Assembly (NCBI GenBank): GCA_038065835.1
Contig: JBBTQB010000007.1
Span: 1-51,420, forward strand
DNA from: Patescibacteria group bacterium
GTDB taxonomy: Bacteria > Patescibacteriota > Minisyncoccia > Minisyncoccales > Staskawiczbacteraceae
Reading direction: 5' to 3'
Length of the DNA stretch: 51,420 nt
Translations under genes and position numbers: made by a program
The notes under the pieces: model-generated
The model's input: only the letters and a program-made list of their open reading frames with translations
Told to the model about the DNA's origin: nothing
The model's database searches: none
Shown here: one piece after another, positions 1 through 51,420 of the stretch
Numbering within the stretch: position 1 is the first letter of the stretch
Layout of the letters: every line of letters starts with the position of its first letter

Positions 1-28
1 TATCTCATTTTTGAGATTCTCAATCTGA

Positions 29-51
29 TGATAGTTCGAATCCTGCACTCT
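29..51. repeat. Family-A repeat, solo right arm (TGATAGTTCGAATCCTGCACTCT)
   Basis: Exact 23-nt match to the right arm of the 51-bp palindrome at 28898-28948. With flanking bases (19-51) it is a 32/33-nt inverted copy of 51370-51401 at the opposite end of the window. Confidence 0.9.
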
Positions 52-75
52 AAGATTCAAGATTCAAGACTTATA

Positions 76-948
76 CTATCCAGAAACGCATTGATTAAAC
101 AGGTTTACCTCATTATTATACTGTAAAATGAGATTTTTAGTATCTTGAACCAAGGCATTATAATTATTTACCAACTGATTGTAATTTTGTACTAATTGAT
201 TGTACTCAGGTGATCTTTTATTTGTATTATCAATCTCGTTTTTTAACTCATTAATTTGCAAGGATAATTGGCTTAACTGGCTTTGATTAATGTCAATCTG
301 GTCCCTTAAGTTTAAGCTTGGCTGATCACAGCTTGAAAGCGGAAGTCCAAATTCCTGCACCCCGATCCAAGTTGTTTGCCCGTTGTATGTACCTTTTATA
401 ACTGCCACCCCAATTTCTGTAAACCTTTCATTTAAAATATTGGCCCTGTGACCGAGACTGTTCATCCAAAGTTGCACAACCTCTTTTTCATTTTTAAAGT
501 TACCTAAAATTAAGTTTTCCCCCGTAACTACATAGTCATAACTATAAGTTTTTACCAAGTCACCCGGCCCCACTCCAATTGGAGAGATGTGCTCAAAATA
601 TTGTTTCAAAAACATATCATTAGCTTTTGCCAAAGCAGCCTGGTTAAGCATTGTATTTTCAATTAATGGCAGCAACATTCCATTGTTATACCTTTGAATA
701 TTTGTCTCTGCAATTACTTTTGACCTAACTAAAACAACTTGGTTTGACTGTCCTCCAACATTCAGCGGAACTGGTGCTAAAACTTCTCTTTTAATTTCAT
801 TTATAATATTTCCTAAATCCGTCTTTTCAAATTTCTGCAAATTATCATTATAGCTTTTCAAAATTACGTCACGAAAAAAATAAACAAAACCTGCAGTAAC
901 CAAAATTAAAATAATTATTCTTATTAATACTTTTAAAAATTTACTCAT
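76..948 (-). CDS. Membrane-anchored CAP/SCP (PR-1, YkwD-like) domain protein with Q/N-rich coiled-coil tail
   Basis: 290-aa ORF. N-terminal hydrophobic anchor VLIRIIILILVTAGFVYFF. CAP-type core around GHRANILNERFTEIGVAV. The last ~80 aa are heptad-like and Q/N/L-rich. Confidence 0.65.
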   Translation of the reverse strand: MSKFLKVLIRIIILILVTAGFVYFFRDVILKSYNDNLQKFEKTDLGNIINEIKREVLAPVPLNVGGQSNQVVLVRSKVIAETNIQRYNNGMLLPLIENTMLNQAALAKANDMFLKQYFEHISPIGVGPGDLVKTYSYDYVVTGENLILGNFKNEKEVVQLWMNSLGHRANILNERFTEIGVAVIKGTYNGQTTWIGVQEFGLPLSSCDQPSLNLRDQIDINQSQLSQLSLQINELKNEIDNTNKRSPEYNQLVQNYNQLVNNYNALVQDTKNLILQYNNEVNLFNQCVSG

Positions 949-950
949 AT

Positions 951-1634
951 TTACAAAAAATTCTTCAGAATTTTGAAGTCCTCAAACATTTGCTGTTTCA
1001 AGCTGTTTTGATATAAAGCCACAGCGGGGTGATATAATGTTACGATTTTCACCCGGTCAAATTGTCTGACTGTGCCAGACACCGCTTCGCTTTGCGAAGC
1101 GGATTTGACTGGGTTAATGTCCCCATACCACCAAGCTTCTGCATCAAAAACTTTCCCATGAATTTGGCTGATTGGTTTTAATTCCCAAAGAAGTTTGAAT
1201 TTTTGCATAATATAAGCCATAGAATATCTCCCGAGGGTAGCAATAATTTTGGGCTGGATAATTTCAATTTGCCTGTCCAAAAAAGGAGCATATGTTCTTA
1301 TTTCGCTTGGCAACGGGTCTCTGTTATTGGGCGGCCTGTCTTTTATAATGTTGGTAATATAAACATCTTCGCGCCTTAAACTAATTGACTCTACTAGTTC
1401 AGTCAATATATCTCCCGCCGCTCCGCAAAAAGGCCTGCCAGTTTCCGCTTCATTTTTTCCCGGACCCTCTCCAACAAACACAACTTTTGCATCGTGGCTT
1501 CCTTCTCCAATTACGGGAAAAGCTCTATTCTTTATCCTTTCCTTATAAAGCGGTGAATCTTTTAAATTCACTATCTCTTCCTTGATTTGCCTTAAAAGTT
1601 CGTATTTTTCACTATTTGTCATGTTATTTGCCAT
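951..1634 (-). CDS. Uracil-DNA glycosylase, family 4
   Basis: 227-aa ORF with family-4 motifs GEGPGKNEAETGRPFCGAAG and HPAVALY. Contains an in-frame palindromic insert at 1051-1114. Confidence 0.85.
   Translation of the reverse strand: MANNMTNSEKYELLRQIKEEIVNLKDSPLYKERIKNRAFPVIGEGSHDAKVVFVGEGPGKNEAETGRPFCGAAGDILTELVESISLRREDVYITNIIKDRPPNNRDPLPSEIRTYAPFLDRQIEIIQPKIIATLGRYSMAYIMQKFKLLWELKPISQIHGKVFDAEAWWYGDINPVKSASQSEAVSGTVRQFDRVKIVTLYHPAVALYQNSLKQQMFEDFKILKNFL
1051..1114. repeat. Family-F structured palindromic element (closing stem plus two hairpins), intragenic in UDG
   Basis: Termini ACCCGGTCAAAT (1051-1062) and ATTTGACTGGGT (1103-1114) enclose hairpins TGTCTG-n7-CAGACA and CCGCTTCGC-ttt-GCGAAGCGG. 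Local G+C spike. Translated in frame as NPVKSASQSEAVSGTVRQFDRV. Confidence 0.85.
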
Positions 1635-1639
1635 ACAAA

Positions 1640-1963
1640 CTATAATTCTTTATTAATCCACTCTAAATATTCTTGACTTCCTTCAATAATTGGCAGAGCA
1701 ATAATTTCTGGCAATTCATAAGGATGAATTATCTTAATTTCCTTTTCTACTTTTTTATAATTACTCATTTTTGTTTTTATAATACATAAAAATTCTCTTG
1801 ATTTCTCAATTTTGCCATGCCAACGGTAAACACTTTCAATTGGTCCTGTGATTTGGACACAGGCAGAAAGTTTTTTATTTACTAAAGTTTTGGCAATTTT
1901 ATACGCATCATTTTTCTTTGTCGTTGTTGTAAAAATTTGTATGTATTTCTGCCTGTTTTTCAT
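1640..1963 (-). CDS. cutA: Divalent-cation tolerance protein CutA
   Basis: 107-aa ORF. Size and pattern (ACVQI..P.ESVYRW.GKIE...E..L.IKT....Y..VE..I...HPYE.PEI) are typical of the CutA1 family. Confidence 0.8.
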   Translation of the reverse strand: MKNRQKYIQIFTTTTKKNDAYKIAKTLVNKKLSACVQITGPIESVYRWHGKIEKSREFLCIIKTKMSNYKKVEKEIKIIHPYELPEIIALPIIEGSQEYLEWINKEL

Positions 1964-2012
1964 AATATTTTATAATGATATAATTAATCAAAGGTCTCTA
2001 TTCACTAAAATT

Positions 2013-2210
2013 ATGTTAATTCAACAAAAAACTTATTTTACTGTGGTTTCCACAATCTTTCTTATCATTGCTGTATTACATCTACTAAGAATAGTTTTAG
2101 GGTGGTACGCTGAAATCGGAGGATGGAGTGTCCCAATTTGGCTAAGCTGGATTGCTTTGATTATTTCTGGATACTTAGCTTTCGCTGGTTTTAAATTAGC
2201 AAAAAAATGA
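2013..2210 (+). CDS. Small two-helix membrane protein (unknown function)
   Basis: ATG at 2013 inside the longer 1848-2210 ORF, whose 5' part is antisense to cutA. 65 aa with two hydrophobic helices. One of the only plus-strand coding candidates. Followed by a bidirectional terminator. Confidence 0.35.
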   Translation: MLIQQKTYFTVVSTIFLIIAVLHLLRIVLGWYAEIGGWSVPIWLSWIALIISGYLAFAGFKLAKK

Positions 2211-2214
2211 TGAA

Positions 2215-2403
2215 ATGATGAATATATTTAAATCCTTCACCTTAAAATAGTGGCAGGGTAGTTTGTTTAAAATAGCTTTGCTTTCTCTCGGCATTGCCAT
2301 TGGTGCCAATTGGCCTGAATTATTTGTTGATTGGACGGGTGTTTTTCTTATTCTATTTATAGTATTATCCGGTTACGTTACAATAGTATGGTGGAAACAG
2401 TAA
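2215..2403 (+). pseudogene. Second small two-helix membrane ORF interrupted by an in-frame TAG
   Basis: The frame from ATG 2215 reads MMNIFKSFTLK-TAG(2248-2250)-WQGSLFKIALLSLGIAIGANWPELFVDWTGVFLILFIVLSGYVTIVWWKQ-TAA. A TTG at about 2263 could be an alternative start. Confidence 0.25.
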
Positions 2404-2420
2404 ACTAAATAGTGCCTTCC

Positions 2421-2464
2421 AACTATCCCATCTTTTTTGCAATTGCAAAAAAGATGGGATAGTT
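2421..2464. terminator. Bidirectional rho-independent terminator between convergent genes
   Basis: Perfect 44-nt palindrome AACTATCCCATCTTTTTTGCAATTGCAAAAAAGATGGGATAGTT, with T-runs usable on either strand. Confidence 0.7.
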
Positions 2465-2731
2465 TTATTCTAGCGAAATAATTTGCAATCCTTTTCCTTT
2501 AATTTCTTGTTCTGACCAGAATGACTCATCAATTTTTAATTTAAAAACATACGTCGCCTTTTTCTCAACCTTTCTGCCGGTATACTCTTTTGTTTTTGGA
2601 TCCCACTCTTCTAATACCAATGTATCGCCTTCTCTTATATCAAAATCATTCAATCTTAAATCAAACTTCTTTTTTCCTGAAACAATATCGTCAAAATATC
2701 CCGGCCAAACTTTCTTCTTAGTTACTGCCAT
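2465..2731 (-). CDS. ASCH-fold / DUF3850-like small RNA-binding-type protein
   Basis: 88-aa ORF. The pattern G.KKFDLRLNDFDIREGDTLVLEEWD....YTGR resembles the DUF3850/ASCH family. Confidence 0.5.
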   Translation of the reverse strand: MAVTKKKVWPGYFDDIVSGKKKFDLRLNDFDIREGDTLVLEEWDPKTKEYTGRKVEKKATYVFKLKIDESFWSEQEIKGKGLQIISLE

Positions 2732-2757
2732 ATTTTTTATTAGATAATAATGTACTG

Positions 2758-3278
2758 CTACTCTTTACCATGACATTTCTTATAATAGGGAGAGCCTTTG
2801 GGAAAATTATACATTTGCCGAACATCTTCTAAGTCGGTGGATCTTGCAACAATGGATTTATAACCTATTAACTCATCTCTGTTAACAACTGGTAAACACA
2901 TCTCGTAAATAAGAAACATTTTTGATCTAGAAAAATCGGTAGGATAGTTAATCCATTCGCCCGTTTTTGCATCATGTATTTTAACTTTATATGCACCCCC
3001 CAAATCAATTGGCTGATTATGATAATTTAACGTTAATAACATTAAGTTAAAGTGATCAGATTTATGTAGATAAGGACCTTTAACTATGAATCTCCTAACA
3101 TAATCAGTTAATACATCGAACCTGTCCTCTGGTATATCTATGTCTATATCGTATAAGGGGCGAGTTGAACATAAATACGAGCAGCAAAACCAGCTGTTAT
3201 CTGATAAGGGATTCTGTGGCTTTTTAGAATACTGCTTATCCAGACTAAAGCATTTTTCACTTTACAATCATTTCCCAT
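2758..3278 (-). pseudogene. Nucleotidyltransferase-fold protein (aminoglycoside/lincosamide NTase-like) with a frameshift in a G4/C4 run
   Basis: ATG at 3278 (overlaps the secA stop by 11 nt) reads MGNDCKVKNALVWISSILKSHRIPYQITAGFAARIYVQLAPYTI-stop(3144). The -1 frame continues RPLYDIDIDIPEDRF... into ORF 2758-3042. One extra C in the CCCC run (plus-strand GGGG 3157-3160) would give the NTase motif ...LAPLYDIDIDIPE. Confidence 0.5.
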
Positions 3279-5748
3279 GGCATTTTTTAAACTTTTTACC
3301 ACCCCCACACCAGCATGGGTCGTTTCGGCCAATTTGGGTGTTGGTTGTTTGATTTTGGGTATTAGATATTTGACTTTGATTCGCTAAGTTTTCGACAATC
3401 CTTGGTTGCCGTTGTGGTTGTACTTGCGTCCCTGCTCTCAAAATATTATCCACAACTTCAAAATCTATCTGATTTAATAGTTGTTGAAATAATCTTCTGC
3501 CCTCGTTTTTGTACTCAACTAAAGGATCTTTACCACCGTAAGCTCTTAATCTTACTGAATCTCTCATATGGTCCATATTGGTAAGATGTTCCTGCCATAG
3601 CATATCTAAAACCCTCAAGTTTATAAACTTAGCGGTCTGATAAAAGTTTTCTTCGCCTAATTCTTTTTTCTTTTTTACTAACTCTTCGGCATTTTGTAAA
3701 TTGTTTATTGTATATTGTTTATTTTCTAGGATTTCTGGTTTAGAGTTTTCAAGAAGTGCCTTGCGCTTCTTGTATATAATTTCCCTGTGCTTATTCATTA
3801 CGTCGTCATATTCTAGCAAGTGATGTCTTGCGTCAAAGTTAAATCCTTCAATTTTTGCCTGTGCAGATTCTAGAGCCCCTGAAATCATTTTTGCCTGAAT
3901 TGGCTCGTCTTCTGGCACCTTTAAAGCAGACATTAACCCTTTAATCCTGTCCCCACCAAAAACTCTCATTAAGTCATCTTCAACAGAAACAAAAAATTGG
4001 GTTGACCCCGGATCTCCCTGCCTTCCAGACCTTCCTCTTAGCTGATTATCAATTCTTCTTGCCTCGTGTCGTTCGGTTCCAATGACATACAAACCACCTA
4101 ATCCCAAAACCCTTAGACTTTGCTCAGGGTCCTGGGGGTTGCCCCCCAGAATAATATCAACCCCGCGGCCTGCCATATTGGTTGCGATAGTTACTGCCCC
4201 CTTTTTTCCGGCTTGAGCTATAATTTCTCCCTCCTTTTCATGGTTTTTAGCATTTAAAATTTGGTGTGGAACGCCTTCTAAATCCAGAAGTTTTCCCAAA
4301 TACTCATTTTTTTCAACGGATCTCGTACCTACCAATACTGGCTGGCCTTTTTGGTTTAGTTCTTTAATTTCTCTTACTACTGCTTTTAACTTTCCGGCTT
4401 CCGTTTTAAAAATCTTATCCTCCAAATCTTTTCTTATCATGGGTTTGTTAGTTAAAACTACAGCAACATCTAATTTGTAAACTTTATCAAACTCTTCAGC
4501 TGAAGTTAAAGCGGTCCCTGTCATACCTGAAAGCTTTTTATAAAGTCGGAAATAATTTTGAAAAGTAATGGTTGCCAATGTTACAGATTCTGGCTGTATT
4601 TTCACGTCCTCTTTTGCCTCAACTGCTTGGTGCAGTCCCTGTGACCAGCGGCGCCCCGGCAGCATTCTGCCAGTGAACTCATCAATAATTATTATTTCGT
4701 CGTTTTTTACAACATAATCTCTGTCTTTTTGAAACAAAGATTTTGCTCTTAATGCAGATTCTAACTGATGAGTTGACGTTATGTCGTTTTCTGCCCAAGG
4801 GTCAGCCCCCAGATTTTTTACAACTTTATCTTGGCCGACCTCGGTAAAATGGACTGCTTTTAATTTTTCGTCAACTGTATAATCTTCATCTCTAACTAAG
4901 GGAGCTACAACTTTTGTGAATTGATGGTATTTTTCCGTTGGATCTTCTGCCTGCCCTGAAATAATTAGAGGAACTCGTGCTTCATCAATTAAAATAGAGT
5001 CCACTTCGTCAACAATGACAAAGTTATGCCCTCTTTGCGATTGCTGGCCCAAATCATAAACCATGTTATCTCTCAAATAGTCAAAACCAAACTCATGGTT
5101 GGTCCCGTAAGTTATATCAGCTTCATATGCTTCTTTTTTACTAACGGGCCTTAAATAATCCTCCACTACCTTAAAACCACCCACCGTGTCTCTTTTTTTA
5201 TCCAAATCGTTCCTTTCTAAATTTTCATTTTGATTTTTGATTTTTGATTTTTGATTTTCGTATACGTATCCTCCTTCATGAGTTATACAACTCACAGACA
5301 ATCCCAAGGCAGTGTAAATTTGTCCCATCCAAACAGCGTCTCTTTTTGCCAAGTAGTCGTTAACCGTTACAATATGAACTCCTTTTCCCTCCAAAGCATT
5401 TATATAGGCAGGCAGAGTGGCAGTTAAAGTTTTTCCTTCTCCCGTTCTCATTTCAGCAATTTTTCCCTGATGCAAGATAATTCCACCCATCAACTGTACA
5501 TCGAAATGGCGCTGATTTAGAGTACGCAGTGCCGCTTCGCGAACCAATGCAAAAGCCTCTGATAAAATATCATCTAAAGTTCCTCCTTTTGCCAATCTTT
5601 CCTTTAATTCTTTTGTTTTTTCTTTTAATTGATCCTCCGATAACTTCTGAATTTCTGGCTCAAGAGAATTTATTTTTTCAGTAATTGGCTGCAGGCTTTT
5701 GGCAACTTTTTGGTTAGAATCCCCAAAAATTTTAGTAAAAATAGACAT
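3268..5748 (-). CDS. secA: Preprotein translocase ATPase SecA
   Basis: Start taken at MSIFTKIFGDSNQK (ATG 5748); the longer ORF to 5817 reads through an upstream terminator hairpin. Walker/DEAD-type VIVDEVDSILIDEARVPLIISG. C-terminal zinc motif CWCGGGKKFKKCHGK. Confidence 0.97.
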   Translation of the reverse strand: MSIFTKIFGDSNQKVAKSLQPITEKINSLEPEIQKLSEDQLKEKTKELKERLAKGGTLDDILSEAFALVREAALRTLNQRHFDVQLMGGIILHQGKIAEMRTGEGKTLTATLPAYINALEGKGVHIVTVNDYLAKRDAVWMGQIYTALGLSVSCITHEGGYVYENQKSKIKNQNENLERNDLDKKRDTVGGFKVVEDYLRPVSKKEAYEADITYGTNHEFGFDYLRDNMVYDLGQQSQRGHNFVIVDEVDSILIDEARVPLIISGQAEDPTEKYHQFTKVVAPLVRDEDYTVDEKLKAVHFTEVGQDKVVKNLGADPWAENDITSTHQLESALRAKSLFQKDRDYVVKNDEIIIIDEFTGRMLPGRRWSQGLHQAVEAKEDVKIQPESVTLATITFQNYFRLYKKLSGMTGTALTSAEEFDKVYKLDVAVVLTNKPMIRKDLEDKIFKTEAGKLKAVVREIKELNQKGQPVLVGTRSVEKNEYLGKLLDLEGVPHQILNAKNHEKEGEIIAQAGKKGAVTIATNMAGRGVDIILGGNPQDPEQSLRVLGLGGLYVIGTERHEARRIDNQLRGRSGRQGDPGSTQFFVSVEDDLMRVFGGDRIKGLMSALKVPEDEPIQAKMISGALESAQAKIEGFNFDARHHLLEYDDVMNKHREIIYKKRKALLENSKPEILENKQYTINNLQNAEELVKKKKELGEENFYQTAKFINLRVLDMLWQEHLTNMDHMRDSVRLRAYGGKDPLVEYKNEGRRLFQQLLNQIDFEVVDNILRAGTQVQPQRQPRIVENLANQSQISNTQNQTTNTQIGRNDPCWCGGGKKFKKCHGK
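5228..5258. repeat. Heptanucleotide tandem repeat (TTTTTGA x about 4) inside secA
   Basis: GA dinucleotides recur at 7-nt spacing (5232, 5239, 5246, 5253). Encodes KSKIKNQNEN within a lineage-specific SecA insert. Confidence 0.85.
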
Positions 5749-5788
5749 AGAATTATACTTCACTCTACATAAAAATGACACTTTTAGC

Positions 5789-5822
5789 AATAAAAAGGCT
5801 CGAGATCCGCGGATCACGAGCC
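5789..5822 (-). terminator. Rho-independent terminator of the G+C-rich gene
   Basis: Near-perfect 26-nt palindrome GGCTCGAGATCCGCGGATCACGAGCC (5797-5822), followed on the minus strand by TTTTTATT. It lies 10 nt after the stop at 5832. Confidence 0.7.
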
Positions 5823-5831
5823 ATGAATTGA

Positions 5832-6698
5832 TCAGTTGAAGCTCAGCTCAACAGCTGAGGCTTCGGGATGTTCACCGTGCCCGATGTGGGGTTGGTAATC
5901 TTTCTCATCCCGCCATTTGAGAACAGCAGATATGCCACTGCTCTCGTACAGCCGTCCCAACTCATCCTTGTATCCTGGCCGGAAGTGACGATGCAAGAGG
6001 CCATCAGTACCAATGAGTACCCATAACACCTGATGGAGGTGGTCGATGTGCACCATTGTTCGATATTGAAGAACGGTTGGATCCCCGTTTAGCGTGGCCC
6101 AGCCGCCCTTGCCGATGTTCTTGTTGGCGTAACGCACGCGCTTTTCCTGGTAGTGCGGGTAGTACAGATTCCAGGCTTCGCCTTTGTTGCCACCAGCTTG
6201 CTCGAGGCACTTGCCATAGGCATTAATGTCCTGCTCCTCGACTTCGTGAGCGGCTTGGTCGAAACCAGACACGAAGTGGTACCCTTCCAAATCCTTCCAG
6301 AGCTGGAAGCAATCTCCCCCTAGAAATGTGAGAGCGACGTTATCGAAAATCCGACAGATGGCGAAGCTTGCTCCGCCCACATCGTCTCCATTGCAAGGAT
6401 CTTTGCCGATGCTCTGGTGCATTCGGCGGACTCCATCGTTTGTCTGGCGGAGAAAAGAGTAGAGATCAATAGGGCCATTCAAGGCTGCCGCATTGGCAGT
6501 GAGTACTATTGAGGCCATTTGCCCTCCCGTAAGCCCGCAACACGGGTAACGCACGGGTGGGTGCTTTGGGCAGTAGGCTGCCGAGTCGCCATCCGCAGTG
6601 GCATAGACCTGAGCTTCGTCGTTGCAGGATACCGCATCCTCCCTGATAGCCCTCTCATCCGACGGTGGACGGGAGAAGGGTTTGGCAGAAAATCTCAT
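5832..6698 (-). CDS. PP2C-like (PF13672-type) putative Ser/Thr phosphatase, compositionally foreign
   Basis: ATG at 6698 (MRFSAKPF) preceded by GGAGAG. Motif series REDAV, ATADGDSAAY, GGASFAI, GGDCFQLW, IGTDGLL resembles PP2C_2 metal-binding motifs. Clearly G+C-rich relative to both flanks. Confidence 0.5.
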   Translation of the reverse strand: MRFSAKPFSRPPSDERAIREDAVSCNDEAQVYATADGDSAAYCPKHPPVRYPCCGLTGGQMASIVLTANAAALNGPIDLYSFLRQTNDGVRRMHQSIGKDPCNGDDVGGASFAICRIFDNVALTFLGGDCFQLWKDLEGYHFVSGFDQAAHEVEEQDINAYGKCLEQAGGNKGEAWNLYYPHYQEKRVRYANKNIGKGGWATLNGDPTVLQYRTMVHIDHLHQVLWVLIGTDGLLHRHFRPGYKDELGRLYESSGISAVLKWRDEKDYQPHIGHGEHPEASAVELSFN

Positions 6699-6782
6699 GC
6701 ATCTCTCCACTGAAATGTGCTACTGCAGAAACCAAATCCCCCGCAGTATGGGTGCTAAGCAGAAATGCAAAGCATAGTAAAT

Positions 6783-6811
6783 ATATTATGACAAAGATTA
6801 TATACTGTCAA
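6783..6811 (-). promoter_or_regulatory. Sigma-70-type promoter for the G+C-rich gene
   Basis: Minus strand TTGACA (6811-6806), 17 nt spacer, TAATAT (6788-6783). About 85 nt upstream of the ATG and just downstream of the hpf stop. Confidence 0.55.
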
Positions 6812-6851
6812 ACTAAAAAACCGCTACACCGGAGTTTTTAGTTTTTTATTT

Positions 6852-7205
6852 TTAGATAATTTCTCTCTTTGTTTTTCTGTACTTGCGGCGGGGCAGCTCA
6901 ACTGTTTTTGACTTATACTTTCTTATTTCTCTTTCCATCTCGCTCTTTACTTTTGTAATTACCCTGCCTAGATTTTCCCCATGAGACCTTGCCACCAGGT
7001 TGGTTCCGGGTAGATTAATCATTGCTTCTGATTTAAAAATATCTCCTTTACGATGGTGCTTTGTCTCTTTTTCTACCTCAAATAATAATTCTGAACTTTC
7101 CTGCAAATTTTTAACCAACTTTTTGAGACTTACCATTTTCTTATTAATTAAATTTTCTAGCGAATCAGTAAGCTCTAAATTTTTGGTCTTAATAATTATA
7201 TTCAT
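6852..7205 (-). CDS. hpf: Ribosome hibernation promoting factor / RaiA family (short form)
   Basis: 117-aa ORF. N-terminal MNIIIKTKNLELTDSLENLINKK and a basic C-terminus are typical of the S30AE/HPF family. Confidence 0.8.
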   Translation of the reverse strand: MNIIIKTKNLELTDSLENLINKKMVSLKKLVKNLQESSELLFEVEKETKHHRKGDIFKSEAMINLPGTNLVARSHGENLGRVITKVKSEMEREIRKYKSKTVELPRRKYRKTKREII

Positions 7206-7222
7206 ATTTTCTCTTTAGAGAT

Positions 7223-8197
7223 TTAAAGGCCAATGAATTGCACTTCTATCTCTAATTCTATATTATATTTATTCTTAACCTTTTTCTTAATCAGTTCAAC
7301 TAATTTTAAAACATCTTTTGCTTTTGCTCCGCCTAAATTTACAATGTAATTTGAGTGCTTTTTTGAAATCTGGGCCTGGCCGATCTTTTTACCTGCCAAA
7401 CCGGCCCCAATAATAAACCAGGCTGAAGGTATAATCAAGAAAGGATCTTTTTTTACTTTGTCTAAAAAAAGTTTCTGTATTTTCAGCGTAACTTTTCTAA
7501 AGTCTACATTCTTAAATATGCTGCCTGCATTCGGGTATTCCAAGGGATGCTTTTCTTTCCGATATTCAATGTGAGAATTTGCGATATTTTTTAAATTCTT
7601 TTTAATTCCCTTAACTAGCTTTAACTCTGCTGAAATCACAGCCCAATTTTTTTCCTTGAAAATTGACGACCTATAAGAAAATCTGCATTGTTCATTAGAT
7701 AATTTCCTTAATCTCAATTTATTGTCTAATGCCTCAACTGTTAAAATTGAATCCTTTATTTCTCCGCCAAAAGCACCGGCGTTCCCCCTTATAGCTCCTC
7801 CAAATGTTCCGGGTAATCCCCCTGACCATTCTAGTCCCTGCAGGGATTTATCTATTGAAAACTGGACAACTTTACCCAGTTGAATGCCGGCTGGGGTCTG
7901 AATAATATTTCTCCTTTTTAAAATTATCGGCTCCTTATTTTGTAACTTAACTACCAATCCCTTTATTCCATTATCTGAAACTAAGAGATTACTTCCTCCG
8001 CCTAATACAAAAACCGGTAATTTTAACTTTTTAGCTATTCTTATGGCCCTTAAAAGATCTCTTCTTTTTCTTGCAAATAAAAAATACTCGGCAGGGCCGC
8101 CGATTTTAAAAGTTGTATGGTTTTTCATCAAAACATTTCTTTTTATACCTGTGAACTCCTTTTTAAGAATCAAAAAAGCATTATCGCCTCGTTTCAT
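7223..8197 (-). CDS. murB: UDP-N-acetylenolpyruvoylglucosamine reductase MurB
   Basis: 324-aa ORF. FAD-binding motifs FKIGGPAEYF and VLGGGSNLLVSD. C-terminal MurB domain (NAGSIFKN). Confidence 0.9.
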   Translation of the reverse strand: MKRGDNAFLILKKEFTGIKRNVLMKNHTTFKIGGPAEYFLFARKRRDLLRAIRIAKKLKLPVFVLGGGSNLLVSDNGIKGLVVKLQNKEPIILKRRNIIQTPAGIQLGKVVQFSIDKSLQGLEWSGGLPGTFGGAIRGNAGAFGGEIKDSILTVEALDNKLRLRKLSNEQCRFSYRSSIFKEKNWAVISAELKLVKGIKKNLKNIANSHIEYRKEKHPLEYPNAGSIFKNVDFRKVTLKIQKLFLDKVKKDPFLIIPSAWFIIGAGLAGKKIGQAQISKKHSNYIVNLGGAKAKDVLKLVELIKKKVKNKYNIELEIEVQFIGL

Positions 8198-8209
8198 GTT
8201 TCATGTTTC

Positions 8210-8268
8210 CCGCCTTCGCCAACCTGTCTGCGTGCGGATACGCACAGGCAGGAGCTATGGCGGGCAGG
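8210..8268. mobile_element. Family-C G+C-rich palindromic insert flanked by 8-bp direct repeats
   Basis: CATGTTTC at 8202-8209 and 8269-8276 flank a 59-nt imperfect palindrome (CCGCC...CCTGTCTGCGTGC-GGATAC-GCACAGGCAGG...GGCGG). It sits between the peptidase stop (8275) and the murB start (8197). Confidence 0.7.
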
Positions 8269-8274
8269 CATGTT

Positions 8275-9951
8275 TCATAACTTCAATAATTGATTAATTT
8301 TTGCTCTTGTTAAAACCCCCGCAAAGCCTGTTGATGAGATTTGGTACTTTTGTTGAAAACGAATTACTGCAGCTTTTGTAAGATTGCCAAAATACCCAGT
8401 TATAAGGCCTTCGGGATAAATATTTGAATCCTGGACTTTTAAAAATTGCTGCAGACACTTTACTTGGTCGCTTGCTTTAACACCAATATAAAGATTAACG
8501 CTTATTAAAGAGCAAAAAGAATTTGCGCTACTCCCTGCTTGTAAAGTGGCGATTTGTTTTTTTAAATAATCAATTTGCGCCAAGAGTTTTTGGATTACAA
8601 GCTGGTCTTCCTCTGGTACAGCCCCCGTAATTGAAACTTTAAAGGTATAAGGATAAGTAAACTCAAATCCGTCAAATCCTGAAGTTTTGGTATGTAAAAA
8701 AGGCATAATAACCAGAGAATTATATTTACTTCCAAAATTTTTAATGCTGATTTCTCCTTTTTCTTTTTGGTCTAACTGTATGAAATTTATTGAATAATTG
8801 TTATCCTTGTCAAAAATTATGTAGGGAACTGTAAAATCGAGTCCGGGTATGCTTTCAAATTCAAGCTTTAAGTCTCCATTGCCACCAATAATTTTTTGCC
8901 AGTTCCCTGACCAATTTTTCGTAACATTAGTAACTGACAAAGAACTATTTCCAGATAAAGGCAAGAAATTAAGAATTGGATTTATTCTTAAATTAGAAAG
9001 ATTTTTATTTAAAAAGCAATATTTTAAATCAGGAGAACAGTAATTAAGTGTCATGGCTATAGTCCAATTTGTAAAAATCTGTTTGAAATCCTCTTTATAT
9101 CCATTTTTCAAAAGGAGTTCATTTATACTGGCTATACCAATCAGCTTAGATTTTAACGAATCAGCTAAAATATTTATTCCGTAATGGTCTACTAAATAAT
9201 GAAAAAAAACATTTACCACTCCGTAGTCATGTTTTGTTTCCTGCCATTCAGTTAAAGAATCTGAGGGTTTTTCCAAAAAATCTTTAACTCTTTTTGCAAG
9301 ATTACTACTATCGTAAATATTATTGTATCCTAAAATGGTTGAAGCATAGTCTGCCCTTGCTTCATTCAACCAAACTTCTTCTTGCACACCATGCACTCTG
9401 TCTTTTTGATTAAAAGTTATCAAGTGAACAAACTCATGAGCTAAAGCAACTTTTAGCCTGGGGAAATTATCAATGTGAGCAATTGGCAAATAAAGCATCT
9501 CTCTTTCATTTGAGATTGGAGTTTGCAGTTTTATGTGTTCGTCTGCCGAACGGAAGTATCCGCCAACTCCATCTTTCATTGAATGGAACAAAATGGTAAT
9601 TCTTTTGTCGCCATCAACTCCAGGATTCCATTCAGATCCAAAAACAGAAGTTAGGATTGGATATATAGTACTGCCAAACTCCAGAGATAGGGCGTCTATA
9701 TAAGCTAAGATTTCACTCTGTTTTGCCGGTAATTGCGCTTCCCACCAGTTTTTTTCAACATAAAAATAAAGATTGGGGTAAGTTTTTACTAAAGTTGCTG
9801 AAATTTGTGATTTTTCACTAACTTCGAAGTTTTTATCCACATTAAAGTTTACGTAATCACTTGCATTGGCGATTTTGGCGAACGAGAAACTAAAAAAGAC
9901 AAAAACTAATCCTATAACAAAAAAAACAATTCTATATTTTTTCTTAGGCAT
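8275..9951 (-). CDS. Secreted gluzincin-type metallopeptidase with C-terminal peptidoglycan-binding domain
   Basis: Start uncertain (MPKKKYRIVFFVIGLVFVFF signal/anchor from ATG 9951). HEFVH plus WLNEARADY (HExxH...NExxA). C-terminal PG_binding_1-like YFGNLTKAAVIRFQQKYQI. Confidence 0.6.
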   Translation of the reverse strand: MPKKKYRIVFFVIGLVFVFFSFSFAKIANASDYVNFNVDKNFEVSEKSQISATLVKTYPNLYFYVEKNWWEAQLPAKQSEILAYIDALSLEFGSTIYPILTSVFGSEWNPGVDGDKRITILFHSMKDGVGGYFRSADEHIKLQTPISNEREMLYLPIAHIDNFPRLKVALAHEFVHLITFNQKDRVHGVQEEVWLNEARADYASTILGYNNIYDSSNLAKRVKDFLEKPSDSLTEWQETKHDYGVVNVFFHYLVDHYGINILADSLKSKLIGIASINELLLKNGYKEDFKQIFTNWTIAMTLNYCSPDLKYCFLNKNLSNLRINPILNFLPLSGNSSLSVTNVTKNWSGNWQKIIGGNGDLKLEFESIPGLDFTVPYIIFDKDNNYSINFIQLDQKEKGEISIKNFGSKYNSLVIMPFLHTKTSGFDGFEFTYPYTFKVSITGAVPEEDQLVIQKLLAQIDYLKKQIATLQAGSSANSFCSLISVNLYIGVKASDQVKCLQQFLKVQDSNIYPEGLITGYFGNLTKAAVIRFQQKYQISSTGFAGVLTRAKINQLLKL

Positions 9952-10007
9952 CTTAAAATACATATTTAACTCTAACATATAAACAAAAAAACCTCTAAGC
10001 AACAGGT

Positions 10008-11864
10008 CTATTGGGTCTTATAATAGGGTGTAATATTTTTTAGGCCGGCAATAATTTCCTTGCTATTGCCTTTGTATAGTATATTTCTTAGTTTATTGAG
10101 ATCTTCCTTTATTGCATTAAAATTTACATCAGACATTTTTGCTATAAAAATCTTTTGGTTCTGCGTTACAACGGTTCCTTCTTCTGCCGTTAAAATTTCT
10201 TCGAATAATTTTTCCCCGGGTCTTATACCAGTAAAAACAATCGGTATATCCTTATCTGGTTTGTAACCTGATTGTTTAATCATTTCTTTTGCCAAGTTCA
10301 AAATTTTTATGGGTTTTCCCATATCTAAAACAAAAACTTCTCCTCCTTGGCCCATAGCTCCTGCCTGCATAACTAAAAGGCAGGCTTCAGAATTCAACAT
10401 AAAATATCTTTTCATTTCGGGATCCGTTACAGTAACTTCTTCTCCCCTTCTTATTTGCTCCCTGAATATCGGTATTACACTGCCCCTGCTATCCAAAACG
10501 TTTCCGAATCTTACTGAAATAAATTTCGTCTGATTTTTCTGATTATATGCCTGGCAAATCATTTCTCCGATTCTTTTGGTAGCCCCCATGACTGATATTG
10601 GGTTCACTGCTTTATCGGTGGAGATGAAAACAAGTTTCTCCACATCGCTTTGCAAGCTGGCTTTAACTAATATCTCAGTTCCAAAAATATTATTTTTAAC
10701 AGCTTGATCCGGCTGCATTTCCATTAAGGGTACGTGTTTGTAGGCCGCTGCGTGAAAAATTATCTGAGGCTTAAGGCTACTAAAAACATTTCTTATCTTT
10801 ATTTCATCTTTGATATCTGCAACGAATGATTTTATATCCAAACCGGAAAAATTTTTCTTGATTTCGCTTTCTACATTAAATATGCCTGTTTCATCTTGAT
10901 CCAAAAGTACTAACAAAGAAGGGTTAAACTTTGCAACTTGGCGTGACAGTTCAGAACCGATAGAGCCTGCGGCTCCAGTAATTAATACTCTTTTATCTCT
11001 TATAAAATTTTCAACTTGGCTTTTATCCAATGAAATCGGCTCCCTGCCTAATAAATTGCTGACATCAACATCTTTTAAGTTCTTTAAAGAAAGCTGGCTC
11101 TTGATAATAGCAAACACAGAAGGAACAATTTTTATTTTATACAAGCCGGCCTGTCGGCCTAGTTCAACTGCCTTTTTTATGAAATTATCGCCAGCCGAGG
11201 GAATGGCAATAATCAACTGCTTTATTTGGTGATTTTTGACAATATGGGGAATGTCTTGAATCTTGCCTAAAACCTTAATACCGTGGATTTTTACGCCTCT
11301 TTTAATAGGACTATCATCAACAAAACCAACAGGCAAGTAAGGATTTATTTTGGAAGATGAAATGTTTCTTAATATTTGCTCGCCGGCATCGCCAGCCCCA
11401 ACAATTAATGTCCTTTCTTTATTGGCCTTGCCACCTCTGCCTTTAATATTGAGATAAATCCTTTTAGAAAAACGAATCGCGCCACATAAGATAAAAACAA
11501 GAATATAACTTATAAAAATTGTTGATCGGGGAAAATTTTGAAAAAGGGGAAAATACTTGGAAATATAAATAGCAATAGCCCAAAAAATGAAGGCAATGGT
11601 GGTAGCTTTAAACAAAGATAAAGCCTCATTGACCGACACATAAGACCAGGAAAAAGAATACAATCTTTGGAAATAAAATATCGGTATAATAAAAACAACT
11701 GCCAGAATAGATAATCTCTCAATCAAAAAGTAATACCCGGGGGGAATCTCTCCCTCAAATCTTATAAAAAAAGAAAGCCAAATTGCCAAGGCAATAAAGA
11801 TAACATCGGCTAAAACAAAAAATAAAAATTTGATTATTGGATTTTCTTCAATTAAGTCCTTCAT
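10008..11864 (-). CDS. Membrane-anchored UDP-HexNAc 4,6-dehydratase (CapD/PglF/WbpM family)
   Basis: 618 aa. Four N-terminal helices, two Rossmann segments (LIVGAGDAGEQ, LITGAAGSIGSEL) and the CapD-type core. Confidence 0.85.
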   Translation of the reverse strand: MKDLIEENPIIKFLFFVLADVIFIALAIWLSFFIRFEGEIPPGYYFLIERLSILAVVFIIPIFYFQRLYSFSWSYVSVNEALSLFKATTIAFIFWAIAIYISKYFPLFQNFPRSTIFISYILVFILCGAIRFSKRIYLNIKGRGGKANKERTLIVGAGDAGEQILRNISSSKINPYLPVGFVDDSPIKRGVKIHGIKVLGKIQDIPHIVKNHQIKQLIIAIPSAGDNFIKKAVELGRQAGLYKIKIVPSVFAIIKSQLSLKNLKDVDVSNLLGREPISLDKSQVENFIRDKRVLITGAAGSIGSELSRQVAKFNPSLLVLLDQDETGIFNVESEIKKNFSGLDIKSFVADIKDEIKIRNVFSSLKPQIIFHAAAYKHVPLMEMQPDQAVKNNIFGTEILVKASLQSDVEKLVFISTDKAVNPISVMGATKRIGEMICQAYNQKNQTKFISVRFGNVLDSRGSVIPIFREQIRRGEEVTVTDPEMKRYFMLNSEACLLVMQAGAMGQGGEVFVLDMGKPIKILNLAKEMIKQSGYKPDKDIPIVFTGIRPGEKLFEEILTAEEGTVVTQNQKIFIAKMSDVNFNAIKEDLNKLRNILYKGNSKEIIAGLKNITPYYKTQ

Positions 11865-12982
11865 TTTATAATATTAAGCACTGCTTTTAATTGCCTAACC
11901 ACAAAGTCAATTTGGTTTTCCCGTAAGTCGTTAAAAAATGGCAGAGCAATGGTTCTTTTGCTGATATCCTCACACACGGGAAAATCACCTTCTTTAAACC
12001 CAAGTATTTCTTTATAAAACGGCTGTAAATGTATTGACTTATAATAATCTCTGGATTCTATTCCCCTTTCTTTAAGTTTTTCCATCACAATATCTCTTTT
12101 ACCAGCAGCGTTTCCGATTAACTTAATAACATATATCCACCAATGTAATTTAACATCTTTGGCAACATAGGGGATTTCTATATCTTTGATATATTTTAAT
12201 TTTTTATTGTATAACGATGCGGCTTTCTGCCGTTTTCTCATTGTATCTTTTATTCTTCTTAGCTGAGATAGTCCTACCGCACAGCTCATTTCGTTTAACC
12301 GATAGTTATAACCTAATCTTATGTGCTCTAACCATTTGCCGCCTTCAATTTTTCTCCCTTGGCTAGCTGAGCTTCTGCAAAAGTTAGCAATCTCTTCATT
12401 ATCAGTTAAGACCATTCCGCCTTCACCGATTGTAATTTGCTTGTTGGGCGAAAAAGCAAAAATACTAGCATCCCCAAAGTTTCCGCATCTTTTTCCCCTA
12501 TACTCACTGCCGACGGATTCAGCTGAATCTTCAATTAAAAATAGGTTATGTTTTTTGGCGATTTTACTTAAGGCATCCCAGTCGGCTGGATGAGCAAACA
12601 TGTCGGGCGCTAAAATTGCCTTGGTCTTTTGAGTAATACGTCTTTGGATAAGCTCAGGGTTGATATTAAGGGTATCACCCTTAATATCAACAAATACCGG
12701 TTTGGCTCTTTCAAATAAAATGCAATTAGCAGAGGCAATAAATGAAAAAGGACTGGTAATGACTTCATCACCGTCTTTAATGCCCAGTGCTCTTATAATT
12801 AAATGCAAGGCGCTGGTTCCGGAGTTTACAGCAACGGCATACTTTACGCCCGCAAAACCAGCCAATTTTTCCTCAAATTCTTTTACCTTGGGACCTATGG
12901 AAAGTTTTTGCGATCTCAAAACTTCTAAAACTTCTTTTATTTCTTTATTGGTAATATCCGCCTGAAAAAGAGGTACATTCAT
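11861..12982 (-). CDS. DegT/DnrJ/EryC1/StrS sugar aminotransferase (PglE-like)
   Basis: 373 aa. PLP-lysine context FAFSPNKQITIGEGGMVLT. 4-nt overlap with the dehydratase. Confidence 0.85.
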   Translation of the reverse strand: MNVPLFQADITNKEIKEVLEVLRSQKLSIGPKVKEFEEKLAGFAGVKYAVAVNSGTSALHLIIRALGIKDGDEVITSPFSFIASANCILFERAKPVFVDIKGDTLNINPELIQRRITQKTKAILAPDMFAHPADWDALSKIAKKHNLFLIEDSAESVGSEYRGKRCGNFGDASIFAFSPNKQITIGEGGMVLTDNEEIANFCRSSASQGRKIEGGKWLEHIRLGYNYRLNEMSCAVGLSQLRRIKDTMRKRQKAASLYNKKLKYIKDIEIPYVAKDVKLHWWIYVIKLIGNAAGKRDIVMEKLKERGIESRDYYKSIHLQPFYKEILGFKEGDFPVCEDISKRTIALPFFNDLRENQIDFVVRQLKAVLNIIK

Positions 12983-12986
12983 TAAT

Positions 12987-13391
12987 TTAGGATTTATGAT
13001 TTATTTTACGAACGACTTTTGCTGGAATCCCAAAAGCCACAACATTATCTGGAATGTCTTTGTTCACAAAACTAAAAGCTCCAACGATTGAATTTTTCCC
13101 GATAGCAACGCCTGGCATAACTACCGAGTGGCTCCCTATTTTGCAATTTTCTTTTAAAACAACTTTGGCATTTTTTTCTCCTATGCTGGAATAAGAATAT
13201 ATTGAGCAATGAGATCCTATTTGAACATAATCTTCAATTACAACACCGTTCTTGGCATTAATGTAAGTAAAAATTCCTATATCTGTTTTATATCCTAATT
13301 TTAGATTTTTTACATGCTGAACAACCCAGCCATATTTGGTTGGTTTCATTTCTTTAATCACCGGCTTTTTCCAATTTTTGAATCGTTCCAT
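12987..13391 (-). CDS. Left-handed beta-helix (hexapeptide) sugar N-acetyltransferase (PglD/WbbJ-like)
   Basis: Hexapeptide repeats IGSHCSIYSYSSIGEKNAKVVLKENCKIGSHSVVMPGVAIGKNSIVGAFSFV. ATG at 13391 preferred over GTG at 13400. Confidence 0.75.
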   Translation of the reverse strand: MERFKNWKKPVIKEMKPTKYGWVVQHVKNLKLGYKTDIGIFTYINAKNGVVIEDYVQIGSHCSIYSYSSIGEKNAKVVLKENCKIGSHSVVMPGVAIGKNSIVGAFSFVNKDIPDNVVAFGIPAKVVRKINHKS

Positions 13392-13400
13392 AGAAGTCAC

Positions 13401-13570
13401 GGAGGCAGGTCGCTCGCCTTATCGTCCTCGCTTCGCTCGGACTAGCTCCTCGACCCGCTTAGCGGGTCTTCGGTTCCGGCTCGCTCCTTAGAAACCCACG
13501 GTTTCTAACGTGTCCGCTTCGCGGCACTGTTTTCCTACACGGGGAAACCGAAGTTTCCCCGACCCCCTTC
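13401..13570. repeat. G+C-rich cluster of four or more stem-loops (intercistronic)
   Basis: GACCCGC-tta-GCGGGTC (13452-13468), TTAGAAACC-cac-GGTTTCTAA (13487-13507), CCGC-ttc-GCGG (13514-13524), CGGGGAAAC-cgaa-GTTTCCCCG (13540-13561). The last one is C(UUCG)G on the gene strand. Confidence 0.8.
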
Positions 13571-13603
13571 CAGTTGTATTAATAATAGTTAATCTAATAT
13601 GAA

Positions 13604-14269
13604 TTACTTATTAATTTCTCTTATTAACATAAACGCTTCAGCATATTCTAAGCCAGCTTCTATTCCCCTCTTCTTTGCTAAAATTTCTATTCCCTCCAGT
13701 GACCGGGGATGAGGATACTCTTTCAATTCGCTTTTGTAACAAGCCATGGCTTCTTTTTTGGCATCAACAAAACCTGAAATATCTTCGTAGTAATTTGGCA
13801 CGAACACGCTATCTCTGGGCATATTCCATTCAGTTTCAGATAACACTTCATAAGCAAATATTTTTTTTACTAATGATCCGGGTTTAGGACGAGCGGCAAC
13901 CAAACCAGCTCTGGAAACTATTTGATGGTCGTGGTTAATGTCGCCAAAAAATGGAATGTATAAAATTTGCGGTTTTAACTTTTCGCAAATTTTAATAAGC
14001 TGGTCGTTCAAGTCTTTTTGGGCAATAGTGTCCAGTCTCAAGGCTGGCAAATCCAAAAAGAAGGTTTCTTTAAAACCTAATGCCTTATTTGAGGCTTCTA
14101 TTTCCTTCTGTTTACTTGCAATATACTCCTCTGACCAATCGGGAACTCGAGGTTTTGTTATAATACAAAGATAAACCTCATCTCCGGATTCCACATATTT
14201 TTTAATTGTTCCTCCGCAACCCAAAACCTCGTCGTCTGGATGCGGAGCAATTACTAAGATTTTGCTCAT
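13604..14269 (-). CDS. PIG-L/LmbE family N-acetyl-sugar deacetylase
   Basis: 221 aa. Signature VIAPHPDDEVLGCGGT and a downstream HxDH-type histidine cluster (DINHDHQ). Confidence 0.8.
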   Translation of the reverse strand: MSKILVIAPHPDDEVLGCGGTIKKYVESGDEVYLCIITKPRVPDWSEEYIASKQKEIEASNKALGFKETFFLDLPALRLDTIAQKDLNDQLIKICEKLKPQILYIPFFGDINHDHQIVSRAGLVAARPKPGSLVKKIFAYEVLSETEWNMPRDSVFVPNYYEDISGFVDAKKEAMACYKSELKEYPHPRSLEGIEILAKKRGIEAGLEYAEAFMLIREINK

Positions 14270-14302
14270 CTTTTGCGAGCTTTAGCGAGCATAAAAGTGA
14301 GC

Positions 14303-14455
14303 ACCCCGCTCAAATTTTGCCATCGCAATTACTCTTCTTACGATAAATCTGGCTAAAAAATTTGGACTCTTACAACCTGCGTGGGGCGAATAGCCCCATC
14401 CCTTGTTGAGCGAAGCGGGTTGCCACCCAGCGTCTTGCAAAATTTGAGCTGGGGT
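14303..14455. repeat. Large family-F-like structured element in the leader of the PIG-L gene
   Basis: 18-19-nt inverted termini ACCCCGCTCAAATTTTGC (14303-14320) and GCAAAATTTGAGCTGGGGT (14437-14455), closely resembling family-F termini. Internal hairpin TGGGGC-gaata-GCCCCA. G+C-rich. Confidence 0.75.
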
Positions 14456-14519
14456 CATAATCATTTAATATATTTAATTTCTTTAATACTATCAGATTTT
14501 TTCCTTAAAGCAATAATTT

Positions 14520-14552
14520 AAATAAAAAATCCGCTGCAGCTTCCTGCAACGG
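14520..14552 (-). terminator. Rho-independent terminator after the WbqC gene
   Basis: Minus strand CCGTTGCAG-gaag-CTGCAGCGG followed by ATTTTTTATTT. Confidence 0.7.
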
Positions 14553-14690
14553 ATATGTTTAGTTGTCTAACTAAGCACAAGCGACAAGACTCCTTTTTTG
14601 TTCGTCAGAAAAATCTATCACAGAGTCTTACCCTTTCTTATAGAGTAACCCTTGATCCAATCAAAGAACCTTTTTAAGGATACCATACTA

Positions 14691-15443
14691 TTATAAATAG
14701 TCAATACTTTTCTTAATTACTTCAAGACTCTTCGGCCCTTCATTAAATAATAAATCAATTGCGGAAAGATTTTCCATAAATGGCTCAAATCTTTGGGGGT
14801 AAATTGGGTGTTTGAAGTCCGAAAAAACGAGCTTTAGATTATTATCTTTAAACTTTTCTATTTCAATATAGGATTTTCCACCTGATCCCGAAAGATAGCT
14901 GTTTGCCTTGAATTCCTTGCATAATTCAATTATTAAATCTGTTCTTTCCAGAACGGGATTTTTCGCTTCGCGAATAAATCTCGCGTTCAGACCTTTAAAA
15001 TCGTAATCAGAACTTTTGATAAGGGTGGTTTTAATGCCTAATTCCCTCTTGATATATTGAATGATAGTCTCGTTCAAATCCACCAATTTTTGCCATTTTT
15101 TTGAATAAAGCTTTTCAAAGAACCCGCTGTATTTGTCAAAAAATGGAGTTCTCTTGTAATTAAAATAAATAAGTTGCCAATGGTGTTTTGCCCAGGGAGT
15201 AGAATTGTCTATTTGAACTTCATTTATCTTTTGGTATCCCTTTTTGTTGGCAAGAACTGGCACTGTCAGCCAAACCCAGCCCTGAGAATTAGAGTTAGTT
15301 CTAATTCGGTTACGATTTTGAAATCCCTTTCTAGAGAATTGAAGATGGTCAACCAAAATAAATTCATCGGCTTTAGCCATCTTATAAAAAAAGCCGAGGT
15401 AAGGAAGGTATTCTGGCTGATGAGCAGAAATAGTCATAAACAT
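14691..15443 (-). CDS. WbqC-family protein (copy 1)
   Basis: 250 aa. N-terminal AHQPEYLPYLGFF and FQNRNRIRT are typical of PF08889. Confidence 0.75.
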   Translation of the reverse strand: MFMTISAHQPEYLPYLGFFYKMAKADEFILVDHLQFSRKGFQNRNRIRTNSNSQGWVWLTVPVLANKKGYQKINEVQIDNSTPWAKHHWQLIYFNYKRTPFFDKYSGFFEKLYSKKWQKLVDLNETIIQYIKRELGIKTTLIKSSDYDFKGLNARFIREAKNPVLERTDLIIELCKEFKANSYLSGSGGKSYIEIEKFKDNNLKLVFSDFKHPIYPQRFEPFMENLSAIDLLFNEGPKSLEVIKKSIDYL

Positions 15444-15450
15444 GACACAA

Positions 15451-15540
15451 ATCTACAAATTTAATGCAAATTTACAGATATGCGAATACGTATTTGCATA
15501 TTCGTAGATTGGCATTATTTGCATCGTATTCGTATCTTAC
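15451..15540. repeat. Family-D AT-rich repeat array (ATTCGTA / ATTTGCAT words, imperfect palindrome)
   Basis: Near-palindrome ATGCGAATACGTATTTGCAT (15480-15499). ATTTGCAT occurs three times (one inverted) and ATTCGTA twice to three times. Shares words with 38588-38672. Confidence 0.7.
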
Positions 15541-15543
15541 AAT

Positions 15544-16212
15544 TTATTCGGGGGGCTTGTTTACGCCCTCTTTACCATAAACTCCGCGTCTTGACAAAAC
15601 CGCAAAAAAACCTAAAAATAATATTTTAAAATCCAGCCAAAAAGACCGATTTTCAACATACCAGACATCTAATTCTAACCTTTCCCGCCAAGATGATACA
15701 AAACCTCTTCCTTTAATATCCACTAAACATATTAGGCCAGGTTTTACTGATACTCTCTTTTGCCAAAGTGTAGCTGGAAGAATATTTTGGTTAGGATACT
15801 GAGGTAGAGGCCTTGGCCCAACTAGACTCATTTCTCCTTTTAAAATATTAATAAATTGGGGCAGCTCATCAAGCGTCCATTCTCTTAAAAATCTGCCTAC
15901 TCTTGTAATGCGGAAATCATCTTTTGAAACTCCAAGACCTAAACCAATTTTTTCTGCATTTTCTACCATTGTTCTGAACTTTAAAAACTTAAATAACTTT
16001 CCATTCTTTCCTACTCTGTCTTGAATAAAAAAAATCGGGCCTTTAGAGTCCAACTTTATTAATAAGGCAATAAGTAAAAACAGAGGCATTAAAAAAACAA
16101 AGGCAATTAAAGTTATCGTGAAGTCAATTATATTTTTTACCCCGTTAAATAATTTTGCCTTTGGTAAAATTACCGCCCTGCGGTATTTAACTGGGTGAAT
16201 TTTTTCCTTCAT
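15544..16212 (-). CDS. Small monotopic phosphoglycosyltransferase (bacterial sugar transferase, PglC/WbaP C-terminal type), copy 1
   Basis: KLDSKGPIFFIQDRVGKNGKLFKFLKFRTM and DELPQFINILKGEMSLVGPRP. Residues about 5-25 are encoded by repeat 16139-16196. Confidence 0.85.
   Translation of the reverse strand: MKEKIHPVKYRRAVILPKAKLFNGVKNIIDFTITLIAFVFLMPLFLLIALLIKLDSKGPIFFIQDRVGKNGKLFKFLKFRTMVENAEKIGLGLGVSKDDFRITRVGRFLREWTLDELPQFINILKGEMSLVGPRPLPQYPNQNILPATLWQKRVSVKPGLICLVDIKGRGFVSSWRERLELDVWYVENRSFWLDFKILFLGFFAVLSRRGVYGKEGVNKPPE
16139..16196. repeat. Family-F structured element spanning the WbqC stop / PGT N-terminus
   Basis: Termini ACCCCGTTAAATA (16139-16151) and TATTTAACTGGGT (16184-16196). 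Inner hairpins ATTTTGCC-ttt-GGTAAAAT and TACCGC-cct-GCGGTA. Confidence 0.85.
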
Positions 16213-16903
16213 CTGAGTTAAATATTATCTGTTTGCTCTCAGGACCCTTATTAAATAATAAATCGATTGATGACATGTTTGGCACGAATGGTTCATATTT
16301 TTGTTTGTAAATAGGGTGTTTGAATTCGCAATATTGATGAGAAAGCCCTGCTTTTTTAAACTTTGATTCATCAACATAAAGCTTGCCACCCTGTCCTGAC
16401 AAATAACCTTCAGCCCCTATCTTTTTGCACATGTCCAAGAGCATATCTGTTTTTTCGCCGACAATATTGTAATCAGAGTTTCTTAAAATTTTAATATCAG
16501 TGTCCAATATTTTAAAAATAGTCCTTAAAATAGTTTCGTTTAAATCTACAAGTTTTTCCCATTTTTTTGAATATATTTCTTCAAAAAAGGGAATGTAATT
16601 TTCAAAAAAGGGAGTGCTTTTATAAGAGTAATATATTGATTTAAAATGTTTTTCCCTCCATTTTAATTTGTTATTTATTAAAACATCTTTTATCTTTTGA
16701 TGGAAACGCCCATGTGTTATAACAGGAACTGTTAGCCAAATCCAGCCATCGGGCCCATTTGAAGTTCTTATTCTATTTCTATTTTGAAACGATTTTTTGG
16801 CATATTGGGTATTGTCAACAAAAACAAAAGTATCGGCATGCATTGCCTTACAAATAAGGCCTATATAAGGGAGATATTCTGGCTGATGTCCTGCGATTAT
16901 CAT
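16187..16903 (-). CDS. WbqC-family protein (copy 2)
   Basis: 238 aa. GHQPEYLPYIGL and FQNRNRIRT. Its TAA stop (16187-16189) lies inside the repeat terminus. Confidence 0.75.
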   Translation of the reverse strand: MIIAGHQPEYLPYIGLICKAMHADTFVFVDNTQYAKKSFQNRNRIRTSNGPDGWIWLTVPVITHGRFHQKIKDVLINNKLKWREKHFKSIYYSYKSTPFFENYIPFFEEIYSKKWEKLVDLNETILRTIFKILDTDIKILRNSDYNIVGEKTDMLLDMCKKIGAEGYLSGQGGKLYVDESKFKKAGLSHQYCEFKHPIYKQKYEPFVPNMSSIDLLFNKGPESKQIIFNSDEGKNSPS

Positions 16904-16914
16904 ATTTAGATATT

Positions 16915-16981
16915 GGGTGTTTGGTGTTAGGTTTTGGCTTATAACGATTCCCCGTTATCTAATACCTAACACCTAAAACCC
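16915..16981. repeat. Intercistronic long hairpin
   Basis: GGGTGTTTGGTGTTAGGT (16915-16932) pairs with ACCTAACACCTAAAACCC (16964-16981) at 16/18 positions. Inner ATAACG-attcc-CGTTAT contains the CCCCGTTA word. Confidence 0.75.
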
Positions 16982-16993
16982 ATCACCTAGCGC

Positions 16994-17611
16994 CTACTCA
17001 TAATCTTTAGAAATTCCGTCTTTGTCATACTGCAAATTGGTCAGCAGAATCATAAAGGGGGTTAAAAATAATATCTTAGAATCCAGCCACAAAGACCAAT
17101 GTTCTATGTACCAAATGTCCCATATTATCCTTTGTTTCCAGGGGAGATTATTGCCTCCCTTTATTATATCCATATTTGTAATCCCAGGTTTCGCCAAAAG
17201 TCTTTTCTTTTCGAGCTCTGTATATTTGACCACTTGGTGGGGCGAAGCCGGCCTAGGGCCCACCAAAGACATGCCATCAAAAATAACATTTATAAGCTGA
17301 GGAATTTCATCTAGTCCAACTCTTCTTATAACTTTCCCAACTCTTGTGACTCTTGGGTCGTCTTTAGATGTTTCATATCTCATGCCAATATGTTCTGTGT
17401 TTTGCTGCATTGTTCTAAATTTTAGCATTATAAATTCTTTTCCATTCCTACCTACCCTTTTTTGCTTAAAAATCACGGGGCCTTTTGAATCAAGCTTTAT
17501 CAAGATAGCTATAACTAAACATAATGGACTCAATAATATAAGCAAAAAAATAGAAAATAAAAGATCTATTATATCTTTTATAACGTACTGAATAGTTAGG
17601 CTTTTTTTCAC
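16994..17611 (-). CDS. Small monotopic phosphoglycosyltransferase, copy 2
   Basis: 205 aa. KLDSKGPVIFKQKRVGRNGKEFIMLKFRTM and DEIPQLINVIFDGMSLVGPRP. GTG start at 17611 lies inside the repeat terminus. Confidence 0.85.
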   Translation of the reverse strand: MKKSLTIQYVIKDIIDLLFSIFLLILLSPLCLVIAILIKLDSKGPVIFKQKRVGRNGKEFIMLKFRTMQQNTEHIGMRYETSKDDPRVTRVGKVIRRVGLDEIPQLINVIFDGMSLVGPRPASPHQVVKYTELEKKRLLAKPGITNMDIIKGGNNLPWKQRIIWDIWYIEHWSLWLDSKILFLTPFMILLTNLQYDKDGISKDYE

Positions 17612-17731
17612 GCCGTTAGAAGTCTGTTCTTATGGTACTTTAAAGTTATTTTGAACAGATATGTTACTTTAATATTAATTTGTTAGTACGTAACAGGAAA
17701 ATTTCAATGAAATTTTCCTGTCTAACGGGGT
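17610..17731. repeat. Family-B stop-to-start palindromic element (short copy)
   Basis: Termini ACGCCGTTAGAAGT (17610-17623) and GTCTAACGGGGT (17720-17731). The upstream TGA (17732-17734) abuts it and the downstream GTG (17611-17609) is embedded. Internal perfect hairpin CAGGAAAATTT-caatg-AAATTTTCCTG. Confidence 0.85.
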
Positions 17732-19624
17732 TCATCTTACTTTTCTTGCTTCCAAATAAAAGTTATGTGAAAAAATAATAAACAATGGTAAAAAAAGATT
17801 AAAAAAACGGTGAATTCTAAGCTTTATAATAACATCTGCCATAAAATCCAAAAAACTTGGCATAACATAAACACCTTTTAAATTAAATCTATCAAAACCA
17901 TTTTGCCTCATCAAGCCTTTGAATCTGTAGGGATTGTATCTTATTAACTTTTCTTTCTGTAATAAAATATCTAAAGCAAAAACATTTAAAGTAACAATAA
18001 TTAAAAGTCCGTCTTTTTTTAAAACTCTTTTTAATTCACCAATAGCTCTTTCTGAATCAGATAAAACTTGAAGAACTCCTTTACAAATAACAATATCAAA
18101 AAAACCATCTTCAAACGGCAAATTATAAGCATCAGCCACTTGGAAATTTATACTTTTGTCTTTATTTTTTGCAGCTTCAATAATTTCTGGAATATAATCG
18201 ACTCCATAGCATTGAAAACCTAATTCTAATAAGGGCATCAGGGTGTCTCCAAAACCACAGCCGACATCAAGTATTTTATTTTTTAAATTATAATCTCTAC
18301 TTCCAATATGCTTTTTAAAATAATCAAAAAAATAAACATTATCATTTCTAAATCCGGTTTTAGAATGAAACATTATTTCATGCTCTTTTTTCCCGTCCCT
18401 GGCAGCCCGACTGTATTTTGAAAACCATTCATCTTCAAGTCTAGTATTAAGTTTTTTCTTGATTAACTCTTCATAGGCAGAACCCAATCTTTCAAGAACT
18501 ATTTTTTTGCTGAATTTTTGAATAACTTTTTTTCTCCCCATGATTCCCATCTCTCTTGCTATTTCTGGGTTATCTAAAAGATAACCTATGGCACTCACGA
18601 TTTTGTTCGGGTTATTTACGGGAATTAATATGCCTGTTTTGCCATCATCAACTGCCTCAAGAATTCCTCCGGTATTAGTGGCTATGACCGGCCTCTCCAT
18701 TGACGAAGCTTCTAATATTACTGCTCCCAAACCTTCCCTGCGAGACGGCAAAACAAAAATATCCATCACCGAATACAGCTCCTGAACATCAGTCCTATCT
18801 CCCAGGAAAATAACATTACTGCCAAAGCCATAGGATTTAATTGTTTCAAGGTTAATGGGATCTTTTTTTTCCGGCTCAAGGGGCCCTACAACCAAAAGCA
18901 CGACATTATCGTATTTCTTTAAAATTTCCTGAAAAGCTTCGAATAATTCCAAGTACCCTTTTTCAACTACTAATCTGGCAACAATTCCAACTATTCTTTT
19001 ATCATCAGGTATACTTAATTCTTTTTTCTTCCTCTTTTTGAATTCATCGTTAAAGTTTTGAGGATTGAATCTATCAGTATCTATATCCCTCCCCAGGTAC
19101 AAAAGAACATCGGCAGAGAATATTTTATGTTCTTTGGCTTTGTTAATTATATCGTCACTTATTGAAAAAACTACTGATGAATATTTTCCAGTTATCTTTT
19201 GGAGCAACAGGTAAAGTTTTTTCTGCCAATAAGGAAGAGATCTGGGTAAGTCAGATCCAAATCCATGTAAAGTATTTAAAATAATGGGAACTCCCGCCAA
19301 GTAAGCTGATAACTGGCCGTAAATTTCAGCTTTGGGAGTATGAACATGAACAATATCAAACTTTTCTTTCTTGAAATAAAAAAATAACCTTATAAAAGCC
19401 AGTAAATCAGAAAATGGACTTATCATTCTTCTAGATAGTTTTATTGTTTTAACTTTAATGCCTTCGTTTTCTAGGCTCTGAATCCACTTTCCAGGGCTAC
19501 AAACAGCATGAACATCATAATCTTGAGATCGCAAAAACTTTAACTGGTCAAACAGCATAAATCTTAAGGTAAAGTCGGAGCTGACAACTTGGCAGATTTT
19601 GACATTTCTTTCTTTATTGTTCAT
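17732..19624 (-). CDS. Fusion: GT4 glycosyltransferase + class I SAM methyltransferase + C-terminal membrane helix
   Basis: 630 aa. GT4 E-x7-E region EGLGAVILEASSMERPVIATNTGG. Methyltransferase motif I ILDVGCGFGDT. Hydrophobic tail FFNLFLPLFIIFS. Confidence 0.75.
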   Translation of the reverse strand: MNNKERNVKICQVVSSDFTLRFMLFDQLKFLRSQDYDVHAVCSPGKWIQSLENEGIKVKTIKLSRRMISPFSDLLAFIRLFFYFKKEKFDIVHVHTPKAEIYGQLSAYLAGVPIILNTLHGFGSDLPRSLPYWQKKLYLLLQKITGKYSSVVFSISDDIINKAKEHKIFSADVLLYLGRDIDTDRFNPQNFNDEFKKRKKKELSIPDDKRIVGIVARLVVEKGYLELFEAFQEILKKYDNVVLLVVGPLEPEKKDPINLETIKSYGFGSNVIFLGDRTDVQELYSVMDIFVLPSRREGLGAVILEASSMERPVIATNTGGILEAVDDGKTGILIPVNNPNKIVSAIGYLLDNPEIAREMGIMGRKKVIQKFSKKIVLERLGSAYEELIKKKLNTRLEDEWFSKYSRAARDGKKEHEIMFHSKTGFRNDNVYFFDYFKKHIGSRDYNLKNKILDVGCGFGDTLMPLLELGFQCYGVDYIPEIIEAAKNKDKSINFQVADAYNLPFEDGFFDIVICKGVLQVLSDSERAIGELKRVLKKDGLLIIVTLNVFALDILLQKEKLIRYNPYRFKGLMRQNGFDRFNLKGVYVMPSFLDFMADVIIKLRIHRFFNLFLPLFIIFSHNFYLEARKVR

Positions 19625-20900
19625 TCTTTAACATTTTATTGATAAATAATAAGTACATCCAACCAAAAAAATAAGTCAGCATAAGAACGGTGACCGCCCC
19701 CATAAGTGAAAACCTAGGGATTAAATACCAATTCAGTAAAATATTAATAAGAAACATGGATAATGAGAATACCATAATCAGTCTAGCCTCCTTAAGGCTT
19801 TTTGAATATAAAAGCCAATTATAAACGTTATAAATGAAAAATAATATTGACGCCAAGGCAAATAAAAACATCAAAAGATAATCAGTCGGGTAATCTTTGC
19901 CAAAAAGTTTTAAAACTATCAATTCAAATAAAAACAAAGCAACTAGGCCAAACACGAACAAGGGTAAGGTTGATTTTCTAATTATTCTCAAAATCTTAAC
20001 TTTAGAAACGTATTGGGAGGCAGTTGGGAAAAAAACGGCAACAAAAATAGTACTGGCAAACATCATTAAGTTAAGCGACGAAAAATAATAAGCATTGTAA
20101 ATGCCAACTTCAGATACGGTTAAAAACTTATTGATCATTAGTTTGCTTAATGGCGGAAGAAGGAAAAACAGGAAACTTCCGCCGGTAGCATAAAGCCCGT
20201 ACTCAAGGACTTTCTTTAACCAATTTTTGTCAATTTGAAAAGAAAGATATTTAGCAATATTAATGAGTACTAACACAAAAACAGCTAGGTAACTAAAACA
20301 AGCTATTAAAATTACTGTTATAAAGGAAATGCTATTTTTAAGTAAAAAAAGCGACAAGAGTAAAACCACAAAAAATCCGAACAAAGCTCTAATTAGCGAT
20401 AAACTCTTCATCTTATGCAAACCCCGTAAAGTATCAGTAGCCAACATATACAAGGCGTAACAAACTGCAAAAATAATAGACAAATAAAATACTGTCAGAG
20501 AAACTTTAATTGTCTTTGACAAGGGGCCTGCAAAAACAAAGAACAAAACAGTAATGATAATTAAAAAAACAGCTACTACTAAATAAGATGTTGAGATTAT
20601 TTTTTTTGAGGTAAGATAATCTTTTGTTTGGGCAGTATAGCGCACCAAGGCCATGCTAATGCCAAGAGTCATCAAAAGGTATAAAAAAGTTGCTATTGAA
20701 TCTACTAAGGCATACTTGCCGTATTCCTCCGGCCCCAAAATTCTACCAGCTAAAACCTGAAATAAAAGGAGCAGAACTGCTGAAATACCGTAGCCAAACA
20801 CCAAGCTCTGGAAGTTATCGAAAAAAATTTTAATTGCAGGGGTAACTCTTTCTCTAAAAATTATTTCGTATATTTTTATGAGTAATTTTTGTAAGAACAT
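19614..20900 (-). CDS. Wzx-like oligosaccharide flippase (MOP superfamily), copy 1
   Basis: 428 aa, about 12 hydrophobic helices, positioned within the glycan locus. Confidence 0.6.
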   Translation of the reverse strand: MFLQKLLIKIYEIIFRERVTPAIKIFFDNFQSLVFGYGISAVLLLLFQVLAGRILGPEEYGKYALVDSIATFLYLLMTLGISMALVRYTAQTKDYLTSKKIISTSYLVVAVFLIIITVLFFVFAGPLSKTIKVSLTVFYLSIIFAVCYALYMLATDTLRGLHKMKSLSLIRALFGFFVVLLLSLFLLKNSISFITVILIACFSYLAVFVLVLINIAKYLSFQIDKNWLKKVLEYGLYATGGSFLFFLLPPLSKLMINKFLTVSEVGIYNAYYFSSLNLMMFASTIFVAVFFPTASQYVSKVKILRIIRKSTLPLFVFGLVALFLFELIVLKLFGKDYPTDYLLMFLFALASILFFIYNVYNWLLYSKSLKEARLIMVFSLSMFLINILLNWYLIPRFSLMGAVTVLMLTYFFGWMYLLFINKMLKNEQ

Positions 20901-20921
20901 TATTTATAAAACTTAGTAATT

Positions 20922-20949
20922 AGAGTGCAGGATTCCAATCCTGCACTCT
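20922..20949. repeat. Family-A repeat, short hairpin form
   Basis: AGAGTGCAGGAT-tcca-ATCCTGCACTCT. Arms equal the outer 12 nt of the 51-bp palindrome arms. The last base overlaps the TAA stop of the epimerase gene. Confidence 0.9.
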
Positions 20950-21893
20950 TATTTCTCATGTTGCTTTTTGAACCAATCTACTGTTGAAGACAATCCCTTA
21001 TCTAAGTTGTATTGAGGCTGCCATCTAATAGCTCGTTTTGCCTTCTTAATAGACAAAGCTCCCCTTTTTAATACGCCTGTTGGCAAGGGAATATGTTTGG
21101 CTTCTTTTTTAAATCCGGTAATCTTCTTTAATTTATTAAAGATTTCCATAACTGAAGTTTCTCTGCCTGTGGCTACATTAATAATTCCATTGATATTTTT
21201 ATTGCAAGCAGCCATAGTAACTTTTATAGCATCATCAATAAAAATATAATCTTTTGTCTGCTTGCCGCTACCGTGGATAACACATTGTTTGCCCTGCAGC
21301 ATATTGTTAGCAAAAATTGCAACTACGCCCGCTTCTCCAAATGGATTCTGCCTGGGCCCATAAACATTACCGTAGCGCAGTGCCAAATAGCCTATGTTGT
21401 ACATCATAAAATAAGAATCCAAGTATTTCTCAAAAGCCAATTTGGCAACGCCGTAAGGAGATAAGGGACAAGGAAGATAATCTTCAGGTGTTGGCATGAC
21501 CTTTGCCCGGCCATATATTTCTCCTCCGCTAGAAGCAAAAACTATTTTTTTAACCCCAACACTGCGGCAGTTTTCCAAGATATTTAAACTTCCCAAAATA
21601 TTTGCTTTGGCATCAAAAATTGGATCTTTGACTGACTGCCTAGCTTCAATATGGGCGGCAAAATGAAAAACCATTTCCGGTTTTTCTTTCCTAAAAATAT
21701 TACCAATTTTAAAATCCGTAATGTCTTTTTTATAGAATTTAGCTCTCGCATTTATATTTTCCTTTTTACCGGCGGAAAGGTTATCAATAATAACTACTTT
21801 GTGGCCTTGTTCAAGCAGATTATCAACAAGATGGCTACCTATGAATCCGGCTCCACCAGTAACTAAGATATTTTTTTTGCTAAAACTTTTCAT
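20949..21893 (-). CDS. NAD-dependent sugar-nucleotide epimerase/dehydratase (GalE/WbpP-like SDR)
   Basis: 314 aa. ILVTGGAGFIGSHLV and catalytic SPYGVAKLAFEKY (YxxxK). Confidence 0.8.
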   Translation of the reverse strand: MKSFSKKNILVTGGAGFIGSHLVDNLLEQGHKVVIIDNLSAGKKENINARAKFYKKDITDFKIGNIFRKEKPEMVFHFAAHIEARQSVKDPIFDAKANILGSLNILENCRSVGVKKIVFASSGGEIYGRAKVMPTPEDYLPCPLSPYGVAKLAFEKYLDSYFMMYNIGYLALRYGNVYGPRQNPFGEAGVVAIFANNMLQGKQCVIHGSGKQTKDYIFIDDAIKVTMAACNKNINGIINVATGRETSVMEIFNKLKKITGFKKEAKHIPLPTGVLKRGALSIKKAKRAIRWQPQYNLDKGLSSTVDWFKKQHEK

Positions 21894-21898
21894 CTTAT

Positions 21899-23503
21899 TT
21901 ATAATTTTAGATACTTCTCTAAAAGTGGCACTTTGACGTTCTTTAATCTATCAAGTCCGAAGGGTAGTAGGCATAAAAGGGCTAAAAATGCCGGCATTCT
22001 AATTCTAGTTATCATGCCAAAATTATTTATGTAAAGAGACAAAACTCCAAAAATAAGAAGACTGAAAATAATTAAAGGCAAGATAACTTTGTAATTTACT
22101 TTTATGGATTTTAGCATACCCTTTATAATAAAGAATAGCAGAAAATACCAGGGGATTACTTCTGGCAAAACAAAAAGGTGTTTGGCTTTTTTTAACTGCC
22201 AGGGGAAGGGACCCAAAATAGAGTAAACAAAAGATAAGGAATTGCTTTTAAGAAATGAAATGGGATTGTCAAAACCAGCATCTATTACAATTGAGGAATC
22301 TTGAGCTATTGTACTTTTACCCTCTGGCAGAGGTATGGTTTCTTCTGCTTTTTTGGTTTCTTGAAGCTGAGATTTTGGGGGATAAGCTAGTTCTCTATAA
22401 CCAACAATTGTTTGGGGATTTAAAAAATTTTTAATAGCTTTTACACCCATATATCCTTGAGTAGCTCCGTCTAATGGAGCAATTCTCGGCAAAAAACCAA
22501 GAAGAAGAATCATTATAATTCCATAAATAACTCTTTTTTTAATTCTTAAATCACAAAAGCTAAACCAACAAATTATGAAACTTAAAATAAGTGCATAACC
22601 AATATAAAAACGGAAATGGGTCACTCCAGCCAACACAATATAGAAAATCAAAAAATTTAACCAGGAGAATTTTTTAATTATCTTTAAGGTCAACAACAAC
22701 CCAATAACGCTCAGTAAAACAACTAAAGCATCTTTTAATAACAAACTTCCGTAGAACGCCAAAGAGGGGTAAAAACAAACAATTAATCCCACAATGAAAC
22801 CTTCTTTTTTTGAACGACCTATTTGACAAACCAATAAAAAAACAAATACGGCTATGAGGGCAACTATCCAAGCGTTAAGCAACTGACCCATCAGCATGCT
22901 GGGAACTGTTAGAAGATAAACATAACCAATAGCAAGCGGATAGTAGTGGACCAGCGGCAAACCTAAGAATGGTAAACCTTCTAAAGAAAAATTTCCCGCA
23001 GAAACTCTTTTTGATATTTCTAGTGCAATTGCATGATATTCATTGAAATCTCCCCTTCCCTCACTGAATGGTTGAAAATCTGCATAATATACAAAAACAA
23101 CCATTACGATATGAATCAAAAAAACAATTAAAAAGAGTAGGGTTAAAAACTTTACCGTTTCCCCGCCCGCATCGCTATGCCAGCCTGCATTACCTGCGTT
23201 ATTATGTCTGGCAGGCGAAGCATTGCGGGCAGGCTTTTCTTTTACCCAGTTAGAAAGCTCTGCTTCTTTTTTCTCTTTTTCTAAAAAAGGACTATTGTTT
23301 GTTAAAATATTGCCCTTTCTAACGGGGTTTATTGTGTTAATAAAAAATAAAGCAATAGAAGATAAAAAAACAACAAATATAGCTCCTACAGCCAAATCTT
23401 TGTCAATCAAGGAAAGCAAAGCTAATATAATACAGATTAATATAACTTTATGATACCTTGAAAATGATTCTAAAAAATCCACCTCGTTAGAAGTTATGGG
23501 CAA
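21899..23503 (-). CDS. Polytopic membrane protein, GT-C-like (ArnT/PMT-type) or glycan polymerase/ligase; N-terminus built from repeats
   Basis: 534-aa ORF with at least 9 hydrophobic helices. An acidic loop GDFNEYH follows the helix FLTLLFLIVFLIHIVMVVFVYY. The first ~125 codons overlap three repeat copies, so the start is uncertain (TTG 23503 or GTG 23482). Confidence 0.4.
   Translation of the reverse strand: MPITSNEVDFLESFSRYHKVILICIILALLSLIDKDLAVGAIFVVFLSSIALFFINTINPVRKGNILTNNSPFLEKEKKEAELSNWVKEKPARNASPARHNNAGNAGWHSDAGGETVKFLTLLFLIVFLIHIVMVVFVYYADFQPFSEGRGDFNEYHAIALEISKRVSAGNFSLEGLPFLGLPLVHYYPLAIGYVYLLTVPSMLMGQLLNAWIVALIAVFVFLLVCQIGRSKKEGFIVGLIVCFYPSLAFYGSLLLKDALVVLLSVIGLLLTLKIIKKFSWLNFLIFYIVLAGVTHFRFYIGYALILSFIICWFSFCDLRIKKRVIYGIIMILLLGFLPRIAPLDGATQGYMGVKAIKNFLNPQTIVGYRELAYPPKSQLQETKKAEETIPLPEGKSTIAQDSSIVIDAGFDNPISFLKSNSLSFVYSILGPFPWQLKKAKHLFVLPEVIPWYFLLFFIIKGMLKSIKVNYKVILPLIIFSLLIFGVLSLYINNFGMITRIRMPAFLALLCLLPFGLDRLKNVKVPLLEKYLKL
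23161..23234. repeat. Family-C G+C-rich imperfect palindrome, intragenic
   Basis: GCCCGCA...TGCGGGC, TCGC/GCGA and GCCAG/CTGGC pairings. Shares the words GGCGAAG, GCGGGCAGGC and CCTGC with 8210-8268. Read in frame as ...ARNASPARHNNAGNAGWHSDAGGE... Confidence 0.7.
23244..23328. repeat. Family-B-type element, intragenic, opposite orientation
   Basis: Termini ACCCAGTTAGAAAG (23244-23257) and CTTTCTAACGGGGT (23315-23328), 13/14 complementary. Read in frame as NPVRKGNILTNNSPFLEKEKKEAELSNWV. Confidence 0.75.
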
Positions 23504-23670
23504 AATGTCATATGGGACATTTTGCTTACTCTTTGTTAATTTTTATTATTTACCTTATTTTAACCCATTGAAGTTTTAATTATCCTCATACAAACCCCGT
23601 TAGGGGTTTGTTTCTTTTGCATTTACCTTAAAACTCCTTGACCTCTAACGGGGCAAACTTCTAACGGAGT
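23481..23670. repeat. Family-B stop-to-start palindromic element (long copy 2)
   Basis: Termini ACCTCGTTAGAAGT (23481-23494) and ACTTCTAACGGAGT (23657-23670). Nested pair ACCCCGTTAGGGG (23594-23606) and ACCTCTAACGGGG (23641-23653). TGA of the upstream GT4 at 23671-23673 abuts it. High similarity to 33804-34027. Confidence 0.9.
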
Positions 23671-24687
23671 TCATCTTAAAACGTTATTGATTAAATCCAG
23701 CCATTCTTGGTTAAACCTTTCTATAGTAAAATCTTTGGCGTAATTATAACCTATCTGACCGATTTTTTTTCTTTCCTCTGAATTATTCAGTAAATATTCC
23801 ACCTTCTGTTTTAATTCCTTAAAATCGGTGCAAATTATCTGTCCCCCATTCTCCAATAACTCTCTCATTCCACCCATTCCAGAACCAATTGTAGGCACTT
23901 TCAAAAGCATTGCCTCATGAGTGGTCATAGACCAACCCTCTTTAAATTTAGACATCGTTACAACAACGGAAGATGCTTTCAGCAAGATTAAATAATTTTT
24001 ATAATCTAAATCAAGATTTAGCGTTGGGACTTCAACTTCTTTTCTGCCAGAGGTAACAAGATAAACATCTAAGTCTTTAAGCGCTTCATAAGCATCAACG
24101 ACACCTTTTGGTTTTTGACAGTTTCCAAGATATACTATCGGTTTTCCTTCTAACTTATATTTTTTCTTAAACTCTGAAACTTCTTCTGCTGTAATGTTAA
24201 AATTATTCATACTAAACCCGCAATAAATTTTGCAGACATTTTTGTATCCTTTCTCTAAAAAATAATTCTTCCAGTATTCAGATATTACAACAGTAGCATC
24301 TGCTCTTTTTACCTGAATGTAAAAAAAAGTTTTTTCTAATAAGGGTAACAGCAATCTTGGAATTAAACGAAACCCCGAAAAATCAATGTGAAAAATCAAA
24401 GTTAAGTTTTTGCCTCTTGTATTTTTTTTATTTAATGTGATTGTTGAATAAAAATCTCTTATCCAAAGGTCTTTTTTGCCTCTAAAAAACAAAAGCTTTA
24501 TAAAAGACTCTAAACTTTTAAGGTATCTGTTTTTAAAATAATTTGCCTCTAAATTTACGTACTCTACATCAAAAGTTCCAGATAAGGTGTTAATAACTTG
24601 ATTTTTGTAAATATTCCCCCCAGATCTTTTTGAAAAAATGTTAATCAAACCGATAGTTTCCATGATAGTTATACTGTTTCCCTCCAA
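23671..24687 (-). CDS. GT4-family glycosyltransferase
   Basis: 338 aa. C-terminal EGWSMTTHEAMLLKVPTIGSGMGGMRELLENG (E-x7-E). The true start may be ATG 24663 (METIGLINIF). Confidence 0.7.
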   Translation of the reverse strand: MEGNSITIMETIGLINIFSKRSGGNIYKNQVINTLSGTFDVEYVNLEANYFKNRYLKSLESFIKLLFFRGKKDLWIRDFYSTITLNKKNTRGKNLTLIFHIDFSGFRLIPRLLLPLLEKTFFYIQVKRADATVVISEYWKNYFLEKGYKNVCKIYCGFSMNNFNITAEEVSEFKKKYKLEGKPIVYLGNCQKPKGVVDAYEALKDLDVYLVTSGRKEVEVPTLNLDLDYKNYLILLKASSVVVTMSKFKEGWSMTTHEAMLLKVPTIGSGMGGMRELLENGGQIICTDFKELKQKVEYLLNNSEERKKIGQIGYNYAKDFTIERFNQEWLDLINNVLR

Positions 24688-25634
24688 TAATTAAGCGTGT
24701 CCTCTAGGGTTTTTTCAAAAGGAATCTGTAGTTCCCATCCAGTCGCAGCTTTGAATTTATGGCAATCACCCAAAAGAATCTGCACGTCCGAAGGCCTCAT
24801 TCTGGCAGGATCTTGCCTTACCTCAATGTGTTTCTTTGTGCTTTTGCTAAGCAGTAAATCCAAAACTTCTTGAATCTTCCATGCTCTGCCAGAACAAACA
24901 TTATAGGGCTCGCCAAAATTGCATTTTTCGGTTGCCAGCCAATAAGCATGAACAATATCCCGAACATCTAAGTAGTCTCTTTGTGCCTCTAAATTTCCCA
25001 CATAAATTACCGGCTCCTTTTTACCCTTTTCAATTTCTGCTATCTGTTTTGCAAAGTTAGAAGTAACAAAGGCTTCTCCTCTTCTTGGCCCCTCATGGTT
25101 AAAGCCCCGCGTAACTACTGTCTTTAGTCCATAGCTATAATGGTATTGGCAAGCCAAGGTATCTTGAGCTACCTTGGAAACGCCATAAGGAGACAGGGGT
25201 CTTAAAGGATTTGATTCTTTTATCGGCAACTCACCTTCTTTTACCAACCCATACTCTTCTGATGATCCGGCAATATGGATTACCGGGTGTATTCTCATTT
25301 CCCTGACCGCTTCAAAAATGTTCAACTCTGAAATAATATTATTGGTTAGGGTATCTTCGGGAGACTGCCATGAAACAGGCACGAAACTCTGGGCAGCCAA
25401 ATGGAAAATTTTATCCGGCTTTACTTTTTCCATTACCCGCTGGACTGCAACCCTATTTTGTAGGTTGCACTCCAAAAGCTCTATTTTATCCTTAAGATGC
25501 TCAACTCTTTTGAGCTCATCCCCTAAGTGATGTGAAAAAACCGTCCCATAGACTTTTACGTCCGGCTTTGATAGGCAATATTCCGCTAAATGGCTGCCAA
25601 CAAACCCCGTGATACCCGTAATCAAAACTTTCAT
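24669..25634 (-). CDS. GDP-4-keto-6-deoxy-D-mannose reductase-like SDR (Rmd/GMD family)
   Basis: 321 aa. VLITGITGFVGSHL, SPYGVSKVAQD, FNHEGPRRG, YNVCSG...QDPARMRPSDV. Confidence 0.7.
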   Translation of the reverse strand: MKVLITGITGFVGSHLAEYCLSKPDVKVYGTVFSHHLGDELKRVEHLKDKIELLECNLQNRVAVQRVMEKVKPDKIFHLAAQSFVPVSWQSPEDTLTNNIISELNIFEAVREMRIHPVIHIAGSSEEYGLVKEGELPIKESNPLRPLSPYGVSKVAQDTLACQYHYSYGLKTVVTRGFNHEGPRRGEAFVTSNFAKQIAEIEKGKKEPVIYVGNLEAQRDYLDVRDIVHAYWLATEKCNFGEPYNVCSGRAWKIQEVLDLLLSKSTKKHIEVRQDPARMRPSDVQILLGDCHKFKAATGWELQIPFEKTLEDTLNYWRETV

Positions 25635-25730
25635 TTATAATAATTTTAATAAAAATTGAAAGGCATAACATCATAGCTCTGATTAATAGACCTTACCACA
25701 AAAATCAGCTTATTTTCAAGTATTTATATT

Positions 25731-25897
25731 GTGAGCTTGGTGAATAATGCCATATTGGCGTCTTTATCTAAAATATCGGCTGCAAATTGGTAAAGATTAT
25801 TCAACGATGCCCTCTGGCATCGCCTCATAATCTTTACCAATTTTCGCTGTGATATTTTAAACAAATCCATCCAAAGAGCATTATTCACCAAGCTCAC
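25731..25897. repeat. 167-bp nested palindrome upstream of the SDR/GT4 sub-operon
   Basis: Perfect 20-bp inverted repeat GTGAGCTTGGTGAATAATGC (25731-25750) / GCATTATTCACCAAGCTCAC (25878-25897). Inside it are the 16-bp pair AATTGGTAAAGATTAT / ATAATCTTTACCAATT and the core GATGCC-ctct-GGCATC. Confidence 0.9.
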
Positions 25898-25921
25898 GTT
25901 ATAATGTACAAACATGGCGCG

Positions 25922-25963
25922 CACAGACACCGGGTGTCTGTGAGGCTGGGTGTCTGTGAGGCT
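25922..25963. promoter_or_regulatory. Iteron-like 10-mers (GGTGTCTGTG, two direct plus one inverted)
   Basis: CACAGACACC (25922-25931) is followed by the 16-nt unit GGGTGTCTGTGAGGCT repeated in tandem (25932-25947, 25948-25963). Directly downstream of the ParB-like gene terminator. Confidence 0.75.
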
Positions 25964-25990
25964 CACTATTTTTAAAATCAGGCATTAACA

Positions 25991-26019
25991 ATAAAAAAAG
26001 CTGCTAGTTTCCTAACAGC
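25991..26019 (-). terminator. Rho-independent terminator of the ParB-like gene
   Basis: Minus strand GCTGTTAG-GAAA-CTAGCAGC followed by TTTTTTTAT. Confidence 0.7.
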
Positions 26020-26040
26020 CTTTGGTGATGTTGGCTAGAT

Positions 26041-26871
26041 TTAAATATTTTTTAATTCTAGTTTCATAATCACCTGTTTGAGAACGCCGATGATTTGCCT
26101 GATCGTCGGATTAGGTTCAGGAAAACTTACCGATACCACAGCCCCATACAGAGTCTCAAAGGAACGTTTATAGCCTTTTTCTTTGCGGGGTCTTCCGCTG
26201 CGTTCTTTACGCTCTTCCTTACCCCTGTCTTTTGCATTATGCAACTGCTCGCGAAGTCTGCCACCAGGAATTTTTTCATCAATTACCTCTTGAAGAACCT
26301 TTGGCTGCTCCTTTTCGGGAATTCCTGATACTTGGTAAAGATTTTCCATTCCAACCTTGCTCGCTCCTGCTGAAGATGCGATCTTTTTAGCTTTTGGGCC
26401 AAGATTCTTAGCAACACTAAGCACCTTGCTAACCCATGATTCGCTTTTATGAACCATTGCTGCAATCTCTATTAAAGTTTTCTTGCGTTCTTCTTTATGA
26501 GCTAGCAACTCTTCTGCTAATTCTATGGGCGACAGATCTTCCCTATGAAGATTTTCGATCAGCCGGATTTTGCTAATGTTGCCATCGCTGATGTCAGCAA
26601 CAATTACCGGAATGGCATGCAAGTTGGCTAATTTGGCCGCTCGTCTGCGACGATCGCCGCATACGGTTTCATATCTCAAACTGCCCTTTTTAGGACGCGC
26701 TAACACCGGCTGAATTATGCCGACATCGGCGATACTCTGAGACAATTCCCTTAGGGAAGAGTCTCCCTTTGTAGGATCAACTGTCCTCAATGCTTTGGCC
26801 GGCGGCTCTAAATGTTTGACTTTCATCATCAAAAACTGAGGATTCCATTTTTCGATTCCGATGACAGCCAT
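26041..26871 (-). CDS. Orphan ParB/KorB-like DNA-binding protein (ParB N-terminal domain + HTH)
   Basis: 276 aa. Arginine patch GDRRRRAA, IENLHREDLSPIELAE, HTH-like SESWVSKVLSVAKNL, basic tail. Strong SD GGAGGT 5 nt before the ATG. G+C visibly above the neighbours. Confidence 0.75.
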   Translation of the reverse strand: MAVIGIEKWNPQFLMMKVKHLEPPAKALRTVDPTKGDSSLRELSQSIADVGIIQPVLARPKKGSLRYETVCGDRRRRAAKLANLHAIPVIVADISDGNISKIRLIENLHREDLSPIELAEELLAHKEERKKTLIEIAAMVHKSESWVSKVLSVAKNLGPKAKKIASSAGASKVGMENLYQVSGIPEKEQPKVLQEVIDEKIPGGRLREQLHNAKDRGKEERKERSGRPRKEKGYKRSFETLYGAVVSVSFPEPNPTIRQIIGVLKQVIMKLELKNI

Positions 26872-26921
26872 AGGTGACCTCCATGGAAAAAGTGTTTGTT
26901 AAGGTTCAGAACAACAGTTTT

Positions 26922-26950
26922 ATCATACAATAGTTTCGCTTAATTTACAA
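26922..26950 (-). promoter_or_regulatory. Sigma-70-type promoter of the ParB-like gene
   Basis: Minus strand TTGTAA (26950-26945), 17 nt spacer, TATGAT (26927-26922). Confidence 0.5.
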
Positions 26951-26979
26951 ATTAGCATAACCAAGCAAGTGTATTATTT

Positions 26980-27729
26980 TTATGGTTTTTTAAAATATAC
27001 TCCTGTATAATCTATTTTTATTAAATCCGGCCTTACATTTCGCTTTAAAAAAAATTCTTCTAAAGCCTTTTTCGCCCCTTCCCAGTGGCCATAATCATCA
27101 ATTATTATATATCCTCCAACTATAACATTGTCGTATAAATTATCAAGGCAACATTTCGTGGATTCATACCAGTCCCCGTCTAACCTTAGGATGGAAATTT
27201 TCCCTATTTTTTCTCTCGCTTTTGGCAAAGTGTTCTGAAACCAGCCTTTTTCAATAACTATGTTATCTTTTTTTAACCTCAACACTTCAAAAAGCACTTC
27301 TTTTACATCTTTTAAAGATGCTACGCATTGCTCTATTGTTTGAAGTTTGCCTTCTGTTTTATTGCCAGCATACTCTTTTGCTACAAGCCCGTCTTCTTTA
27401 GTTGGCTCCGGTAAACCTTCAAAAGAGTCAAAAAGCCATGTTTTGCGATTTGAATTATATTTTTTTGCCACAAAAGCCATTATTGCTGAACATCCTCCTT
27501 TCCATACCCCACATTCAACAAAAGCACCATTTATTTTCTTTCCCTCTATTTTTTTTGCCAATTGGTAGACATTGGACAGTCTTTTGTAGCCAGACATAGT
27601 ATAGGGATAAACTTTCAAGAACAGCCACAATTTTTCAAAGTTAAAAAAATCTTGCGGTGAAATTCCGCTCCAAAATCTTAACTTTTGGTATAATTGACTT
27701 TCTCTTATTAAATTTTTAATTATTTGCAT
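26980..27729 (-). CDS. TylF/MycF-family (macrocin-O-methyltransferase-like) sugar O-methyltransferase
   Basis: 249 aa. ECGVWKGG and LRLDGDWYEST motifs. Confidence 0.75.
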   Translation of the reverse strand: MQIIKNLIRESQLYQKLRFWSGISPQDFFNFEKLWLFLKVYPYTMSGYKRLSNVYQLAKKIEGKKINGAFVECGVWKGGCSAIMAFVAKKYNSNRKTWLFDSFEGLPEPTKEDGLVAKEYAGNKTEGKLQTIEQCVASLKDVKEVLFEVLRLKKDNIVIEKGWFQNTLPKAREKIGKISILRLDGDWYESTKCCLDNLYDNVIVGGYIIIDDYGHWEGAKKALEEFFLKRNVRPDLIKIDYTGVYFKKP

Positions 27730-28882
27730 TTTCTAGAAACTGCCACTCTTTAATAATATTTTTAATATCAAAATCCAATGCTCTTTTTATTGATTTTTCT
27801 TTAAGTTCATTTAATAAATTTTCATCTGAAAGGAGTTTTACCGCGGCCTCGCTTAATTTATCTTTATCCCTTGGCCTTACCAATGTCCCGTATTCTGCAT
27901 ATTCAATATCTTCTGTTTCAAAACCGAAATTAGTATCGGGAGCTAAAATCTCCCTTGGTCCAGATTTACAATCAAAAGAAACAATGGGTAGACTGCAAAC
28001 CATTGCCTCTAACAGAACATAGGGCAAACCCTCCCACAAAGAAGATAATAAAAAAAGTTTTGACCTTGCAAGAAATTTAAATGGGTTTTTCTGCCACCCA
28101 AGAAAGTAAATATCTTTATCTAAACCTAATCTTTTTGAAAGTTCTTTTAATTCTCTCTCCAGCTCTCCCTGTCCGAGAATCACTAATTTTACATTTTTTA
28201 TTTCCTTCTTTATCTTTAAAAATGCTTCTATTAGGCTTTTTTGATTCTTTTGAAAAGTAAGTCTGCCCACATTTATAATAACAGGATTATCAAATATTTC
28301 TTGATACTTTGTTTCAAGAGGTTCTTCTGCTAATTTTTCAATTTCTTTTACATTTAAGGGGTTGTAAATTACTTTGATTTTATTAGCTTTTACCCCAAAA
28401 TTCTCAATTAAATCTTTAGCGGAAGCTTTTGACACATCAATAACAAAATATGCTTTGTTAAAAAACCTCTTAATAAAAAATTTATAAATTCTGCCGCCTA
28501 AATCATAACAAGAATTGGACAAAAATCCTTCTACTCTGACAATAGCTCTTTGCTCCCTGCCTGCCGGCAGGCAGGCGGAAAGAATATTGATGACGTTGGC
28601 AGGATGCCCGAAGCTTATTACATAGTCTGGATTCTCTGTTTTAACTATTTTCCTAAACTTCAGTAAACCCAGTAAATAATGGAAAATCTTGGAAAACGGA
28701 TTTTTTAGCGGTAAGGGAATATTTAAGGAAATTAAATTTCCTTTATAAGGATAAGAAACTTCTTTTTTAAATAAAACAATAACCCTCTCCATGGACTCGG
28801 GCAAATTTAAAGAAAGTTCTGAAACTACCCTTTCTCCCCCGCCAATGCTTAGAGTTGGTATTAAAAATAAAACCTTCTTCAT
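27716..28882 (-). CDS. GT4-family glycosyltransferase
   Basis: Start taken at MKKVLFLIPTLSIGGGERV (ATG 28882); the longer ORF to 28945 reads through the 51-bp palindrome. EGLPYVLLEAMVCSLPIVSFDCKSGPREIL. Carries the 20-nt palindrome at 28556-28575 in frame. Confidence 0.8.
   Translation of the reverse strand: MKKVLFLIPTLSIGGGERVVSELSLNLPESMERVIVLFKKEVSYPYKGNLISLNIPLPLKNPFSKIFHYLLGLLKFRKIVKTENPDYVISFGHPANVINILSACLPAGREQRAIVRVEGFLSNSCYDLGGRIYKFFIKRFFNKAYFVIDVSKASAKDLIENFGVKANKIKVIYNPLNVKEIEKLAEEPLETKYQEIFDNPVIINVGRLTFQKNQKSLIEAFLKIKKEIKNVKLVILGQGELERELKELSKRLGLDKDIYFLGWQKNPFKFLARSKLFLLSSLWEGLPYVLLEAMVCSLPIVSFDCKSGPREILAPDTNFGFETEDIEYAEYGTLVRPRDKDKLSEAAVKLLSDENLLNELKEKSIKRALDFDIKNIIKEWQFLENANN
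28556..28575. repeat. 20-nt perfect palindrome CCTGCCTGCCGGCAGGCAGG (copy 1, inside GT4)
   Basis: Identical to 28997-29016. Read as ACLPAGR. Confidence 0.95.
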
Positions 28883-28897
28883 GAAATATCGATGCTT

Positions 28898-28948
28898 AGA
28901 GTGCAGGATTCGAACTATCATCAATTGATAGTTCGAATCCTGCACTCT
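28898..28948. repeat. Family-A 51-bp perfect palindrome (23-bp arms, 5-nt loop)
   Basis: AGAGTGCAGGATTCGAACTATCA-tcaat-TGATAGTTCGAATCCTGCACTCT. Contains the TGA stop of the methyltransferase and ends 15 nt before the GT4 ATG. Confidence 0.95.
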
Positions 28949-29946
28949 TTAGCGAATAGGCACATACGAATTATTGGCTGCATTAGTATGCATTTGCCTG
29001 CCTGCCGGCAGGCAGGTATATTGGTATCGCGGTTTATTTGTAGTTCAACAAACATTATTCCGTTATTGCGACCCGTTAATCTTCCAAACGTCCACAAAAA
29101 AAACGCCGGGACAAATCCTATTAAATACATCTTAATCTTTGCCAGAATATACAGTACCTTGGCAAGCAGAGAAGATTTTTTGTTTTCAATAGAATTGCTA
29201 GCCGTCCTAGCTGCTAATCCTGACCTAAATCTGCCGTCTATTGCGCCCATTATCATTTTAAACTGCTCTACATAGCAAAAATCCGATATTTCAAAGTTAA
29301 TTTTTGAAAATAAATTAGAAATTGCCTCTTTATTCCACCTTGTGAGGTGATGTGGGGGGAAATCCCAATTATTCCAATTTGCCAGCATGCGTTCCCTAGA
29401 TGGAGTGCTTATTATCATCTTTCCCCCCGGTTTTAACAACTTCTTTGCGCTTTTGATGAATTTCAAAGGATCTTGGACGTGCTCTATCACTTCAAAAAAG
29501 ACAACATAATCAAACAAGGGCAAATTTTGCCTTTTAAAAAAACCTTCAAATGGTTCAGCAAATACATTTTTTAAGCCAAAATATTTTTTGGCTAATTCAA
29601 TGCCTTTTCGGTCAAAATCAACTCCAAAAACCGTATATCCTCTTTTTTCCAGTTCAGCAATAAACTCTCCCGAGCCGCAACCTAGTTCAAGTACGGCAGT
29701 ACCTGCTGGAAACTGCAAATACTTCTGTAAAAACTTTTTGTGGGACCCGCGATATATCTTTGGGCCTATTACATTTTTTATTTCGTAATCGCTTGTCTCT
29801 TCATACCAATGAGCTCCTGGGTTTTTCGCGCCCCAAAAGAATTGCACCTTACAATCTTTGCATTGGTACATAAAAAACTCATTATATTTCATGATGGGTA
29901 TTAGTTCTCTGCTTTCTTTACAAATTGGGCAAACATTGGGATTCAT
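28921..29946 (-). CDS. Zinc-ribbon + class I SAM methyltransferase with membrane helix; repeat-encoded C-terminus
   Basis: CPICKES...CKDCKVQ. Motif I VLELGCGSGEF. Helix MYLIGFVPAFFLWTF. The last ~30 codons run through the 20-nt palindrome and the 51-bp palindrome. Confidence 0.7.
   Translation of the reverse strand: MNPNVCPICKESRELIPIMKYNEFFMYQCKDCKVQFFWGAKNPGAHWYEETSDYEIKNVIGPKIYRGSHKKFLQKYLQFPAGTAVLELGCGSGEFIAELEKRGYTVFGVDFDRKGIELAKKYFGLKNVFAEPFEGFFKRQNLPLFDYVVFFEVIEHVQDPLKFIKSAKKLLKPGGKMIISTPSRERMLANWNNWDFPPHHLTRWNKEAISNLFSKINFEISDFCYVEQFKMIMGAIDGRFRSGLAARTASNSIENKKSSLLAKVLYILAKIKMYLIGFVPAFFLWTFGRLTGRNNGIMFVELQINRDTNIPACRQAGKCILMQPIIRMCLFAKECRIRTIN
28997..29016. repeat. 20-nt perfect palindrome CCTGCCTGCCGGCAGGCAGG (copy 2, inside methyltransferase tail)
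   Basis: Identical to 28556-28575. Read in a different frame as PACRQAG. Confidence 0.95.
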
Positions 29947-31439
29947 TTTTGTGATGTCAAAAACCTTTTTATTTCCTTGCAGATAAACTGGTAATTATTT
30001 TTATCATTTGGGTCTTTCGCATAAAGGATATCTGCCAAGATACTGTTCCTCAAATAAGAAATAATGAATCTCATATTAATTTCCTCCAAATTCACCCCGT
30101 TAGAGGTTTGCTTTGTTTCATTTTCTCTCAAGACTCCCTGATCTCTAATGGGGTTGGGTAAATCCCAATTTATTTGAAGGTCTCTTTTTATTTTTTCCTT
30201 TAAGTCTTCAAAGTTTACTACCTTTTGGCATAAAGGATGATAAGAATAAAATACGTTTCCCAAAACATAGACTGGTTTTCCCTGTATTGCCGCTTCCATG
30301 CCAACCGTGCTGGTCATGGTAATTACGCCTATTGAATTAGCAATAACGTTTGGCGTTGATTCTTCTGAAGACAACAATACAGCATTGGGTATTTTTTTTA
30401 TCTCTTCGTAAAACTGATTGGTCCTTGAGCCAATAGAGCCCGGATGCTCTTTTAAACATAATTTATAAGGAAATGGCAGGGTGGCTGAAACATATTTTAT
30501 GGTAGCTAACTGGTTTGAATAATAGGTTGCTAAAACTAAAGTTGAAGCTTCCGGCTCGTATTGAATAGGAAAAAAGAAATATTTGTCTTTTGAGCTAAGC
30601 TTATTAAATATATTTCCCTGGAGTTTGATTTTAATATTTTTTTTAATGGTTCTAAATGGAGCCATAAGGCTTCTCCTTAACACTGCCTCGCTTTCGTAGT
30701 CAAATCTCTTAACTTTGGACCTATCCAAAAAATACCTGAAGAAAACGTAGCTGGATTCTTTAAGTCTTCTTAAGTAATGTCTAATATAATCAAATAAACT
30801 AAATCTTACTTTGACTATATAATAAGAAGAATAAATGGTTTTGTGAGATATGAACTTTTTTATGAAATTTTTGGCAAATTCTGTTTCGCCCGGCAAAAAA
30901 TCTTCCTTTTTCAAATTTTTGAAATTATCTTCAAATTTTGAGCAGGTCCATTCTAAGTCCCAAATATCTATCCTACCCGGGAAGCGCGATTCGGCGATGC
31001 CACAAAAAGGAATATTATTTTTTTTAGTAAAATAGTAAGCCACCTCGCCAAAAAGCCCTGGCGGCGGTTCCCCAATTACAATATCTGGCTTTTCATAACT
31101 AAAAATGTAGTCAAAAAATTGATAAAGTTGATTTACTATATCCAAAGATTGATTGTAATTGTACCTATTATAAAGATTAAACCTTTCAAAAACAGTAAAA
31201 AGCTCTCTCCAGCTCAAATTCCCAAAGTCTTTTTTTGAAGAATCGTAGTTTTTAATGCACCAATCTATTTTTGATAAAAACTTGGAATTTTTAGGAAAAA
31301 ACTTGCCCTTTTCATACTCAGCAATCTTGCTGTTAAAAACAACCAAACATTCATCTCCTTCTTTTGTAAGCTGATGGGAAATCTTGCCTAAAAATTCAAA
31401 TAAATATGACGCATCATTTATTAAAAATAGCCATTTCAT
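29943..31439 (-). CDS. Capsule polysaccharide biosynthesis protein (KpsS/LpsZ-like, Capsule_synth family)
   Basis: 498 aa. YFFFPIQYEPEAS...CLKEHPGS...ITMTSTVGMEAAIQGKPVYVLG pattern. Carries the in-frame repeat 30094-30154 near the C-terminus. Confidence 0.5.
   Translation of the reverse strand: MKWLFLINDASYLFEFLGKISHQLTKEGDECLVVFNSKIAEYEKGKFFPKNSKFLSKIDWCIKNYDSSKKDFGNLSWRELFTVFERFNLYNRYNYNQSLDIVNQLYQFFDYIFSYEKPDIVIGEPPPGLFGEVAYYFTKKNNIPFCGIAESRFPGRIDIWDLEWTCSKFEDNFKNLKKEDFLPGETEFAKNFIKKFISHKTIYSSYYIVKVRFSLFDYIRHYLRRLKESSYVFFRYFLDRSKVKRFDYESEAVLRRSLMAPFRTIKKNIKIKLQGNIFNKLSSKDKYFFFPIQYEPEASTLVLATYYSNQLATIKYVSATLPFPYKLCLKEHPGSIGSRTNQFYEEIKKIPNAVLLSSEESTPNVIANSIGVITMTSTVGMEAAIQGKPVYVLGNVFYSYHPLCQKVVNFEDLKEKIKRDLQINWDLPNPIRDQGVLRENETKQTSNGVNLEEINMRFIISYLRNSILADILYAKDPNDKNNYQFICKEIKRFLTSQK
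30094..30154. repeat. Family-B core hairpin, intragenic and in frame
   Basis: ACCCCGTTAGAGGT (30094-30107) and ATCTCTAATGGGGT (30141-30154). About 80 percent identical by eye to the inner unit of 33951-34010. Translated NPIRDQGVLRENETKQTSNGV. Confidence 0.85.
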
Positions 31440-32871
31440 GGATTAAACTCTTTAAAAATATAAATTCCTTACTACTAAAACCTTTTAATAATGCCATTAA
31501 TGCTAAATAAACAATAATGCTAAATACTATTGATAGTATTAATCCCGGCAATCCCTGCAAATCAATCAAAAGAATAAAAAAAGCTATAAAAATAGAGGCT
31601 ATTGTGGTTTTTAAAACAAAAGCCCATTCTACCTTGAAACGGAATTCTCTAAAAGCAAAATAATGCATCAATAAGAGGGCGCATAAATAAGCTAAAAATG
31701 TGGTGATGGCAGCCCCCAAAATACCTAAAAAGGGAATGAAAATAATGTTTAACCCTAAATTTAAAAAAGCGGCTGCAGCCCAAATAGATGCAATGATTTT
31801 TGTTTTTTTTGCCAAAACCAAAATTTGGCTGAAAAAATAAGTAAGGCCGTACAGGAAAATACCCGCAGCTATAAAAGGAACAACAAAATAAGCGTTATTG
31901 GCAATTTCTCTTGTGGAAAAAAGTATAAGCAGCTTTCTTGAAAGCACCGATATGACAAAGGCAGCAGGAAGTACAATCCCCCAAAAATATTTTAGTGAAT
32001 TTCTCAAATAGTTTTGGACTTGGACCATATTGTCTTCATCAAAAAACTTGGGTAAAATCACCGATAGCATAAAAGAGAGAGGAAAAATAAAAGTGGTAAG
32101 AAGATAAGCAATTGAGTAAGCAGGCACGTAATAACCCACAAAAATTATGCCCAAAAAAAACGCTATTAAATATCTGTCTGAAGAGGTAACTATCCAGTAA
32201 AAAAGGCCGTCAGCCATAGTGGGAAGCCCAAAAGACAAATATTTTTTAACCAGTGAAAAATCAGGAAACTTAAACCCGATTTTTTTAATTATGTAAAAAA
32301 GCAAAGATATGAAAAAAAGAATTTTAACCAATAAATAAGAAATTACCACCCCGAGAATACCGTACCCCAAGAAGATAACAATCGTTAACAGTATTATTTC
32401 GGAAGTCATTTTTGAGGCCATAAACCAAAAGTATTTCCCTATTTCTCTTTTTGCCCTGATTGCAACCAAAAAAATGCTGTTTAATGACTCAAAAATAACT
32501 ATCAAAGACAGTATTTTGACAAAAGTTTGGCTAATTTTTAAAAATGAAGCCACGTAATCAGAAAACGCCATCAAAAACAAAGATATTGCCAAATTGATAC
32601 AAAACATCAAAAAAACCGAAGAATAAACTCCTTCTTTAACATTTTTTTCGTCTTTATCCCCCGGGATAAATCTTATCAGGGCTTCGTGCATTCCTAAAAA
32701 GGCAACAGAAACCACCAATCCTACAGTAACCCTTATTTGAGACCAAATACCATAATCTACTGCACCCAAGGTTTTTGTTATTAAAGATAAAAAAATTAAA
32801 CCTTGAGCCATCCCTAAAAAATCAAGGAATCCGACAGTAAATATATTTTTTGCAAATTTAATGTACGACAT
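31414..32871 (-). CDS. Wzx-like oligosaccharide flippase (MOP superfamily), copy 2
   Basis: 485 aa, about 12-14 hydrophobic helices. Confidence 0.6.
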   Translation of the reverse strand: MSYIKFAKNIFTVGFLDFLGMAQGLIFLSLITKTLGAVDYGIWSQIRVTVGLVVSVAFLGMHEALIRFIPGDKDEKNVKEGVYSSVFLMFCINLAISLFLMAFSDYVASFLKISQTFVKILSLIVIFESLNSIFLVAIRAKREIGKYFWFMASKMTSEIILLTIVIFLGYGILGVVISYLLVKILFFISLLFYIIKKIGFKFPDFSLVKKYLSFGLPTMADGLFYWIVTSSDRYLIAFFLGIIFVGYYVPAYSIAYLLTTFIFPLSFMLSVILPKFFDEDNMVQVQNYLRNSLKYFWGIVLPAAFVISVLSRKLLILFSTREIANNAYFVVPFIAAGIFLYGLTYFFSQILVLAKKTKIIASIWAAAAFLNLGLNIIFIPFLGILGAAITTFLAYLCALLLMHYFAFREFRFKVEWAFVLKTTIASIFIAFFILLIDLQGLPGLILSIVFSIIVYLALMALLKGFSSKEFIFLKSLIHEMAIFNK

Positions 32872-33805
32872 TTATTATTTTACCATTGTTATTCGCGCTT
32901 TTTTTTATGGCAAACAAAACTTTTAGAACTTCCAATCCGTCCTGCCCCGTGCTTTGAGGCCGTTCTCTTTTTTCTAAGCAAGAGACAATATGCCAAACCA
33001 TTTGAGCCATTAAACTTCTCTGGCTTCCTATTTTTAAATTATTGTAACTTATCTGCATCCCTAATTTTTTAAGAAATAATTTATTCTTTTCACCATAGAA
33101 AGACCATTCGGTAAGTTTTTGCTTTTCGCTTACAGATTGAAGAAATGCCCTTGCTCCACTTTTAAAGAAGATTATTGCATCAACGTTTTTATCTCTTTTG
33201 GGGTTGGATGTTAAATTATTGTAAAAACCAATTACCTCCTTTACTTCGCCTAGAAACATTCTCAGTAAATCCATAATATGGGTTCCATTATTAAAAAGAC
33301 CATTGTGGTAAGCCGAATAAGATTGCAACACGTTTCCCAAAATTCCATTCTTAACTTTTCTTTGCCATCTTTGTATTAAAGAATCAAAGTGCCTTGAGTG
33401 GTTTACAAACAAAAGGCATTTTTTCTGACGACACAATTTAACCATCTCTTTGGCTTCCCCAAGAGAATCAGCAATTGGTTTTTCACAAACTATTGCTTTT
33501 ACTCCCAAGCCCGCTGCCATTTTAACAAACTTATAGTGGGTATTAGTATGAGTCGCTACCGAGACAATATCGGGTTTGGTTTCTTTAAGCATCTTTTTGG
33601 CTGATGAATATAAAGAGACGTCTGGAAAAAGTTTCTTAGCTTTTTTTAATTTTTCAGAATCAATATCACAAAGACCTACCAATTCAATTTTGGAGTTTTT
33701 AAAATAAGCCGCGGCGTGAGTAGCTGGCCTTACGTTTCTTGAGTAATTCCATTCTTGGGCTCCAATCCGACCGCAACCAATAACTACTGCTTTGTATTTT
33801 TTCAC
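32858..33805 (-). CDS. Gfo/Idh/MocA-family sugar-nucleotide oxidoreductase
   Basis: 315 aa. N-terminal Rossmann KAVVIGCGRIG. GTG start at 33805 embedded in the repeat terminus. Confidence 0.8.
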   Translation of the reverse strand: MKKYKAVVIGCGRIGAQEWNYSRNVRPATHAAAYFKNSKIELVGLCDIDSEKLKKAKKLFPDVSLYSSAKKMLKETKPDIVSVATHTNTHYKFVKMAAGLGVKAIVCEKPIADSLGEAKEMVKLCRQKKCLLFVNHSRHFDSLIQRWQRKVKNGILGNVLQSYSAYHNGLFNNGTHIMDLLRMFLGEVKEVIGFYNNLTSNPKRDKNVDAIIFFKSGARAFLQSVSEKQKLTEWSFYGEKNKLFLKKLGMQISYNNLKIGSQRSLMAQMVWHIVSCLEKRERPQSTGQDGLEVLKVLFAIKKSANNNGKIINVVH

Positions 33806-34027
33806 CCCGTTAGAAGTATGGGCAAAATGTTAATCATGAGACCTGGTCTTATCAACGAGGCCGGGTCTCGTTGTGACAATTTGCTTGCTCTTTGTTAATA
33901 ATTATCATATTAAATTTTGACTCATTAAAGCTTTTTACTACCTTATCCAAACCCCGTTAGAGGTTTGTTTCTTTTGCATTTACCTTAAAGCTCCTTGACC
34001 TCTAACGGGGCAAACTTCTAACGGGGT
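33804..34027. repeat. Family-B stop-to-start palindromic element (long copy 1, with nested insert)
   Basis: Termini ACCCCGTTAGAAGT (33804-33817) and ACTTCTAACGGGGT (34014-34027). Nested pair at 33951-33964 / 33998-34010. A 44-nt G+C-rich insert (33831-33874) splits a hairpin that is intact in the 23481-23670 copy. Confidence 0.9.
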
Positions 34028-34894
34028 TCATTCTTTTACACAATCAACCAAGAAAGCATTGGCCATGAAATGGCCGTACCAATCTTTTGATTTTTTTACT
34101 TCCAATTGTCTTTTAAATCTTTCTAACTTATCTTTATATTTATTTTCTATCAATCTAGGTAGGGGGAAAAAGCTATAAAAATATTTCTGCAATAACCTGA
34201 GTTTGTACTTAGCGAGTTCTTCACCAATCGTTAAGGGGTTGGTTGTTTCAACATAAATATTATCCCTAGCAATCTTAGCTGAATAATCTGGCTTGTTTGG
34301 GTGTGTTATTAGGCTCTCTAGGTCCTTAACTATGCCTTTGCCTAATAACTTTTCTAACCTCAACGGTTCAAAAAACTTCTCTTCAAAAAAATAAATGGTG
34401 TATTTATTGAAAGTGAATAAATCAAAAAGAGCGTTTTGGAAGGTAGCCATCATATGGCCTTTGGGTTTTAGTAAGCGATGAATTTTTATATACAATTGGC
34501 TTCTTTTTTTTGGAGGCAAATACTGAAATACTCCCATTAGAATAACAAAATCAAAAGAATTTTTAGGCAAGCTACCTAATTCTTTGATACTTCCCCTAAT
34601 AATGCTGTCTTCACTAAAACCCGCTTCTTTGAGACGTCCTTTTGCTAATCTGAATAATTCCTTGCCTTTTTCAATTCCCTTAGCTTTAATACCGAGCTTT
34701 AGCATTTTCAATAGCAAAGCTCCCCCGCCGCATCCAAAATCTAAGACAGTAATCTTGCTTTTATTTTTTTCTCTATACTCTGGCAGGATTAACTCAAGAA
34801 ATATTTCGTCTCTGGGAGCATGAGCTGAAAAATAACCTTCGGCTAAATCTTCAAAATACTTTTTTGTTTTTTTGGCATTATATTTATGAACCAT
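34028..34894 (-). CDS. Class I SAM-dependent methyltransferase
   Basis: 288 aa. Motif I VLDFGCGGGALL. Confidence 0.7.
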   Translation of the reverse strand: MVHKYNAKKTKKYFEDLAEGYFSAHAPRDEIFLELILPEYREKNKSKITVLDFGCGGGALLLKMLKLGIKAKGIEKGKELFRLAKGRLKEAGFSEDSIIRGSIKELGSLPKNSFDFVILMGVFQYLPPKKRSQLYIKIHRLLKPKGHMMATFQNALFDLFTFNKYTIYFFEEKFFEPLRLEKLLGKGIVKDLESLITHPNKPDYSAKIARDNIYVETTNPLTIGEELAKYKLRLLQKYFYSFFPLPRLIENKYKDKLERFKRQLEVKKSKDWYGHFMANAFLVDCVKE

Positions 34895-35921
34895 TTTTTA
34901 AGATATTATTTATAAAATTTATTACTTTATAGGTTGAATTATTTCTGGTATATTTTTCAAATTCTTCTTTTTTAGCAAGGGGCTTCCTGAAAATATTTCT
35001 TAAAGCAGAATCAAGCTTTTCCTTTTTGTAAACTGGAAAAGACCAGCCGTTTTTGTTGCTTAAAAGCGTGTCGTTTTTTTTGTTTTTACCTGGCTGATAG
35101 CTAACTACTCTTTTACCCATTAAAGAAGCGTCAACAAGTGCTATGGAATTCATGCCAATTGTTAACTCAGCTTTTTGGGCCAATCTTTTACTATCTTCCT
35201 GTTTGCCTGCTTTTTTAATTTTTAATATTGAATTTTTGATTATATGATCGTACTTTTTCCTATTTTTTTCATCATTTTCCTTTGTTGGGTGGAACTTAAT
35301 AATAATTTCTTTTTCAGGATAAACTCCCTCTAAAACACCGACAATGTCTCTGAAAATTTGCAATTCATGTAAATTTCTTCTTGAAAGGGGTTGGGAATAA
35401 AAAATTACCAAATTCTTCCTCTCTTTAACTTTCTTTCCACCAGACAATATGTCAAAACGGGGAGAGCCGGTGATTTTAATTATAGCCTGTGGAATTCCTA
35501 ATTTCTCCAAATCATCTTTCATTTTTCTATCTATTGCCAAAATAGTATTTGGAAGGCTTGATCCTAATCTTTTTTGGTATGAATCCCATGAATCCAGAAT
35601 GATAACTGTTTTTTTATTTAACTTTTTTGAGGCAACAATGAATTTTTTAGCAATGGAAAATTTAAAATCAGAATCATTGGTATCTGCAAAAACAATATCA
35701 GGATTTATTTTTTTGATTATCTTTTCAATATTTGAAAAAGAGCTGTCAGTTAGTAACCTGCATTTGATTTTTTGATTTCTTGCAAAGCGGTATATGTTTT
35801 TATTATCTGAAAAAAGGAGGACAGTAAATTTTCTATTTTTAATCTTTTCAATTATCGGCAAAAAAATGTCTAGTCCTCCCCTTTGTTCTGCGGCAAAAAT
35901 AATCTTAAAGCTTTTTCTCAT
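34884..35921 (-). CDS. GT-B-like protein of unresolved family (candidate sugar-nucleotide 2-epimerase/hydrolase or capsule-type transferase)
   Basis: 345 aa. Weak resemblance only: ITGSPRFD, IIKFHPT, IGMNSIALVDASLMGKRVV. Confidence 0.3.
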   Translation of the reverse strand: MRKSFKIIFAAEQRGGLDIFLPIIEKIKNRKFTVLLFSDNKNIYRFARNQKIKCRLLTDSSFSNIEKIIKKINPDIVFADTNDSDFKFSIAKKFIVASKKLNKKTVIILDSWDSYQKRLGSSLPNTILAIDRKMKDDLEKLGIPQAIIKITGSPRFDILSGGKKVKERKNLVIFYSQPLSRRNLHELQIFRDIVGVLEGVYPEKEIIIKFHPTKENDEKNRKKYDHIIKNSILKIKKAGKQEDSKRLAQKAELTIGMNSIALVDASLMGKRVVSYQPGKNKKNDTLLSNKNGWSFPVYKKEKLDSALRNIFRKPLAKKEEFEKYTRNNSTYKVINFINNILKNGS

Positions 35922-37203
35922 AATCCTTCAGTGCTTTAATGTTCAACTCAATTTTTTCTATGGCTTTAATAAATAGGTCAATTTCCTTCTTGGTTTGGTT
36001 TGGCTGGCAAATATCCGTGCATAACAGTTCTTTTTCGTACATCCTTTCAGCTACCGGACATATGCCTTTGCTATAATCTATTTGATGTGGGTAATCTTTT
36101 GAAACAAATGGAAACTGGGAGTGAGAGTACACTTCTTTCTTTTGGTACATGGGAAACAAGTAAATGGGCTCTTGGTACCCTTGGCCTAAGGGGAAACCTT
36201 CGGCTTTCATTGCTTTGGCAAAAGTTTCTCTTTTTATTCCAATCTTCCTATCCCAAAATCTGATTGGATACGTATAATAAATATGAATATTTTCTTTGGG
36301 TAGGGAAGGAACAACGAGCCAGTTAAACTTTTTCAACCTTTTGGTCAAATAATTAGCTAATATTATTTTTTTATTATTTAGTTTTTTAAGTTTTTTAAGC
36401 TGCTCTGTAACAATTACTGCCTGTAACTCTGTCATACGATAATTACTTCCCAAAACTGGCTCAAAGACACCCTTATTCTTCAAATCATTCATTACTGCCT
36501 CTCCATGATTTCTTATTAACTGGGTGCGAAAAGCGTAGTTTTTATTGTTAGTTACCAGCATACCACCCTCACCAGATTGAATGACTTTATGAACATTAAA
36601 ACTAAATATTCCAATATCGCCTATCGTGGCTAAAAATTTATTTTTGTAAGTAGCTCCAGCTGATTGGGCATTATCTTCAATAATTTTTAAATTATATTTT
36701 TTAGCTATCTTTAAAATTTTACTATAATCAGCAGTTCCACCAAATAAATTAACGGTTAAAATGGCTTTGGTGTTTTTGTTTATCAATGGTTCAATTTTAT
36801 CTGGATCGATACAAAAATCATTTTCATTAATATCACAAAATACGGGCAAGGCATTGTTAAAAAGAATAGCTGAAGCTGTAGCTGACATGGTAAAAGGCGT
36901 AGTAATGACTTCGTCGCCGGGCCCAATACCCAAAGCCCCAATAGCTGCCTGCAGAGCGGTTGAAGCTGAATTGAAAGAAACAGCATACTTTATTTTGAAG
37001 TATTGGCAAAACTTTTTTTCTAATTCTTTTACATAATGTCCCCCTAAAAAATACTGCCCTTCCCTGCCCAAAAAAGCAGAAAGAACTTTAGTCTTCATCA
37101 CCTTTAAAGCAGCTCTTTCTTCTTCTTTTCCCAGCGAGTTGTAAGGTGGCAGTGGATTTTTCAACACCGGCCTGCCTCCAAAAATAGCGAGTTTATTTTT
37201 CAT
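35905..37203 (-). CDS. DegT/DnrJ/EryC1/StrS sugar aminotransferase (long form)
   Basis: 432 aa. PLP lysine in FSFNVHKVIQSGEGGMLVT. Confidence 0.8.
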   Translation of the reverse strand: MKNKLAIFGGRPVLKNPLPPYNSLGKEEERAALKVMKTKVLSAFLGREGQYFLGGHYVKELEKKFCQYFKIKYAVSFNSASTALQAAIGALGIGPGDEVITTPFTMSATASAILFNNALPVFCDINENDFCIDPDKIEPLINKNTKAILTVNLFGGTADYSKILKIAKKYNLKIIEDNAQSAGATYKNKFLATIGDIGIFSFNVHKVIQSGEGGMLVTNNKNYAFRTQLIRNHGEAVMNDLKNKGVFEPVLGSNYRMTELQAVIVTEQLKKLKKLNNKKIILANYLTKRLKKFNWLVVPSLPKENIHIYYTYPIRFWDRKIGIKRETFAKAMKAEGFPLGQGYQEPIYLFPMYQKKEVYSHSQFPFVSKDYPHQIDYSKGICPVAERMYEKELLCTDICQPNQTKKEIDLFIKAIEKIELNIKALKDYEKKL

Positions 37204-37228
37204 GTTTTTTAAGAATCATAAATCATTC

Positions 37229-37284
37229 ACCCGGTTAAATAGCCCAAGGGGCTAATTTCGCAAAGCGAAATTATTTAACTGGGT
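37229..37284. repeat. Family-F structured element, intergenic copy
   Basis: ACCCGGTTAAAT (37229-37240) and ATTTAACTGGGT (37273-37284). Hairpins AGCCC-aag-GGGCT and AATTTCGC-aaa-GCGAAATT. Followed by the tandem repeat (AAATCGT x3). Confidence 0.85.
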
Positions 37285-37308
37285 AAATCGTAAATCGTAA
37301 ATCAAAAA

Positions 37309-38568
37309 TCAATCACCTTCCCACCCTCGACCAATTAAAACATATTTATCTTCCTTTTCTTTTACTCCCACTCCTTCTCTTTTGTTAATAATAAATTGAC
37401 AATTATCCTTTTTAGTTAATCTAGCCGAATCAACGCCCTCATCTTTTGCATGATTGATTACAGAATCTTGGAGTTGCCACTGATTTCTTTTATTCTTTTT
37501 CCAAATTTCTGGATCTCTTTTCTTGTCAATATAAGACCAGAATTCCTTTTCTGGCATTGAAATCCAACTTAAAAATAATTGTAAGGCTTTTTTGCTTGGT
37601 TTTAAATTCTGATATTTTCTTACAAGTTCAATCCCCTTTTCCTGGGTTAGGCGCTTTAACCTAATTTCTCTAGTTGCATGATCGGTAGCTTTTCCGTAAC
37701 CCCATTTTAAAAATTTAATATAATCATGTAATTCAGAATAATTAAAACAGTCTACATCGTTATATGTGTCAAAAGTTCTTGGCTGCAAAACTGTTTTGTA
37801 GCCATAAAGATTTATCATCAACTCGTGCTGTTTTTTTGAGTCCCAGCGGATATAATTTGAAAGATAAATTCCTCTGACTCCAACTTTTTCTATTTCCTTA
37901 TCGTGAGGGTATTTATAGGGAGTAACATCACTTTCTGATATATTGTCATCAATCAAATCTTCCGATTCAAAACCCATCAAATCATGGTCTTTTCTATACC
38001 TTCTCGTCATTTCTACCTCGTCTAAATGGCTAAACTGACCAACTTGGTCAACTCCTTGATGAACCCCCCAAATGATAAGAGGAATTTTAAATCTAACAGC
38101 GATTTGAACCGGAAAAACAGTCTGCCCGGCAATACAATGCCAGTATACGCTGCCCATTTTTTCTATTGTATACCTCGTTATCTTCTTAACGGTTTCTGGG
38201 GAAATCGTTAAAGTAAATAAATCGCATCCAAAAATGGTTTTTAAATAGGCTAAGTTTCTTATTCCCAATTTTGTGTTGTATTGCTTGTTGTAAGTTACCA
38301 ATAAAGGATGCATTTTATAAACATTTTTTACGGTATGAACTATAAAATAAGAATCTCTAGCTCCGCTAACTGGTATAATGCAGTCATAATTTTTGCCGTC
38401 TTTATTTCTATACTGCTCCAGTATTTTTTTTAATTTTTTCTCACGCTCCGACCAATTAATAACGTCTTTTTCTCCATGGATAAGACACCCGCTGCAAACA
38501 CTTTTTTCATTAAAGATTATGCCAAGAGGATGATTTGCTGGGTATAAACATCTTACACAATATTTCAT
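37309..38568 (-). CDS. N-acetyl sugar amidotransferase (WbuX/PseA/LfnA-type PP-loop enzyme), copy 2
   Basis: 419 aa. N-terminal Cys cluster CVRCLYP...CSGC. PP-loop-like IIPVSGARDS. Confidence 0.75.
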   Translation of the reverse strand: MKYCVRCLYPANHPLGIIFNEKSVCSGCLIHGEKDVINWSEREKKLKKILEQYRNKDGKNYDCIIPVSGARDSYFIVHTVKNVYKMHPLLVTYNKQYNTKLGIRNLAYLKTIFGCDLFTLTISPETVKKITRYTIEKMGSVYWHCIAGQTVFPVQIAVRFKIPLIIWGVHQGVDQVGQFSHLDEVEMTRRYRKDHDLMGFESEDLIDDNISESDVTPYKYPHDKEIEKVGVRGIYLSNYIRWDSKKQHELMINLYGYKTVLQPRTFDTYNDVDCFNYSELHDYIKFLKWGYGKATDHATREIRLKRLTQEKGIELVRKYQNLKPSKKALQLFLSWISMPEKEFWSYIDKKRDPEIWKKNKRNQWQLQDSVINHAKDEGVDSARLTKKDNCQFIINKREGVGVKEKEDKYVLIGRGWEGD

Positions 38569-38587
38569 AATTTACTGCGATAAATTT

Positions 38588-38672
38588 CCTACGAATAGCG
38601 AATATTTTCGAATTACGAATTATTACGTGTGATTTTTTTTATTCGTAATTCGTTGCATTCGTAATTCGTAGG
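38588..38672. repeat. Family-D repeat array (ATTCGTAATTCGT direct and inverted)
   Basis: CCTACGAAT (38588-38596) pairs with ATTCGTAGG (38664-38672). CGAATTACGAAT (38609-38620) pairs with ATTCGTAATTCG (38641-38652). A second direct copy is at 38657-38669. Confidence 0.8.
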
Positions 38673-38676
38673 GCCT

Positions 38677-39546
38677 TTATATAATTTCTTCTTTAATATA
38701 TTCGAATCTAAGCTTATCTAAATAATTTTCCGGCCTTTTTGCTATTCTCCCGTTTTCCACAAAATTTATCTCTTGGTAATTGGCATAGGTATCTAATCTA
38801 ACATCTACCCCTTTTTTAATTAAAAATGATTTTAACGTTATCGGACTATGTTCTGTAAAATGGAAAAAGTTTCCTGCAGCCGAGGCCAAAGCGCTAGTTT
38901 TAGTGAAAACTTCCAAGAAATGTTTGGGCTGCCCAGCTCCTCCGCAGGCAATGACAGGGATTGAAACAGCTTTACTTATTTTTTTAATTATCTGCAGGTC
39001 ATAGCCTCGTTTTGAGCCATCCCTATCAATAGAATTAAGCAATATTTCTCCGGCCCCCAAATTTTCAACTTCTCTTGCCCATTTTACGGGATCCAATCCA
39101 GTAGGATTTTTGCCATTGTCAGAATAAACTTCATATTTGCCGTTTTTTCTTTTTACATCCATGGAAACTACGATGCACTGGTTTCCAAAAATTTCTGCTG
39201 CCTTTTTAATGATACTTGGATTTTTTAATGCCAATGCATTGATTGAAATTTTATCTGCCCCTTCTCGTATGATTTTCCTCATATCATCCAAGTTTCTTAT
39301 TCCTCCTCCTACAGTTAATGGCACGAAACTTTTTTTAGAAACTTCTGTTATCAATTTAAAATCTGGTCCCTTACCCTGCCTCGTTTTATCAATGTCAAGC
39401 AAAATTATCTCGTCTATGCCCCACTTATTTAAAAATTCAATACAAACACCAATGCTTCCAATCGGCAAATACTTTTTAAATCCTACGCTTTGCACAACAA
39501 TTCCGTCTTTAATGATTAATGTAGCGACAATTCTTTTTTTAAGCAT
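38677..39546 (-). CDS. HisF-like cyclase subunit (WbuZ-type) of a glycan amidotransferase complex
   Basis: 289 aa. LLDIDKT, TVGGGIR, NSIDRDGSKRGYD, ACGGAG. Confidence 0.85.
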   Translation of the reverse strand: MLKKRIVATLIIKDGIVVQSVGFKKYLPIGSIGVCIEFLNKWGIDEIILLDIDKTRQGKGPDFKLITEVSKKSFVPLTVGGGIRNLDDMRKIIREGADKISINALALKNPSIIKKAAEIFGNQCIVVSMDVKRKNGKYEVYSDNGKNPTGLDPVKWAREVENLGAGEILLNSIDRDGSKRGYDLQIIKKISKAVSIPVIACGGAGQPKHFLEVFTKTSALASAAGNFFHFTEHSPITLKSFLIKKGVDVRLDTYANYQEINFVENGRIAKRPENYLDKLRFEYIKEEII

Positions 39547-39552
39547 AGTAAT

Positions 39553-41589
39553 TTATTCCCTTGCGCTTTTTAACGCACTATAAAATGTTTCGTATTCTTT
39601 TACTAATTGGTAGTCATCAACATTCGCAACAAGATCATCATATTTTTGTGCATTTATAGTTTTTAAAGACTGACGTATTTTCTCAAAAACACCCTTGATT
39701 TTTTCTTCGGACGGATTTCTGGTGTCGACTATATATTCATAATGGCTTAATATGGGCGATTTGCTTAATAAGTATTTTAGTTCCGTAGCATCTTCTTCTT
39801 TTGTTCCAGGTGAAAAATCAAAGAATAATTCTGGCATAGCTTCCCTCATTTTTACTCTAAATCTTGGACTCTCTTTGAGGAGTTTCTCAAAATCTTTATG
39901 AGATTTTAATTCTTCAAACACTTCCCTTTGTAGGTTGTTATCTAAAAAAATCAACGATTGTGCATGGTAATCTGAAAGTGTTTTATTTTTTAAGTAATTT
40001 TTAAGAATACCCCTAAAATCTAGTTCAGAATTTGTTTGCGAAATCTTATATAGCGTTTCAATTTCAGTCCTGTCTGCACTCTCTGCAATTTTTAAGTATT
40101 CTTGTCCAATTGCTTTAATAAATGGTTTTGGTAGTCCCTGCGGCACTCCTTGTTTTTTCATCAGTTCCAATGCTCTTGATACATAAAACTGCTTTTCTTC
40201 TTCTGGGCTTACATGACCTCCTACATCACCAGGTTTTTCCATTTTCAAGGCATAAAAAGACAGAATGTGTTTTAATTGTTCTTCCTTATTTGGAGCAGTA
40301 TCTTTAAGGTCTTTTCCAATTGCATTAACCACAGGCTCCATTCTGGTGAGCGTATAATCTAAACCTTCTATCTCTTTAGTATCTAAATTTCTCTTTGCCC
40401 ACGTAGTATCAATGATAACCGCATTTGCAGCACCCCCTCTTGAAACAGTAACGAATGTATTCCAAGCATGTCCGCTCTTATTCATTTGTTGCTTGTTCCA
40501 ATCCTCTCTTTTGGGAGCAAAAGTTTCTGTGCCTTTTTCATATAGGCAATAAGTATCACGAAGTTGACTGAACTGCGTTTGGTTTTCCTTTAATGCTTCA
40601 AAAACTGCTTTAATAGCACTGGCAAAATTTCTGCAGACTCCATTACCCTTCCAATCTTTATTATCTCTTTTTTTCTTTCCTTCTTTCAAAAGTTCCAAGG
40701 TAGTGCTTTCATCTGCCTCTGTTTTTTCTGGCTCACCCGTATAAATTCCTTTGTATTTTTTTACATCACTCCACTTATATTTCGTTAAATCAATAACTAT
40801 TTGAGTTGCTAACTCTATTGCTTGTTTTGGAGTAAGTGCATCTAAATGTTCAATTTTTAACTGCTTCAAAATGTCTTGACCATCCTTTTGGAGATGTTCA
40901 GAAACAAAAGCAAAGAGCTTTTTCTCCCAATCTTTTTCTTTAATTGTTTCTTGATACGTTGAAGCTCCCGGTTCAGTTCCGTCCAGTCTTCCTTCCCCTA
41001 TTAAATACTTTTTAATGGAATCTGGTATTTCGTGAGTCTCTTTTGACGGGGCAACATTTGGATTAAATGCGGTAAGTTCTTCAAAGGCAATCTTTTCATT
41101 TTCAGCTGTTTTAATTTCAAGCAAGGGATTACGTGTTAACTTTTCCTCATCTTTTCTCCTTTCTAAAAAATAATCCTTAGCTTCGTTCCAGGTATCAAAT
41201 TCTTTATAGGTTGTGCCAATATAATGACCTGTTTTTGTATCAACTAATCCCGGAAGCATAACTCTAAATTTGCCCTCTGGATTTTCATCAATTCTGAAGA
41301 AATATTTTGAATATGTTTTTTCCAGCGAGGCTCTTTCAAATTGCTCTTTCACATCTTCTTTTACTTGTTCTACGGCTGTCTCAGCTTCTTGTCTTGTTTC
41401 AAAAATTTTCTTGGTTGTTCCAAAAATCAACCTTTTATTTTTATCCAAAAGACCGGGCATATTAACTTCAAAACCATTTTCAACTGGACTTATTTCATAC
41501 AAACCTATCACAGATTTCTTTTTTTCTGGCTTTAACCGTTCTTTATTATCTTGTGATTGTTGTTGTGACTGCTCATTTTTTTTTGACAT
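39553..41589 (-). CDS. Large cytoplasmic protein with transglutaminase/papain-like Cys-His-Asp core and duplicated N-terminal module
   Basis: 678 aa, no signal peptide. Candidate triad GVCRNFA / SGHAWNTFV / IIDTTW. Two ~50-aa N-terminal repeats (NGFEVNMPGLLDKNKRLIFGTTKKIFETRQEAE and GKFRVMLPGLVDTKTGHYIGTTYKEFDTWNEAK). Confidence 0.45.
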   Translation of the reverse strand: MSKKNEQSQQQSQDNKERLKPEKKKSVIGLYEISPVENGFEVNMPGLLDKNKRLIFGTTKKIFETRQEAETAVEQVKEDVKEQFERASLEKTYSKYFFRIDENPEGKFRVMLPGLVDTKTGHYIGTTYKEFDTWNEAKDYFLERRKDEEKLTRNPLLEIKTAENEKIAFEELTAFNPNVAPSKETHEIPDSIKKYLIGEGRLDGTEPGASTYQETIKEKDWEKKLFAFVSEHLQKDGQDILKQLKIEHLDALTPKQAIELATQIVIDLTKYKWSDVKKYKGIYTGEPEKTEADESTTLELLKEGKKKRDNKDWKGNGVCRNFASAIKAVFEALKENQTQFSQLRDTYCLYEKGTETFAPKREDWNKQQMNKSGHAWNTFVTVSRGGAANAVIIDTTWAKRNLDTKEIEGLDYTLTRMEPVVNAIGKDLKDTAPNKEEQLKHILSFYALKMEKPGDVGGHVSPEEEKQFYVSRALELMKKQGVPQGLPKPFIKAIGQEYLKIAESADRTEIETLYKISQTNSELDFRGILKNYLKNKTLSDYHAQSLIFLDNNLQREVFEELKSHKDFEKLLKESPRFRVKMREAMPELFFDFSPGTKEEDATELKYLLSKSPILSHYEYIVDTRNPSEEKIKGVFEKIRQSLKTINAQKYDDLVANVDDYQLVKEYETFYSALKSARE

Positions 41590-41635
41590 AAGTTCAATAT
41601 CTGACCAATCATCTGCGAGATGGACAAATTACTCA

Positions 41636-42262
41636 CTATGAAATGCTTAGATGATTGAAGAATGACCTAAACAACTTCAAGCCGTTGTTTTGTGATTTCT
41701 CGGGGTGAAATTGGACTCCAAAAATATTATCTTTTTGCACCGCCACCGCCATCTCTTGGCCATAATTACAAGTTGCCGCAGTATATTTTCTATTACACTC
41801 TAAATAGTAGCTATGGTCAAAATAAAAATTTGAACCATCTGATAATTTTGAGAATAAAGGCTCTTTTTTAAAAATATTTATTGTATTCCATCCAACGTGA
41901 GGTATTCTAAATCCCTTTTTTTCTTTAAACCTTACAACATTCCCGCTTATAAAACCCAATCCCCTGTGAAATCCGTTTTCTTCTGACCAGTCAGCAAACA
42001 CCTGGAATCCCAGGCAAATTCCTAAAATCGGCTTTTTCTTTTTTAAAACTTGTTGCTTTAACAATTGAGTGATTTTAAACTTTTCAAGATTCTTCATTGC
42101 TTCGCCAAAAGCGCCAACACCGGGTAAAATAAGAACCTTGGCATTTTCAATGTCCTTTTTTTTATTTGAAACCAAAAAATCATATCCTAAGGATTCAAGC
42201 GCGTTTATCACCGATTGATCATTTCCAACCCCATAATCAATAATAAGAATGGGTTTGTTCAT
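41636..42262 (-). CDS. HisH-like glutamine amidotransferase subunit (WbuY-type)
   Basis: 208 aa. Nucleophile elbow GICLGFQV. HVGWN. FGVQFHPEKS. Confidence 0.85.
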   Translation of the reverse strand: MNKPILIIDYGVGNDQSVINALESLGYDFLVSNKKKDIENAKVLILPGVGAFGEAMKNLEKFKITQLLKQQVLKKKKPILGICLGFQVFADWSEENGFHRGLGFISGNVVRFKEKKGFRIPHVGWNTINIFKKEPLFSKLSDGSNFYFDHSYYLECNRKYTAATCNYGQEMAVAVQKDNIFGVQFHPEKSQNNGLKLFRSFFNHLSIS

Positions 42263-43383
42263 TTTAACTCTACTTTTAATTTAAATTTCTCATTTCTATC
42301 TTTTTTCCAGATGTTTTTATTACGATATGATTCAGCAACTTTCCAAAATTTCTTTTCTGAAATTCCAAGGTATTTACAAAATCTTTTAATAAATCTATCA
42401 GCGCATTTGCCATCGTACTTTTTAACAAACTCTATTGCTTTTTTTCTTGTTATCATTTTGAGTCTCACTGCTTCAGCTATCTGGTCGGTAACTTGGCCAA
42501 AACCAAATTTTAAATATTTTAGCATCTGGTTTACCACTACATAGTCTTCGTCTAAGGCGCCGAAGCCATAAATATCTCCAATATCTTCAGGCGGATCGTC
42601 CCGCACCATCAAACCTCTTTTAACAGCAAATTCAGCATTTTTAAACCTTGTGAAATCTTTTATATAGTAACCCAAATAAACAATTCTCAATTTTGCCCAC
42701 TCTAATTCTTCATCTTCAGGATATTTGTATAAAATAAGATCTTGGTCCTCCATTTCTTCAGTCACTAAATTATTTTTTCTTGGATCTCCCCCTTGCAACG
42801 TATGATAATATTTCATTTTGTTTGCATCTCCTGTTAAAGATCCGACACCCGTATCTCCCATGGCGATAGCTGGATTTTCTCCTAAAAATATAAGAGGGAT
42901 ATGATAGGCAATAGCAACCTTAGGAGCCGACGCGTAAAGAGCCATCTCTGTTGATTTACACCAATTTCCATATTTCAAAAACCCTTGCAACATTAATTTT
43001 TTCCATACTTTAGGATTTGGAGCCGTTGTAATACAGTCAAAACCCAGGGAAATGAGATTTGATATGTTGCGAGCTCCCCTTTCTGCAAGCTGCTCTGGTG
43101 GGTATTGGCAAGAAACCAATAACGGCTTTAATCCTAGCTCATCTCTAACAAATATGGACTGGCGAGTACTGTCTTTTCCTCCGCTCACCCCAATAATACA
43201 ATCGTATCCTGAAACATTATGTTTCTTCCCATATTCAGCAATTTCCTTTAATTCCCTAGCTCTTTCCCCCCAATCAATTGCTTGGGTCTGTTTAGCAAAA
43301 AAACAGGCCAGGCAAACCCCATTTTTATCAAATTGAATGCCAGGCCTGGTATCTGGTTGAACACATTCTTTGCAATATTTCAT
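42259..43383 (-). CDS. N-acetyl sugar amidotransferase (WbuX/PseA/LfnA-type), copy 1
   Basis: 374 aa. CKECVQPDTRPG...CLAC. Canonical PP-loop IIGVSGGKDS. Confidence 0.8.
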   Translation of the reverse strand: MKYCKECVQPDTRPGIQFDKNGVCLACFFAKQTQAIDWGERARELKEIAEYGKKHNVSGYDCIIGVSGGKDSTRQSIFVRDELGLKPLLVSCQYPPEQLAERGARNISNLISLGFDCITTAPNPKVWKKLMLQGFLKYGNWCKSTEMALYASAPKVAIAYHIPLIFLGENPAIAMGDTGVGSLTGDANKMKYYHTLQGGDPRKNNLVTEEMEDQDLILYKYPEDEELEWAKLRIVYLGYYIKDFTRFKNAEFAVKRGLMVRDDPPEDIGDIYGFGALDEDYVVVNQMLKYLKFGFGQVTDQIAEAVRLKMITRKKAIEFVKKYDGKCADRFIKRFCKYLGISEKKFWKVAESYRNKNIWKKDRNEKFKLKVELK

Positions 43384-43405
43384 TTATTATTAATTTCGGT
43401 TAAAT

Positions 43406-44116
43406 TTAACTTGATTTTCTAGCGTCTTCAATAAATATAGCCACTCCCTCTTTGGATTTTGCCGATACTAAGGATTTAGCAAGGGCTTCCGGAGGAATAG
43501 TTATGGCGTGGCCTCCAGCTCTTGAAAAGTATTCAACGTTTTCTGGACTCCTTACGGAAGCTATTAAAATTTCAACACCATTAATCTGATAACAATCAAG
43601 CCAATCGCGCGTATTTTTAATTGCGTTAAAAGCGACTTGAACTCCGTGCTCTTCTGCGATTCTACCCGCAAAAATGCTGATGAAATGAGGTTTTTTTGCA
43701 TTTGCAGATTGTAAACCATTGGCAAGAGTTTTTGCTGTCAATATTGCCTGATTATAGGTCATCACTGAGGTCACGTTTATAATTATTCCCTCTTTGACCA
43801 ATTGATTAATCGCTGAAAGCAAAGAGTTGCCATTTCTGTCAATTACAGTCACTTTCACTACTATATTTAGAGCCCAGTTGGTAAATTCTCTTGCCTGGCT
43901 TATAATTTCTTCTGGGTTTTCTGATGTTACTTCAACACTTAGTGGTCTTGGATCAATTAATTTTGCAATTTCCAGGATTCTTTCCTTAACTTTTTCCTTG
44001 TCCAAAATTCCCGCTTTTACAAAAGTTGTGGGATTGGTAGTAACCCCGTCGCAAAGCCCTTCTGCAAGATATTTTTTAATTTCCTCTATGCTGGCTGTGT
44101 CTATAAATATTTTCAT
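43406..44116 (-). CDS. Fructose-6-phosphate aldolase / type-3B transaldolase family protein
   Basis: 236 aa. MKIFIDTASIEEIKK and DGVTTNPT. Confidence 0.8.
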   Translation of the reverse strand: MKIFIDTASIEEIKKYLAEGLCDGVTTNPTTFVKAGILDKEKVKERILEIAKLIDPRPLSVEVTSENPEEIISQAREFTNWALNIVVKVTVIDRNGNSLLSAINQLVKEGIIINVTSVMTYNQAILTAKTLANGLQSANAKKPHFISIFAGRIAEEHGVQVAFNAIKNTRDWLDCYQINGVEILIASVRSPENVEYFSRAGGHAITIPPEALAKSLVSAKSKEGVAIFIEDARKSS

Positions 44117-44133
44117 ATTTTGTTCTTTTTAAT

Positions 44134-46380
44134 TTAACTTTGTTTTACGAGATTGCCAATCCAATTAATTCTTTTGGGGACCGAGGTACTTTCTGCTTTT
44201 GTAGATACATAGTTTACTAAATCAAAATATCTGTTTGTCGAATTTTCATTGTCAAAATAACCATGCAAATATAAATTATTGTTCAACATACGAACATTAT
44301 CCTCAATAAAGACGGCTGAATGCGTTGTAAACTTATGCTCTTCTGGTCCCTTATCAGAATCTTGAAAAAGGTAAAGATTTTTCAGTTCTCCTTCTTTAAA
44401 GGCTCTTTTAAGGTCTTCAAGAACTTGCTCTTTAGAGACATTATTTGTAAGCTTGAACCTAAAATCAAGCATTGAAACTCCGTCGTAGGGAACGACGGTG
44501 TAATTTACCGTAAAATTATTTTTGTTAATGAAATCTAAAAGATTAGGTCCTGATTTTTCAAGAGTACAAAATTTTCTGTTCATAGTATTAAAATCTTTAA
44601 GTTTGTAATTGGGAACACTGTGTACAAAGTTAGCATCGCTTTCCAAAACGCCGTACTTTTTATTGATATAATTTGTTAAAGGAACATATGAGTTGACTGT
44701 GCAAGAACCGTAAGAAATTACCTTCATGTCTTTATTGTATTCAAGATGATTAAAACCATAAATTAAATTTTTAGCGTCCCATGAAGTTGCAGAAATTACT
44801 ACTAATTTTGTGTTGTCTAGAATATACTTTTCACAGTCTTTGGCAATATTGTTTTTACCAGAGCATTCCAAAAATATATTAGGCTTTCCTACCCAAGGTA
44901 TTTGGTCTTTTAATTTGTTTGTATACTCTATAGTAACCTTTGCGGCATCTGAGTCAGAAAAAACCAAATTACTTTGCAATATACTCACCTTATAATCTTT
45001 AAAAGAAACGTAAGAGTCATTATTAATGATAGAAAGCGCATCTTCAATTGAAAGAAAATTATCGTTAATGTAATTAATTTCAAAATTAGCGCTGTTTTTC
45101 CTATCAAGCCAATACCTTAAAAGGTGAAGTCCGAACCTGCCAAATCCATTTATTCCAGTAGTTGTTATAGGCCTTGTTTTAATAATGAGGGTTTCTTGTA
45201 TTTTATCTTCTATTTTCAGTAAATCTTCAAGTGTATCTGCAGAACTTATAATTTGATTGGTCCTTGCAGCTGAATGTACCAGGGGTTTTACTCTATCTCC
45301 AATTTTAGACCTGAAATAGACATCTCGCACCCCCCTTATATTTTTAAGTTCTTCTGCCCCTTGAATATCAACAATGATTCCTGAATCATGGATTACCGAA
45401 ATGGTAGAAGACCATTTCACCCATTTGGGCACCAAGTCAACCGGATCTAATGGAAGCCCACAGGCAATATCTATTGTAGCTTTTAAGATATCCATGCCAA
45501 AGCTATAGGGTTTTCTCAGTTGTGAATCAAATCCTCCGGAAGTTCTGGCAGTTACTTCAAGAATTCTTACATTTCCCTCTTCATCTACTAATAAATCTCC
45601 CTTAAATGCTCCATCCGTGACACCCAAGACCTTGGCAGCTTTATCCATTTTTTCATACATGGCGCTCTGCACGCTTTCTGGCAGTAAAGAGGGAGTGCGG
45701 GAGCCAATATGCACCGCATATTTTTCCTTTGGCAGGAAAATCCTGTCTGAAACGCCAGCGGGATATAATTTACCCTGATACAAAACTGTGTCCACACTAT
45801 ATTCTTCACCTTTTAATTCTTCTTCAATTAAAACTTCTTTTGTAAAGTTGCAAAAACTTAACGCTAAGTTAAATGCTTGCTCTAACTGGTCTTCGCTAGT
45901 TATTTTAGTTATCCCCTTACAAGCCCAGCTGTCTGCTGGCTTTACATAACAGGGGAAACCAACATCTTTTACTGCTTCCTCAACTTCCTGTAGGTTCTTA
46001 GCCGTGGCGAAGCGGACATTTTCTACGCCAGCCCCCGAAAGAATGTGACGCATTCTAATTTTACTCTTGCAATTTAAAGCAGCTTCGGGGTCTATGCCGG
46101 GCAAACCAGCTTCTTTTGCAGCATAAGCTACGGTGTAAGCGACATCATGTCCTTGAGTGTATACTGCAATGATTTTGCCTTCTGACTTTAACTGCTTTGC
46201 CACTTTAGCTGCTCCACCTAAGTCATTTATATCAACGCAATAGAAAAAGTCAGCGTATTCTCTTGCAACACAGTTTTCTGAACCATCTAAAAGATAGGTG
46301 GTAAAACCAAGCTCTTTTGCCTTCTTCAAACCCGGTATCTGCAGCTCACCCCCCCCAATAATTAAAATTCCTTTTTCCAT
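44134..46380 (-). CDS. Fusion protein: N-terminal ATP-grasp ligase + C-terminal divergent GAPDH-like dehydrogenase
   Basis: 748 aa. Residues about 1-400 are ATP-grasp-like (GFPCYVKPADSWACKG, ILEVTARTSGG). Residues about 405-748 carry GAPDH landmarks INGFGRFGLHLLR, SYGSCTVNSYVPL (catalytic Cys context) and YFDNENSTNRYFDLV. Confidence 0.7.
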   Translation of the reverse strand: MEKGILIIGGGELQIPGLKKAKELGFTTYLLDGSENCVAREYADFFYCVDINDLGGAAKVAKQLKSEGKIIAVYTQGHDVAYTVAYAAKEAGLPGIDPEAALNCKSKIRMRHILSGAGVENVRFATAKNLQEVEEAVKDVGFPCYVKPADSWACKGITKITSEDQLEQAFNLALSFCNFTKEVLIEEELKGEEYSVDTVLYQGKLYPAGVSDRIFLPKEKYAVHIGSRTPSLLPESVQSAMYEKMDKAAKVLGVTDGAFKGDLLVDEEGNVRILEVTARTSGGFDSQLRKPYSFGMDILKATIDIACGLPLDPVDLVPKWVKWSSTISVIHDSGIIVDIQGAEELKNIRGVRDVYFRSKIGDRVKPLVHSAARTNQIISSADTLEDLLKIEDKIQETLIIKTRPITTTGINGFGRFGLHLLRYWLDRKNSANFEINYINDNFLSIEDALSIINNDSYVSFKDYKVSILQSNLVFSDSDAAKVTIEYTNKLKDQIPWVGKPNIFLECSGKNNIAKDCEKYILDNTKLVVISATSWDAKNLIYGFNHLEYNKDMKVISYGSCTVNSYVPLTNYINKKYGVLESDANFVHSVPNYKLKDFNTMNRKFCTLEKSGPNLLDFINKNNFTVNYTVVPYDGVSMLDFRFKLTNNVSKEQVLEDLKRAFKEGELKNLYLFQDSDKGPEEHKFTTHSAVFIEDNVRMLNNNLYLHGYFDNENSTNRYFDLVNYVSTKAESTSVPKRINWIGNLVKQS

Positions 46381-46396
46381 ATTATAGACTTGCTTT

Positions 46397-46427
46397 GTAA
46401 TAATTTTTCGTGACGAAAAATTATTAC
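46397..46427. repeat. Intercistronic 14-bp perfect hairpin incorporating the HAD stop codon
   Basis: GTAATAATTTTTCG-tga-CGAAAAATTATTAC. Confidence 0.85.
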
Positions 46428-47122
46428 GCAGTAAGTTTTTTTTCTAATTCTTTTAAACTTTTAACTATTATTAAATTGTCTTTAACTAAATTTTCTTTGT
46501 TATTCGTTATCCAACAAACTTTAGCTCCCATATTAAGAAATCCCTCAACATCATTTTTAAAATTATCACCTATATAAAGAAACTCTTCTGGAAATTTTAC
46601 TGATATTTTATTCAAATATTTATTAAGACTTTCAAGTATTTTTTTGGTTGGTTTTTTATCTTTCTTGCCTTTTCCGTAAATAACGAAGTCAAAATAATCA
46701 TAAATTCCGGCCTTTTTTATTCTTCCTTCCTGGTACGACCGTTTTCCATCTGTAATAATTCCCATTTTAAATACAGTTTTCTTTATTGATTCCAATAAAT
46801 CTTTTGCGCCATTTAGGAGTTTTTCGTCTTGGAAAGTTTTTCTTAGTTCTAATAAAATCTCTTCTTTAAATTCCTTGCCAATTTTAAGCTCGGCTAAAGT
46901 ATCATCTAAGTGAAATTTGTAATTTGGTCCCTTCTTATTATATATCTCAAAAAACCTTTTTTCCAAATTTGGTGATAAAAAACTGTAATCTCTTAAAACT
47001 TTTTGCCACCTTTGTCTTATTGAATACTGCCCGTCAATCAAAGTATCATCAAAATCAAATCCAATTGCTCTTATGTTTCCAAAAAATTTAGTATTTCCTG
47101 ATTTTTTCTGTAATTTTGCCAT
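46424..47122 (-). CDS. HAD-superfamily phosphatase
   Basis: 232 aa. DxDxT motif GFDFDDTLIDG. ITDGK. YIGDNFKNDVEG. Confidence 0.7.
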   Translation of the reverse strand: MAKLQKKSGNTKFFGNIRAIGFDFDDTLIDGQYSIRQRWQKVLRDYSFLSPNLEKRFFEIYNKKGPNYKFHLDDTLAELKIGKEFKEEILLELRKTFQDEKLLNGAKDLLESIKKTVFKMGIITDGKRSYQEGRIKKAGIYDYFDFVIYGKGKKDKKPTKKILESLNKYLNKISVKFPEEFLYIGDNFKNDVEGFLNMGAKVCWITNNKENLVKDNLIIVKSLKELEKKLTA

Positions 47123-47777
47123 ATTTTTTCCTTAGCTGGCTAATTCCTTTTTCTACAACTTTTTCATCAAAAGTCAAACTGCCTTCTGTTCTTATGTAGA
47201 CATATAGGGGAATGGGTAGGTGTTTGCCTATTTTTTTGGCTTTCATCATTCTCAACAAAAAGTCATATTCTGCAAATACAAAATCTTTGTTGTAAAGCCC
47301 TAATTCTTTGAATAATTCTTTCTTAAACATTATTGCAGTAGCCAAGCTGTTAAATATGTTTTTTTTTAAAGAAACCTTTTTCCTTTTTACGCCATAAAAA
47401 GGCTTTTCAAAATAATCACAATAAACAAAGTCCGCAAATTTATCCTTTTCAAATTCCTTCAACATTTTTTCTAAAGTATAGGGAAGAAACTGGTCATCTG
47501 AATCAAGTAAAGTTACATATTTGCCCCGGCTTTCCAAAATACCTCTATTGGTTGCAGGAGTACCTCCCAAGTGTTCTTGATGAATTAATCTTATTTTCCC
47601 TTTGTAATTTTTTAGGATATCCAGTGTATTGTCTTCTGACCCATCATCTATTACCAGGATTTCGTAAAGTTCTTTATTTAATGTTTGACGAAGAGCGCTG
47701 TCAATAGCTTTTTTCACGAATTTCCCTGAGTTATAAGTACGTATTATAACGCTTATTTTTGGTTTGTTATTTTTCAT
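47088..47777 (-). CDS. GT2-family glycosyltransferase
   Basis: 229 aa. ISVIIRTYNSGKF, VIDDGSEDNT, LLDSDDQF. Confidence 0.8.
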   Translation of the reverse strand: MKNNKPKISVIIRTYNSGKFVKKAIDSALRQTLNKELYEILVIDDGSEDNTLDILKNYKGKIRLIHQEHLGGTPATNRGILESRGKYVTLLDSDDQFLPYTLEKMLKEFEKDKFADFVYCDYFEKPFYGVKRKKVSLKKNIFNSLATAIMFKKELFKELGLYNKDFVFAEYDFLLRMMKAKKIGKHLPIPLYVYIRTEGSLTFDEKVVEKGISQLRKKYGKITEKIRKY

Positions 47778-47786
47778 TTCAAATTT

Positions 47787-48893
47787 TCATTTTGAAAGCA
47801 CGTGTTCCCAACTTATGCTCCGATATTTTTGCAGATTTTTTGTTGCTTTATATCCCCCAACCAGCAATTCGTAATACTTAGGGTCCAATCCTCTTCTATG
47901 ATTGCCCGGTCTTAAAACGGCAATATTTTCCCTGCTGAATTTTTCCCCCTTTTTAATGTTTTTTATGGCAAAGACGCATCTTTGAGCAAAGGATCTAGGA
48001 ATCATTTCATTTTTATAAGCTTTTCTTTCTGGACTCCCTAGTAATTGGTTTTGAATCTTTATTTTCCTGCCTATTTTCATCTCTTTTTCTGTTCGCCTTA
48101 TGGTTTTTACCATTAAAGTAAGCTCTTTGGGCTCTAGGGCAAAAAAGTGATCAGGCCCTGGCATATTTTTATCTAGTGTTATATGTTTTTCAATGATTTT
48201 TGCTCCCAATGCCACGGCTGCCCTTGGCGCAATTATTGGGTCAGCTGAATGGTCTGAATATCCTATCACTATATCAGGAAAAGCTGTCTTTAGGGCGTAA
48301 ATCACAGAAAGATTAAGTCTATTCAGGGGTGCTCCGTATTCGGCAATGCAATGCAGAAGGGCTATTCTATTGTTTTTTTCCTCTTTAAATATTTCCAGTG
48401 CCTCTGCTATCTCTTTTATTTCAGCTGCCCCACAGGAAAATATAATTGGCTTCTGGAATCTAGCCACATATCTTAAAAGTGGAATGTGGGTTATTTCATA
48501 CGAGGCAAACTTAAAAGCTGGCATTTTGTATTTTTTTAAGATATCCGCCCCCTTCTCTTCGCAGACAGTGCAAAAAAATTCTAACCCCTTACTTTCAGCA
48601 TATTTCTTTAATTTGGGAATCCAACTTTGGGGCAATTGGGCACTTTTGACTATTTGATATATATTCTTCTTCCTGCCTTGACCGCTTTTATCATTTCCGG
48701 CGCTAGGAGGATACATTTTTTTAGCAAAAAACAGTTGAAATTTTACCGCATCGCAACCGGCCCTTGCCGCTGAATCTATCAATTTTAAGGCATTTTCGTA
48801 TTCTCCATTAAAGTTAATACCAACTTCAGCAACTATAAAACAGGGGTTGCTGCCTCCAATTTTAGTTTTTCCAATGTTAAACTCTTTTGCCAT
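47787..48893 (-). CDS. Nonulosonic-acid synthase (NeuB/PseI/LegI family) with SAF domain
   Basis: 368 aa. CFIVAEVGINFNG, DAVKFQLF, GYSDHS. C-terminal SAF-like RENIAVLRPG. Confidence 0.85.
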   Translation of the reverse strand: MAKEFNIGKTKIGGSNPCFIVAEVGINFNGEYENALKLIDSAARAGCDAVKFQLFFAKKMYPPSAGNDKSGQGRKKNIYQIVKSAQLPQSWIPKLKKYAESKGLEFFCTVCEEKGADILKKYKMPAFKFASYEITHIPLLRYVARFQKPIIFSCGAAEIKEIAEALEIFKEEKNNRIALLHCIAEYGAPLNRLNLSVIYALKTAFPDIVIGYSDHSADPIIAPRAAVALGAKIIEKHITLDKNMPGPDHFFALEPKELTLMVKTIRRTEKEMKIGRKIKIQNQLLGSPERKAYKNEMIPRSFAQRCVFAIKNIKKGEKFSRENIAVLRPGNHRRGLDPKYYELLVGGYKATKNLQKYRSISWEHVLSK

Positions 48894-48913
48894 AAATTAT
48901 AATTTTGATATTT

Positions 48914-48969
48914 ATCCCGCACTTAAAAATATATCTCAGCTACAAAATCATAATTTTTAAGTGCGGGAT
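48914..48969. repeat. 17-bp perfect inverted repeat, family-A-like core (AGTGCGGGAT)
   Basis: ATCCCGCACTTAAAAAT (48914-48930) pairs with ATTTTTAAGTGCGGGAT (48953-48969), 22-nt loop. Core GTGC[G]GGATT resembles the family-A GTGCAGGATT. Confidence 0.8.
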
Positions 48970-49035
48970 TCCGCTCGTAATTTAAGCTTCCTATAAGTAA
49001 GCAAAAACTTGTTAATAGGGCTTGAATTACTCGCT

Positions 49036-50232
49036 TCATTTTCTGTAATATGCAATAATTTTTATTACGGCCCTAACAACATCCTCTGCATCTTTCTTGC
49101 CTAAATCAGGATGCATAGGCAAGGAAATTATTCTGTCAAAAATATATTCTGCATTGGGAAAATTACCTCGTCTAAATCCAAATTTTTCCTTATAATAAGG
49201 GTGCAAATGGACAGGAATAAAATGAACGCTGGCTCCAATATTTTCTGCGTCCAAAGCAATGAAAAACTGATTTCTGTCTACTTTTAATTTATCAATGTCA
49301 ATTAAAATTGAGTACAGGTGCCTAGCGTGCTTTATGTACTTTCTTGGAGTAGGAATAGTGATTTCTTTAACATGTTTAAAATTCTTGTTATAAAACTGGG
49401 CTATTTTTTCTCTCTTCCTAATAAAACCCTCCAATTTTTTAATTTGATGCATGCCCATAGAGGCCTGGATGTCTGTCATATTATATTTAAATCCAGGATA
49501 CTTTATCTCATAATACCAATATCCTTTCTTAGAATACCTTTTCCAGGCATCCCTATTCATACCGTGTAGACTCATTACTCTTATCTTTTCTTCTGCGTTA
49601 TTATCTTTTAAGCAAACCATTCCACCTTCGGCAGTCGTTATATTTTTTGTTGCGTAAAAGCTGAAGGTTGTATAATCACTGATTGTTCCTATATTTCTGC
49701 CTTTATACTTAGCTCCTATGGCGTGAGCCGCGTCCTCTATTACTACTAAGTTATGCTTCTTGGCAATCTTTAAAATTTCATCCATATCGCAGGGATGTCC
49801 TCCGTAGTGCACGGGCATTATGGCTTTGGTTTTCTTTGTTATAGCTCTTTCAATTAAACTAGGATCAATATTATAGGTATCTTTTTGAATATCAACGAAA
49901 ACCGGTTTTGCTCCAACATGCAAAATGACATTAGAAGTAGCCGCAAAAGTAAACGGGGTTGTAATAACTTCATCCCCGAACCCAATACCAGCTGCAATTA
50001 GTGATAAATGTAGCCCGGCAGTACAGGAATTTAAAGCTACGGTATATTTGCAACCCACATATTTTCTAAGTATCTGTTCAAATTTATGTGTTTTTGGACC
50101 AGTGGTTATCCAGCCCGATTTTAAAGTATCAACTACTTCACTAACTTCCTCCTTGCCAAAAGAATAAGGGAAGGGAGATAGTTGACTTTTTCTTACTTTT
50201 TTACCACCGGCAATAGCTGGTTTCTCTATCAT
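49036..50232 (-). CDS. DegT/DnrJ/EryC1/StrS sugar aminotransferase (PseC/LegC/ArnB-like)
   Basis: 398 aa. PLP lysine in FSFYATKNITTAEGGMV. Confidence 0.85.
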   Translation of the reverse strand: MIEKPAIAGGKKVRKSQLSPFPYSFGKEEVSEVVDTLKSGWITTGPKTHKFEQILRKYVGCKYTVALNSCTAGLHLSLIAAGIGFGDEVITTPFTFAATSNVILHVGAKPVFVDIQKDTYNIDPSLIERAITKKTKAIMPVHYGGHPCDMDEILKIAKKHNLVVIEDAAHAIGAKYKGRNIGTISDYTTFSFYATKNITTAEGGMVCLKDNNAEEKIRVMSLHGMNRDAWKRYSKKGYWYYEIKYPGFKYNMTDIQASMGMHQIKKLEGFIRKREKIAQFYNKNFKHVKEITIPTPRKYIKHARHLYSILIDIDKLKVDRNQFFIALDAENIGASVHFIPVHLHPYYKEKFGFRRGNFPNAEYIFDRIISLPMHPDLGKKDAEDVVRAVIKIIAYYRK

Positions 50233-50984
50233 ATTCTATTTCTTTGAACTATATGAGCGTTAATTTCTTTTAATTCCGGCTTTTGATTAATAAACTCTAA
50301 AACTTCTTCTGTTCCAAAAAATTCTCCTTTCTTATACAAATTTTCGTAAATTTTAGTTATTAATTCCAAGTCTTCTTTAGTATCAAGAGTTAAGCGCAAA
50401 TCAGGATTTTGGAAGTATTTGGGAAGTTCTACCTTGCTAATCTTAAAAATATTGGGGTTTTCTTGAAAATAAGATGTAAGGTTTTCTCTGTTATAGGTGT
50501 CTCCTGCCTTTTTATAAGCCAAATCTAATGCTTGAAAATTCAAAACTGCTACATCTAATCCCAAAGGCAGAAGCCTTGAGGGATAAGAGGTGTCAGTATA
50601 GTCAGAATTTCTGTCTATGTGTTGTTTAATTGTTAAATCAATTATCTCTGGATCAATTAGGGGCTTATCAGCCGGAACTTCTACAACAACGTCACAGCCA
50701 TTTTCTTTAGCCGCTAAATAAACCCTTTCTAGAACTTCTTTTTCGCTGCCTCGGTAATAGGAAATCGAGTTTTCCAAGGCAAATTTCTCTAAAATATCAT
50801 TCTCTTTTGTATTAGGAATCGCTAAAATAATCTGGCTCATCAATTTTGAAAACCTTAAGCGCTCAATGATGTGCTGCAGTACAGATTGGCCAAAAATAGG
50901 AAGTAAAACTTTTCCTGGCAATCTTTCAGAGCTCATTCTTGCTTGAATAATTGCAGATATTTTTTTTTGCTCCGAGTTTACCAT
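50229..50984 (-). CDS. NulO/acylneuraminate cytidylyltransferase-family protein (SpsF/PseF-like)
   Basis: 251 aa. AIIQARMSSERLPGKVL. Confidence 0.75.
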   Translation of the reverse strand: MVNSEQKKISAIIQARMSSERLPGKVLLPIFGQSVLQHIIERLRFSKLMSQIILAIPNTKENDILEKFALENSISYYRGSEKEVLERVYLAAKENGCDVVVEVPADKPLIDPEIIDLTIKQHIDRNSDYTDTSYPSRLLPLGLDVAVLNFQALDLAYKKAGDTYNRENLTSYFQENPNIFKISKVELPKYFQNPDLRLTLDTKEDLELITKIYENLYKKGEFFGTEEVLEFINQKPELKEINAHIVQRNRI

Positions 50985-51226
50985 TTCTCAATTACTTTTT
51001 TAGTTTTTTCCCGGAGGTTCTTATAAATTTTATAGACCTTAACATCAAGCTTTGGAGAAACAAGCTTTAATATTTCATGCCCCCAAATTCTGTACTGGCC
51101 CGAAACTTTATAAGCTTCAATAATACCGTTTTTTAGCATTCTTTTCATTGTACTCTCGCTAATCTTTAAAAAATCGCGGGTTTCCTTTGAGGTATATATT
51201 TTATCTGGTTTAATTTGTTCTACCAT
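50978..51226 (-). CDS. Excisionase-family helix-turn-helix (HTH_17/MerR-like) DNA-binding protein, first gene of the locus
   Basis: 82 aa. IYTSKETRDFLKISESTMKRMLKNGIIEAYKVSGQYRI. Overlaps the next gene by 7 nt. Confidence 0.65.
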   Translation of the reverse strand: MVEQIKPDKIYTSKETRDFLKISESTMKRMLKNGIIEAYKVSGQYRIWGHEILKLVSPKLDVKVYKIYKNLREKTKKVIEKW

Positions 51227-51247
51227 TTTCTTTATGTTTCATGATCT

Positions 51248-51297
51248 ATGTTAAACCCCTATTGACGGGGTGTCAATAGGGGTCAAAATAGGTCAAA
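51248..51297 (-). promoter_or_regulatory. Candidate locus promoter with overlapping palindromic operator and phased TTGAC repeats
   Basis: Minus strand TTGACA (51276-51271), 17 nt spacer, TAACAT (51253-51248). The spacer lies within the palindrome CCCCTATTGAC-ggggt-GTCAATAGGGG (51256-51282). Two further TTTGACC repeats sit at 10-nt spacing (51281-51297). Confidence 0.5.
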
Positions 51298-51369
51298 TTG
51301 ATTATAGAACAGTTGGCTTTGCTGTATCTTTTTTTCGTAATCCAAAATTAAATCAATGATTTTACTTAA

Positions 51370-51401
51370 AGAGTGCAGGATTCGAACTATCATCAATTGA
51401 G
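51370..51401. repeat. Family-A repeat, solo left arm (AGAGTGCAGGATTCGAACTATCATCAATTGAG)
   Basis: The first 31 nt are identical to 28898-28928. Inverted copy of 19-51. Confidence 0.9.
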
Positions 51402-51420
51402 CGTCGGGTCTCTGGCTTTT

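Follow-up and report, generated by a model that had tools for sequence, protein, structure and literature searches.

In-frame insertion of a short palindromic DNA element in a uracil-DNA glycosylase gene of Patescibacteria, and the widespread family to which it belongs

A block of 64 nucleotides inside the gene for a family-4 uracil-DNA glycosylase (UDG) appears to be one copy of a widespread family of very short, non-autonomous mobile DNA palindromes. The family, here called F, would be moved as folded single-stranded DNA or as a cruciform, and its copy in UDG would be selfish. This reading is given a probability of about 0.6. The window, which is the whole stretch of DNA that was analysed (51,420 nucleotides), holds three copies. 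A genome scan found at least 128 further copies outside it, in at least 119 stretches, and the earlier assignment of the block to a repeat family is thereby borne out. No description of the F ends, or of MITE or palindromic elements in Patescibacteria/CPR, was found in the literature. Family F has apparently not been described so far.

The element and its place in the UDG gene

The sequence-only reading described a 64-nt block with a 12-bp closing stem around two hairpins, and the sequence is as it claimed (Table 1). The plus strand folds into the stem and both hairpins with an energy of -37.6 kcal/mol (z = -8.3), and none of 200 shuffles was as good. The minus strand is nearly equal, with z = -7.9. 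A covariance-model match was found over the same positions (E = 5.8e-8). At the same UDG site in locus L001, the copy has a perfect 8-bp hairpin 1, TGTCTGGC-TTT-GCCAGACA.

Table 1. Positions of the UDG gene and of the family F features in the window
Feature	Positions	Strand	Details
Family-4 uracil-DNA glycosylase, host gene	951..1634	-	227 aa; Pfam PF03167, E = 2e-31; PDB 4zbx, E = 5.5e-43
22 extra UDG codons (residues 173-194), INPVKSASQSEAVSGTVRQFDR	1053..1118	-	protein alignment; gap against PDB 4zbx; pLDDT
Element with conserved junction bases, TTC-core-TAA	1048..1117	.	filled against empty alleles; family-wide junction statistics
Family F element core	1051..1114	.	64 nt; 12-bp terminal inverted repeat and two interior hairpins
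Left terminal arm, ACCCGGTCAAAT	1051..1062	+	paired with 1103-1114, one G·T at position 5
Hairpin 1, TGTCTG-ACTGTGC-CAGACA	1063..1081	.	from the fold; on the gene strand 8 pairs including one G·T, 3-nt loop
Hairpin 2, CCGCTTCGC-TTT-GCGAAGCGG	1082..1102	.	from the fold; 9 bp, 3-nt loop
Right terminal arm, ATTTGACTGGGT	1103..1114	+	from the fold with the left arm
Second F copy	16139..16196	.	58 nt; minus-strand model match, E = 7e-16
Third F copy	37229..37284	.	56 nt; intergenic, between 35905..37203 and 37309..38568; plus-strand model match, E = 1.6e-14

The UDG of the window is 227 amino acids long, against about 199 in its relatives. The 22 extra residues are missing from a homolog that is 88% identical to it (P0001). 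They are missing in all but one of the 120 homologs among the matches listed plus about 35 metagenome relatives. An empty allele was found in locus L002, and at the DNA level the window gene is longer than this allele by exactly 66 nt. The net gain, which equals the core and 2 nt, lies within 1048..1117, and its exact boundaries are ambiguous by 2 nt. The proposed in-frame insert of 22 residues is confirmed by the alignment to homologs, the gap against 4zbx and the gain over the empty allele, and the residues are absent from nearly all relatives. Between the window and another homolog (P0002), 17 of the 22 insert residues are identical.

The insert lies in a β-hairpin loop, six residues ahead of LYHPAVALY. 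Residues 172-191 have pLDDT < 50 in the AlphaFold model, lie between strands 162-166 and 194-200, and are modelled as a disordered loop. This is the sole internal low-confidence segment of the model. The UDG copy may be selfish DNA that has survived for three reasons, which would be a length that keeps the frame, a frame without stops and a tolerant landing site. The sole stop-free frame through the ends (xAC CCN GTY AAA ... TTT RAC NGG GTR) is the frame that is used in UDG. The β-hairpin loop would probably tolerate the 22 disordered residues.

Family F in the window and in other genomes

Exactly three places in the window were found at E <= 1e-7 with a covariance model built from the copies of other genomes. 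The 12-mer ends are also enriched in the window, where 4.7 matches would be expected and 16 were found. The two further copies, at 16139-16196 and 37229-37284, had been read as having the same ends and layout with different hairpins, and they do. The interior of the latter is 93% identical to that of a copy in locus L041. Two of the three window copies overlap coding sequence. The copy at 16139..16196 provides the TAA stop of an upstream WbqC-like gene (16187..16903) and gives a sugar transferase gene (15544..16212) 20 in-frame codons that follow its codon 4. In this sugar transferase the Bac_transf domain begins at residue 26, against residue 12 in its paralog.

Two other claims about the window copies do not hold. 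An asymmetry in the closing stem had been thought common to all three copies, but position 5 is mismatched as G·T in two of them and as C·T at 16139. Family-wide, this position is variable and mostly T:A or C:G. The true family-wide asymmetry lies one base outside the earlier coordinates, at -1/+1, as T...G on one strand and C...A on the other. The copies had also been given a single orientation, but the copy at 16139 is inverted relative to that at 37229 by both model strand and junction asymmetry. A link to another repeat of the window, family B, is weakly borne out. The ends are related (ACCCCGTTAGA vs ACCCNGTTAAAT), and B copies are weak matches to the F model, with E of 0.002-0.2.

Most of the copies outside the window belong to many classes of Patescibacteria. 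Others are in metagenome-assembled genomes (MAGs) labelled Omnitrophota, WOR-3 and Desulfobacterota and in other MAGs. Some of these cross-phylum matches are on short MAG contigs and could be mis-binned. The copies are about 50-80 nt long (49-79 nt as measured). They have the 12-bp ends ACCCNGTYAAAT/ATTTRACNGGGT, which are terminal inverted repeats, and ACCC...GGGT was present in all copies listed. Two hairpins span at least 85% of the interior in 93 of the 131 copies listed (71%), against 4.8% of shuffles, and the hairpin sequences are unrelated between copies. Among the copies listed, 78 of these 93 have no unpaired junction base. Since the hairpins of most copies are perfectly paired and abut each other and the terminal stem without unpaired bases, either DNA strand can form a three-way junction. 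Copies in WOR-3 and some in Patescibacteria have the same ends and ordinary, unstructured interiors. The WOR-3 copies thus indicate that the hairpins are dispensable for membership of the family.

The sequence-only reading also proposed that the architecture is kept while the hairpin sequences change, and very strong covariation was found in 150 aligned rows. Hairpin positions are paired in 98.4% of cells; shuffling lowers this to 75.1% and sliding to 36-50%. Each of the 14 modelled hairpin pairs varies on both sides in these rows. The covariation score of 0.485, against 0.106, was reached in none of 500 shuffles. Close copies differ by 130 compensated double changes and 80 single changes. Loops are of 3 nt in 98 of 144 cases, with a tendency to close on a 5'-C...G-3' pair. 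Selection on structure can explain the covariation, and so can a concerted mutational process in palindromes, which would leave an identical pattern. The arms may stay complementary either through selection for folding or through concerted repair within palindromes.

Some copies lie deep inside long ORFs. There are 12 of these when all frames are considered and 14 among the 131 copies listed (about 11%) when the permissive frame is considered. Every one of them has a length of 1 mod 3. Among the copies listed, none of the 33 with a length of 2 mod 3 is deep inside an ORF, although one frame stays open.

Junctions, movement and alternative explanations

Three filled sites could be compared with empty ones, and each gain was the core and 2 nt, with no target duplication. 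The travelling bases are best fitted by 'TC + core' at two of the empty sites, and the UDG site is ambiguous. The junction consensus is AT-rich, RTTC-core-AAA. Across the family, T is found at -3 and -2 (87%) and A at +2 and +3 (88%). The bases at -1/+1 are T...G or the reverse complement C...A in 78 of 127 copies listed. Nothing is conserved outside +/-4 of the ends.

Near-identical copies were found at different places of one genome in L019, L023 and L046, and two in L031. Distant lineages share interiors that are 91-94% identical. Copies are also clustered and in tandem. A role of the hairpins as target guides was rejected, since interiors and flanks share words no more than in shuffled pairings. 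A search of 2.9 million viral contigs for carriage by phages gave 0 matches.

During excision and insertion, the element would be in the form of folded single-stranded DNA or of an extruded cruciform. The responsible enzyme, which would recognise the terminal stem, is probably encoded at another place in the genome. The likeliest type may be an HUH/Y1 enzyme or another structure-specific recombinase rather than a DDE transposase. Perfect terminal inverted repeats are typical of DDE elements and not of IS200/IS605 ends.

The search for such an enzyme covered the window and the sampled loci. No transposase or recombinase was found among 40 of the 45 ORFs of the window. A Y1 transposase with matching ends was found neither in the window nor within about 4 kb of the 119 other copies listed; the sampled stretches are 8 kb, and a single-copy gene acting in trans would rarely fall inside them. 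No transposase or recombinase recurs within about 4 kb of these 119 copies, and clustering of all ORFs near them gave only housekeeping families. One of the 119 loci has a Y1-like gene 6 kb from the copy, and another such gene lies beside a UDG homolog with a different element family. The Y1-like genes seen are those in L125 and L004, neither flanked by F copies, and the L125 protein matched only that of L004. The window and about 0.9 Mb of loci were searched for a longer element that combines the F ends with an ORF and for a parent insertion sequence with these ends, and neither turned up. Distant pairs of ends were considered as an autonomous partner and rejected, because they enclose ordinary genes only.

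Family F could instead be a classical MITE, a deletion derivative of a DDE insertion sequence that is moved as double-stranded DNA by a transposase binding the 12-bp repeats. The hairpins would then be incidental. The perfect, conserved terminal inverted repeats and the copies with unstructured interiors between the same ends favour this, as does family B, with its conserved non-hairpin interior and related ends. A direct repeat of 6/7 or better lies beside the element in 7 of 82 copies, against 1-2 in controls. However, these few repeats are mostly A/T runs, and no consistent direct repeat flanks the copies at any of the offsets and lengths tested. A target-site duplication was rejected on this account, as the residual signal is weak and comes from A/T runs, apart from the WOR-3 copies. 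The three empty sites gain no duplication, no partner insertion sequence with F ends was found in the window or sampled loci, and the two-hairpin layout is far above chance and kept by compensated changes, unlike filler. A classical MITE is an unlikely explanation. The WOR-3 copies sit within another repeat, which is made of tandem GGACGCAGAT/GAACGCAGAT 10-mers.

Another explanation is that the 12-bp arms are sites of a host tyrosine or serine recombinase, with the interior as an invertible or exchangeable cassette that is spread by recombination. Orthologous sites do differ in content. Between L005 and L064 the hairpin order is inverted and the hairpins differ, with identical junction asymmetry, and one site is occupied by different element classes in L072 and L093. 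Across the family, hairpin order shows no correlation with junction asymmetry, and it was ruled out as an orientation marker for this reason. The same UDG insert variant is present in two UDG lineages whose nearer relatives are without it, and neither simple vertical inheritance nor simple transposition accounts for this patchy distribution. In addition, TGTTAAAT presumably corresponds to the outer portion of the XerD arm in the dif site of E. coli. Yet neither end amounts to more than half of a normal recombinase core site, with no conservation past +/-4, and the copies are scattered and not confined to a single chromosomal site. The order of the boxes is opposite to that of integron attC. 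No associated recombinase was found in the sampled loci, where an XerD-like gene in L073 is an ordinary neighbour. A recombination tract around the UDG insert was also rejected, as the window gene resembles the empty allele more closely in its flanks than it resembles the other filled allele. Recombination-site modules are quite improbable.

The sequence-only reading allowed for a fold in either RNA or single-stranded DNA. The evidence favours the DNA form. A structured RNA, with the fold selected in transcripts as a cis-regulatory, processing, stabilising or small non-coding element, would agree with the strong folding energies and the very strong covariation. The orientation bias relative to nearby genes, 56:29, is mild and could also be taken in its favour. 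However, G·T makes up only 16 of 977 hairpin pairs (1.6%), and both strands fold equally, which together point to a structural constraint that acts on DNA and not on RNA. There are no conserved unpaired bases, copies are found in both orientations, in coding frames and between genes, and the hairpin order can be inverted at an orthologous site. The T before and A after the element are not terminator-like. Rfam gave no match at gathering score or E <= 1, and ARAGORN found no tRNA or tmRNA in the window, and a tRNA or known RNA family was rejected on these grounds. A selected RNA is very improbable.

It is barely credible that the insert is kept in UDG and other proteins as a useful loop, with the palindrome secondary. 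The insert is in frame, stop-free and 17/22 identical in P0002, and the end peptides (H/N/Y)PVK ... F(N/D)RV(K) are found again in other proteins. However, the conserved DNA ends account directly for these end peptides, the interior peptides of different copies bear no relation to each other, 117 of the 131 copies listed are not deep inside ORFs, nearly all UDG relatives are without the insert, and it is modelled as disordered.

Significance and comparison with known systems

A mobile DNA palindrome remains the preferred reading, and a bolder form of it can be put forward tentatively, although it is doubtful. Family F could consist of self-folding replicators of single-stranded DNA that form one population across phyla. 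Their terminal stem would join both junctions for a host-encoded, single-copy HUH or tyrosine-type enzyme, and cutting and rejoining by this enzyme would leave no duplication. Inversion of the interior in situ and its exchange would be possible through the same arms, and a concerted process such as template switching or hairpin conversion would keep the arms complementary despite drift. If true, Patescibacteria and neighbouring lineages would have a partnership of the REPIN kind, through which essential proteins receive short disordered loops.

The genomes of Patescibacteria are tiny and streamlined. A persistent family of selfish palindromes in them, with some copies in the genes of housekeeping enzymes, bears on the question of how mobile DNA is tolerated, and perhaps used, by reduced genomes. 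The family is also clean material for asking what keeps DNA palindromes perfect. With only 12 bp conserved, variable but perfectly paired hairpins and no target duplication, it points to a mobilisation that is not standard when compared with MITEs. In these MAGs the element accounts for "indels" of 17-26 residues in protein alignments, spurious N-terminal extensions and borrowed stop codons. The covariance model can flag copies automatically in annotation.

The attC sites of integrons have the box consensus GTTRRRY/RYYYAAC, and GTTAAAT/ATTTAAC of family F fits it. The two are also alike in lengths, in a fold of single-stranded DNA and in the conservation of structure over sequence. However, the two boxes of F come in the reverse order when seen from the loop, F has neither extrahelical bases nor cassette arrays, and its boundary is not at G^TT. 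An identity with attC was ruled out on sequence by the reversed boxes, the fully paired stems and the dispersal of copies in and between ordinary genes.

Bacterial MITEs are small, have terminal inverted repeats, no ORF and many copies, and are occasionally intragenic and in frame (PMC10969869). Family F resembles Correia, ERIC, RUP and Nezha elements in its terminal inverted repeats, small size, lack of an ORF, multiple copies and occasional in-frame copies inside genes. MITEs give target-site duplications and usually have a parent IS, whereas neither was found for F in the tested sites and loci.

Transposition of IS200/IS605 elements as single-stranded DNA is an established mechanism (PMC6006769). 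Family F is like these elements in making no target duplication and in having hairpins close to both ends. A preference for a short target motif and a junction whose asymmetry marks one strand are also common to both. In contrast, the IS ends are not mutual inverted repeats and their two hairpins are alike, whereas the F repeats are perfect and the hairpins are unlike each other and vary between copies. IS200/IS605 elements also have a strong orientation bias with replication, and the strand bias of F relative to genes is weak (56:29).

REPINs persist for a long time, and a single-copy enzyme is presumed to move them in trans (PMC3116915, PMC6006769). Both REPINs and F are non-autonomous palindromic DNA with a predicted single-stranded fold and many dispersed and clustered copies. 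REPs are imperfect single hairpins with GTAG or CGTC tags and lie almost entirely outside genes (PMC3733652). The F ends start with ACCC and have no such tag, and F forms a three-way junction. Unlike REPs, 14 of the 131 listed F copies are deep in ORFs, and two of three window copies overlap coding sequence. In the sampled loci, F copies flanked no RAYT gene.

Rickettsia palindromic elements (RPEs) are short palindromic repeats. They lie in frame in housekeeping genes that are unrelated to each other, and their translation gives extra loops that the protein fold can accommodate (PMC10969869). Family F is likewise palindromic, in frame and translated, in UDG and in the sugar transferase, and both are present in reduced, host-dependent bacteria. 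RPEs are about 100-150 bp, are limited to Rickettsia and have a common sequence within one RPE family. In contrast, F copies are 50-80 nt, have only the 12-bp ends in common and two perfect, variable hairpins, and are present in many Patescibacteria classes and other phyla, with about 11% of copies deep in ORFs. Family F is thus set apart from RPEs by its size, host range and architecture.

Fold and covariation of the F elements

The F element within the uracil-DNA glycosylase (UDG) gene folds on the plus strand as a 12-bp closing stem around two hairpins (-37.6 kcal/mol, z = -8.3), and none of 200 shuffles folded as well. The minus strand is nearly equal in folding (z = -7.9). Its ends and layout are repeated at the other two places in the window with unrelated hairpins. 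Folding thus bears out the sequence-only reading in this respect; its claim that the three copies share an orientation and a stem mismatch falls. A covariance model of F, trained solely on copies from other genomes, picked out these three places and no others at E <= 1e-7. The copy at 16139-16196 also adds 20 in-frame codons (IHPVK...FNGV) past codon 4 of a sugar transferase, and a paralog of this transferase is without them.

Repeat elements and host gene in the window
Feature	Positions	Details
UDG host gene	951..1634, minus strand	227 aa, family-4 uracil-DNA glycosylase; Pfam PF03167; PDB 4zbx E = 5.5e-43
F copy	1051-1114	In UDG; ACCCGGTCAAAT / TGTCTGACTGTGCCAGACA / CCGCTTCGCTTTGCGAAGCGG / ATTTGACTGGGT
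F copy	16139-16196	Coding; gives upstream WbqC-like gene its TAA stop
F copy	37229-37284	Intergenic
Family B copies	23244-23328, 23594-23654, 30094-30154, 33951-34011 or 34027 (alternative right ends)	Ends ACCCCGTTAGA...TCTAACGGGGT
150-nt intergenic element	14304-14453	F-like ends CCCCGCTCAAAT...ATTTGAGCTGGGG, CCCCGCTCAAATTTTGC...GCAAAATTTGAGCTGGGG
Palindrome family	20919-20952, 28897-28949	Shared arms TAGAGTGCAGGATT...AATCCTGCACTCT
Intergenic palindrome	2421-2464	22-bp arms, spacer absent
Intergenic palindrome	46388-46436	24-nt arms
Intergenic palindrome	48914-48969	17-bp arms, 22-nt spacer

One genome per GTDB species was scanned with the pattern ACCCNGTYAAAT-N25-55-ATTTRACNGGGT. At least 119 stretches matched, holding at least 128 F copies, and these were combined with the three in the window. 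Two hairpins occupy at least 85% of the interior in 93/131 copies, versus 4.8% of shuffled interiors. Zero unpaired bases are found at all three junctions in 78 of the 93, a perfect three-way junction. In a 150-row alignment that is model-fitted and includes both strands of many copies, so that absolute values lean to structure while margins are very large, standard pairs fill 98.4% of cells (75.1% with partners shuffled, 36-50% when slid), all 14 hairpin pairs have changes on both sides, and the covariation score is 0.485 versus 0.106, matched by none of 500 shuffles. Between close copies (interior identity 75-99%, the compared pairs being non-independent), hairpin pairs differ by 130 compensated double changes, 51 single changes retaining a wobble pair, and 29 single and 12 double pair-breaking changes. 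The earlier proposal that structure is kept while sequence varies is therefore clearly upheld by covariation in the larger set.

If an RNA fold were under selection, free use of G·U and a single sense would be expected. G·T accounts for 16 of 977 hairpin pairs. Loops of 3 nt (AAA/TTT/GAA/TTC) are present in 98 of 144 hairpins, pairs with 5' C and 3' G number 340 versus 157 for the reverse, and no conserved unpaired bases were found in F elements. A small 3-nt loop with C-G closure is typical of stable DNA mini-hairpins. Because G·T is scarce, both strands fold, loops are small and C-G-closed, and unpaired bases are not conserved, we conclude that the constraint is on a DNA palindrome, as single-stranded DNA of either strand or as a cruciform. 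Where a folded RNA or single-stranded DNA form had been suggested from the sequence, the DNA part stands; the rare G·T pairs and the folding of both strands speak against the RNA part.

The UDG insertion and reading frames

Relatives of the window UDG are ~199 residues long, compared with its 227. Residues 173-194 (INPVKSASQSEAVSGTVRQFDR) are unmatched in P0001, a homolog that is 88% identical, and P0002 is the sole other homolog with a counterpart in the protein alignment (A1). Compared with the empty allele (L002, where GATAT abuts AAAAAT), the filled alleles (window and L001) have exactly 66 nt more: the 64-nt core and two further bases. The alignment, with homologs other than P0002 lacking the insert, and the exact allele difference confirm the 22-residue in-frame insert before HPAVALY described in the sequence-only reading. 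In an AlphaFold model the insert sits between strands 162-166 and 194-200. It is predicted to be a disordered loop, six residues ahead of LYHPAVALY, since residues 172-191 are the sole internal stretch with pLDDT < 50.

Among 120 listed homologs and ~35 metagenome relatives, only the window UDG and P0002 carry the insert. The nearest relatives of both (88-81% and 85-81% identical, respectively) are all without it. The two inserts are at the same position and identical at 60/66 nt; outside the insert the proteins are 74.5% identical, and a by-eye estimate for the flanks of the filled alleles is ~75-78% identity. This patchiness could have arisen through numerous precise losses, through one variant being gained twice at a single site, or through the insert being transferred by itself. 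No recombination tract was seen in the insert flanks, and no complementarity of the hairpins to their targets was detectable. Both UDG copies are slightly decayed, with one or two uncompensated mismatches each.

UDG homologs possess other inserts as well. L130 has an 8-residue insert (codons for SYGNSSSGSRQSIKII) exactly at the position of the 22-residue insert. It is faintly similar to part of hairpin 1 and might be a decayed F remnant. Different multi-hairpin palindromic in-frame inserts are present in other loops at L122:501-1154, L123:319-972 and L124:50-730 (P0111, P0088 and P0070). A second insert family has arms (G)TCCCGA...TCGGGA(C) enclosing small hairpins, including the palindrome TCGAGGATCCTCGA, and P0070 has yet another type (TCCGCCAAAGGCGGA...). 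UDG has been invaded repeatedly in this clade.

The F ends are free of stops only in the frames xAC CCN GTY AAA and TTT RAC NGG GTR, plus ACC CNG TTA AAT at the 5' end; therefore, copies of length 0 mod 3 are never readable through. Copies deep within long ORFs number 12 with all frames tested and 14 (~11%) in the permissive frame, and every one has a length of 1 mod 3. Copies of length 2 mod 3, 33 in all, are missing from such positions despite one open frame; the chance of this is roughly 0.01 if ORF-spanning does not depend on length class. Such a pattern is expected if insertions that preserve the frame are the ones that survive. The length classes hold 69, 33 and 29 copies, and the general excess in 1 mod 3 is mainly due to a common 58-nt type.

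Distribution and other repeats in the window

Most of the matches listed are from many Patescibacteria classes, including Staskawicz-, Nealson-, Nomura-, Kaiser-, Moran-, Doudna- and Saccharibacteria. Others listed are MAGs labelled Omnitrophota (four MAGs, one with four loci), WOR-3, Desulfobacterota, Bdellovibrionales and Bacteroidota. Some labels are doubtful, and mis-binning is possible for some of these matches because several contigs are short. The end pattern had no matches in 2.9 million viral contigs, Rfam had none at the gathering score or at E <= 1, and no description of F was found in the literature.

Family B copies match the F model weakly (E 0.002-0.5), and their interiors are conserved and not hairpin-like. 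The long interior of the 150-nt element does not resolve into two simple hairpins, and the element is alike in kind to a 117-nt element in L093. The superfamily proposed earlier for F, B and a large element placed at 14303-14455 gains from the weak B matches and the F-like ends at 14304-14453, and is plausible only.

A composite element of ~205-225 nt is present at 23474-23677 and 33804-34027, with ends ACCCCGTTAGAAGT...ACTTCTAACGGGGT that are degenerate at 23474-23677. Both copies have a 61-nt family B element nested near the 3' end, and the one at 33804-34027 takes up precisely the space between two genes. The longer member of the two-copy palindrome family has 23-bp perfect arms, sits where two overlapping genes meet and contains AGTTCGAATCCTGCACTCT. 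By eye this looks like the 3' portion of a tRNA; ARAGORN called none there, and no tRNA was found in the window. The three intergenic palindromes are perfect or near-perfect and unrelated in sequence to F. Upstream of a gene with a ParB N-terminal domain (26041-26871), the gap contains a large imperfect inverted repeat (25724-25904), whose 54-nt arms are 78% complementary; another palindrome (25784-25843) is nested inside it. A surface-glycan biosynthesis cluster, in which pairs of WbqC-like and sugar-transferase genes are duplicated, takes up much of the window. The window probably lies within one replication arm, because the minus strand carries 44 of the 45 long ORFs and GC skew stays negative along the full length.

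Junctions, mobility and known relatives

Outside the arms, T is present at -3 and -2 in 87% of copies and A at +2 and +3 in 88%. Positions -1/+1 are T...G in 42 and C...A in 36 of 127 copies. These are a single asymmetric junction in two orientations, with the oriented consensus R-T-T-C, core, A-A-A. Two more empty sites were found where F had inserted into other repeats (L050 vs L051, L086 vs L034). Both gained the core plus 2 nt with no duplication, and 'TC + core' at T^RAA is the best partition; the UDG site is compatible with every two-base partition, with one mismatch each. Systematic tests gave no consistent target-site duplication. Relative to the nearest long ORF, the TC + core strand is sense in 56 copies and antisense in 29.

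Near-identical copies are found at different places in one genome: L019, L023 and L046 are such a set, and L031 has two. The 58-nt type (GCCGC-TTT-GCGGC then AATTTCGCC-AAA-GGCGAAATT) has 91-94% interior identity between distant lineages, such as a Doudnabacteria and an Omnitrophota MAG. The intergenic window F copy is 93% identical to L041, and adjacent or clustered copies are frequent. At the orthologous site L005/L064 (flanks ~80% identical), junction asymmetry is shared, the hairpins differ and their order is inverted. At L072/L093, a 58-nt two-hairpin copy corresponds to the 117-nt element, which has compensated end variants ACCCTCCTAAAT / ATTTAGGAGGGT. Such inversion or replacement in situ accounts for the lack of correlation between hairpin order and junction asymmetry. 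In WOR-3/Stahlbacteria MAGs (L050, L051, L055, L092, L100, L103, L113, L114), 12-bp F ends enclose unstructured interiors. Their host repeat consists of tandem 10-mers (GGACGCAGAT GAACGCAGAT), which mimic a 9-10-bp target duplication.

No transposase or recombinase was found among the 40 of 45 window ORFs scanned; all of these are encoded on the minus strand, and they include SecA, MurB, a ParB-like protein and the long glycan-synthesis cluster. ORFs near 119 of the listed copies cluster into housekeeping families only, and no long element with F ends enclosing a transposase was found. A gene at L125:5139-5594 encodes 151 aa with a weak Y1_Tnp (PF01797) match and an HYH motif. A single small ORF separates it from the UDG homolog P0111, which is ~480 nt downstream, and a GC-rich hairpin (GGAGCTAGGCTAAGCCTAGCTCC) is immediately past the Y1_Tnp-like gene. 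A relative is present in L004, and neither gene is flanked by F copies. The L125 protein is a candidate for the type of enzyme that could move such palindromes.

In the preferred mechanism, F would move as folded single-stranded DNA, possibly handled in trans by an HUH/Y1-type or other structure-specific enzyme. It is preferred because duplication is absent, the junction marks a strand, the hairpins are of DNA type and the terminal stem draws both junctions together. Caution is needed because perfect inverted ends are typical of DDE elements, the WOR-3 copies are hairpinless and the strand bias is weak.

F departs from every known family compared in at least one defining trait. It is not a classical MITE (no target duplication), a REP (no GTAG or CGTC tag, and not strictly extragenic), an IS200/IS605 derivative (its ends are perfect inverted repeats) or an attC site (its box order is reversed). 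F is classed among short non-autonomous palindromic mobile elements. The finding is real and the category ordinary; the detail and the breadth of distribution are unusual. Nearest in behaviour are the Rickettsia palindromic elements, which, like F, insert in frame into housekeeping genes (PMC10969869). Nearest in mechanism is REPIN/RAYT, a system of DNA hairpins moved in trans (PMC3116915; PMC6006769).

Follow-up and report, generated by a model that had tools for sequence, protein, structure and literature searches.

In the 51,420 nucleotides of an ultra-small groundwater bacterium of the Patescibacteria group analyzed here (the window), the genes hpf and secA are separated by a unit of about 0.95 kb which carries a single PP2C-like open reading frame, in the following referred to as gene X. 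The promoter, the Shine-Dalgarno (SD) sequence, the 288-aa open reading frame and the palindrome with its T-run, all of which had been listed for this unit in a previous sequence-only reading, were recovered at the same positions (Table 1). The ATG at 6698 as translation start agrees with the conserved N-terminus of the homologs, and the GenBank annotation of the gene product (P0001), comprising 228 aa, is truncated. Upstream of hpf follows a surface-glycan supercluster with members of the Pfam families DegT, Hexapep, PIG-L, WbqC (two copies) and Bac_transf.

Table 1. Features at the hpf-X-secA locus (positions in the window).
Feature	Positions	Strand	Basis
secA, 826 aa from ATG at 5748, downstream neighbor	3268..5748	-	Pfam SecA_DEAD E 2e-125, other SecA domains
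secA promoter TTGCTA-N17-TAGAGT, then 13-nt leader	5762..5790	-	conserved in relatives
Gene X intrinsic terminator: near-perfect 26-nt palindrome (5797-5822) and U-run (5792-5796)	5792..5822	-	fold, palindrome search
Gene X CDS, 288 aa, stop included, PPM/PP2C fold (predicted)	5832..6698	-	ORF, homologs, model
Gene X 5' leader, ~78 nt, 47% G+C, SD GGAGAG at 6703-6708	6699..6776	-	sequence, G+C
Gene X promoter TTGACA-N17-TAATAT	6783..6811	-	consensus scan, 10/12 matches
hpf terminator, hairpin and U-run, ends right before -35 box of gene X	6812..6842	-	fold -9.3 kcal/mol, z -2.55
hpf/raiA, 117 aa, upstream neighbor	6852..7205	-	Pfam PF02482, E 8.8e-11
murB, PG_binding_1 protein, co-directional ~40-kb surface-glycan biosynthesis supercluster	7223..51226	-	ORF map, Pfam

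Promoter matches as good as that of gene X are common, with 2.4 expected by chance in the scanned region, and the promoter is credible because it is conserved in relatives rather than by the consensus match itself. The TTGACA box directly after the hpf terminator was also found at the loci L006, L017, L019, and L020 of related genomes, and a hairpin at the position equivalent to the hpf terminator of the window occurs in L006, L017, L036, and L037. The transcription start was derived from the -10 box, and the leader measures approximately 46-84 nt across the gene X copies. The terminator palindrome of gene X, which a simple terminator scan overlooked owing to its loop rule, folds with -18.1 kcal/mol (z = -3.95), a stability reached by none of 200 shuffles, and precedes UUUUUAUU; an equivalent hairpin with T-run is located 3' of every gene X copy examined. 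Likewise, the secA promoter recurs as TTTACA-N17-TAGAGT/TAAAGT in L006, L017, L019, L036, L037, and L032. On the secA side, the promoter scan additionally revealed an overlapping candidate, GTGTCA-N18-TATAAT, at 5781-5752. Since a promoter, an SD sequence and a terminator of its own accompany gene X in 12 of 13 copies, at various sites, the description as a self-contained expression unit holds beyond the window. A riboswitch or otherwise structured leader was considered and rejected, as the fold of the leader reaches z = -1.85 in the window and +0.29 in L006 and nothing but the SD is conserved: an alignment of 11 leaders showed 35% column identity with conservation limited to this element, and an Rfam search of the leader gave no match beyond a sub-threshold, terminator-like one.

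The base composition of the unit differs sharply from its surroundings. Gene X features a G+C content of 0.548 versus 0.348 elsewhere on the contig, where windows of 867 bp average 0.348 (sd 0.028) and do not exceed 0.445, placing gene X about 7 sd out. This 20-point jump in the windowed G+C confirms the claim of a G+C-rich unit with abrupt edges between hpf and secA. Its GC3 amounts to 0.61 compared to 0.27-0.35 in the adjacent genes, and gene X is the sole composition outlier among the 48 ORFs of the window. The excess is even along the gene and extends over exactly the transcribed unit, UTRs included, with both C and G raised at third positions, where C/(C+T) and G/(G+A) each double. Amino-acid composition as the sole cause was rejected, since the raised GARP fraction of the protein (0.30 versus 0.15-0.23) cannot account for such a GC3. 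The same applies to translational codon selection as the sole cause in view of the doubling of both C and G, the G+C-rich UTRs and the absence of a comparable bias from all other genes of the window.

The window protein has no direct match in Pfam (0 families at E <= 1), NCBIfam, PADLOC or PDB sequences and remains below the thresholds of the Pfam families PP2C, PP2C_2 and SpoIIE. Related to it are 183 representative clusters. Among 72 aligned family members, 33 matched PP2C_2 (PF13672) at E <= 0.1 (best 1.2e-10) and six showed weak matches to SpoIIE (PF07228). Neither the window protein nor its close clade matches PP2C_2 at E <= 1, which renders this link transitive, and the PP2C_2-like motif series of the sequence-only reading corresponds to PF13672 via relatives only. 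In a search of the family profile against the PDB, the PP2C 6ae9 was matched with an E-value of 8e-5 and aligned 'ED' and 'DGVS' motifs, besides a weak match to 3rnr. An hhalign comparison with PstP paired E20-D21, D36, and D129 with E24-D25, D38, and D118, at a probability of 29% and for the N-terminal half only. The AlphaFold2 model of the protein (pLDDT 97.2, pTM 0.93) shows the order of strands and helices expected for PP2C, in which helices flank a central beta-sandwich made of two antiparallel sheets. With this model, Foldseek retrieved 131 PDB matches at E <= 0.001, and all 50 among the matches listed feature the PP2C fold; the top ones are the bacterial Ser/Thr phosphatases 6ihw/6ihl, PstP (2cm1/1txo), Stp1 (5f1m), and PppA (6jkv), with E-values around 1e-10 and a probability of 1.0. 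According to this model, the X protein has a PPM/PP2C fold, and the initial characterization as PP2C-like is borne out by the PP2C_2 matches of the relatives, the profile match and the predicted similarity to PPM phosphatases. The residues E20, D21, D36, D129, G205, G233, and E279 are invariant in the family. Among the acidic positions expected as metal ligands (motifs I, II and V), E20-D21, D36-G37, and D129 are invariant and aligned with PP2C motifs of 6ae9 and PstP. D232-G233 (within GTDGLL) and E279 show complete or nearly complete invariance and, judged from model position and invariance, are placed where motifs VIII and XI are expected, with position XI holding Glu instead of Asp. Gene X represents a divergent PP2C-fold subfamily which is missed by curated libraries and whose named members all belong to CPR/Parcubacteria. 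No paper linking PP2C with Patescibacteria was found in the literature.

Compared to bacterial PPM/PP2C Ser/Thr phosphatases such as PstP of M. tuberculosis, Stp1 of S. aureus, PrpC of B. subtilis, PppA of P. aeruginosa, and tPphA of cyanobacteria, the X protein features a like predicted fold (target TM-score 0.62-0.71 at the Foldseek probability given above) and a similar single-domain size, and in alignments its conserved 'ED', 'DG', and 'GD' motifs coincide with metal ligands of PstP and of 6ae9. Nevertheless, sequence identity is just 10-15%, and the X protein differs by a long two-helix insertion (residues 148-190 of the model), by the family-specific invariant motifs NKNIGxGG, LNGD, and WRD, which are absent from canonical PP2Cs, and by the invariant E279 where the last Asp ligand is expected. 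It also lacks a membrane anchor and, unlike the Stk/Stp and PknB/PstP pairs, an adjacent Hanks kinase: a Hanks kinase signature (HRDxKxxN, Gly-loop) was found in no frame of the 51-kb window and a Pkinase-domain gene in none of the homolog contexts examined. With the partner-switching phosphatases SpoIIE/RsbU (PF07228) it shares the PPM superfamily, but neither their N-terminal sensor or regulatory domains nor, in the contexts examined, adjacent STAS or anti-sigma partner genes.

In relatives, the presence of gene X between hpf and secA is variable. It occupies this site at no less than five further loci from four or more genomes (L006, L017, L019/L020, L034). At L036 and L037, hpf directly adjoins secA at a distance of 69-76 bp, with the hpf terminator followed by the secA promoter, and these empty sites support the view that an otherwise adjacent pair is interrupted in the window. 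The ancestral layout was probably hpf terminator followed by secA promoter, with the cassette placed exactly between the two. At L032, the gap holds just a 51-aa ORF, and in L035 a gene with a Sigma70_r4 domain takes the place of gene X; other genes in this gap are not G+C-rich (0.348 in L035, 0.286 in L034). Further copies reside at other positions in L004, L007, L010, L012, L001, L013, and L022, the first four of them being hosted by homologous surface-glycan clusters. Gene X is therefore an accessory insertion, which is absent, replaced or relocated in other relatives. In accordance with the previous reading, marks of mobility were missing: no integrase was detected among the neighbors examined, no tRNA gene in the tRNA scan of the window, and solely direct or inverted repeats of chance size (10-19 nt), none of which brackets the unit. 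Comparison with the empty sites disclosed no target-site duplication, and what both junctions have in common with them is the merely generic layout of hairpin, T-run and -35 box. The signs of site-specific integration, i.e., an integrase or transposase, a tRNA gene or att site, and flanking repeats, are accordingly lacking at gene X. An origin from phages or defense systems was rejected as well, with no relatives in the viral contigs of IMG/VR and no PADLOC match at E <= 1.

Taken together, gene X is probably a genuine monocistronic cassette encoding a divergent PP2C phosphatase, an old accessory gene whose G+C-richness is a trait of its family. The cassette would comprise a sigma-70-type promoter, the leader of about 78 nt, the SD sequence, the 288-aa CDS and the intrinsic terminator, would not depend on the surrounding operons for its expression and would have been inherited together with its flanks ever since the lineage separated from L006, the closest relative sampled. 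Its product would be a cytoplasmic, metal-dependent protein phosphatase with the predicted PPM/PP2C fold, which may dephosphorylate phospho-Ser/Thr protein(s) by a two- or three-metal center with D21 (together with E20), D36/G37, D129, D232, and E279 as putative ligands. Alternatively, with a PP2C fold, the X protein could be a pseudo-phosphatase, or else its substrate could be a phosphorylated intermediate of the glycan pathway. The repeated location inside glycan clusters, among glycosyltransferases, epimerases and DegT aminotransferases, would suit this alternative, as would the X-specific invariant motifs, the Glu in place of the usual final Asp and the lack of a kinase motif in the window. 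It is nevertheless unlikely, given that bona fide protein phosphatases are the best structural matches of the predicted model and that the own promoter and terminator predict no co-transcription with the glycan genes; the invariance of all proposed acidic metal-ligand positions argues against a dead enzyme in particular. That a G+C-rich piece of another organism was mis-joined into the contig, as considered in the sequence-only reading, is favored by the abrupt composition break alone and can hardly be credited. Nine independent contigs (L023-L031), which differ in well (H41, H51), filter fraction and replicate and stem from two assembly pipelines (ENA deposits, Logan), are 99.9-100% identical to the window over the stretch of the locus which each of them covers; four span the whole unit (all 1605 bp of hpf-X-secA), six cross both junctions, and the exact hpf protein is recorded on at least nine independent contigs. 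In addition, the gene order is equal in L006, L017, L019, and L034, which originate from other sites. Recent acquisition from a high-G+C organism, e.g., the host of the episymbiont, with the base composition as a donor signature not yet ameliorated, would explain the sharp-edged jump in G+C, the doubled GC3, the extension of the excess to third-position C and G and to the UTRs, as expected of a foreign signature at the DNA level, and the empty sites in relatives. This suggestion of the sequence-only reading did not withstand comparison and is very improbable. The close homologs and those with a named source organism all belong to CPR/Patescibacteria, and a high-G+C carrier outside the CPR was encountered neither among 5.8 billion proteins nor among the GTDB species representatives; the 58% G+C flank of L016 was dismissed as a sign of such a carrier, as it consists of a tRNA gene without convincing ORFs and is uninformative. 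Fourfold sites compared between the window and L006 are near saturation, equally in gene X and in the flanking genes, and the architecture of promoter, terminator and secA promoter is conserved with relatives. The sequence-only reading had named as evidence against its own proposal that relatives carry compositionally similar homologs at this site. Such homologs do exist, since gene X lies between hpf and secA at the loci listed above and is as saturated against L006 as its flanks. Hence, gene X is an old resident of the flexible gene pool of the lineage and not a recent import.

The G+C content of gene X exceeds that of its flanks in 10 of 12 distinct genomes examined, with a mean GC3 offset of +0.12 and values of up to +0.30. 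G+C-richness in A+T-rich hosts is a family trait at the DNA level, too large for passive amelioration and not a mark of recent arrival; how it arose and persisted allows different explanations. One ancient transfer from a donor of very high G+C content, preceding the split of the window and L006 and followed by passive amelioration that is still incomplete, would agree with the roughly congruent relationships of gene X and host markers for these two (66% identity in X and 72-80% in the markers, both highest for this pair) and with the partial tracking of host GC3 (r = 0.38) which amelioration predicts. The fourfold G+C required of the ancestor amounts to 0.96-1.10 as point estimate, an extreme or even impossible value; the permissive limit of the confidence interval lowers it to 0.79-0.90, within reach of a donor of actinobacterial type. 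Considering further that the G+C content of family members clusters at 0.43-0.55, and not higher, across many lineages, that copies of about 45% identity retain a GC3 near 0.5 even though they differ in genome and site, and that no high-G+C donor lineage was seen, this origin appears distinctly unlikely. It is possible, if rather doubtful, that the cassette circulates among CPR populations of differing G+C content, some of them moderately G+C-rich, and is repeatedly replaced or relocated without ever equilibrating with one host. Horizontal gene transfer is documented in aquifer Patescibacteria (PMC12455944), and gene X is known from at least six different sites, at each of which it has a promoter and a terminator of its own. 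The same-site allele of L034 is only 36-39% identical, with host markers as close to L006 as those of the window; this discordance could also reflect ancient paralogy and differential loss instead of replacement, because the host phylogeny was judged from 3-5 linked marker genes. Furthermore, the L004 copy shows higher identity to the copies of L001 and L016 (58-62%), with which it shares no detectable context, than it does to the copies in syntenic relatives (46-54%), and in the G+C-richer hosts L013 and L001 gene X equals or falls below the host G+C. Against such turnover stand the apparent co-inheritance of the window and L006 copies with their flanks, where the fourfold-site covariance of gene X is no higher than that of the flanks, and the lack of mobility machinery, insertion scars and matches in viral contigs. 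Active maintenance in place is possible, and doubtful, to the same degree, be it through G+C-biased gene conversion where the locus is prone to recombination, or through selection acting on the transcript, which would favor its stability or disfavor A+T-rich signals. It would explain why GC3 was kept at 0.54-0.61 in the window and L006 despite saturated synonymous divergence and apparently vertical co-inheritance, why the excess is uniform over exactly the transcribed unit and why other genes in the same gap are not G+C-rich. Still, the leader RNA is neither conserved nor unusually structured, the copies in L007, L017, and L019 show small GC3 offsets only, and both mechanisms are speculative for CPR bacteria. 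A yet more tentative reading regards gene X as a 'composition-insulated', portable single-gene cassette whose G+C content is actively maintained over saturating distances in streamlined, A+T-rich CPR genomes; G+C-biased gene conversion linked to frequent recombination in a flexible envelope region, or transcript selection, might be the maintaining force.

Several bacterial PPM/PP2C phosphatases regulate cell-wall synthesis and are encoded near envelope genes. Likewise, the recurrent linkage of gene X to envelope-glycan and murB genes suggests, by gene neighborhood (guilt by association), a role in the regulation of envelope biogenesis. Concerning its genomic behavior, gene X resembles the variable genes of O-antigen and capsule loci by its presence/absence variability, its atypical composition, its location in or beside a glycan cluster, the conserved housekeeping flanks and the apparent allele replacement at the same site in L034. 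As a rule, O-antigen and capsule loci exceed the genome in A+T and are exchanged as whole gene blocks, whereas gene X is a single gene of regulatory type, G+C-richer and individually insulated by promoter and terminator.

A sharp G+C island of 20 points is classically taken as a sign of mis-assembly or recent transfer; here, the gene has been resident since before the saturation of synonymous sites. Composition-based calls of horizontal gene transfer in CPR genomes can therefore mislead, because the clean-edged island marks a long-resident gene in this case. Signaling proteins are scarce in the reduced genomes of CPR bacteria, and the predicted phosphatase is a candidate for regulating the cell surface which mediates episymbiosis. 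Moreover, the gene-specific persistence of high G+C offers a test system for the evolution of base composition, and time-series metagenomes of the Hainich aquifer exist. If the composition-insulated reading were true, gene X would lend itself as a natural marker for the way in which recombination drives the evolution of base composition in uncultured, ultra-small bacteria.

Within the window, a complete contig of 51,420 bp from a Patescibacteria (CPR) MAG, the G+C-rich gene X contains 54.8% G+C against 34.8% in the remaining contig, where 867-bp windows average 0.348 (sd 0.028, maximum 0.445). Its GC3 reaches 61% versus 27-35% in all adjoining genes, and it is the only composition outlier among 48 non-overlapping ORFs. 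The sequence-only reading had described a G+C-rich unit between hpf and secA with its own promoter, Shine-Dalgarno sequence, 288-aa ORF and terminator, and all these elements were recovered (table of coordinates). The ATG of this ORF is the true start, because the N-terminus M-(K/R)-x...SFYR is common to homologs. The GenBank model AAB340_00375 (228 aa) is truncated and starts 60 codons too late; the longer ORF is backed by the homolog N-termini and the Shine-Dalgarno sequence, and ENA and Logan gene calls on near-identical sister contigs already comprise 288 aa. In agreement with the earlier reading, no tRNA, integrase or bracketing repeats were found at X, and searches for mobility genes, insertion scars and viral relatives of X likewise yielded none.

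Coordinates of features in the window and in compared loci (L handles)
Feature	Locus	Position	Strand	Details
X	window	5832-6698	-	288 aa from ATG at 6698
Promoter of X	window	6811-6783	-	TTGACA-N17-TAATAT
Shine-Dalgarno of X	window	6703-6708	-	GGAGAG
Terminator of X	window	5797-5822	-	26-nt palindrome, then U-run; fold -18.1 kcal/mol, z = -3.95
hpf/raiA	window			upstream flank of X; Pfam PF02482
secA	window			downstream flank of X
secA promoter	window	5749-5790	-	TTGCTA-N17-TAGAGT; range includes the ~13-nt leader
Surface-glycan supercluster	window	10008-51226	-	~40 kb
Two sugar-nucleotide-type genes	window	24669-26871	-	G+C 0.42-0.44
ORF between these two genes	window	25724-25966		80 aa; GC3 0.51
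Flank upstream of X	L016	1-805		58% G+C; no convincing ORF
tRNA gene in this flank	L016	235-306	-	
Isolated G+C-rich ORF	L019	6638-7120		160 aa; 48.5% G+C; GC3 0.48; surroundings ~32%
hpf-secA gap stretch with ORF	L032	4358-4646		51 aa; behind own promoter-like site
Gap stretch with Sigma70_r4-domain gene	L035	4051-4731		G+C 0.348
Gap stretch with PaaX_M-domain gene	L034	4293-4823		G+C 0.286; beside divergent X
murB in two ORFs	L037	2413-3305		
murB in two ORFs	L030	465-1370		coverage ~1x

The X protein of the window has no direct match in Pfam, NCBIfam, PADLOC or PDB sequences. An exhaustive search revealed 183 related representative clusters, nearly all of ~280 aa. Among 72 aligned family members, 33 match Pfam PP2C_2 (best E 1.2e-10) and six match SpoIIE, while the family profile matches the solved PP2C 6ae9 (E 8e-5) via its "ED" and "DGVS" motifs. 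The AlphaFold2 model (pLDDT 97.2, pTM 0.93) finds its best PDB matches in bacterial PPM Ser/Thr phosphatases, i.e., 6ihw/6ihl, PstP, Stp1, PppA and tPphA (E about 1e-10, probability 1.0). Residues E20, D21, D36, D129, G205, G233 and E279 are invariant across the family and D232 nearly so, which would correspond to the pattern expected of a PP2C metal centre, with Glu where the last Asp normally stands. An hhalign comparison with a PstP sequence (low probability of 29%, N-terminal half only) pairs E20-D21, D36 and D129 with PstP E24-D25, D38 and D118. The family is further set apart by an insertion of two helices (residues 148-190) and by the motifs NKNIGxGG, LNGD and WRD. Family matches, profile and fold thus clearly point to the PPM/PP2C superfamily, at which level the original PP2C_2-like call was correct, although the window protein itself lacks a Pfam match. 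X represents a divergent subfamily, a new variant within a very well-known enzyme superfamily. Wherever the source of a homolog names an organism, it belongs to CPR (Patescibacteria, Parcubacteria, Ca. Staskawiczbacteria, Ca. Wildermuthbacteria); a distant member labelled by function as "PrpC" comes without an organism name. A literature search found no paper linking PP2C with Patescibacteria.

A chimeric assembly had been considered as one explanation for X. The exact hpf protein of the window recurs on independent contigs that come from the Hainich wells H41 and H51, with differing filter fractions and replicates, and also from three sequencing runs assembled by Logan. Nine independent contigs are 99.9-100% identical in the hpf-X-secA region over the stretch each covers, with four spanning the whole compared region of 1605 bp and six crossing both junctions, which rules out a chimera. 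The other proposal, recent acquisition, was weighed by comparing the gap among relatives. Those with an hpf 60-66% identical to that of the window show a gap without X: in L036 and L037, the hpf terminator is directly followed by the secA promoter (69-76 bp), confirming that X interrupts this pair, L032 and L033 harbor only a 51-aa ORF, and L035 contains a Sigma70_r4-domain gene. As the gap is empty or otherwise filled in relatives, this lineage has a small variable spot here, with X inserted exactly between hpf terminator and secA promoter. None of the non-X genes in the gap is rich in G+C.

At the same site, X was found in L006, L017, L019/L020 and L034 with 66, 47, 44 and 36% identity to the window X, respectively, and the TTGACA box right after the hpf hairpin, the X terminator hairpin and the secA promoter keep their positions. 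L006, the closest relative for X, also ranks first by the PG_binding protein, hpf and murB (72-80% identity) and is a close second to L034 for secA (78% vs 80%). Between window and L006, four-fold-site identity is 0.38 in X (0.27 expected from composition) and 0.38-0.44 in the PG_binding protein gene, murB and secA (0.27-0.31 expected); synonymous sites are near saturation in X and flanks alike. Homologs at the same site in relatives are the outcome that the sequence-only reading had itself named as refuting a recent import. The insertion is not recent, and a foreign gene from a high-G+C host is rejected as well. Besides, the secA promoter is conserved in relatives; since its leader comprises only ~13 nt without a clear Shine-Dalgarno sequence and an alternative TATAAT box ends 4 nt upstream of the ATG, translation of secA may start on an mRNA with a very short leader or none. 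The hpf homolog P0231 (58% identical), which NCBI labels "Nanoarchaeota archaeon", probably stems from a CPR contig wrongly binned into a DPANN MAG. The split murB of L037 and the sister contig L030 reflects a frameshift, a pseudogene or an assembly error at low coverage.

In relatives sharing the block of Polysacc_synt_2, PG_binding and murB, X is located 1-5 kb further upstream inside a surface-glycan cluster. It lies between a Glycos_transf_4 gene and a DegT aminotransferase in L004/L011 (Ca. Staskawiczbacteria), between two epimerases in L007-L009, between a WbqC-like and a PIG-L-like gene in L012/L015 (Parcubacteria GW2011_GWA2_37_10), next to a DegT aminotransferase in L010, and in unrelated contexts in L001, L013 and L022. 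Three signals accompany X in 12 of 13 copies regardless of site: a promoter of the TTGACA type, matching at 9-11 of 12 positions and lying 46-84 nt before the start codon, a Shine-Dalgarno sequence of the AGGAG type, and a strong hairpin with T-run right after the stop. The self-contained expression unit claimed earlier therefore holds for these copies, and X, insulated by these signals, would always be monocistronic, even inside co-directional operons. In L034, host markers are 67-79% identical to L006, as close as those of the window, whereas X shares only 36-39% with the L006 and window copies, which points to non-vertical behaviour. Horizontal transfer and genomic islands have been described in general terms for aquifer Patescibacteria (PMC12455944).

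The X protein would act by metal-dependent dephosphorylation of phospho-Ser/Thr proteins, presumably in the cytoplasm, as the fully globular model shows neither signal peptide nor transmembrane segment. X is repeatedly linked to murB and the glycan supercluster, which suggests a connection with envelope biogenesis, and such a putative role is consistent with the mode of action of Stp/PstP/PrpC-type phosphatases of Gram-positive bacteria. No kinase motif was found in the 51,420-bp window. Nearly all of the contig is taken up by a single co-directional supercluster for surface-glycan biosynthesis (families including Polysacc_synt_2, DegT, Hexapep, PIG-L, two WbqC paralogs and Bac_transf), which for a reduced genome is a large share of the coding capacity.

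G+C content of X and its flanks in 12 distinct genomes
Locus	X	Flank	Remark
window	0.549	0.348	
L006	0.525	0.341	
L034	0.522	0.404	
L010	0.508	0.361	
L012	0.506	0.352	
L004	0.499	0.386	
L017	0.431	0.321	
L019	0.439	0.349	
L007	0.382	0.316	
L013	0.515	0.443	smaller excess; none at third codon positions
L001	0.431	0.443	exception; G+C-richer host
L016	0.439	0.58	exception; flank with tRNA gene

X exceeds its flanks in G+C in 10 of the 12 genomes; the composition of L016 is the reverse of the window situation. The excess is uniform along X and visible at third positions in both C/(C+T) (0.62 vs 0.31) and G/(G+A) (0.58 vs 0.32), and the 5' leader (0.47) and 3' region (0.57) compare with 0.37 in other intergenic DNA. 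It thus belongs to the DNA of the transcription unit as a whole. Only one other stretch of the window is mildly raised in G+C; it comprises two sugar-nucleotide-type genes, and the ORF between them may be spurious. L019 contains a second isolated G+C-rich ORF unrelated to X.

A donor signature still fading in X was examined by a two-state amelioration calculation, with the decay taken from 277 flanking four-fold sites (e^-(u+v)2t = 0.164, 95% bootstrap interval 0.04-0.29). Passive relaxation since the split of window and L006 would need an ancestral four-fold G+C of 0.96-1.10 (permissive bound 0.79-0.90), which fits poorly with a family clustering at 43-55% G+C. Accordingly, the G+C-richness is not a fading donor signature. 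Either turnover through a CPR gene pool of higher G+C keeps renewing it, or biased gene conversion or selection acting on the transcript keeps it high in place. It remains odd that high G+C has persisted over the long term, and specifically in this gene, within a portable cassette of a single gene.

Follow-up and report, generated by a model that had tools for sequence, protein, structure and literature searches.

The junction between the gene for a PG_binding_1 protein and murB carries a G+C-rich hairpin (positions 8209–8268, minus strand) that interrupts, in register, a few tandem copies of the heptamer ATGAAAC. Heptamer arrays of this kind are abundant in the genome. The comparisons described here support the insertion of a REP/RPE-like hairpin repeat at this site, and we consider it moderately probable that the 8-bp direct repeat bordering the hairpin is the period of the interrupted array rather than a duplication left by a staggered cut. 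The original prediction had called the junction the clearest footprint of transposition in the window (the whole 51,420-nt stretch of DNA analysed). That reading is not supported, as the family to which the hairpin belongs makes no target-site duplications and the repeat is better read as the array period.

All features of the junction are described on the minus strand unless stated otherwise. The upstream gene (8275–9951), originally termed a peptidase, encodes a PG_binding_1 protein with an HExxH motif, and its 558-aa form is the form present in other assemblies; murB (FAD_binding_4 and MurB_C) occupies 7223–8197. Sequence reading, a pattern search and folding agree with the prediction that CATGTTTC is located on the plus strand directly on both sides (8202–8209 and 8269–8276) of a 59-nt imperfect palindrome (8210–8268), the G+C content of which is 67.8% compared with 35.2% for the window. 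An overlapping copy of CATGTTTC at 8195–8202, also on the plus strand, brings the number at the junction to three, and TRF reported 2.7 copies of GTTTCAT at 8191–8209. The repeated unit is 7 nt long, the eighth position of the match being supplied by the G at the end of the hairpin. The left part of the array, ATGAAAC-ATG (8269–8278), contains the stop codon TGA of the upstream gene (8275–8277), and the right part, AAAC-ATGAAAC-ATGAAAC (8191–8208, from TRF), contains the murB start codon (8195–8197).

Removal of the insert and one repeat copy (8210–8276) yields the compact TGA-AACATGAAAC-ATG junction that had been anticipated, and this junction, TT-ATGAAAC-ATGAAAC-ATGAAAC-GAGG, is still a three-unit heptamer array. 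Removal of 8209–8268, the 60 nt delimited by the family-defined ends, leaves a perfect (ATGAAAC)4. Flanking repeats of at least 8 nt were found around only ~0.1% of random pseudo-elements of the same length, so the repeat is not a chance occurrence; it is dependent on the heptamer array. The junction with the insert is identical in four independent assemblies, including L002 and L003 from Hainich groundwater, and the Logan contig L001 ends within the hairpin; the insert is not an assembly artefact. When an empty allele was sought in contigs of the same strain, all were identical and all contained the insert.

Between the two genes, sequence reading delineates a candidate mini-ORF of 25 codons (8194–8271; MPARHSSCLCVSARRQVGEGGKHET followed by a stop codon). 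Its ATG (8269–8271) lies in the left part of the array, 3 nt past the upstream stop; the frame crosses the hairpin, and its stop codon overlaps the start of murB as ATGA. The intragenic hairpin copies L012, L018 and L028 are read in the same frame (…ARRS…EGG), and the mini-ORF may be translated.

The element at 8209–8268 is a composite hairpin of 60 nt (68% G+C), built as a CCT tag and GCCCGCC ... GCGAAGGCGGG, with ends placed according to the consensus of 118 listed family copies. The unpaired 5′ tag (8266–8268; C-Y-T in the position profile of the same copies) is followed by the outer left arm GCCCGCC and ATAGC (8254–8265; GCCCGCC-GWAGC in the family, alignments A5 and A7). The outer right arm GCGAAGGCGGG (8209–8219) pairs with GCCCGCC and places GAA opposite ATA/GAA to form an internal loop. 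The outer loop contains nested inner hairpins (8220–8253), CCTGCCTG...CAGACAGG around GTGCG-TATC-CGCAC, which were assigned by comparison with L012 and L028 (long form), L018 (short form) and the viral copy L256. They are related to a stand-alone palindrome, CCTGCCTGCCGGCAGGCAGG, copies of which are found at positions 28556 and 28997 of the window. The short form in L018 occupies the site orthologous to that of the long form in L012. The hairpin folds at −34.9 kcal/mol (z = −3.7) on the mRNA-sense strand and at −42.9 kcal/mol (z = −5.3) on the plus strand. Exact or near-exact copies of the 59-mer were not detected in the window, and generic repeat finding left it ungrouped. Nevertheless, it was matched by covariance model R2, built from 49 other copies with this one excluded, at E=1.2e-4, and by model R1 at E=9e-12.

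In ~38 syntenic Staskawiczbacteria-like species, the closest of which share only 66–72% identity (nearest 72%, protein), the junction is compact and contains neither the hairpin nor heptamer repeats (0 of ~38). The stop and start codons overlap as ATGA in L005, L007, L010, L016, L034, L041 and L045, and in most of the others they are 0–20 nt apart. The GTDB representatives retrieved did not include the source species itself, and at these distances no true empty allele was found. These compact junctions indicate that the insertion is real and lineage-specific and, together with the occurrence of the repeat family at many unrelated loci, bear out the earlier view of the palindrome as an insertion. 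The caveat attached to that view, that the direct repeat could be pre-existing microsatellite sequence, is the better reading, since the restored junction remains an array and such arrays are frequent in the window. Insert-free relatives carrying the repeats, which had been named as evidence against a duplication, were not found among the ~38. The array at this junction is as lineage-specific as the insert, a point against the reading we favour.

The hairpin belongs to a dispersed family with the pattern CYT, then GCCCGCC-GWAGC … GCGAAGGCGGG. A search of the relatives with R2 yielded ~12 copies in 1.3 Mb, or ~1 copy per 100 kb, and pattern scans recovered at least 120 metagenome loci and 70 viral loci, giving >190 further copies altogether. 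The contigs bearing them range from 32% to 72% G+C, and three host contigs were assigned to Patescibacteria, Kiritimatiellia and Planctomycetes. Positions left free by the pattern are strongly non-random: of the 118 listed copies, 76 have C at −3, 69 have T and 36 have C at −2, 71 have T at −1 and 94 have G at +1, and the NN positions are mostly GA or GT. In the 30–36-nt core (alignment A7), pairing holds in 98% of stem cells, and the apical pair shows covariation (UA 26, CG 13, GC 3). The covariance-model matches and the conserved unpaired tag across >190 copies argue for common descent. PLSDB plasmids gave no convincing match to the family.

Ten of the 12 lineage copies lie in frame within long ORFs. 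The two-level element is found at unrelated sites in a metallophosphoesterase gene (L012) and a NifS-like gene (L028); L018 and L067 are also in frame in metallophosphoesterase genes, and L022, L069, L073, L081 and others are likewise intragenic and in frame, with lengths divisible by 3. The first six intragenic copies examined had pointed to a single shared reading frame, an idea that was rejected because four of the six frames are used. Older copies (L035 and L043 compared with L067) decay towards host composition, and the peptide insert is kept. In other phyla, 20 of the 194 listed copies lie no more than 100 nt from a tRNA gene, often immediately next to it and mostly in the same orientation, which suggests co-transcription and processing; in L169 and L179, also from other phyla, T-runs follow family copies downstream of tRNA genes.

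The other copies give no support to the reading of the 8-bp repeat as a target-site duplication. Flanking repeats of at least 8 bp were found at only 2 of the 116 listed copies (1.7%), both in tandem arrays and one of them the 8209–8268 copy itself, and an exact abutting repeat at none of the 11 other lineage copies; this lack of flanking duplications had been named beforehand as evidence against the duplication. Repeats of at least 7 nt flank 3.4% of the listed copies versus 0.3% of controls, and repeats of at least 6 bp flank 6.0% versus 1.6%, most of the copies in this test being from other phyla. Imperfect similarity between flanks was seen in 4 of 12 lineage copies versus 2.9% of controls.

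Period-7 arrays are frequent: the 51-kb window contains 11 non-redundant ones, mostly at gene junctions, including one at 12985–13004 that spans another compact stop/start junction and has no G+C-rich insert. Family copies that abut short tandem arrays are over-represented (12 of 122 listed copies versus 2.6% of positions, 3.8 times), and five copies lie in register in exact period-7 arrays (the 8209–8268 copy, L116, L135, L187 and L245). These two observations and the flank similarity in the lineage hint that arrays and elements may be mechanistically linked rather than coincident. In L073, the left arm of the element itself is partially duplicated in tandem, and L022 and L083 have imperfect flanking repeats of 14–18 nt.

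Alternatively, the array could be a consequence of the element instead of a pre-existing microsatellite, with ATGAAAC copies built up on both sides by cycles of insertion and exact excision, by duplication in tandem of the element with its flank and subsequent loss of one hairpin, or by replication slippage where the hairpin stalls the fork. The lack of an array at this junction in the relatives, the 3.8-fold excess of abutting arrays and the structures of L073, L022 and L083 are all consistent with such an origin, as is the fact that the five in-register copies are independent, with unrelated period-7 units in very different genomes. We nevertheless regard it as unlikely: heptamer arrays are common in the window without the element, >90% of the listed copies have no array, and simple slippage could not recreate an intact unit on both sides of a splitting insert. 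Moreover, arrays and intergenic elements are both restricted to the little non-coding sequence there is, and this by itself makes them co-occur more often. Entry of a MITE-like element by a 7–8-bp staggered cut, duplicating GAAACATG (or AAACATG) in a pre-existing three-unit array, appears more doubtful still. A 7-bp duplication in a 7-bp array is indistinguishable from none, and 96% of the listed copies lack a flanking repeat of at least 7 bp even though the elements are well preserved. The other 11 lineage copies have no exact abutting repeat, the inverted repeat of the element is apparently the hairpin stem alone with no further terminal inverted repeats, and a transposase was not found. What this model would explain is the exact 8-nt identity abutting both ends, the roughly tenfold excess over controls of flanking repeats of at least 7 nt, rare as they are, and the period-7 bias of the in-register cases.

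We consider it improbable that the hairpin is retained mainly as an RNA element, with its origin in a repeat family secondary, whether the role be stabilisation of the 3′ end of the upstream message, a processing site or attenuation of murB translation. The stable fold of the mRNA strand, the copies near tRNA genes in other phyla and the perfect palindrome, unrelated in sequence and with a T-run, that L004 has at this junction are compatible with this idea. So are the CUUG-like loops and the GAA/GAA internal loop, features that are typical of RNA structures. However, ~38 relatives lack the hairpin, and such a role is unlikely for the copies inside ORFs, which make up most of those in the lineage. 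A promoter and terminator scan of the junction gave nothing above chance and did not call the hairpin, and Rfam had no match in the window at gathering scores and only irrelevant sub-threshold matches (E<=10) at 8100–8400. The stem is followed by AAACAUGAAAC (AAACATGAAAC) and no U-tract, and the hairpin of ~−35 kcal/mol that the element would form in the polycistronic mRNA is therefore not a canonical terminator. Least probable is a local origin by template switching or palindrome growth, with the likeness to other copies due to convergence of G+C-rich hairpins. The nested structure can be read as stepwise growth, and 16 nt of the element (8245–8260, minus strand) exactly match a conserved capD-like coding motif 2.1 kb away (10352–10367, plus strand), but near-identical outer and inner arms are present at unrelated loci in other species (L012, L028), and the covariance-model matches and conserved tag extend over >190 copies.

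According to the reading we favour, interruption of a heptamer array by a hairpin repeat, 8209–8268 is a copy of a small non-coding G+C-rich hairpin repeat, REP/RPE-like in behaviour, whose CYT tag is left unpaired next to a GCCCGCC/GGCGGG stem with a GWA/GAA internal loop and, at the apex, a stem that varies. It belongs to the long form, the loop of which encloses one or two further hairpins of the CCTGCC…GGCAGG type. The source lineage acquired it where the stop and start codons ancestrally overlapped or nearly overlapped (ATGA type), the insertion splitting a short ATGAAAC array exactly in register, and the 8-bp flanking repeat would then consist of one array period and one coincident base. 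The family probably spreads by a duplication-free mechanism; candidate routes are hairpin/single-stranded DNA transposition in trans by an HUH enzyme (IS200/IS605 or RAYT) and recombination or template switching. The heptamer copies may have allowed the insertion to be tolerated, and would leave an intact TGA to the upstream gene and an intact ATG to murB. The mini-ORF through the hairpin could preserve translational coupling.

REP elements, palindromic repeats tagged with GTAG or CGTC, are believed to depend on RAYT tyrosine (HUH) transposases for their mobility, and intragenic REPs have been reported in several species (Di Nocera et al. 2013, PMC3733652); a genome usually has more than 100 of them (Nunvar et al. 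2010, PMC2817692). Compared by description, the present family resembles them in its imperfect palindrome, which is G+C-rich, ~30 nt long against 20–40 nt in REPs, and marked at one terminus by a short conserved tag that stays unpaired, its single units and variable loops, the lack of target-site duplication, the intragenic location of some copies and its presence in the PVC superphylum. It differs in its (G)CYT tag, GTAG being confined to an internal position within the GWAGC arm, and to some copies, and in a low copy number and mostly intragenic placement, whereas REPs are high-copy and predominantly extragenic. Furthermore, its sequence is kept across viral contigs and phyla of 32–72% G+C.

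Rickettsia palindromic elements (RPEs) are described, in work cited in PMC3733652, as inserting in frame into protein-coding genes. The family can be likened to them, again by description, in its in-frame colonisation of ORFs, with short peptides at tolerant loops, in a small A+T-rich genome, and in the drift of older copies towards host composition with retention of the peptide insert. The host phylum is different, the sequence appears to be so too, the copy at 8209–8268 is intergenic, and the family elements are 30–60 nt long, whereas RPE-1 is roughly 100–150 nt. Like MITEs derived from DDE elements (e.g. Correia/NEMIS), the repeats are short, non-coding, inverted-repeat sequences dispersed in multiple copies near or inside genes, but they have no consistent target-site duplication, apparently no terminal inverted repeats beyond the stem and no identified parent insertion sequence. 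IS200/IS605 elements have ends defined by hairpins, carry a short conserved motif on the 5′ side of the hairpin and insert without duplication, all of which the family shares. In contrast to them, it is a single hairpin of only 30–60 nt, has no TnpA or TnpB nearby and shows no evident conserved external target tetranucleotide in the position profile of the listed copies. With intrinsic terminators the 8209–8268 copy shares a G+C-rich stem-loop directly after a stop codon, but differs in having AAACAUGAAAC instead of a U-tract.

No transposase ORF was seen adjoining the copies examined in L150. A gene between two inverted copies at this locus was considered as a RAYT and rejected, as it is a 112-aa ORF of no assigned function beside tRNA genes. 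A tblastn search of 2.64 Mb of loci with IS200 TnpA and E. coli RAYT gave no match, which is weak negative evidence.

Literature searches by sequence strings and by topic found no description of the family. We tentatively suggest, as a possibility more doubtful than probable, that it is an undescribed cross-phylum family of ~30-nt CYT-tagged hairpins, with Patescibacteria, Kiritimatiellia and Planctomycetes hosts and viral contigs spanning 32–72% G+C, which spreads without duplication into ORFs in frame, tRNA spacers and, by nested growth, the loops of other hairpins and is linked mechanistically to period-7 arrays, either targeting or generating them. If so, a widely distributed mobilising activity would be implied, and the association with heptamer arrays in register could offer a handle on its mechanism. 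Ultra-small A+T-rich Patescibacteria genomes are colonised by tiny G+C-rich hairpin repeats, even in essential genes (a SecA candidate, the NifS-like gene and the metallophosphoesterase), and the repeat sequence is common to distant phyla and phages. Should the repeats be truly mobile across phyla, they would provide a compact marker of the mobilisation mechanism and a source of protein-loop insertions and remodelled operon junctions in streamlined genomes. For the locus itself, the lesson is that a direct repeat beside a palindrome is no evidence of a staggered cut when it equals one microsatellite period.

Several other resemblances were set aside. Enrichment of GGCAGGCAGG in the relatives, taken at first for many copies of the element, mostly reflects a coding motif conserved in SecA (RGRSGRQGDPG), and a match of 12 nt to an ISDra2 ωRNA probe is most likely due to chance. 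A second hairpin in the window, at 23160–23234, has no flanking repeat of the kind described; host-protein homology begins only downstream of it, so its in-frame status is doubtful. It shares with the family only the CCTGCCCGC start and the GCGGG end, and was matched weakly by R1 (E=0.33) and not by R2; we therefore treated it as a related hairpin rather than a family member.

On the minus strand, the gene for a protein with a PG_binding_1 domain and an HExxH motif is followed by murB, and the junction between them holds two copies of CATGTTTC (plus strand, 8202–8209 and 8269–8276) that enclose 59 nt (8210–8268) of 67.8% G+C in a window of 35.2% G+C. The enclosed stretch is a long imperfect hairpin, with a folding energy of −34.9 kcal/mol (z = −3.7) on the minus (mRNA-sense) strand and −42.9 kcal/mol (z = −5.3) on the plus strand. 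Direct reading and a pattern search bore out the flanking 8-nt repeats and G+C-rich palindrome of the original prediction; the pattern search also located a third, overlapping copy of CATGTTTC at 8195–8202, and TRF reported GTTTCAT x2.7 at 8191–8209. The coding strand reads …AAG TTA TGA AAC ATG [CCT GCCCGCC ATAGC TCCTGCCTGTGCGTATCCGCACGCAGACAGGTTG GCGAA GGCGGG] AAAC ATGAAAC ATGAAAC GAGG…, where the upstream stop TGA lies at 8275–8277 and the murB start, the last ATG of the array, at 8195–8197. A 25-codon ORF (minus strand, 8271→8194) begins 3 nt past the upstream stop, runs across the hairpin and overlaps the murB start by ATGA. The junction is base-for-base identical in two further Hainich groundwater assemblies (L002 and L003), and a Logan contig (L001) ends within the hairpin, which is therefore no assembly artefact.

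The eighth base of the flank match is the terminal G of the hairpin. In-silico removal of 8209–8268, the element delimited by the ends of its repeat family, leaves four perfect ATGAAAC units, so the repeat unit is 7 nt. The proposal that deleting the insert and one repeat copy restores a compact junction holds in that removal of 8210–8276 yields one, but a three-unit ATGAAAC array remains.

We compared this junction with three of the closest loci and 80 species-representative loci. Homologs of the upstream protein are numerous in Candidatus Staskawiczbacteria and in further Parcubacteria, the top ones outside this strain being 70–72% identical, and murB lies directly 3' of the gene in ~38 of the fetched loci. 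Most of these junctions are compact: some have an ATGA overlap (for example L005 (CAATGAAAAGC), L007, L010, L016, L034, L041 and L045), in others murB begins a few bases before the upstream gene ends, and in others a 1–20-nt spacer separates the two. Neither this G+C-rich hairpin nor heptamer repeats occur at the junction in any of the ~38 syntenic relatives; whether insert-free relatives keep the heptamers had been posed as a check, and they do not. By sequence comparison, the hairpin and heptamers are specific to this lineage. The empty junctions, together with membership in a repeat family, bear out the insertion of a G+C-rich palindrome. Longer spacers are found in L025, L035 and L067, and since other expansions occur in a few lineages, the junction was remodelled several times. 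The L004 junction (L004:3359–3429) carries an unrelated perfect 46-nt palindrome followed by a terminator-like T-run, and that of L035 (L035:11723–11880) a ~150-nt spacer with G+C-rich inverted ends.

The family consists of hairpins with a CYT tag, a GCCCGCC-GWAGC left arm and a GGCGGG right end. A covariance model (R2) trained on 49 short-form copies, with the junction element excluded, matches that element at E=1.2e-4 and located 12 copies across 1.3 Mb of DNA from relatives, 10 of them inside long ORFs and with lengths that are multiples of three. Near-identical two-level elements lie at unrelated sites in two other species, in frame within ORFs for a metallophosphoesterase (L012:16951–17001) and a NifS-like cysteine desulfurase (L028:20136–20186). 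At the site orthologous to that of L012, L018 carries a 30-nt short form, CTTGACCGCCGAAGCTTTAGCGAAGGTGGT (L018:17571–17600); the long form is therefore the short form with its loop occupied by a nested CCTGCC…GGCAGG hairpin. This inner palindrome also stands alone as a perfect 20-nt CCTGCCTGCCGGCAGGCAGG in the window (28556–28575 and 28997–29016) and in relatives (L018:4765–4784, L035:1299–1318 and L067:4227–4246), with no flanking duplications seen at these copies. One window copy lies inside a GT4 glycosyltransferase ORF (…SACLPAGREQ…), the other in the 3' tail of a methyltransferase ORF.

One surface loop (GHTH.PW^EEK…NPG) of this small metallophosphoesterase is a hot spot for insertions. 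Empty in ~12 species, it elsewhere holds independent in-frame inserts of at least three G+C-rich hairpin types in both orientations (L012:16951–17001, L018:17571–17600, L067:18109–18141, L016, L017, L029 and L011). In L035 and L043 the inserts are A+T-decayed remnants, older copies having acquired A+T-rich codons with the peptide insert retained. A weak family match in secA (L030:4327–4361, E=0.08) replaces the K of RLAKGG, encoded in the window at 5590–5625, by RHNAAAL; the native RLAKGG codons, TTGGCAAAAGGAGGA, loosely resemble the element ends when joined. The element also shares an exact 16-nt identity, CCATAGCTCCTGCCTG (8245–8260, minus), in inverted orientation with 10352–10367 (plus), 2.1 kb off, which encodes the conserved motif MQAGAMGQGG of a capD-like gene. 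Shuffles gave an expectation of zero for such an identity; because the stretch belongs to the family consensus in L012, the match is probably a coincidence or a shared motif.

Beyond the lineage, a scan with the pattern GCCCGCCNNAGCN{4,34}GCGAAGGCGG retrieved at least 120 metagenome loci and 70 viral contigs. Among the matches listed, positions left free by the pattern show a strong bias (CYT as the tag 5' of the stem; NN mostly GA or GT), a G follows the stem in 94/118 copies, and the apical pair covaries (UA 26, CG 13, GC 3). The bias and covariation indicate that these matches are not due to chance. Host contigs of the listed matches range from 32 to 72% G+C, and exact protein look-ups placed three hosts in Patescibacteria (L106), Kiritimatiellia/Verrucomicrobiota (L102) and Planctomycetes (L126). 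In a viral contig of 63% G+C (L256), a CCTGCCTGCGCAGGCAGG hairpin is likewise nested in the loop. Outside Patescibacteria the listed copies are mostly intergenic, and 20/194 lie at most 100 nt from a tRNA gene, compared with ~1% of bases, a ~10-fold excess. Many of the tRNA-associated copies (L092, L118, L124, L178, L203, L169, L179, L150 and others) directly abut the tRNA 5' or 3' end, mostly co-oriented, and in some cases a terminator-like T-run follows.

The original prediction read the 8-bp repeat as a target-site duplication and the clearest footprint of transposition, with the caveat that GTTTCAT might be a pre-existing microsatellite. With element ends set at the family ends (tag … GGCGGG, slack ±2 nt) and copies drawn mostly from other phyla, flank repeats of at least 8 bp accompany 2/116 of the matches listed (1.7%, vs 0.1% of controls), those of at least 7 bp 3.4% (vs 0.3%) and those of at least 6 bp 6.0% (vs 1.6%). 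The expectation that each copy has its own 8-bp duplication thus fails: the two copies with such repeats are the junction element and L116, each within a heptamer array. Among the 12 lineage copies, only the junction element has an exact abutting repeat; L022, L083 and L073 show imperfect 14–20-nt flank similarity or partial duplication of an element arm, and 4/12 reach a flank-to-flank alignment score of at least 16, compared with 2.9% of controls. Given this rarity, a fixed-length duplication is not a property of the family. The window contains 11 non-redundant period-7 arrays, the commonest short-tandem period, mostly at gene junctions or in spacers (52–69, 3700–3723, 5228–5258, 6833–6855, 12985–13004, 16916–16989, 37283–37303 and 38641–38670, among others), with one (TTTTGAT x4.4) inside secA. 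The array at 12985–13004 spans another compact stop/start junction that has no G+C-rich insert, holding one gene's stop codon 4 nt ahead of the next gene's start. The caveat of a microsatellite predating the insert is therefore plausible. The flank repeat is better read as a single period of the heptamer microsatellite; its reading as a target-site duplication is unsupported.

Five copies, in unrelated genomes and with unrelated unit sequences, split period-7 arrays exactly in register: the junction element (ATGAAAC, 8191–8278), L116 (GGGGAAC), L135 (TGGTCAT), L187 (CTTGGAC) and the viral L245 (AGCATCG). Three more lie in arrays of period 9–10 (L148, L109 and L161). Arrays of period 5–12 adjoin 12/122 elements among the matches listed, compared with 2.6% of positions. 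Because arrays and elements are both largely restricted to non-coding DNA, this excess is suggestive of a link, with arrays as targets or as products, and does not prove one.

The family does not fit the MITE pattern, because it makes no duplication, and the junction hairpin does not fit that of an intrinsic terminator, because it has no U-tract; a terminator scan did not call it, and it matches no Rfam family. The closest concept is the tagged REP described by Di Nocera et al. (2013; PMC3733652). It is a small palindrome, rich in G+C and bearing a short unpaired tag, that inserts without duplication, lies within genes in some cases and is found in the PVC superphylum. Relative to the tagged REP, the CYT family differs in its tag (CYT rather than GTAG or CGTC), low density, mostly intragenic copies in the Parcubacteria lineage, sequence conservation across phyla and presence in phages. 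Rickettsia palindromic elements are alike in behavior (in-frame insertion, small A+T-rich genome). No description of the CYT hairpins was found in the searchable literature, whose coverage is incomplete; the family would be a new one of the REP/RPE kind.

Taken together, the comparisons support a repeat-family hairpin insertion and show that a family member inserted at an ancestrally overlapping junction, splitting the heptamer array in register, and that family members go in without duplicating their target, keep the frame when they land in ORFs and can nest in the loops of hairpins. Spread is probably by a mechanism that makes no duplication, which might be HUH-type single-strand hairpin transposition in trans, or recombination or template switching. 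The array copies on the two sides could leave the upstream gene with its TGA and murB with its ATG intact, which would explain why insertion was tolerated in an operon where murB is normally translationally coupled; ribosomes on the 25-codon ORF might melt the hairpin and so preserve coupling. No mobilizing enzyme was found: in L150, two inverted copies flank a 112-aa ORF in which inspection showed nothing to mark it as a transposase, and tblastn with TnpA and RAYT sequences, a weak test, gave no match in 2.64 Mb.

Other features of the window were noted. A second G+C-rich long hairpin, CCTGCCCGCAATGC…GCGGGCGGG (23160–23234, minus, ~ −41 kcal/mol), is probably the other 'family C' copy of the original prediction; it is weakly related to the family (E=0.33 with covariance model R1, no R2 match) and lacks flanking 8-bp repeats. 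The ORF that holds it encodes a membrane protein, with the hairpin in an N-terminal extension; homology to relatives runs from residue 139 on, and since it begins downstream of the hairpin, the hairpin is probably 5' of the real start. A 292-aa ORF (5832–6710, minus), flanked by secA and the gene for the ribosome hibernation factor, has 54.8% G+C in a 35% G+C genome; it is conserved in the relative L005, where it is also G+C-rich (52%). Pfam gave no match; motifs such as ADGDSAA…GTDGLLH presumably recall PP2C-type phosphatases. Copies resembling a tRNA 3' half (…GGATTCGAACTATCATCA) lie at the window ends (26–64 and 51367–51400) and at 28885–28951, the last a 54-nt palindrome where two ORFs meet; ARAGORN found no tRNA gene in the window, and the copies may be attachment-site-like repeats or assembly breakpoints. 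A 184-nt intergenic region of 60% G+C with several stable hairpins (13388–13571) and a 69-nt G+C-rich hairpin region (14372–14440), neither of which matched Rfam meaningfully at E<=1, could represent unannotated RNAs or additional families of hairpin repeats. The uracil-DNA glycosylase family ORF at 951–1634 contains a G+C-rich nested hairpin (1050–1105, …CCGCTTCGCTTTGCGAAGCGG… within GGTCAAAT…ATTTGACTGGG, ~ −40 kcal/mol). An A+T-rich intergenic repeat family with an ACCCCGTTAGGGGT hairpin (23557–23674, 30076–30153 and 33914–34031; 78–118 nt, 72–87% identity) lies upstream of three minus-strand genes and is possibly a shared terminator/promoter module. In the G+C-rich intergenic region at 25909–25962, a perfect tandem 16-mer, GGGTGTCTGTGAGGCT x2, pairs as a hairpin with the upstream CACAGACACC.

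Follow-up and report, generated by a model that had tools for sequence, protein, structure and literature searches.

Why does a 153-nt folded block stand directly in front of a PIG-L gene in a Patescibacteria genome? In the very small genomes of this group (CPR), few regulators and few mobile elements are known, and an earlier note, made from the sequence alone, had offered two answers: a cis-regulatory or small RNA forming the leader of the PIG-L gene, or the largest member of a repeat superfamily. The block lies in the window, i.e., the whole stretch of 51,420 nt analyzed here, which belongs to contig C7 of a 0.69-Mb genome in 68 contigs with a G+C content of 34%. On the minus strand, the order of features is WbqC-like gene, terminator, AT-rich stretch, element, hairpin 2 and PIG-L gene. 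The WbqC-like upstream neighbor (14691-15443, minus strand) was identified by domain search, and the assignment of the downstream gene (13604-14269, minus strand) as PIG-L, an LmbE-like de-N-acetylase, proved correct (PF02585, E = 8e-25). The same holds for the good rho-independent terminator that had been placed upstream. This intrinsic terminator of the WbqC-like gene (14519-14554, minus strand) consists of an 11-bp stem, a 4-nt loop and a T-run, and the terminator scan of the minus strand returned the hairpin ATCCGTTGCAGGAAGCTGCAGCGGAT followed by TTTTTATTTA at 14554-14529. Just upstream of the element, a weak promoter-like site (CTGATA-17-TATATT, 14467-14495, minus strand) has 9/12 consensus matches only. 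The 5' flank ATGATTATG (14456-14464, minus strand) contains two ATGs abutting the element, which is the 'orphan start codon' signature of the family introduced below.

The coordinates given for the folded block were right. In the gene-sense direction, the structured element extends from 14455 to 14303 (153 nt, minus strand) as judged from its stem, its fold and the family model. The minus strand folds with -64 kcal/mol (z = -4.3), better than all shuffles (0/200 as good), and the plus strand with -57.7 kcal/mol (z = -4.0). When the family structure is imposed on the window copy, -61.7 kcal/mol is obtained versus -62.8 kcal/mol for the unconstrained fold. The element is closed by a long stem, P0, for which 18-19 bp had been claimed and 18 bp with one bulged base were found. 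On the plus strand, ACCCCGCTCAAATTTTGC (14303-14320) pairs with GCAAAATTTGAGC-T-GGGGT (14437-14455). Read in the gene-sense direction, the 5' arm is ACCCC-A-GCUCAAAUUUUGC (14437-14455, minus strand), with covariation in 14/18 pairs, and the 3' arm is GCAAAAUUUGAGCGGGGU (14303-14320, minus strand), placed by the fold and the family alignment. P0 encloses a conserved core on the same strand, a three-way junction at 14373-14422 formed by P1 (14415-14422 with 14373-14380), P3 (14400-14410, 3 bp in this copy) and the P2 hairpin UGGGGC-UAUUC-GCCCCA (14382-14398), followed by a variable AT-rich region (14321-14372, minus strand). P2, listed earlier as TGGGGC-gaata-GCCCCA, turned out to be the best-supported helix of the family, with double changes in 6/6 pairs. 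The other internal helix proposed, GGGT-ggca-ACCC, fared less well: it is possible in the window copy and its closest paralogues only, and it competes with P1 (CAACCCGC/GCAGGTTG), the helix that covaries across 84 copies.

Several known classes of structured or coding sequence were considered for the block. The Rfam scan proposed in the earlier note was performed on the whole window with Rfam 15, and no family reached its gathering threshold; the best sub-threshold hit was tfoR with 18.6 bits versus a threshold of 70, a chance match on the P2 hairpin. A tRNA or tmRNA origin of the cloverleaf-like core was rejected, as ARAGORN was negative at default settings and yielded only four spurious calls at a relaxed score. 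By eye, a T-box-like 'GGGUGGNACC' resemblance is confined to the closest paralogues, the R''/R' core motifs of integron attC sites are absent, and there is no consistent -35/-10 pair across copies that would make up an internal outward promoter. A 60-aa open reading frame runs across the element (14282-14464, minus strand) and had been called incidental, which it is: Pfam returned no family, and a 1-nt indel in the closest paralogue shifts the equivalent frame. Like the window frame, that of one groEL copy spans the element from end to end. Because 67/84 copies are stopped in all three frames and the window frame lacks a Pfam match, both a coding and an upstream open reading frame were discarded and the family is regarded as non-coding.

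Five copies of the element were located in this genome by BLAST and by a covariance model (R1) based on four paralogues. Apart from the copy upstream of PIG-L on C7, they reside between rpmC and rpsQ (C48, starting 6 nt past the rpmC stop), after an FtsW-like gene (C31), upstream of a P-type ATPase gene (C33) and next to a sequence that, on visual comparison with the universal 5' end of 16S, we take to be the 5' end of a 16S gene (C47). These paralogues are at most about 79% identical; their stems and a core of about 50 nt are conserved, while the AT-rich middle cannot be aligned. Model matches were present in 11/41 relatives and in 41/301 genomes of the order (36/199 genera), where copy numbers range from 1 to at least 8, and in only 4/400 other genomes sampled across the phylum. 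The distribution is patchy, with a prevalence of 14% in the order versus about 1% outside it within the phylum. From positive and related genomes, 84 distinct copies of 145-210 nt were collected, and these underlie all alignment counts given here. A literature search for MITEs or structured RNA motifs in Patescibacteria/CPR retrieved nothing relevant. The notion of a leader particular to PIG-L did not survive these results. The block is a dispersed repeat, three PIG-L orthologues from the same genus have no such leader, and the element does not track PIG-L or glycan genes. Kinship with the repeat family F had also been suggested. The termini are indeed similar (ACCCGGTCAAAT versus ACCCCGCTCAAAT), but the family F copy at 1051-1114 is not matched by the model.

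The copies have a common anatomy, completed by an AT-rich filler that is unconstrained. P0 comprises 18-19 bp in every copy. From its conserved outer ACCCC/GGGGU ends (ACCCC/GGGGT in DNA), it continues past a bulge or a small internal loop into a middle part that covaries and then into an inner AAUUUUGC/GCAAAAUU box, which as AATTTTGC/GCAAAATT is invariant in sequence and not merely in pairing. The core is a three- or four-way junction in all copies. P1 measures 8-9 bp, and P3 is a variable hairpin that ranges from the 3 bp of the window copy up to 15 bp. P2 (5-6 bp) carries the loop UAUUC (TATTC in DNA, GAATA on the other strand) in 61 copies, with a few UAUUU or UAUCC variants, and the same loop is surrounded by entirely different stem words (GGGGC, GCCCC, GGUAC, GUGGC, GCACC, GUCCC, AUCAC and others). 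Around 12 copies form a four-way junction with an extra GAAUA-loop hairpin and a GC-rich hairpin. In these 12 copies the GAAUA loop is complementary to the UAUUC loop, and a loop-loop contact between the two is possible on the basis of this complementarity. The few G.U variants of these putative kissing loops split 4 to 2 and are uninformative. With its multi-way junction and complementary loops, the core is more elaborate than known transposase-binding hairpins.

A test for covariation, also proposed earlier, gave a clear answer. Across the 84 copies 90% of cells pair versus 34-43% in slid-partner controls, 30/35 pairs show changes on both sides and 0/500 shuffles reach the observed score; note that these pair counts lean towards the structure of the model because the alignment was fitted to it. 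Covariation is strong in all four helices. The fold is kept in related genomes through many compensatory changes.

The strand on which the fold is read does not stand out: the wobble test returned 66 sense-strand G.U cells versus 132 A.C cells and so does not favor the sense strand, the two strands hardly differ in minimum free energy, and taken together wobble pairs and folding energy favor the antisense strand slightly, if anything. Symmetry of this kind is to be expected of a structure read in DNA or of one that has to fold whichever way round it lies. One explanation along these lines is a host function at the DNA level, in which the copies are protein-binding or structural sites, involved in nucleoid organization, replication or recombination, and are kept for recognition as cruciforms or single-stranded DNA. 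REP/BIME sequences are sites for gyrase and IHF. A strand-symmetric fold, tolerated in both orientations, agrees with such a role, as do the AATTTTGC/GCAAAATT box fixed in sequence, the retention of the structured parts in a pair of orthologous copies at copA (see below) and the occurrence of GAATA- and TATTC-loop hairpins on unrelated stems in one and the same copy. Since both loop types are present in one copy, a loop-specific binder would find its site on both strands. However, a housekeeping site should be distributed more uniformly than an element that is found patchily in 14% of the order and in about 1% of genomes elsewhere in the phylum and whose presence differs between close relatives, and no candidate binding protein was identified. 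We consider this explanation decidedly improbable.

Comparison of orthologous loci points to movement of the element. At rpmC-rpsQ, it is present in 0/20 readable genomes of the same genus, and several of these have junctions of at most 10 nt instead of about 190 nt here. At PIG-L, the three same-genus orthologues are devoid of the element, and the gap between the WbqC-like gene and PIG-L is about 10 nt in two genomes (G024 and G010), from which it follows that the 420-nt spacer in the window is derived. Five genomes of one genus differ at groES-groEL: G225 and G335 have the element in the spacer, whereas G264, G176 and G246 do not. In G335, the native spacer remains alignable to its G176 counterpart as far as ATGG at the start of groEL, and this is followed by an insert of about 205 bp, ATGGCAAA and the gene. 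Overall, groES-groEL is occupied in three different families. In metagenomes of the source samples, contigs end at the element, the core of which is joined to many different flanks there; an empty allele for this strain was not seen on these contigs.

The copies also vary in orientation and context. With respect to the flanking open reading frames, 35 copies have both neighbors in the same and 18 both in the opposite direction, a moderate bias towards the gene-sense direction (p = 0.01-0.03) that would fit a local function, and one genome harbors two antisense copies in the spc ribosomal operon, directly upstream of rplX and rpsN. Some copies sit in frame inside long open reading frames (L070, L120), and another (L011) supplies the start of its gene. 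Other small hairpin repeats are nested in copies L010 and L116 and abut those of G089 and L022. Short relatives of about 105 nt, which have only the termini in common with the element, are flanked by matching 4-bp TNNA direct repeats according to our reading. The window copy is without a clean target-site duplication, and ATGG(C)/TGGC direct repeats flanking the composite unit are clear at only 5-7 loci. Terminal inverted repeats, a size below about 300 bp, dispersed copies and insertion polymorphism are all hallmarks of MITEs. The empty sites, the two orientations, the intragenic copies and the lack of strand asymmetry thus indicate a MITE- or REPIN-like mobile element. We conclude that the segment 14303-14455 together with the hairpin at 14264-14302 is probably one copy of a small, non-coding, structured family of such elements that occurs in Patescibacteria and mainly in this order. 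Of the two earlier readings, that of a repeat came closest, albeit not as a pure repeat: the copies are dispersed, but they have diverged while fold and pentaloop were conserved, and in the copA pair changes were compensated in place.

Where does the element insert? An ATG is located at most 9 nt upstream of P0 in 26/84 copies versus 4/84 control windows (p = 1e-5). In many cases this ATG belongs to ATGG(U)GGC, and TGGC or ATGGC is present on both sides at 5-7 loci. In about 30 sense-oriented copies, a gene starts 8-40 nt past P0, most often at +33 to +39, and the intervening sequence forms hairpin 2, the 5' arm of which starts with GCUCAU, while the 3' arm contains ...AAAAUG(A)GC. In predicted folds, hairpin 2 pairs the AUG fully in 21/31 copies adjoining gene starts (mean z = -2.9). 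In the window, this 39-nt hairpin (GCUCACUUUU...AAAAGAUGAGC, 14264-14302, minus strand) has a predicted energy of -13.1 to -13.8 kcal/mol (z = -3.8), and its 3' arm holds the start codon of PIG-L (14267-14269) and codon 2. Copies at unrelated genes in different genomes have homologous loops and 5' arms in hairpin 2, so these parts travel with the element.

Taken together, the excess of ATGs, the TGGC repeats and the comparison of G335 with G176 suggest that, in at least one subfamily, insertion takes place directly behind ATGG(C) in genes beginning with 'ATG GCN' and that the 3' end of the element regenerates the start codon. As far as can be judged from sequence, the ATGG(C)/TGGC repeats could equally well result from a duplication of 4-5 bp or from an IS200-type mode ('insert 3' of a tetranucleotide'). 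The PIG-L gene of the window starts with ATGAGC (Met-Ser-Lys...) versus Met-Lys-Lys in its orthologues, and the copy in front of it represents an older and degenerate example of start-codon insertion.

The genes downstream of the element include those for L27, L31, L32, L33, L3, GroEL, Hsp70, SHMT and PIG-L according to Pfam, and those for S17, a putative L28 (for which Pfam returned no family), CopA, CysS and MiaB according to conserved N-terminal sequences. Ribosomal-protein genes account for about 9/30 (p = 2.5e-4, calculated with a rough, assumed background of 7.5%), and the chaperone genes groEL and dnaK recur. With copA, cysS, miaB, PIG-L and a recJ-like gene, the set is nevertheless functionally mixed. 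The excess of ribosomal-protein genes could mean that the element prefers their 'MAK...' starts as targets, that insertion there is tolerated or that it serves a function.

The last of these possibilities leads back to regulation. The element could be a portable cis-regulatory RNA, an aptamer-like or protein-binding leader in which P0 and hairpin 2 act as the expression platform, hiding or exposing the start codon. It would then control translation in a regulon of highly expressed genes, i.e., those for ribosomal proteins, GroEL, DnaK and SHMT, to which a few more, PIG-L among them, would belong. Strong covariation in all four helices, a nearly invariant loop and the pairing of the AUG by hairpin 2 in 21/31 copies at gene starts all accord with this idea, and so do the excess of L27, L31, L32, L33, L3, S17, GroEL, Hsp70 and SHMT among the downstream genes and the occupation of groES-groEL in three different families. 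In the window, GCUCA is predicted to pair alternatively with the UGAGC of P0 or with the UGAGC of AUGAGC, as would be expected of a switch. Further support comes from the copA copies in G000 (the genome studied here) and G001, which reside at the same locus between the same neighboring genes, with homology starting at the first base of the element. In this pair, the two P0 arms have not changed at all. Two base pairs of P1 have been replaced on both sides with pairing kept, C-G by U-A and A-U by G-C, whereas little similarity is left in the joining and filler regions. This can be explained either by selection on the copy in situ or by homogenization or replacement by active relatives. The regulatory explanation is difficult to reconcile with the roughly one third of copies that are antisense to flanking genes, two of them within a ribosomal operon, with copies translated in frame within genes and with the absence of the element from most orthologous loci even inside one genus. 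Neither wobble pairs nor folding energy show the strand asymmetry expected of an RNA, the downstream genes are functionally mixed, and Rfam matches none of this. We regard regulation as the primary function as unlikely, and it is mainly because of the compensatory changes at copA that we grant it any appreciable weight.

Mobility and control might also be combined. As a structured mobile module, the element would then seek out translation starts, with a preference for 'ATG GCN' in highly expressed genes, and insert after the start codon, bringing along a replacement start inside the hairpin. Each insertion would equip its target with an RNA structure that occludes the start codon, in effect a portable cassette for translational control or mRNA stability; the junction with its complementary loops would be an RNA or single-stranded DNA domain recognized by a factor. 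We consider this idea rather unlikely.

A further possibility is that the copies are genes for trans-acting small RNAs, i.e., RNAs of about 150 nt that are closed by P0 and use the AT-rich variable region as seed or guide. Many copies have a U-rich stretch after P0, each has a variable region between conserved scaffolds, and the weak promoter-like site mentioned above lies just upstream of the window copy. However, inspection by eye revealed no promoter conserved across copies, copies within operons such as that 6 nt past the rpmC stop have no room for a unit of their own, both orientations and in-frame copies occur, and an unsystematic look for target complementarity of the variable region was negative. 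Small RNA genes therefore appear very improbable.

If the element is mobile, as we prefer to think, an enzyme has to be supplied. An autonomous partner with the same ends was not found among the 84 copies and their flanks, for which Y1_Tnp was the transposase family searched, and the genes between paired element copies are housekeeping genes. Genes for Y1_Tnp (IS200/RAYT-like) proteins are present in 149/301 genomes of the order. They occur in 31/41 element-positive versus 118/260 element-negative genomes (odds ratio 3.7, p = 3e-4, calculated without correction for phylogeny), an association that may merely reflect repeat-rich genomes. Three Y1_Tnp matches were counted in this genome and seven in G089. 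The three RAYT-like proteins encoded here, on contigs C21, C1 and C56, comprise 170-233 aa and contain an HUH region, the 233-aa protein among them carrying the HUH motif region and a shorter one being encoded near a contig end. In both this genome and G089, the GC-rich palindromes next to the RAYT-like genes are not those of the element, and a model search of the RAYT loci detected no copy of the element (best match E = 3e-4, 54 nt, stem only). RAYT-like Y1 (HUH) transposases are nevertheless the leading candidates, though not linked to the element, and hairpin-recognizing HUH transposition would, in our view, be the most likely mechanism.

We infer the following course of events. The element would move as DNA, its conserved loop and stem ends would be recognition sites for a protein supplied in trans, and translation starts would be its preferred targets. 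The target gene would keep a start codon, now located within the 3' arm of hairpin 2. In the window, insertion would have turned a WbqC-PIG-L junction of about 10 nt into a 420-nt spacer with its own terminator, and effects on PIG-L, such as occlusion of the start codon, 5' structure and a possible RNase III cut of the long stem, would be consequences of the insertion. The element is not a dedicated PIG-L riboswitch, and the PIG-L 'leader' is a by-product of insertion. A local effect on translation or mRNA stability of PIG-L, as a by-product or by co-option of the element, is possible because fold and pentaloop are conserved, the copA pair is compensated and hairpin 2 is predicted to pair the start codon.

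How does the element relate to known systems? The closest parallel is with REP/REPIN elements and their RAYT (Y1 HUH) transposases (PMC3116915, PMC3337134). Like REPINs, the element is short, non-coding and mostly extragenic, forms a long hairpin and exists in tens of diverged copies with conserved structure, and genomes carrying it have RAYT-like Y1_Tnp genes. Its strand symmetry would be explained by recognition of the hairpin in single-stranded DNA. It differs in that other palindromes surround the RAYT genes, in consisting of a single closing stem around a three- or four-way junction with an invariant pentaloop rather than of two inverted REPs, in targeting start codons and in being patchy rather than lineage-wide. 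Correia elements (CREE) of Neisseria and ERIC-type transcribed repeats offer a second comparison (PMC2649163, PMC2229807, PMC10969869). With about 100-160 bp, terminal inverted repeats around a conserved core, insertion beside genes, co-transcription with them and presence varying between close strains, they share much with the Patescibacteria element. The latter, however, is without TA duplication and without a known parent insertion sequence, has a different and far more structured core, and inserts on ATG-GCN starts such that the start codon is regenerated. For Correia elements, the RNA hairpin is reported to be able to alter expression through RNase III cleavage or protection and through promoters at the ends (PMC2649163).

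Rickettsia palindromic elements (RPE) are likewise small, palindromic, mobile and able to sit in frame in genes, but compared with such in-frame hairpin elements the one described here is larger, mostly intergenic and stopped in all frames in 67/84 copies. Family F has ACCC...GGGT-type termini and a mosaic, nested organization in common with the element, whereas both family F and family B are devoid of its conserved junction core. Translational riboswitches and RNA thermometers resemble it in that a domain closed by a long helix is followed by an AUG-pairing hairpin and alternative pairing is possible; in contrast to these, the element has no fixed orientation or gene set, no Rfam match and no known ligand, and at orthologous loci it is retained at copA but absent from the PIG-L, rpsQ and most groEL sites. 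We place it among small structured non-autonomous mobile elements, where it is set apart from REP/REPIN, Correia and ERIC by its junction core with the pentaloop, its association with start codons, its start-pairing hairpin and its host range.

About one in seven genomes of the order carry the element, which has a complex fold and, where it hits the start codon of a ribosomal-protein or chaperone gene, rewrites the 5' end without destroying the start. The element creates spurious open reading frames and N-terminal extensions, breaks assemblies and mimics riboswitch leaders in sequence scans. Should its fold be needed for mobility, it would represent a new structure-specific transposition substrate, and should the host make use of it, a regulatory RNA structure would have been spread by a mobile element.

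Three genes for RAYT-like Y1 (HUH) transposases, the leading candidate movers of the 153-nt structured element upstream of the PIG-L gene, are present in the genome that holds the window (G000). They reside at positions 5258-5959 of contig C21, at about 14.5-15.3 kb on the minus strand of contig C1 and at positions 6356-6868 of contig C56. Each of the three genes is flanked by a GC-rich palindrome of its own, e.g., CTTCCGGAGGTCTGACCTCCGGAAG and ACGAGGTCGGACCTCGT. On the 3' side of the C56 gene lies a long-range hairpin of about 100 nt with the arms AATTTTG/CAAAATT and a GAGCGAAGC motif, which is reminiscent of the element family found in the PIG-L leader.

Some copies of the element deviate from the usual architecture. 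In L026 (G029, contig C11, 105595-105797), two cores in opposite orientation share a single pair of closing-stem arms. A foreign small hairpin element is inserted within the P2 loop of copy L010 (G014, contig C14), while the extra hairpin of copy L116 (G267, contig C9) carries an inserted CCCCGTTAGA...TCTAACGGGG element. At locus L003 of the genome holding the window (contig C47, 1-50 and 129-288), some 80 nt separate a copy of the element from the 5' end of the 16S rRNA gene, upstream of which it lies; this copy has its variable region on the opposite side of the core.

The window itself contains further repeats. Upstream of PIG-L, a module of two genes, assigned by Pfam to a WbqC-like family and to the Bac_transf sugar transferases, is tandemly duplicated (14691-17611), recurring roughly every 1466 bp at a DNA identity of 72-77% (repeat families D3, D4, D5 and D7). 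In addition, a word of 26-39 nt resembling the 3' half of a tRNA, AGAGTGCAGGATTCGAACTATCATCA, occurs in four copies and in both orientations at 26-64, 28885-28951 and 51367-51400. Rfam detected no tRNA in the whole window, and these words may be att-like or tRNA-fragment repeats.

Ribosomal-protein operons also harbor repeats. The spc operon of L119 (G123, contig C23) contains two antisense element copies (1201-1373 and 2354-2527), and the flank common to both gives rplX and rpsN an identical spurious N-terminal extension, MLTSSNM. In the S10/spc operon of G000 (L001, contig C48), about 530 bp of hairpin-rich non-coding DNA (1354-1882) separate rplP from rpmC, in addition to the element copy in the rpmC-rpsQ spacer. 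Among the rpmC-rpsQ spacers of genomes from the same genus (L036-L058), many carry other short tandem or palindromic repeats, e.g., TTCTAAATTCTAAATT and CCTAGACCCTAGACCC. Repeats of various kinds seem to land in this spacer.
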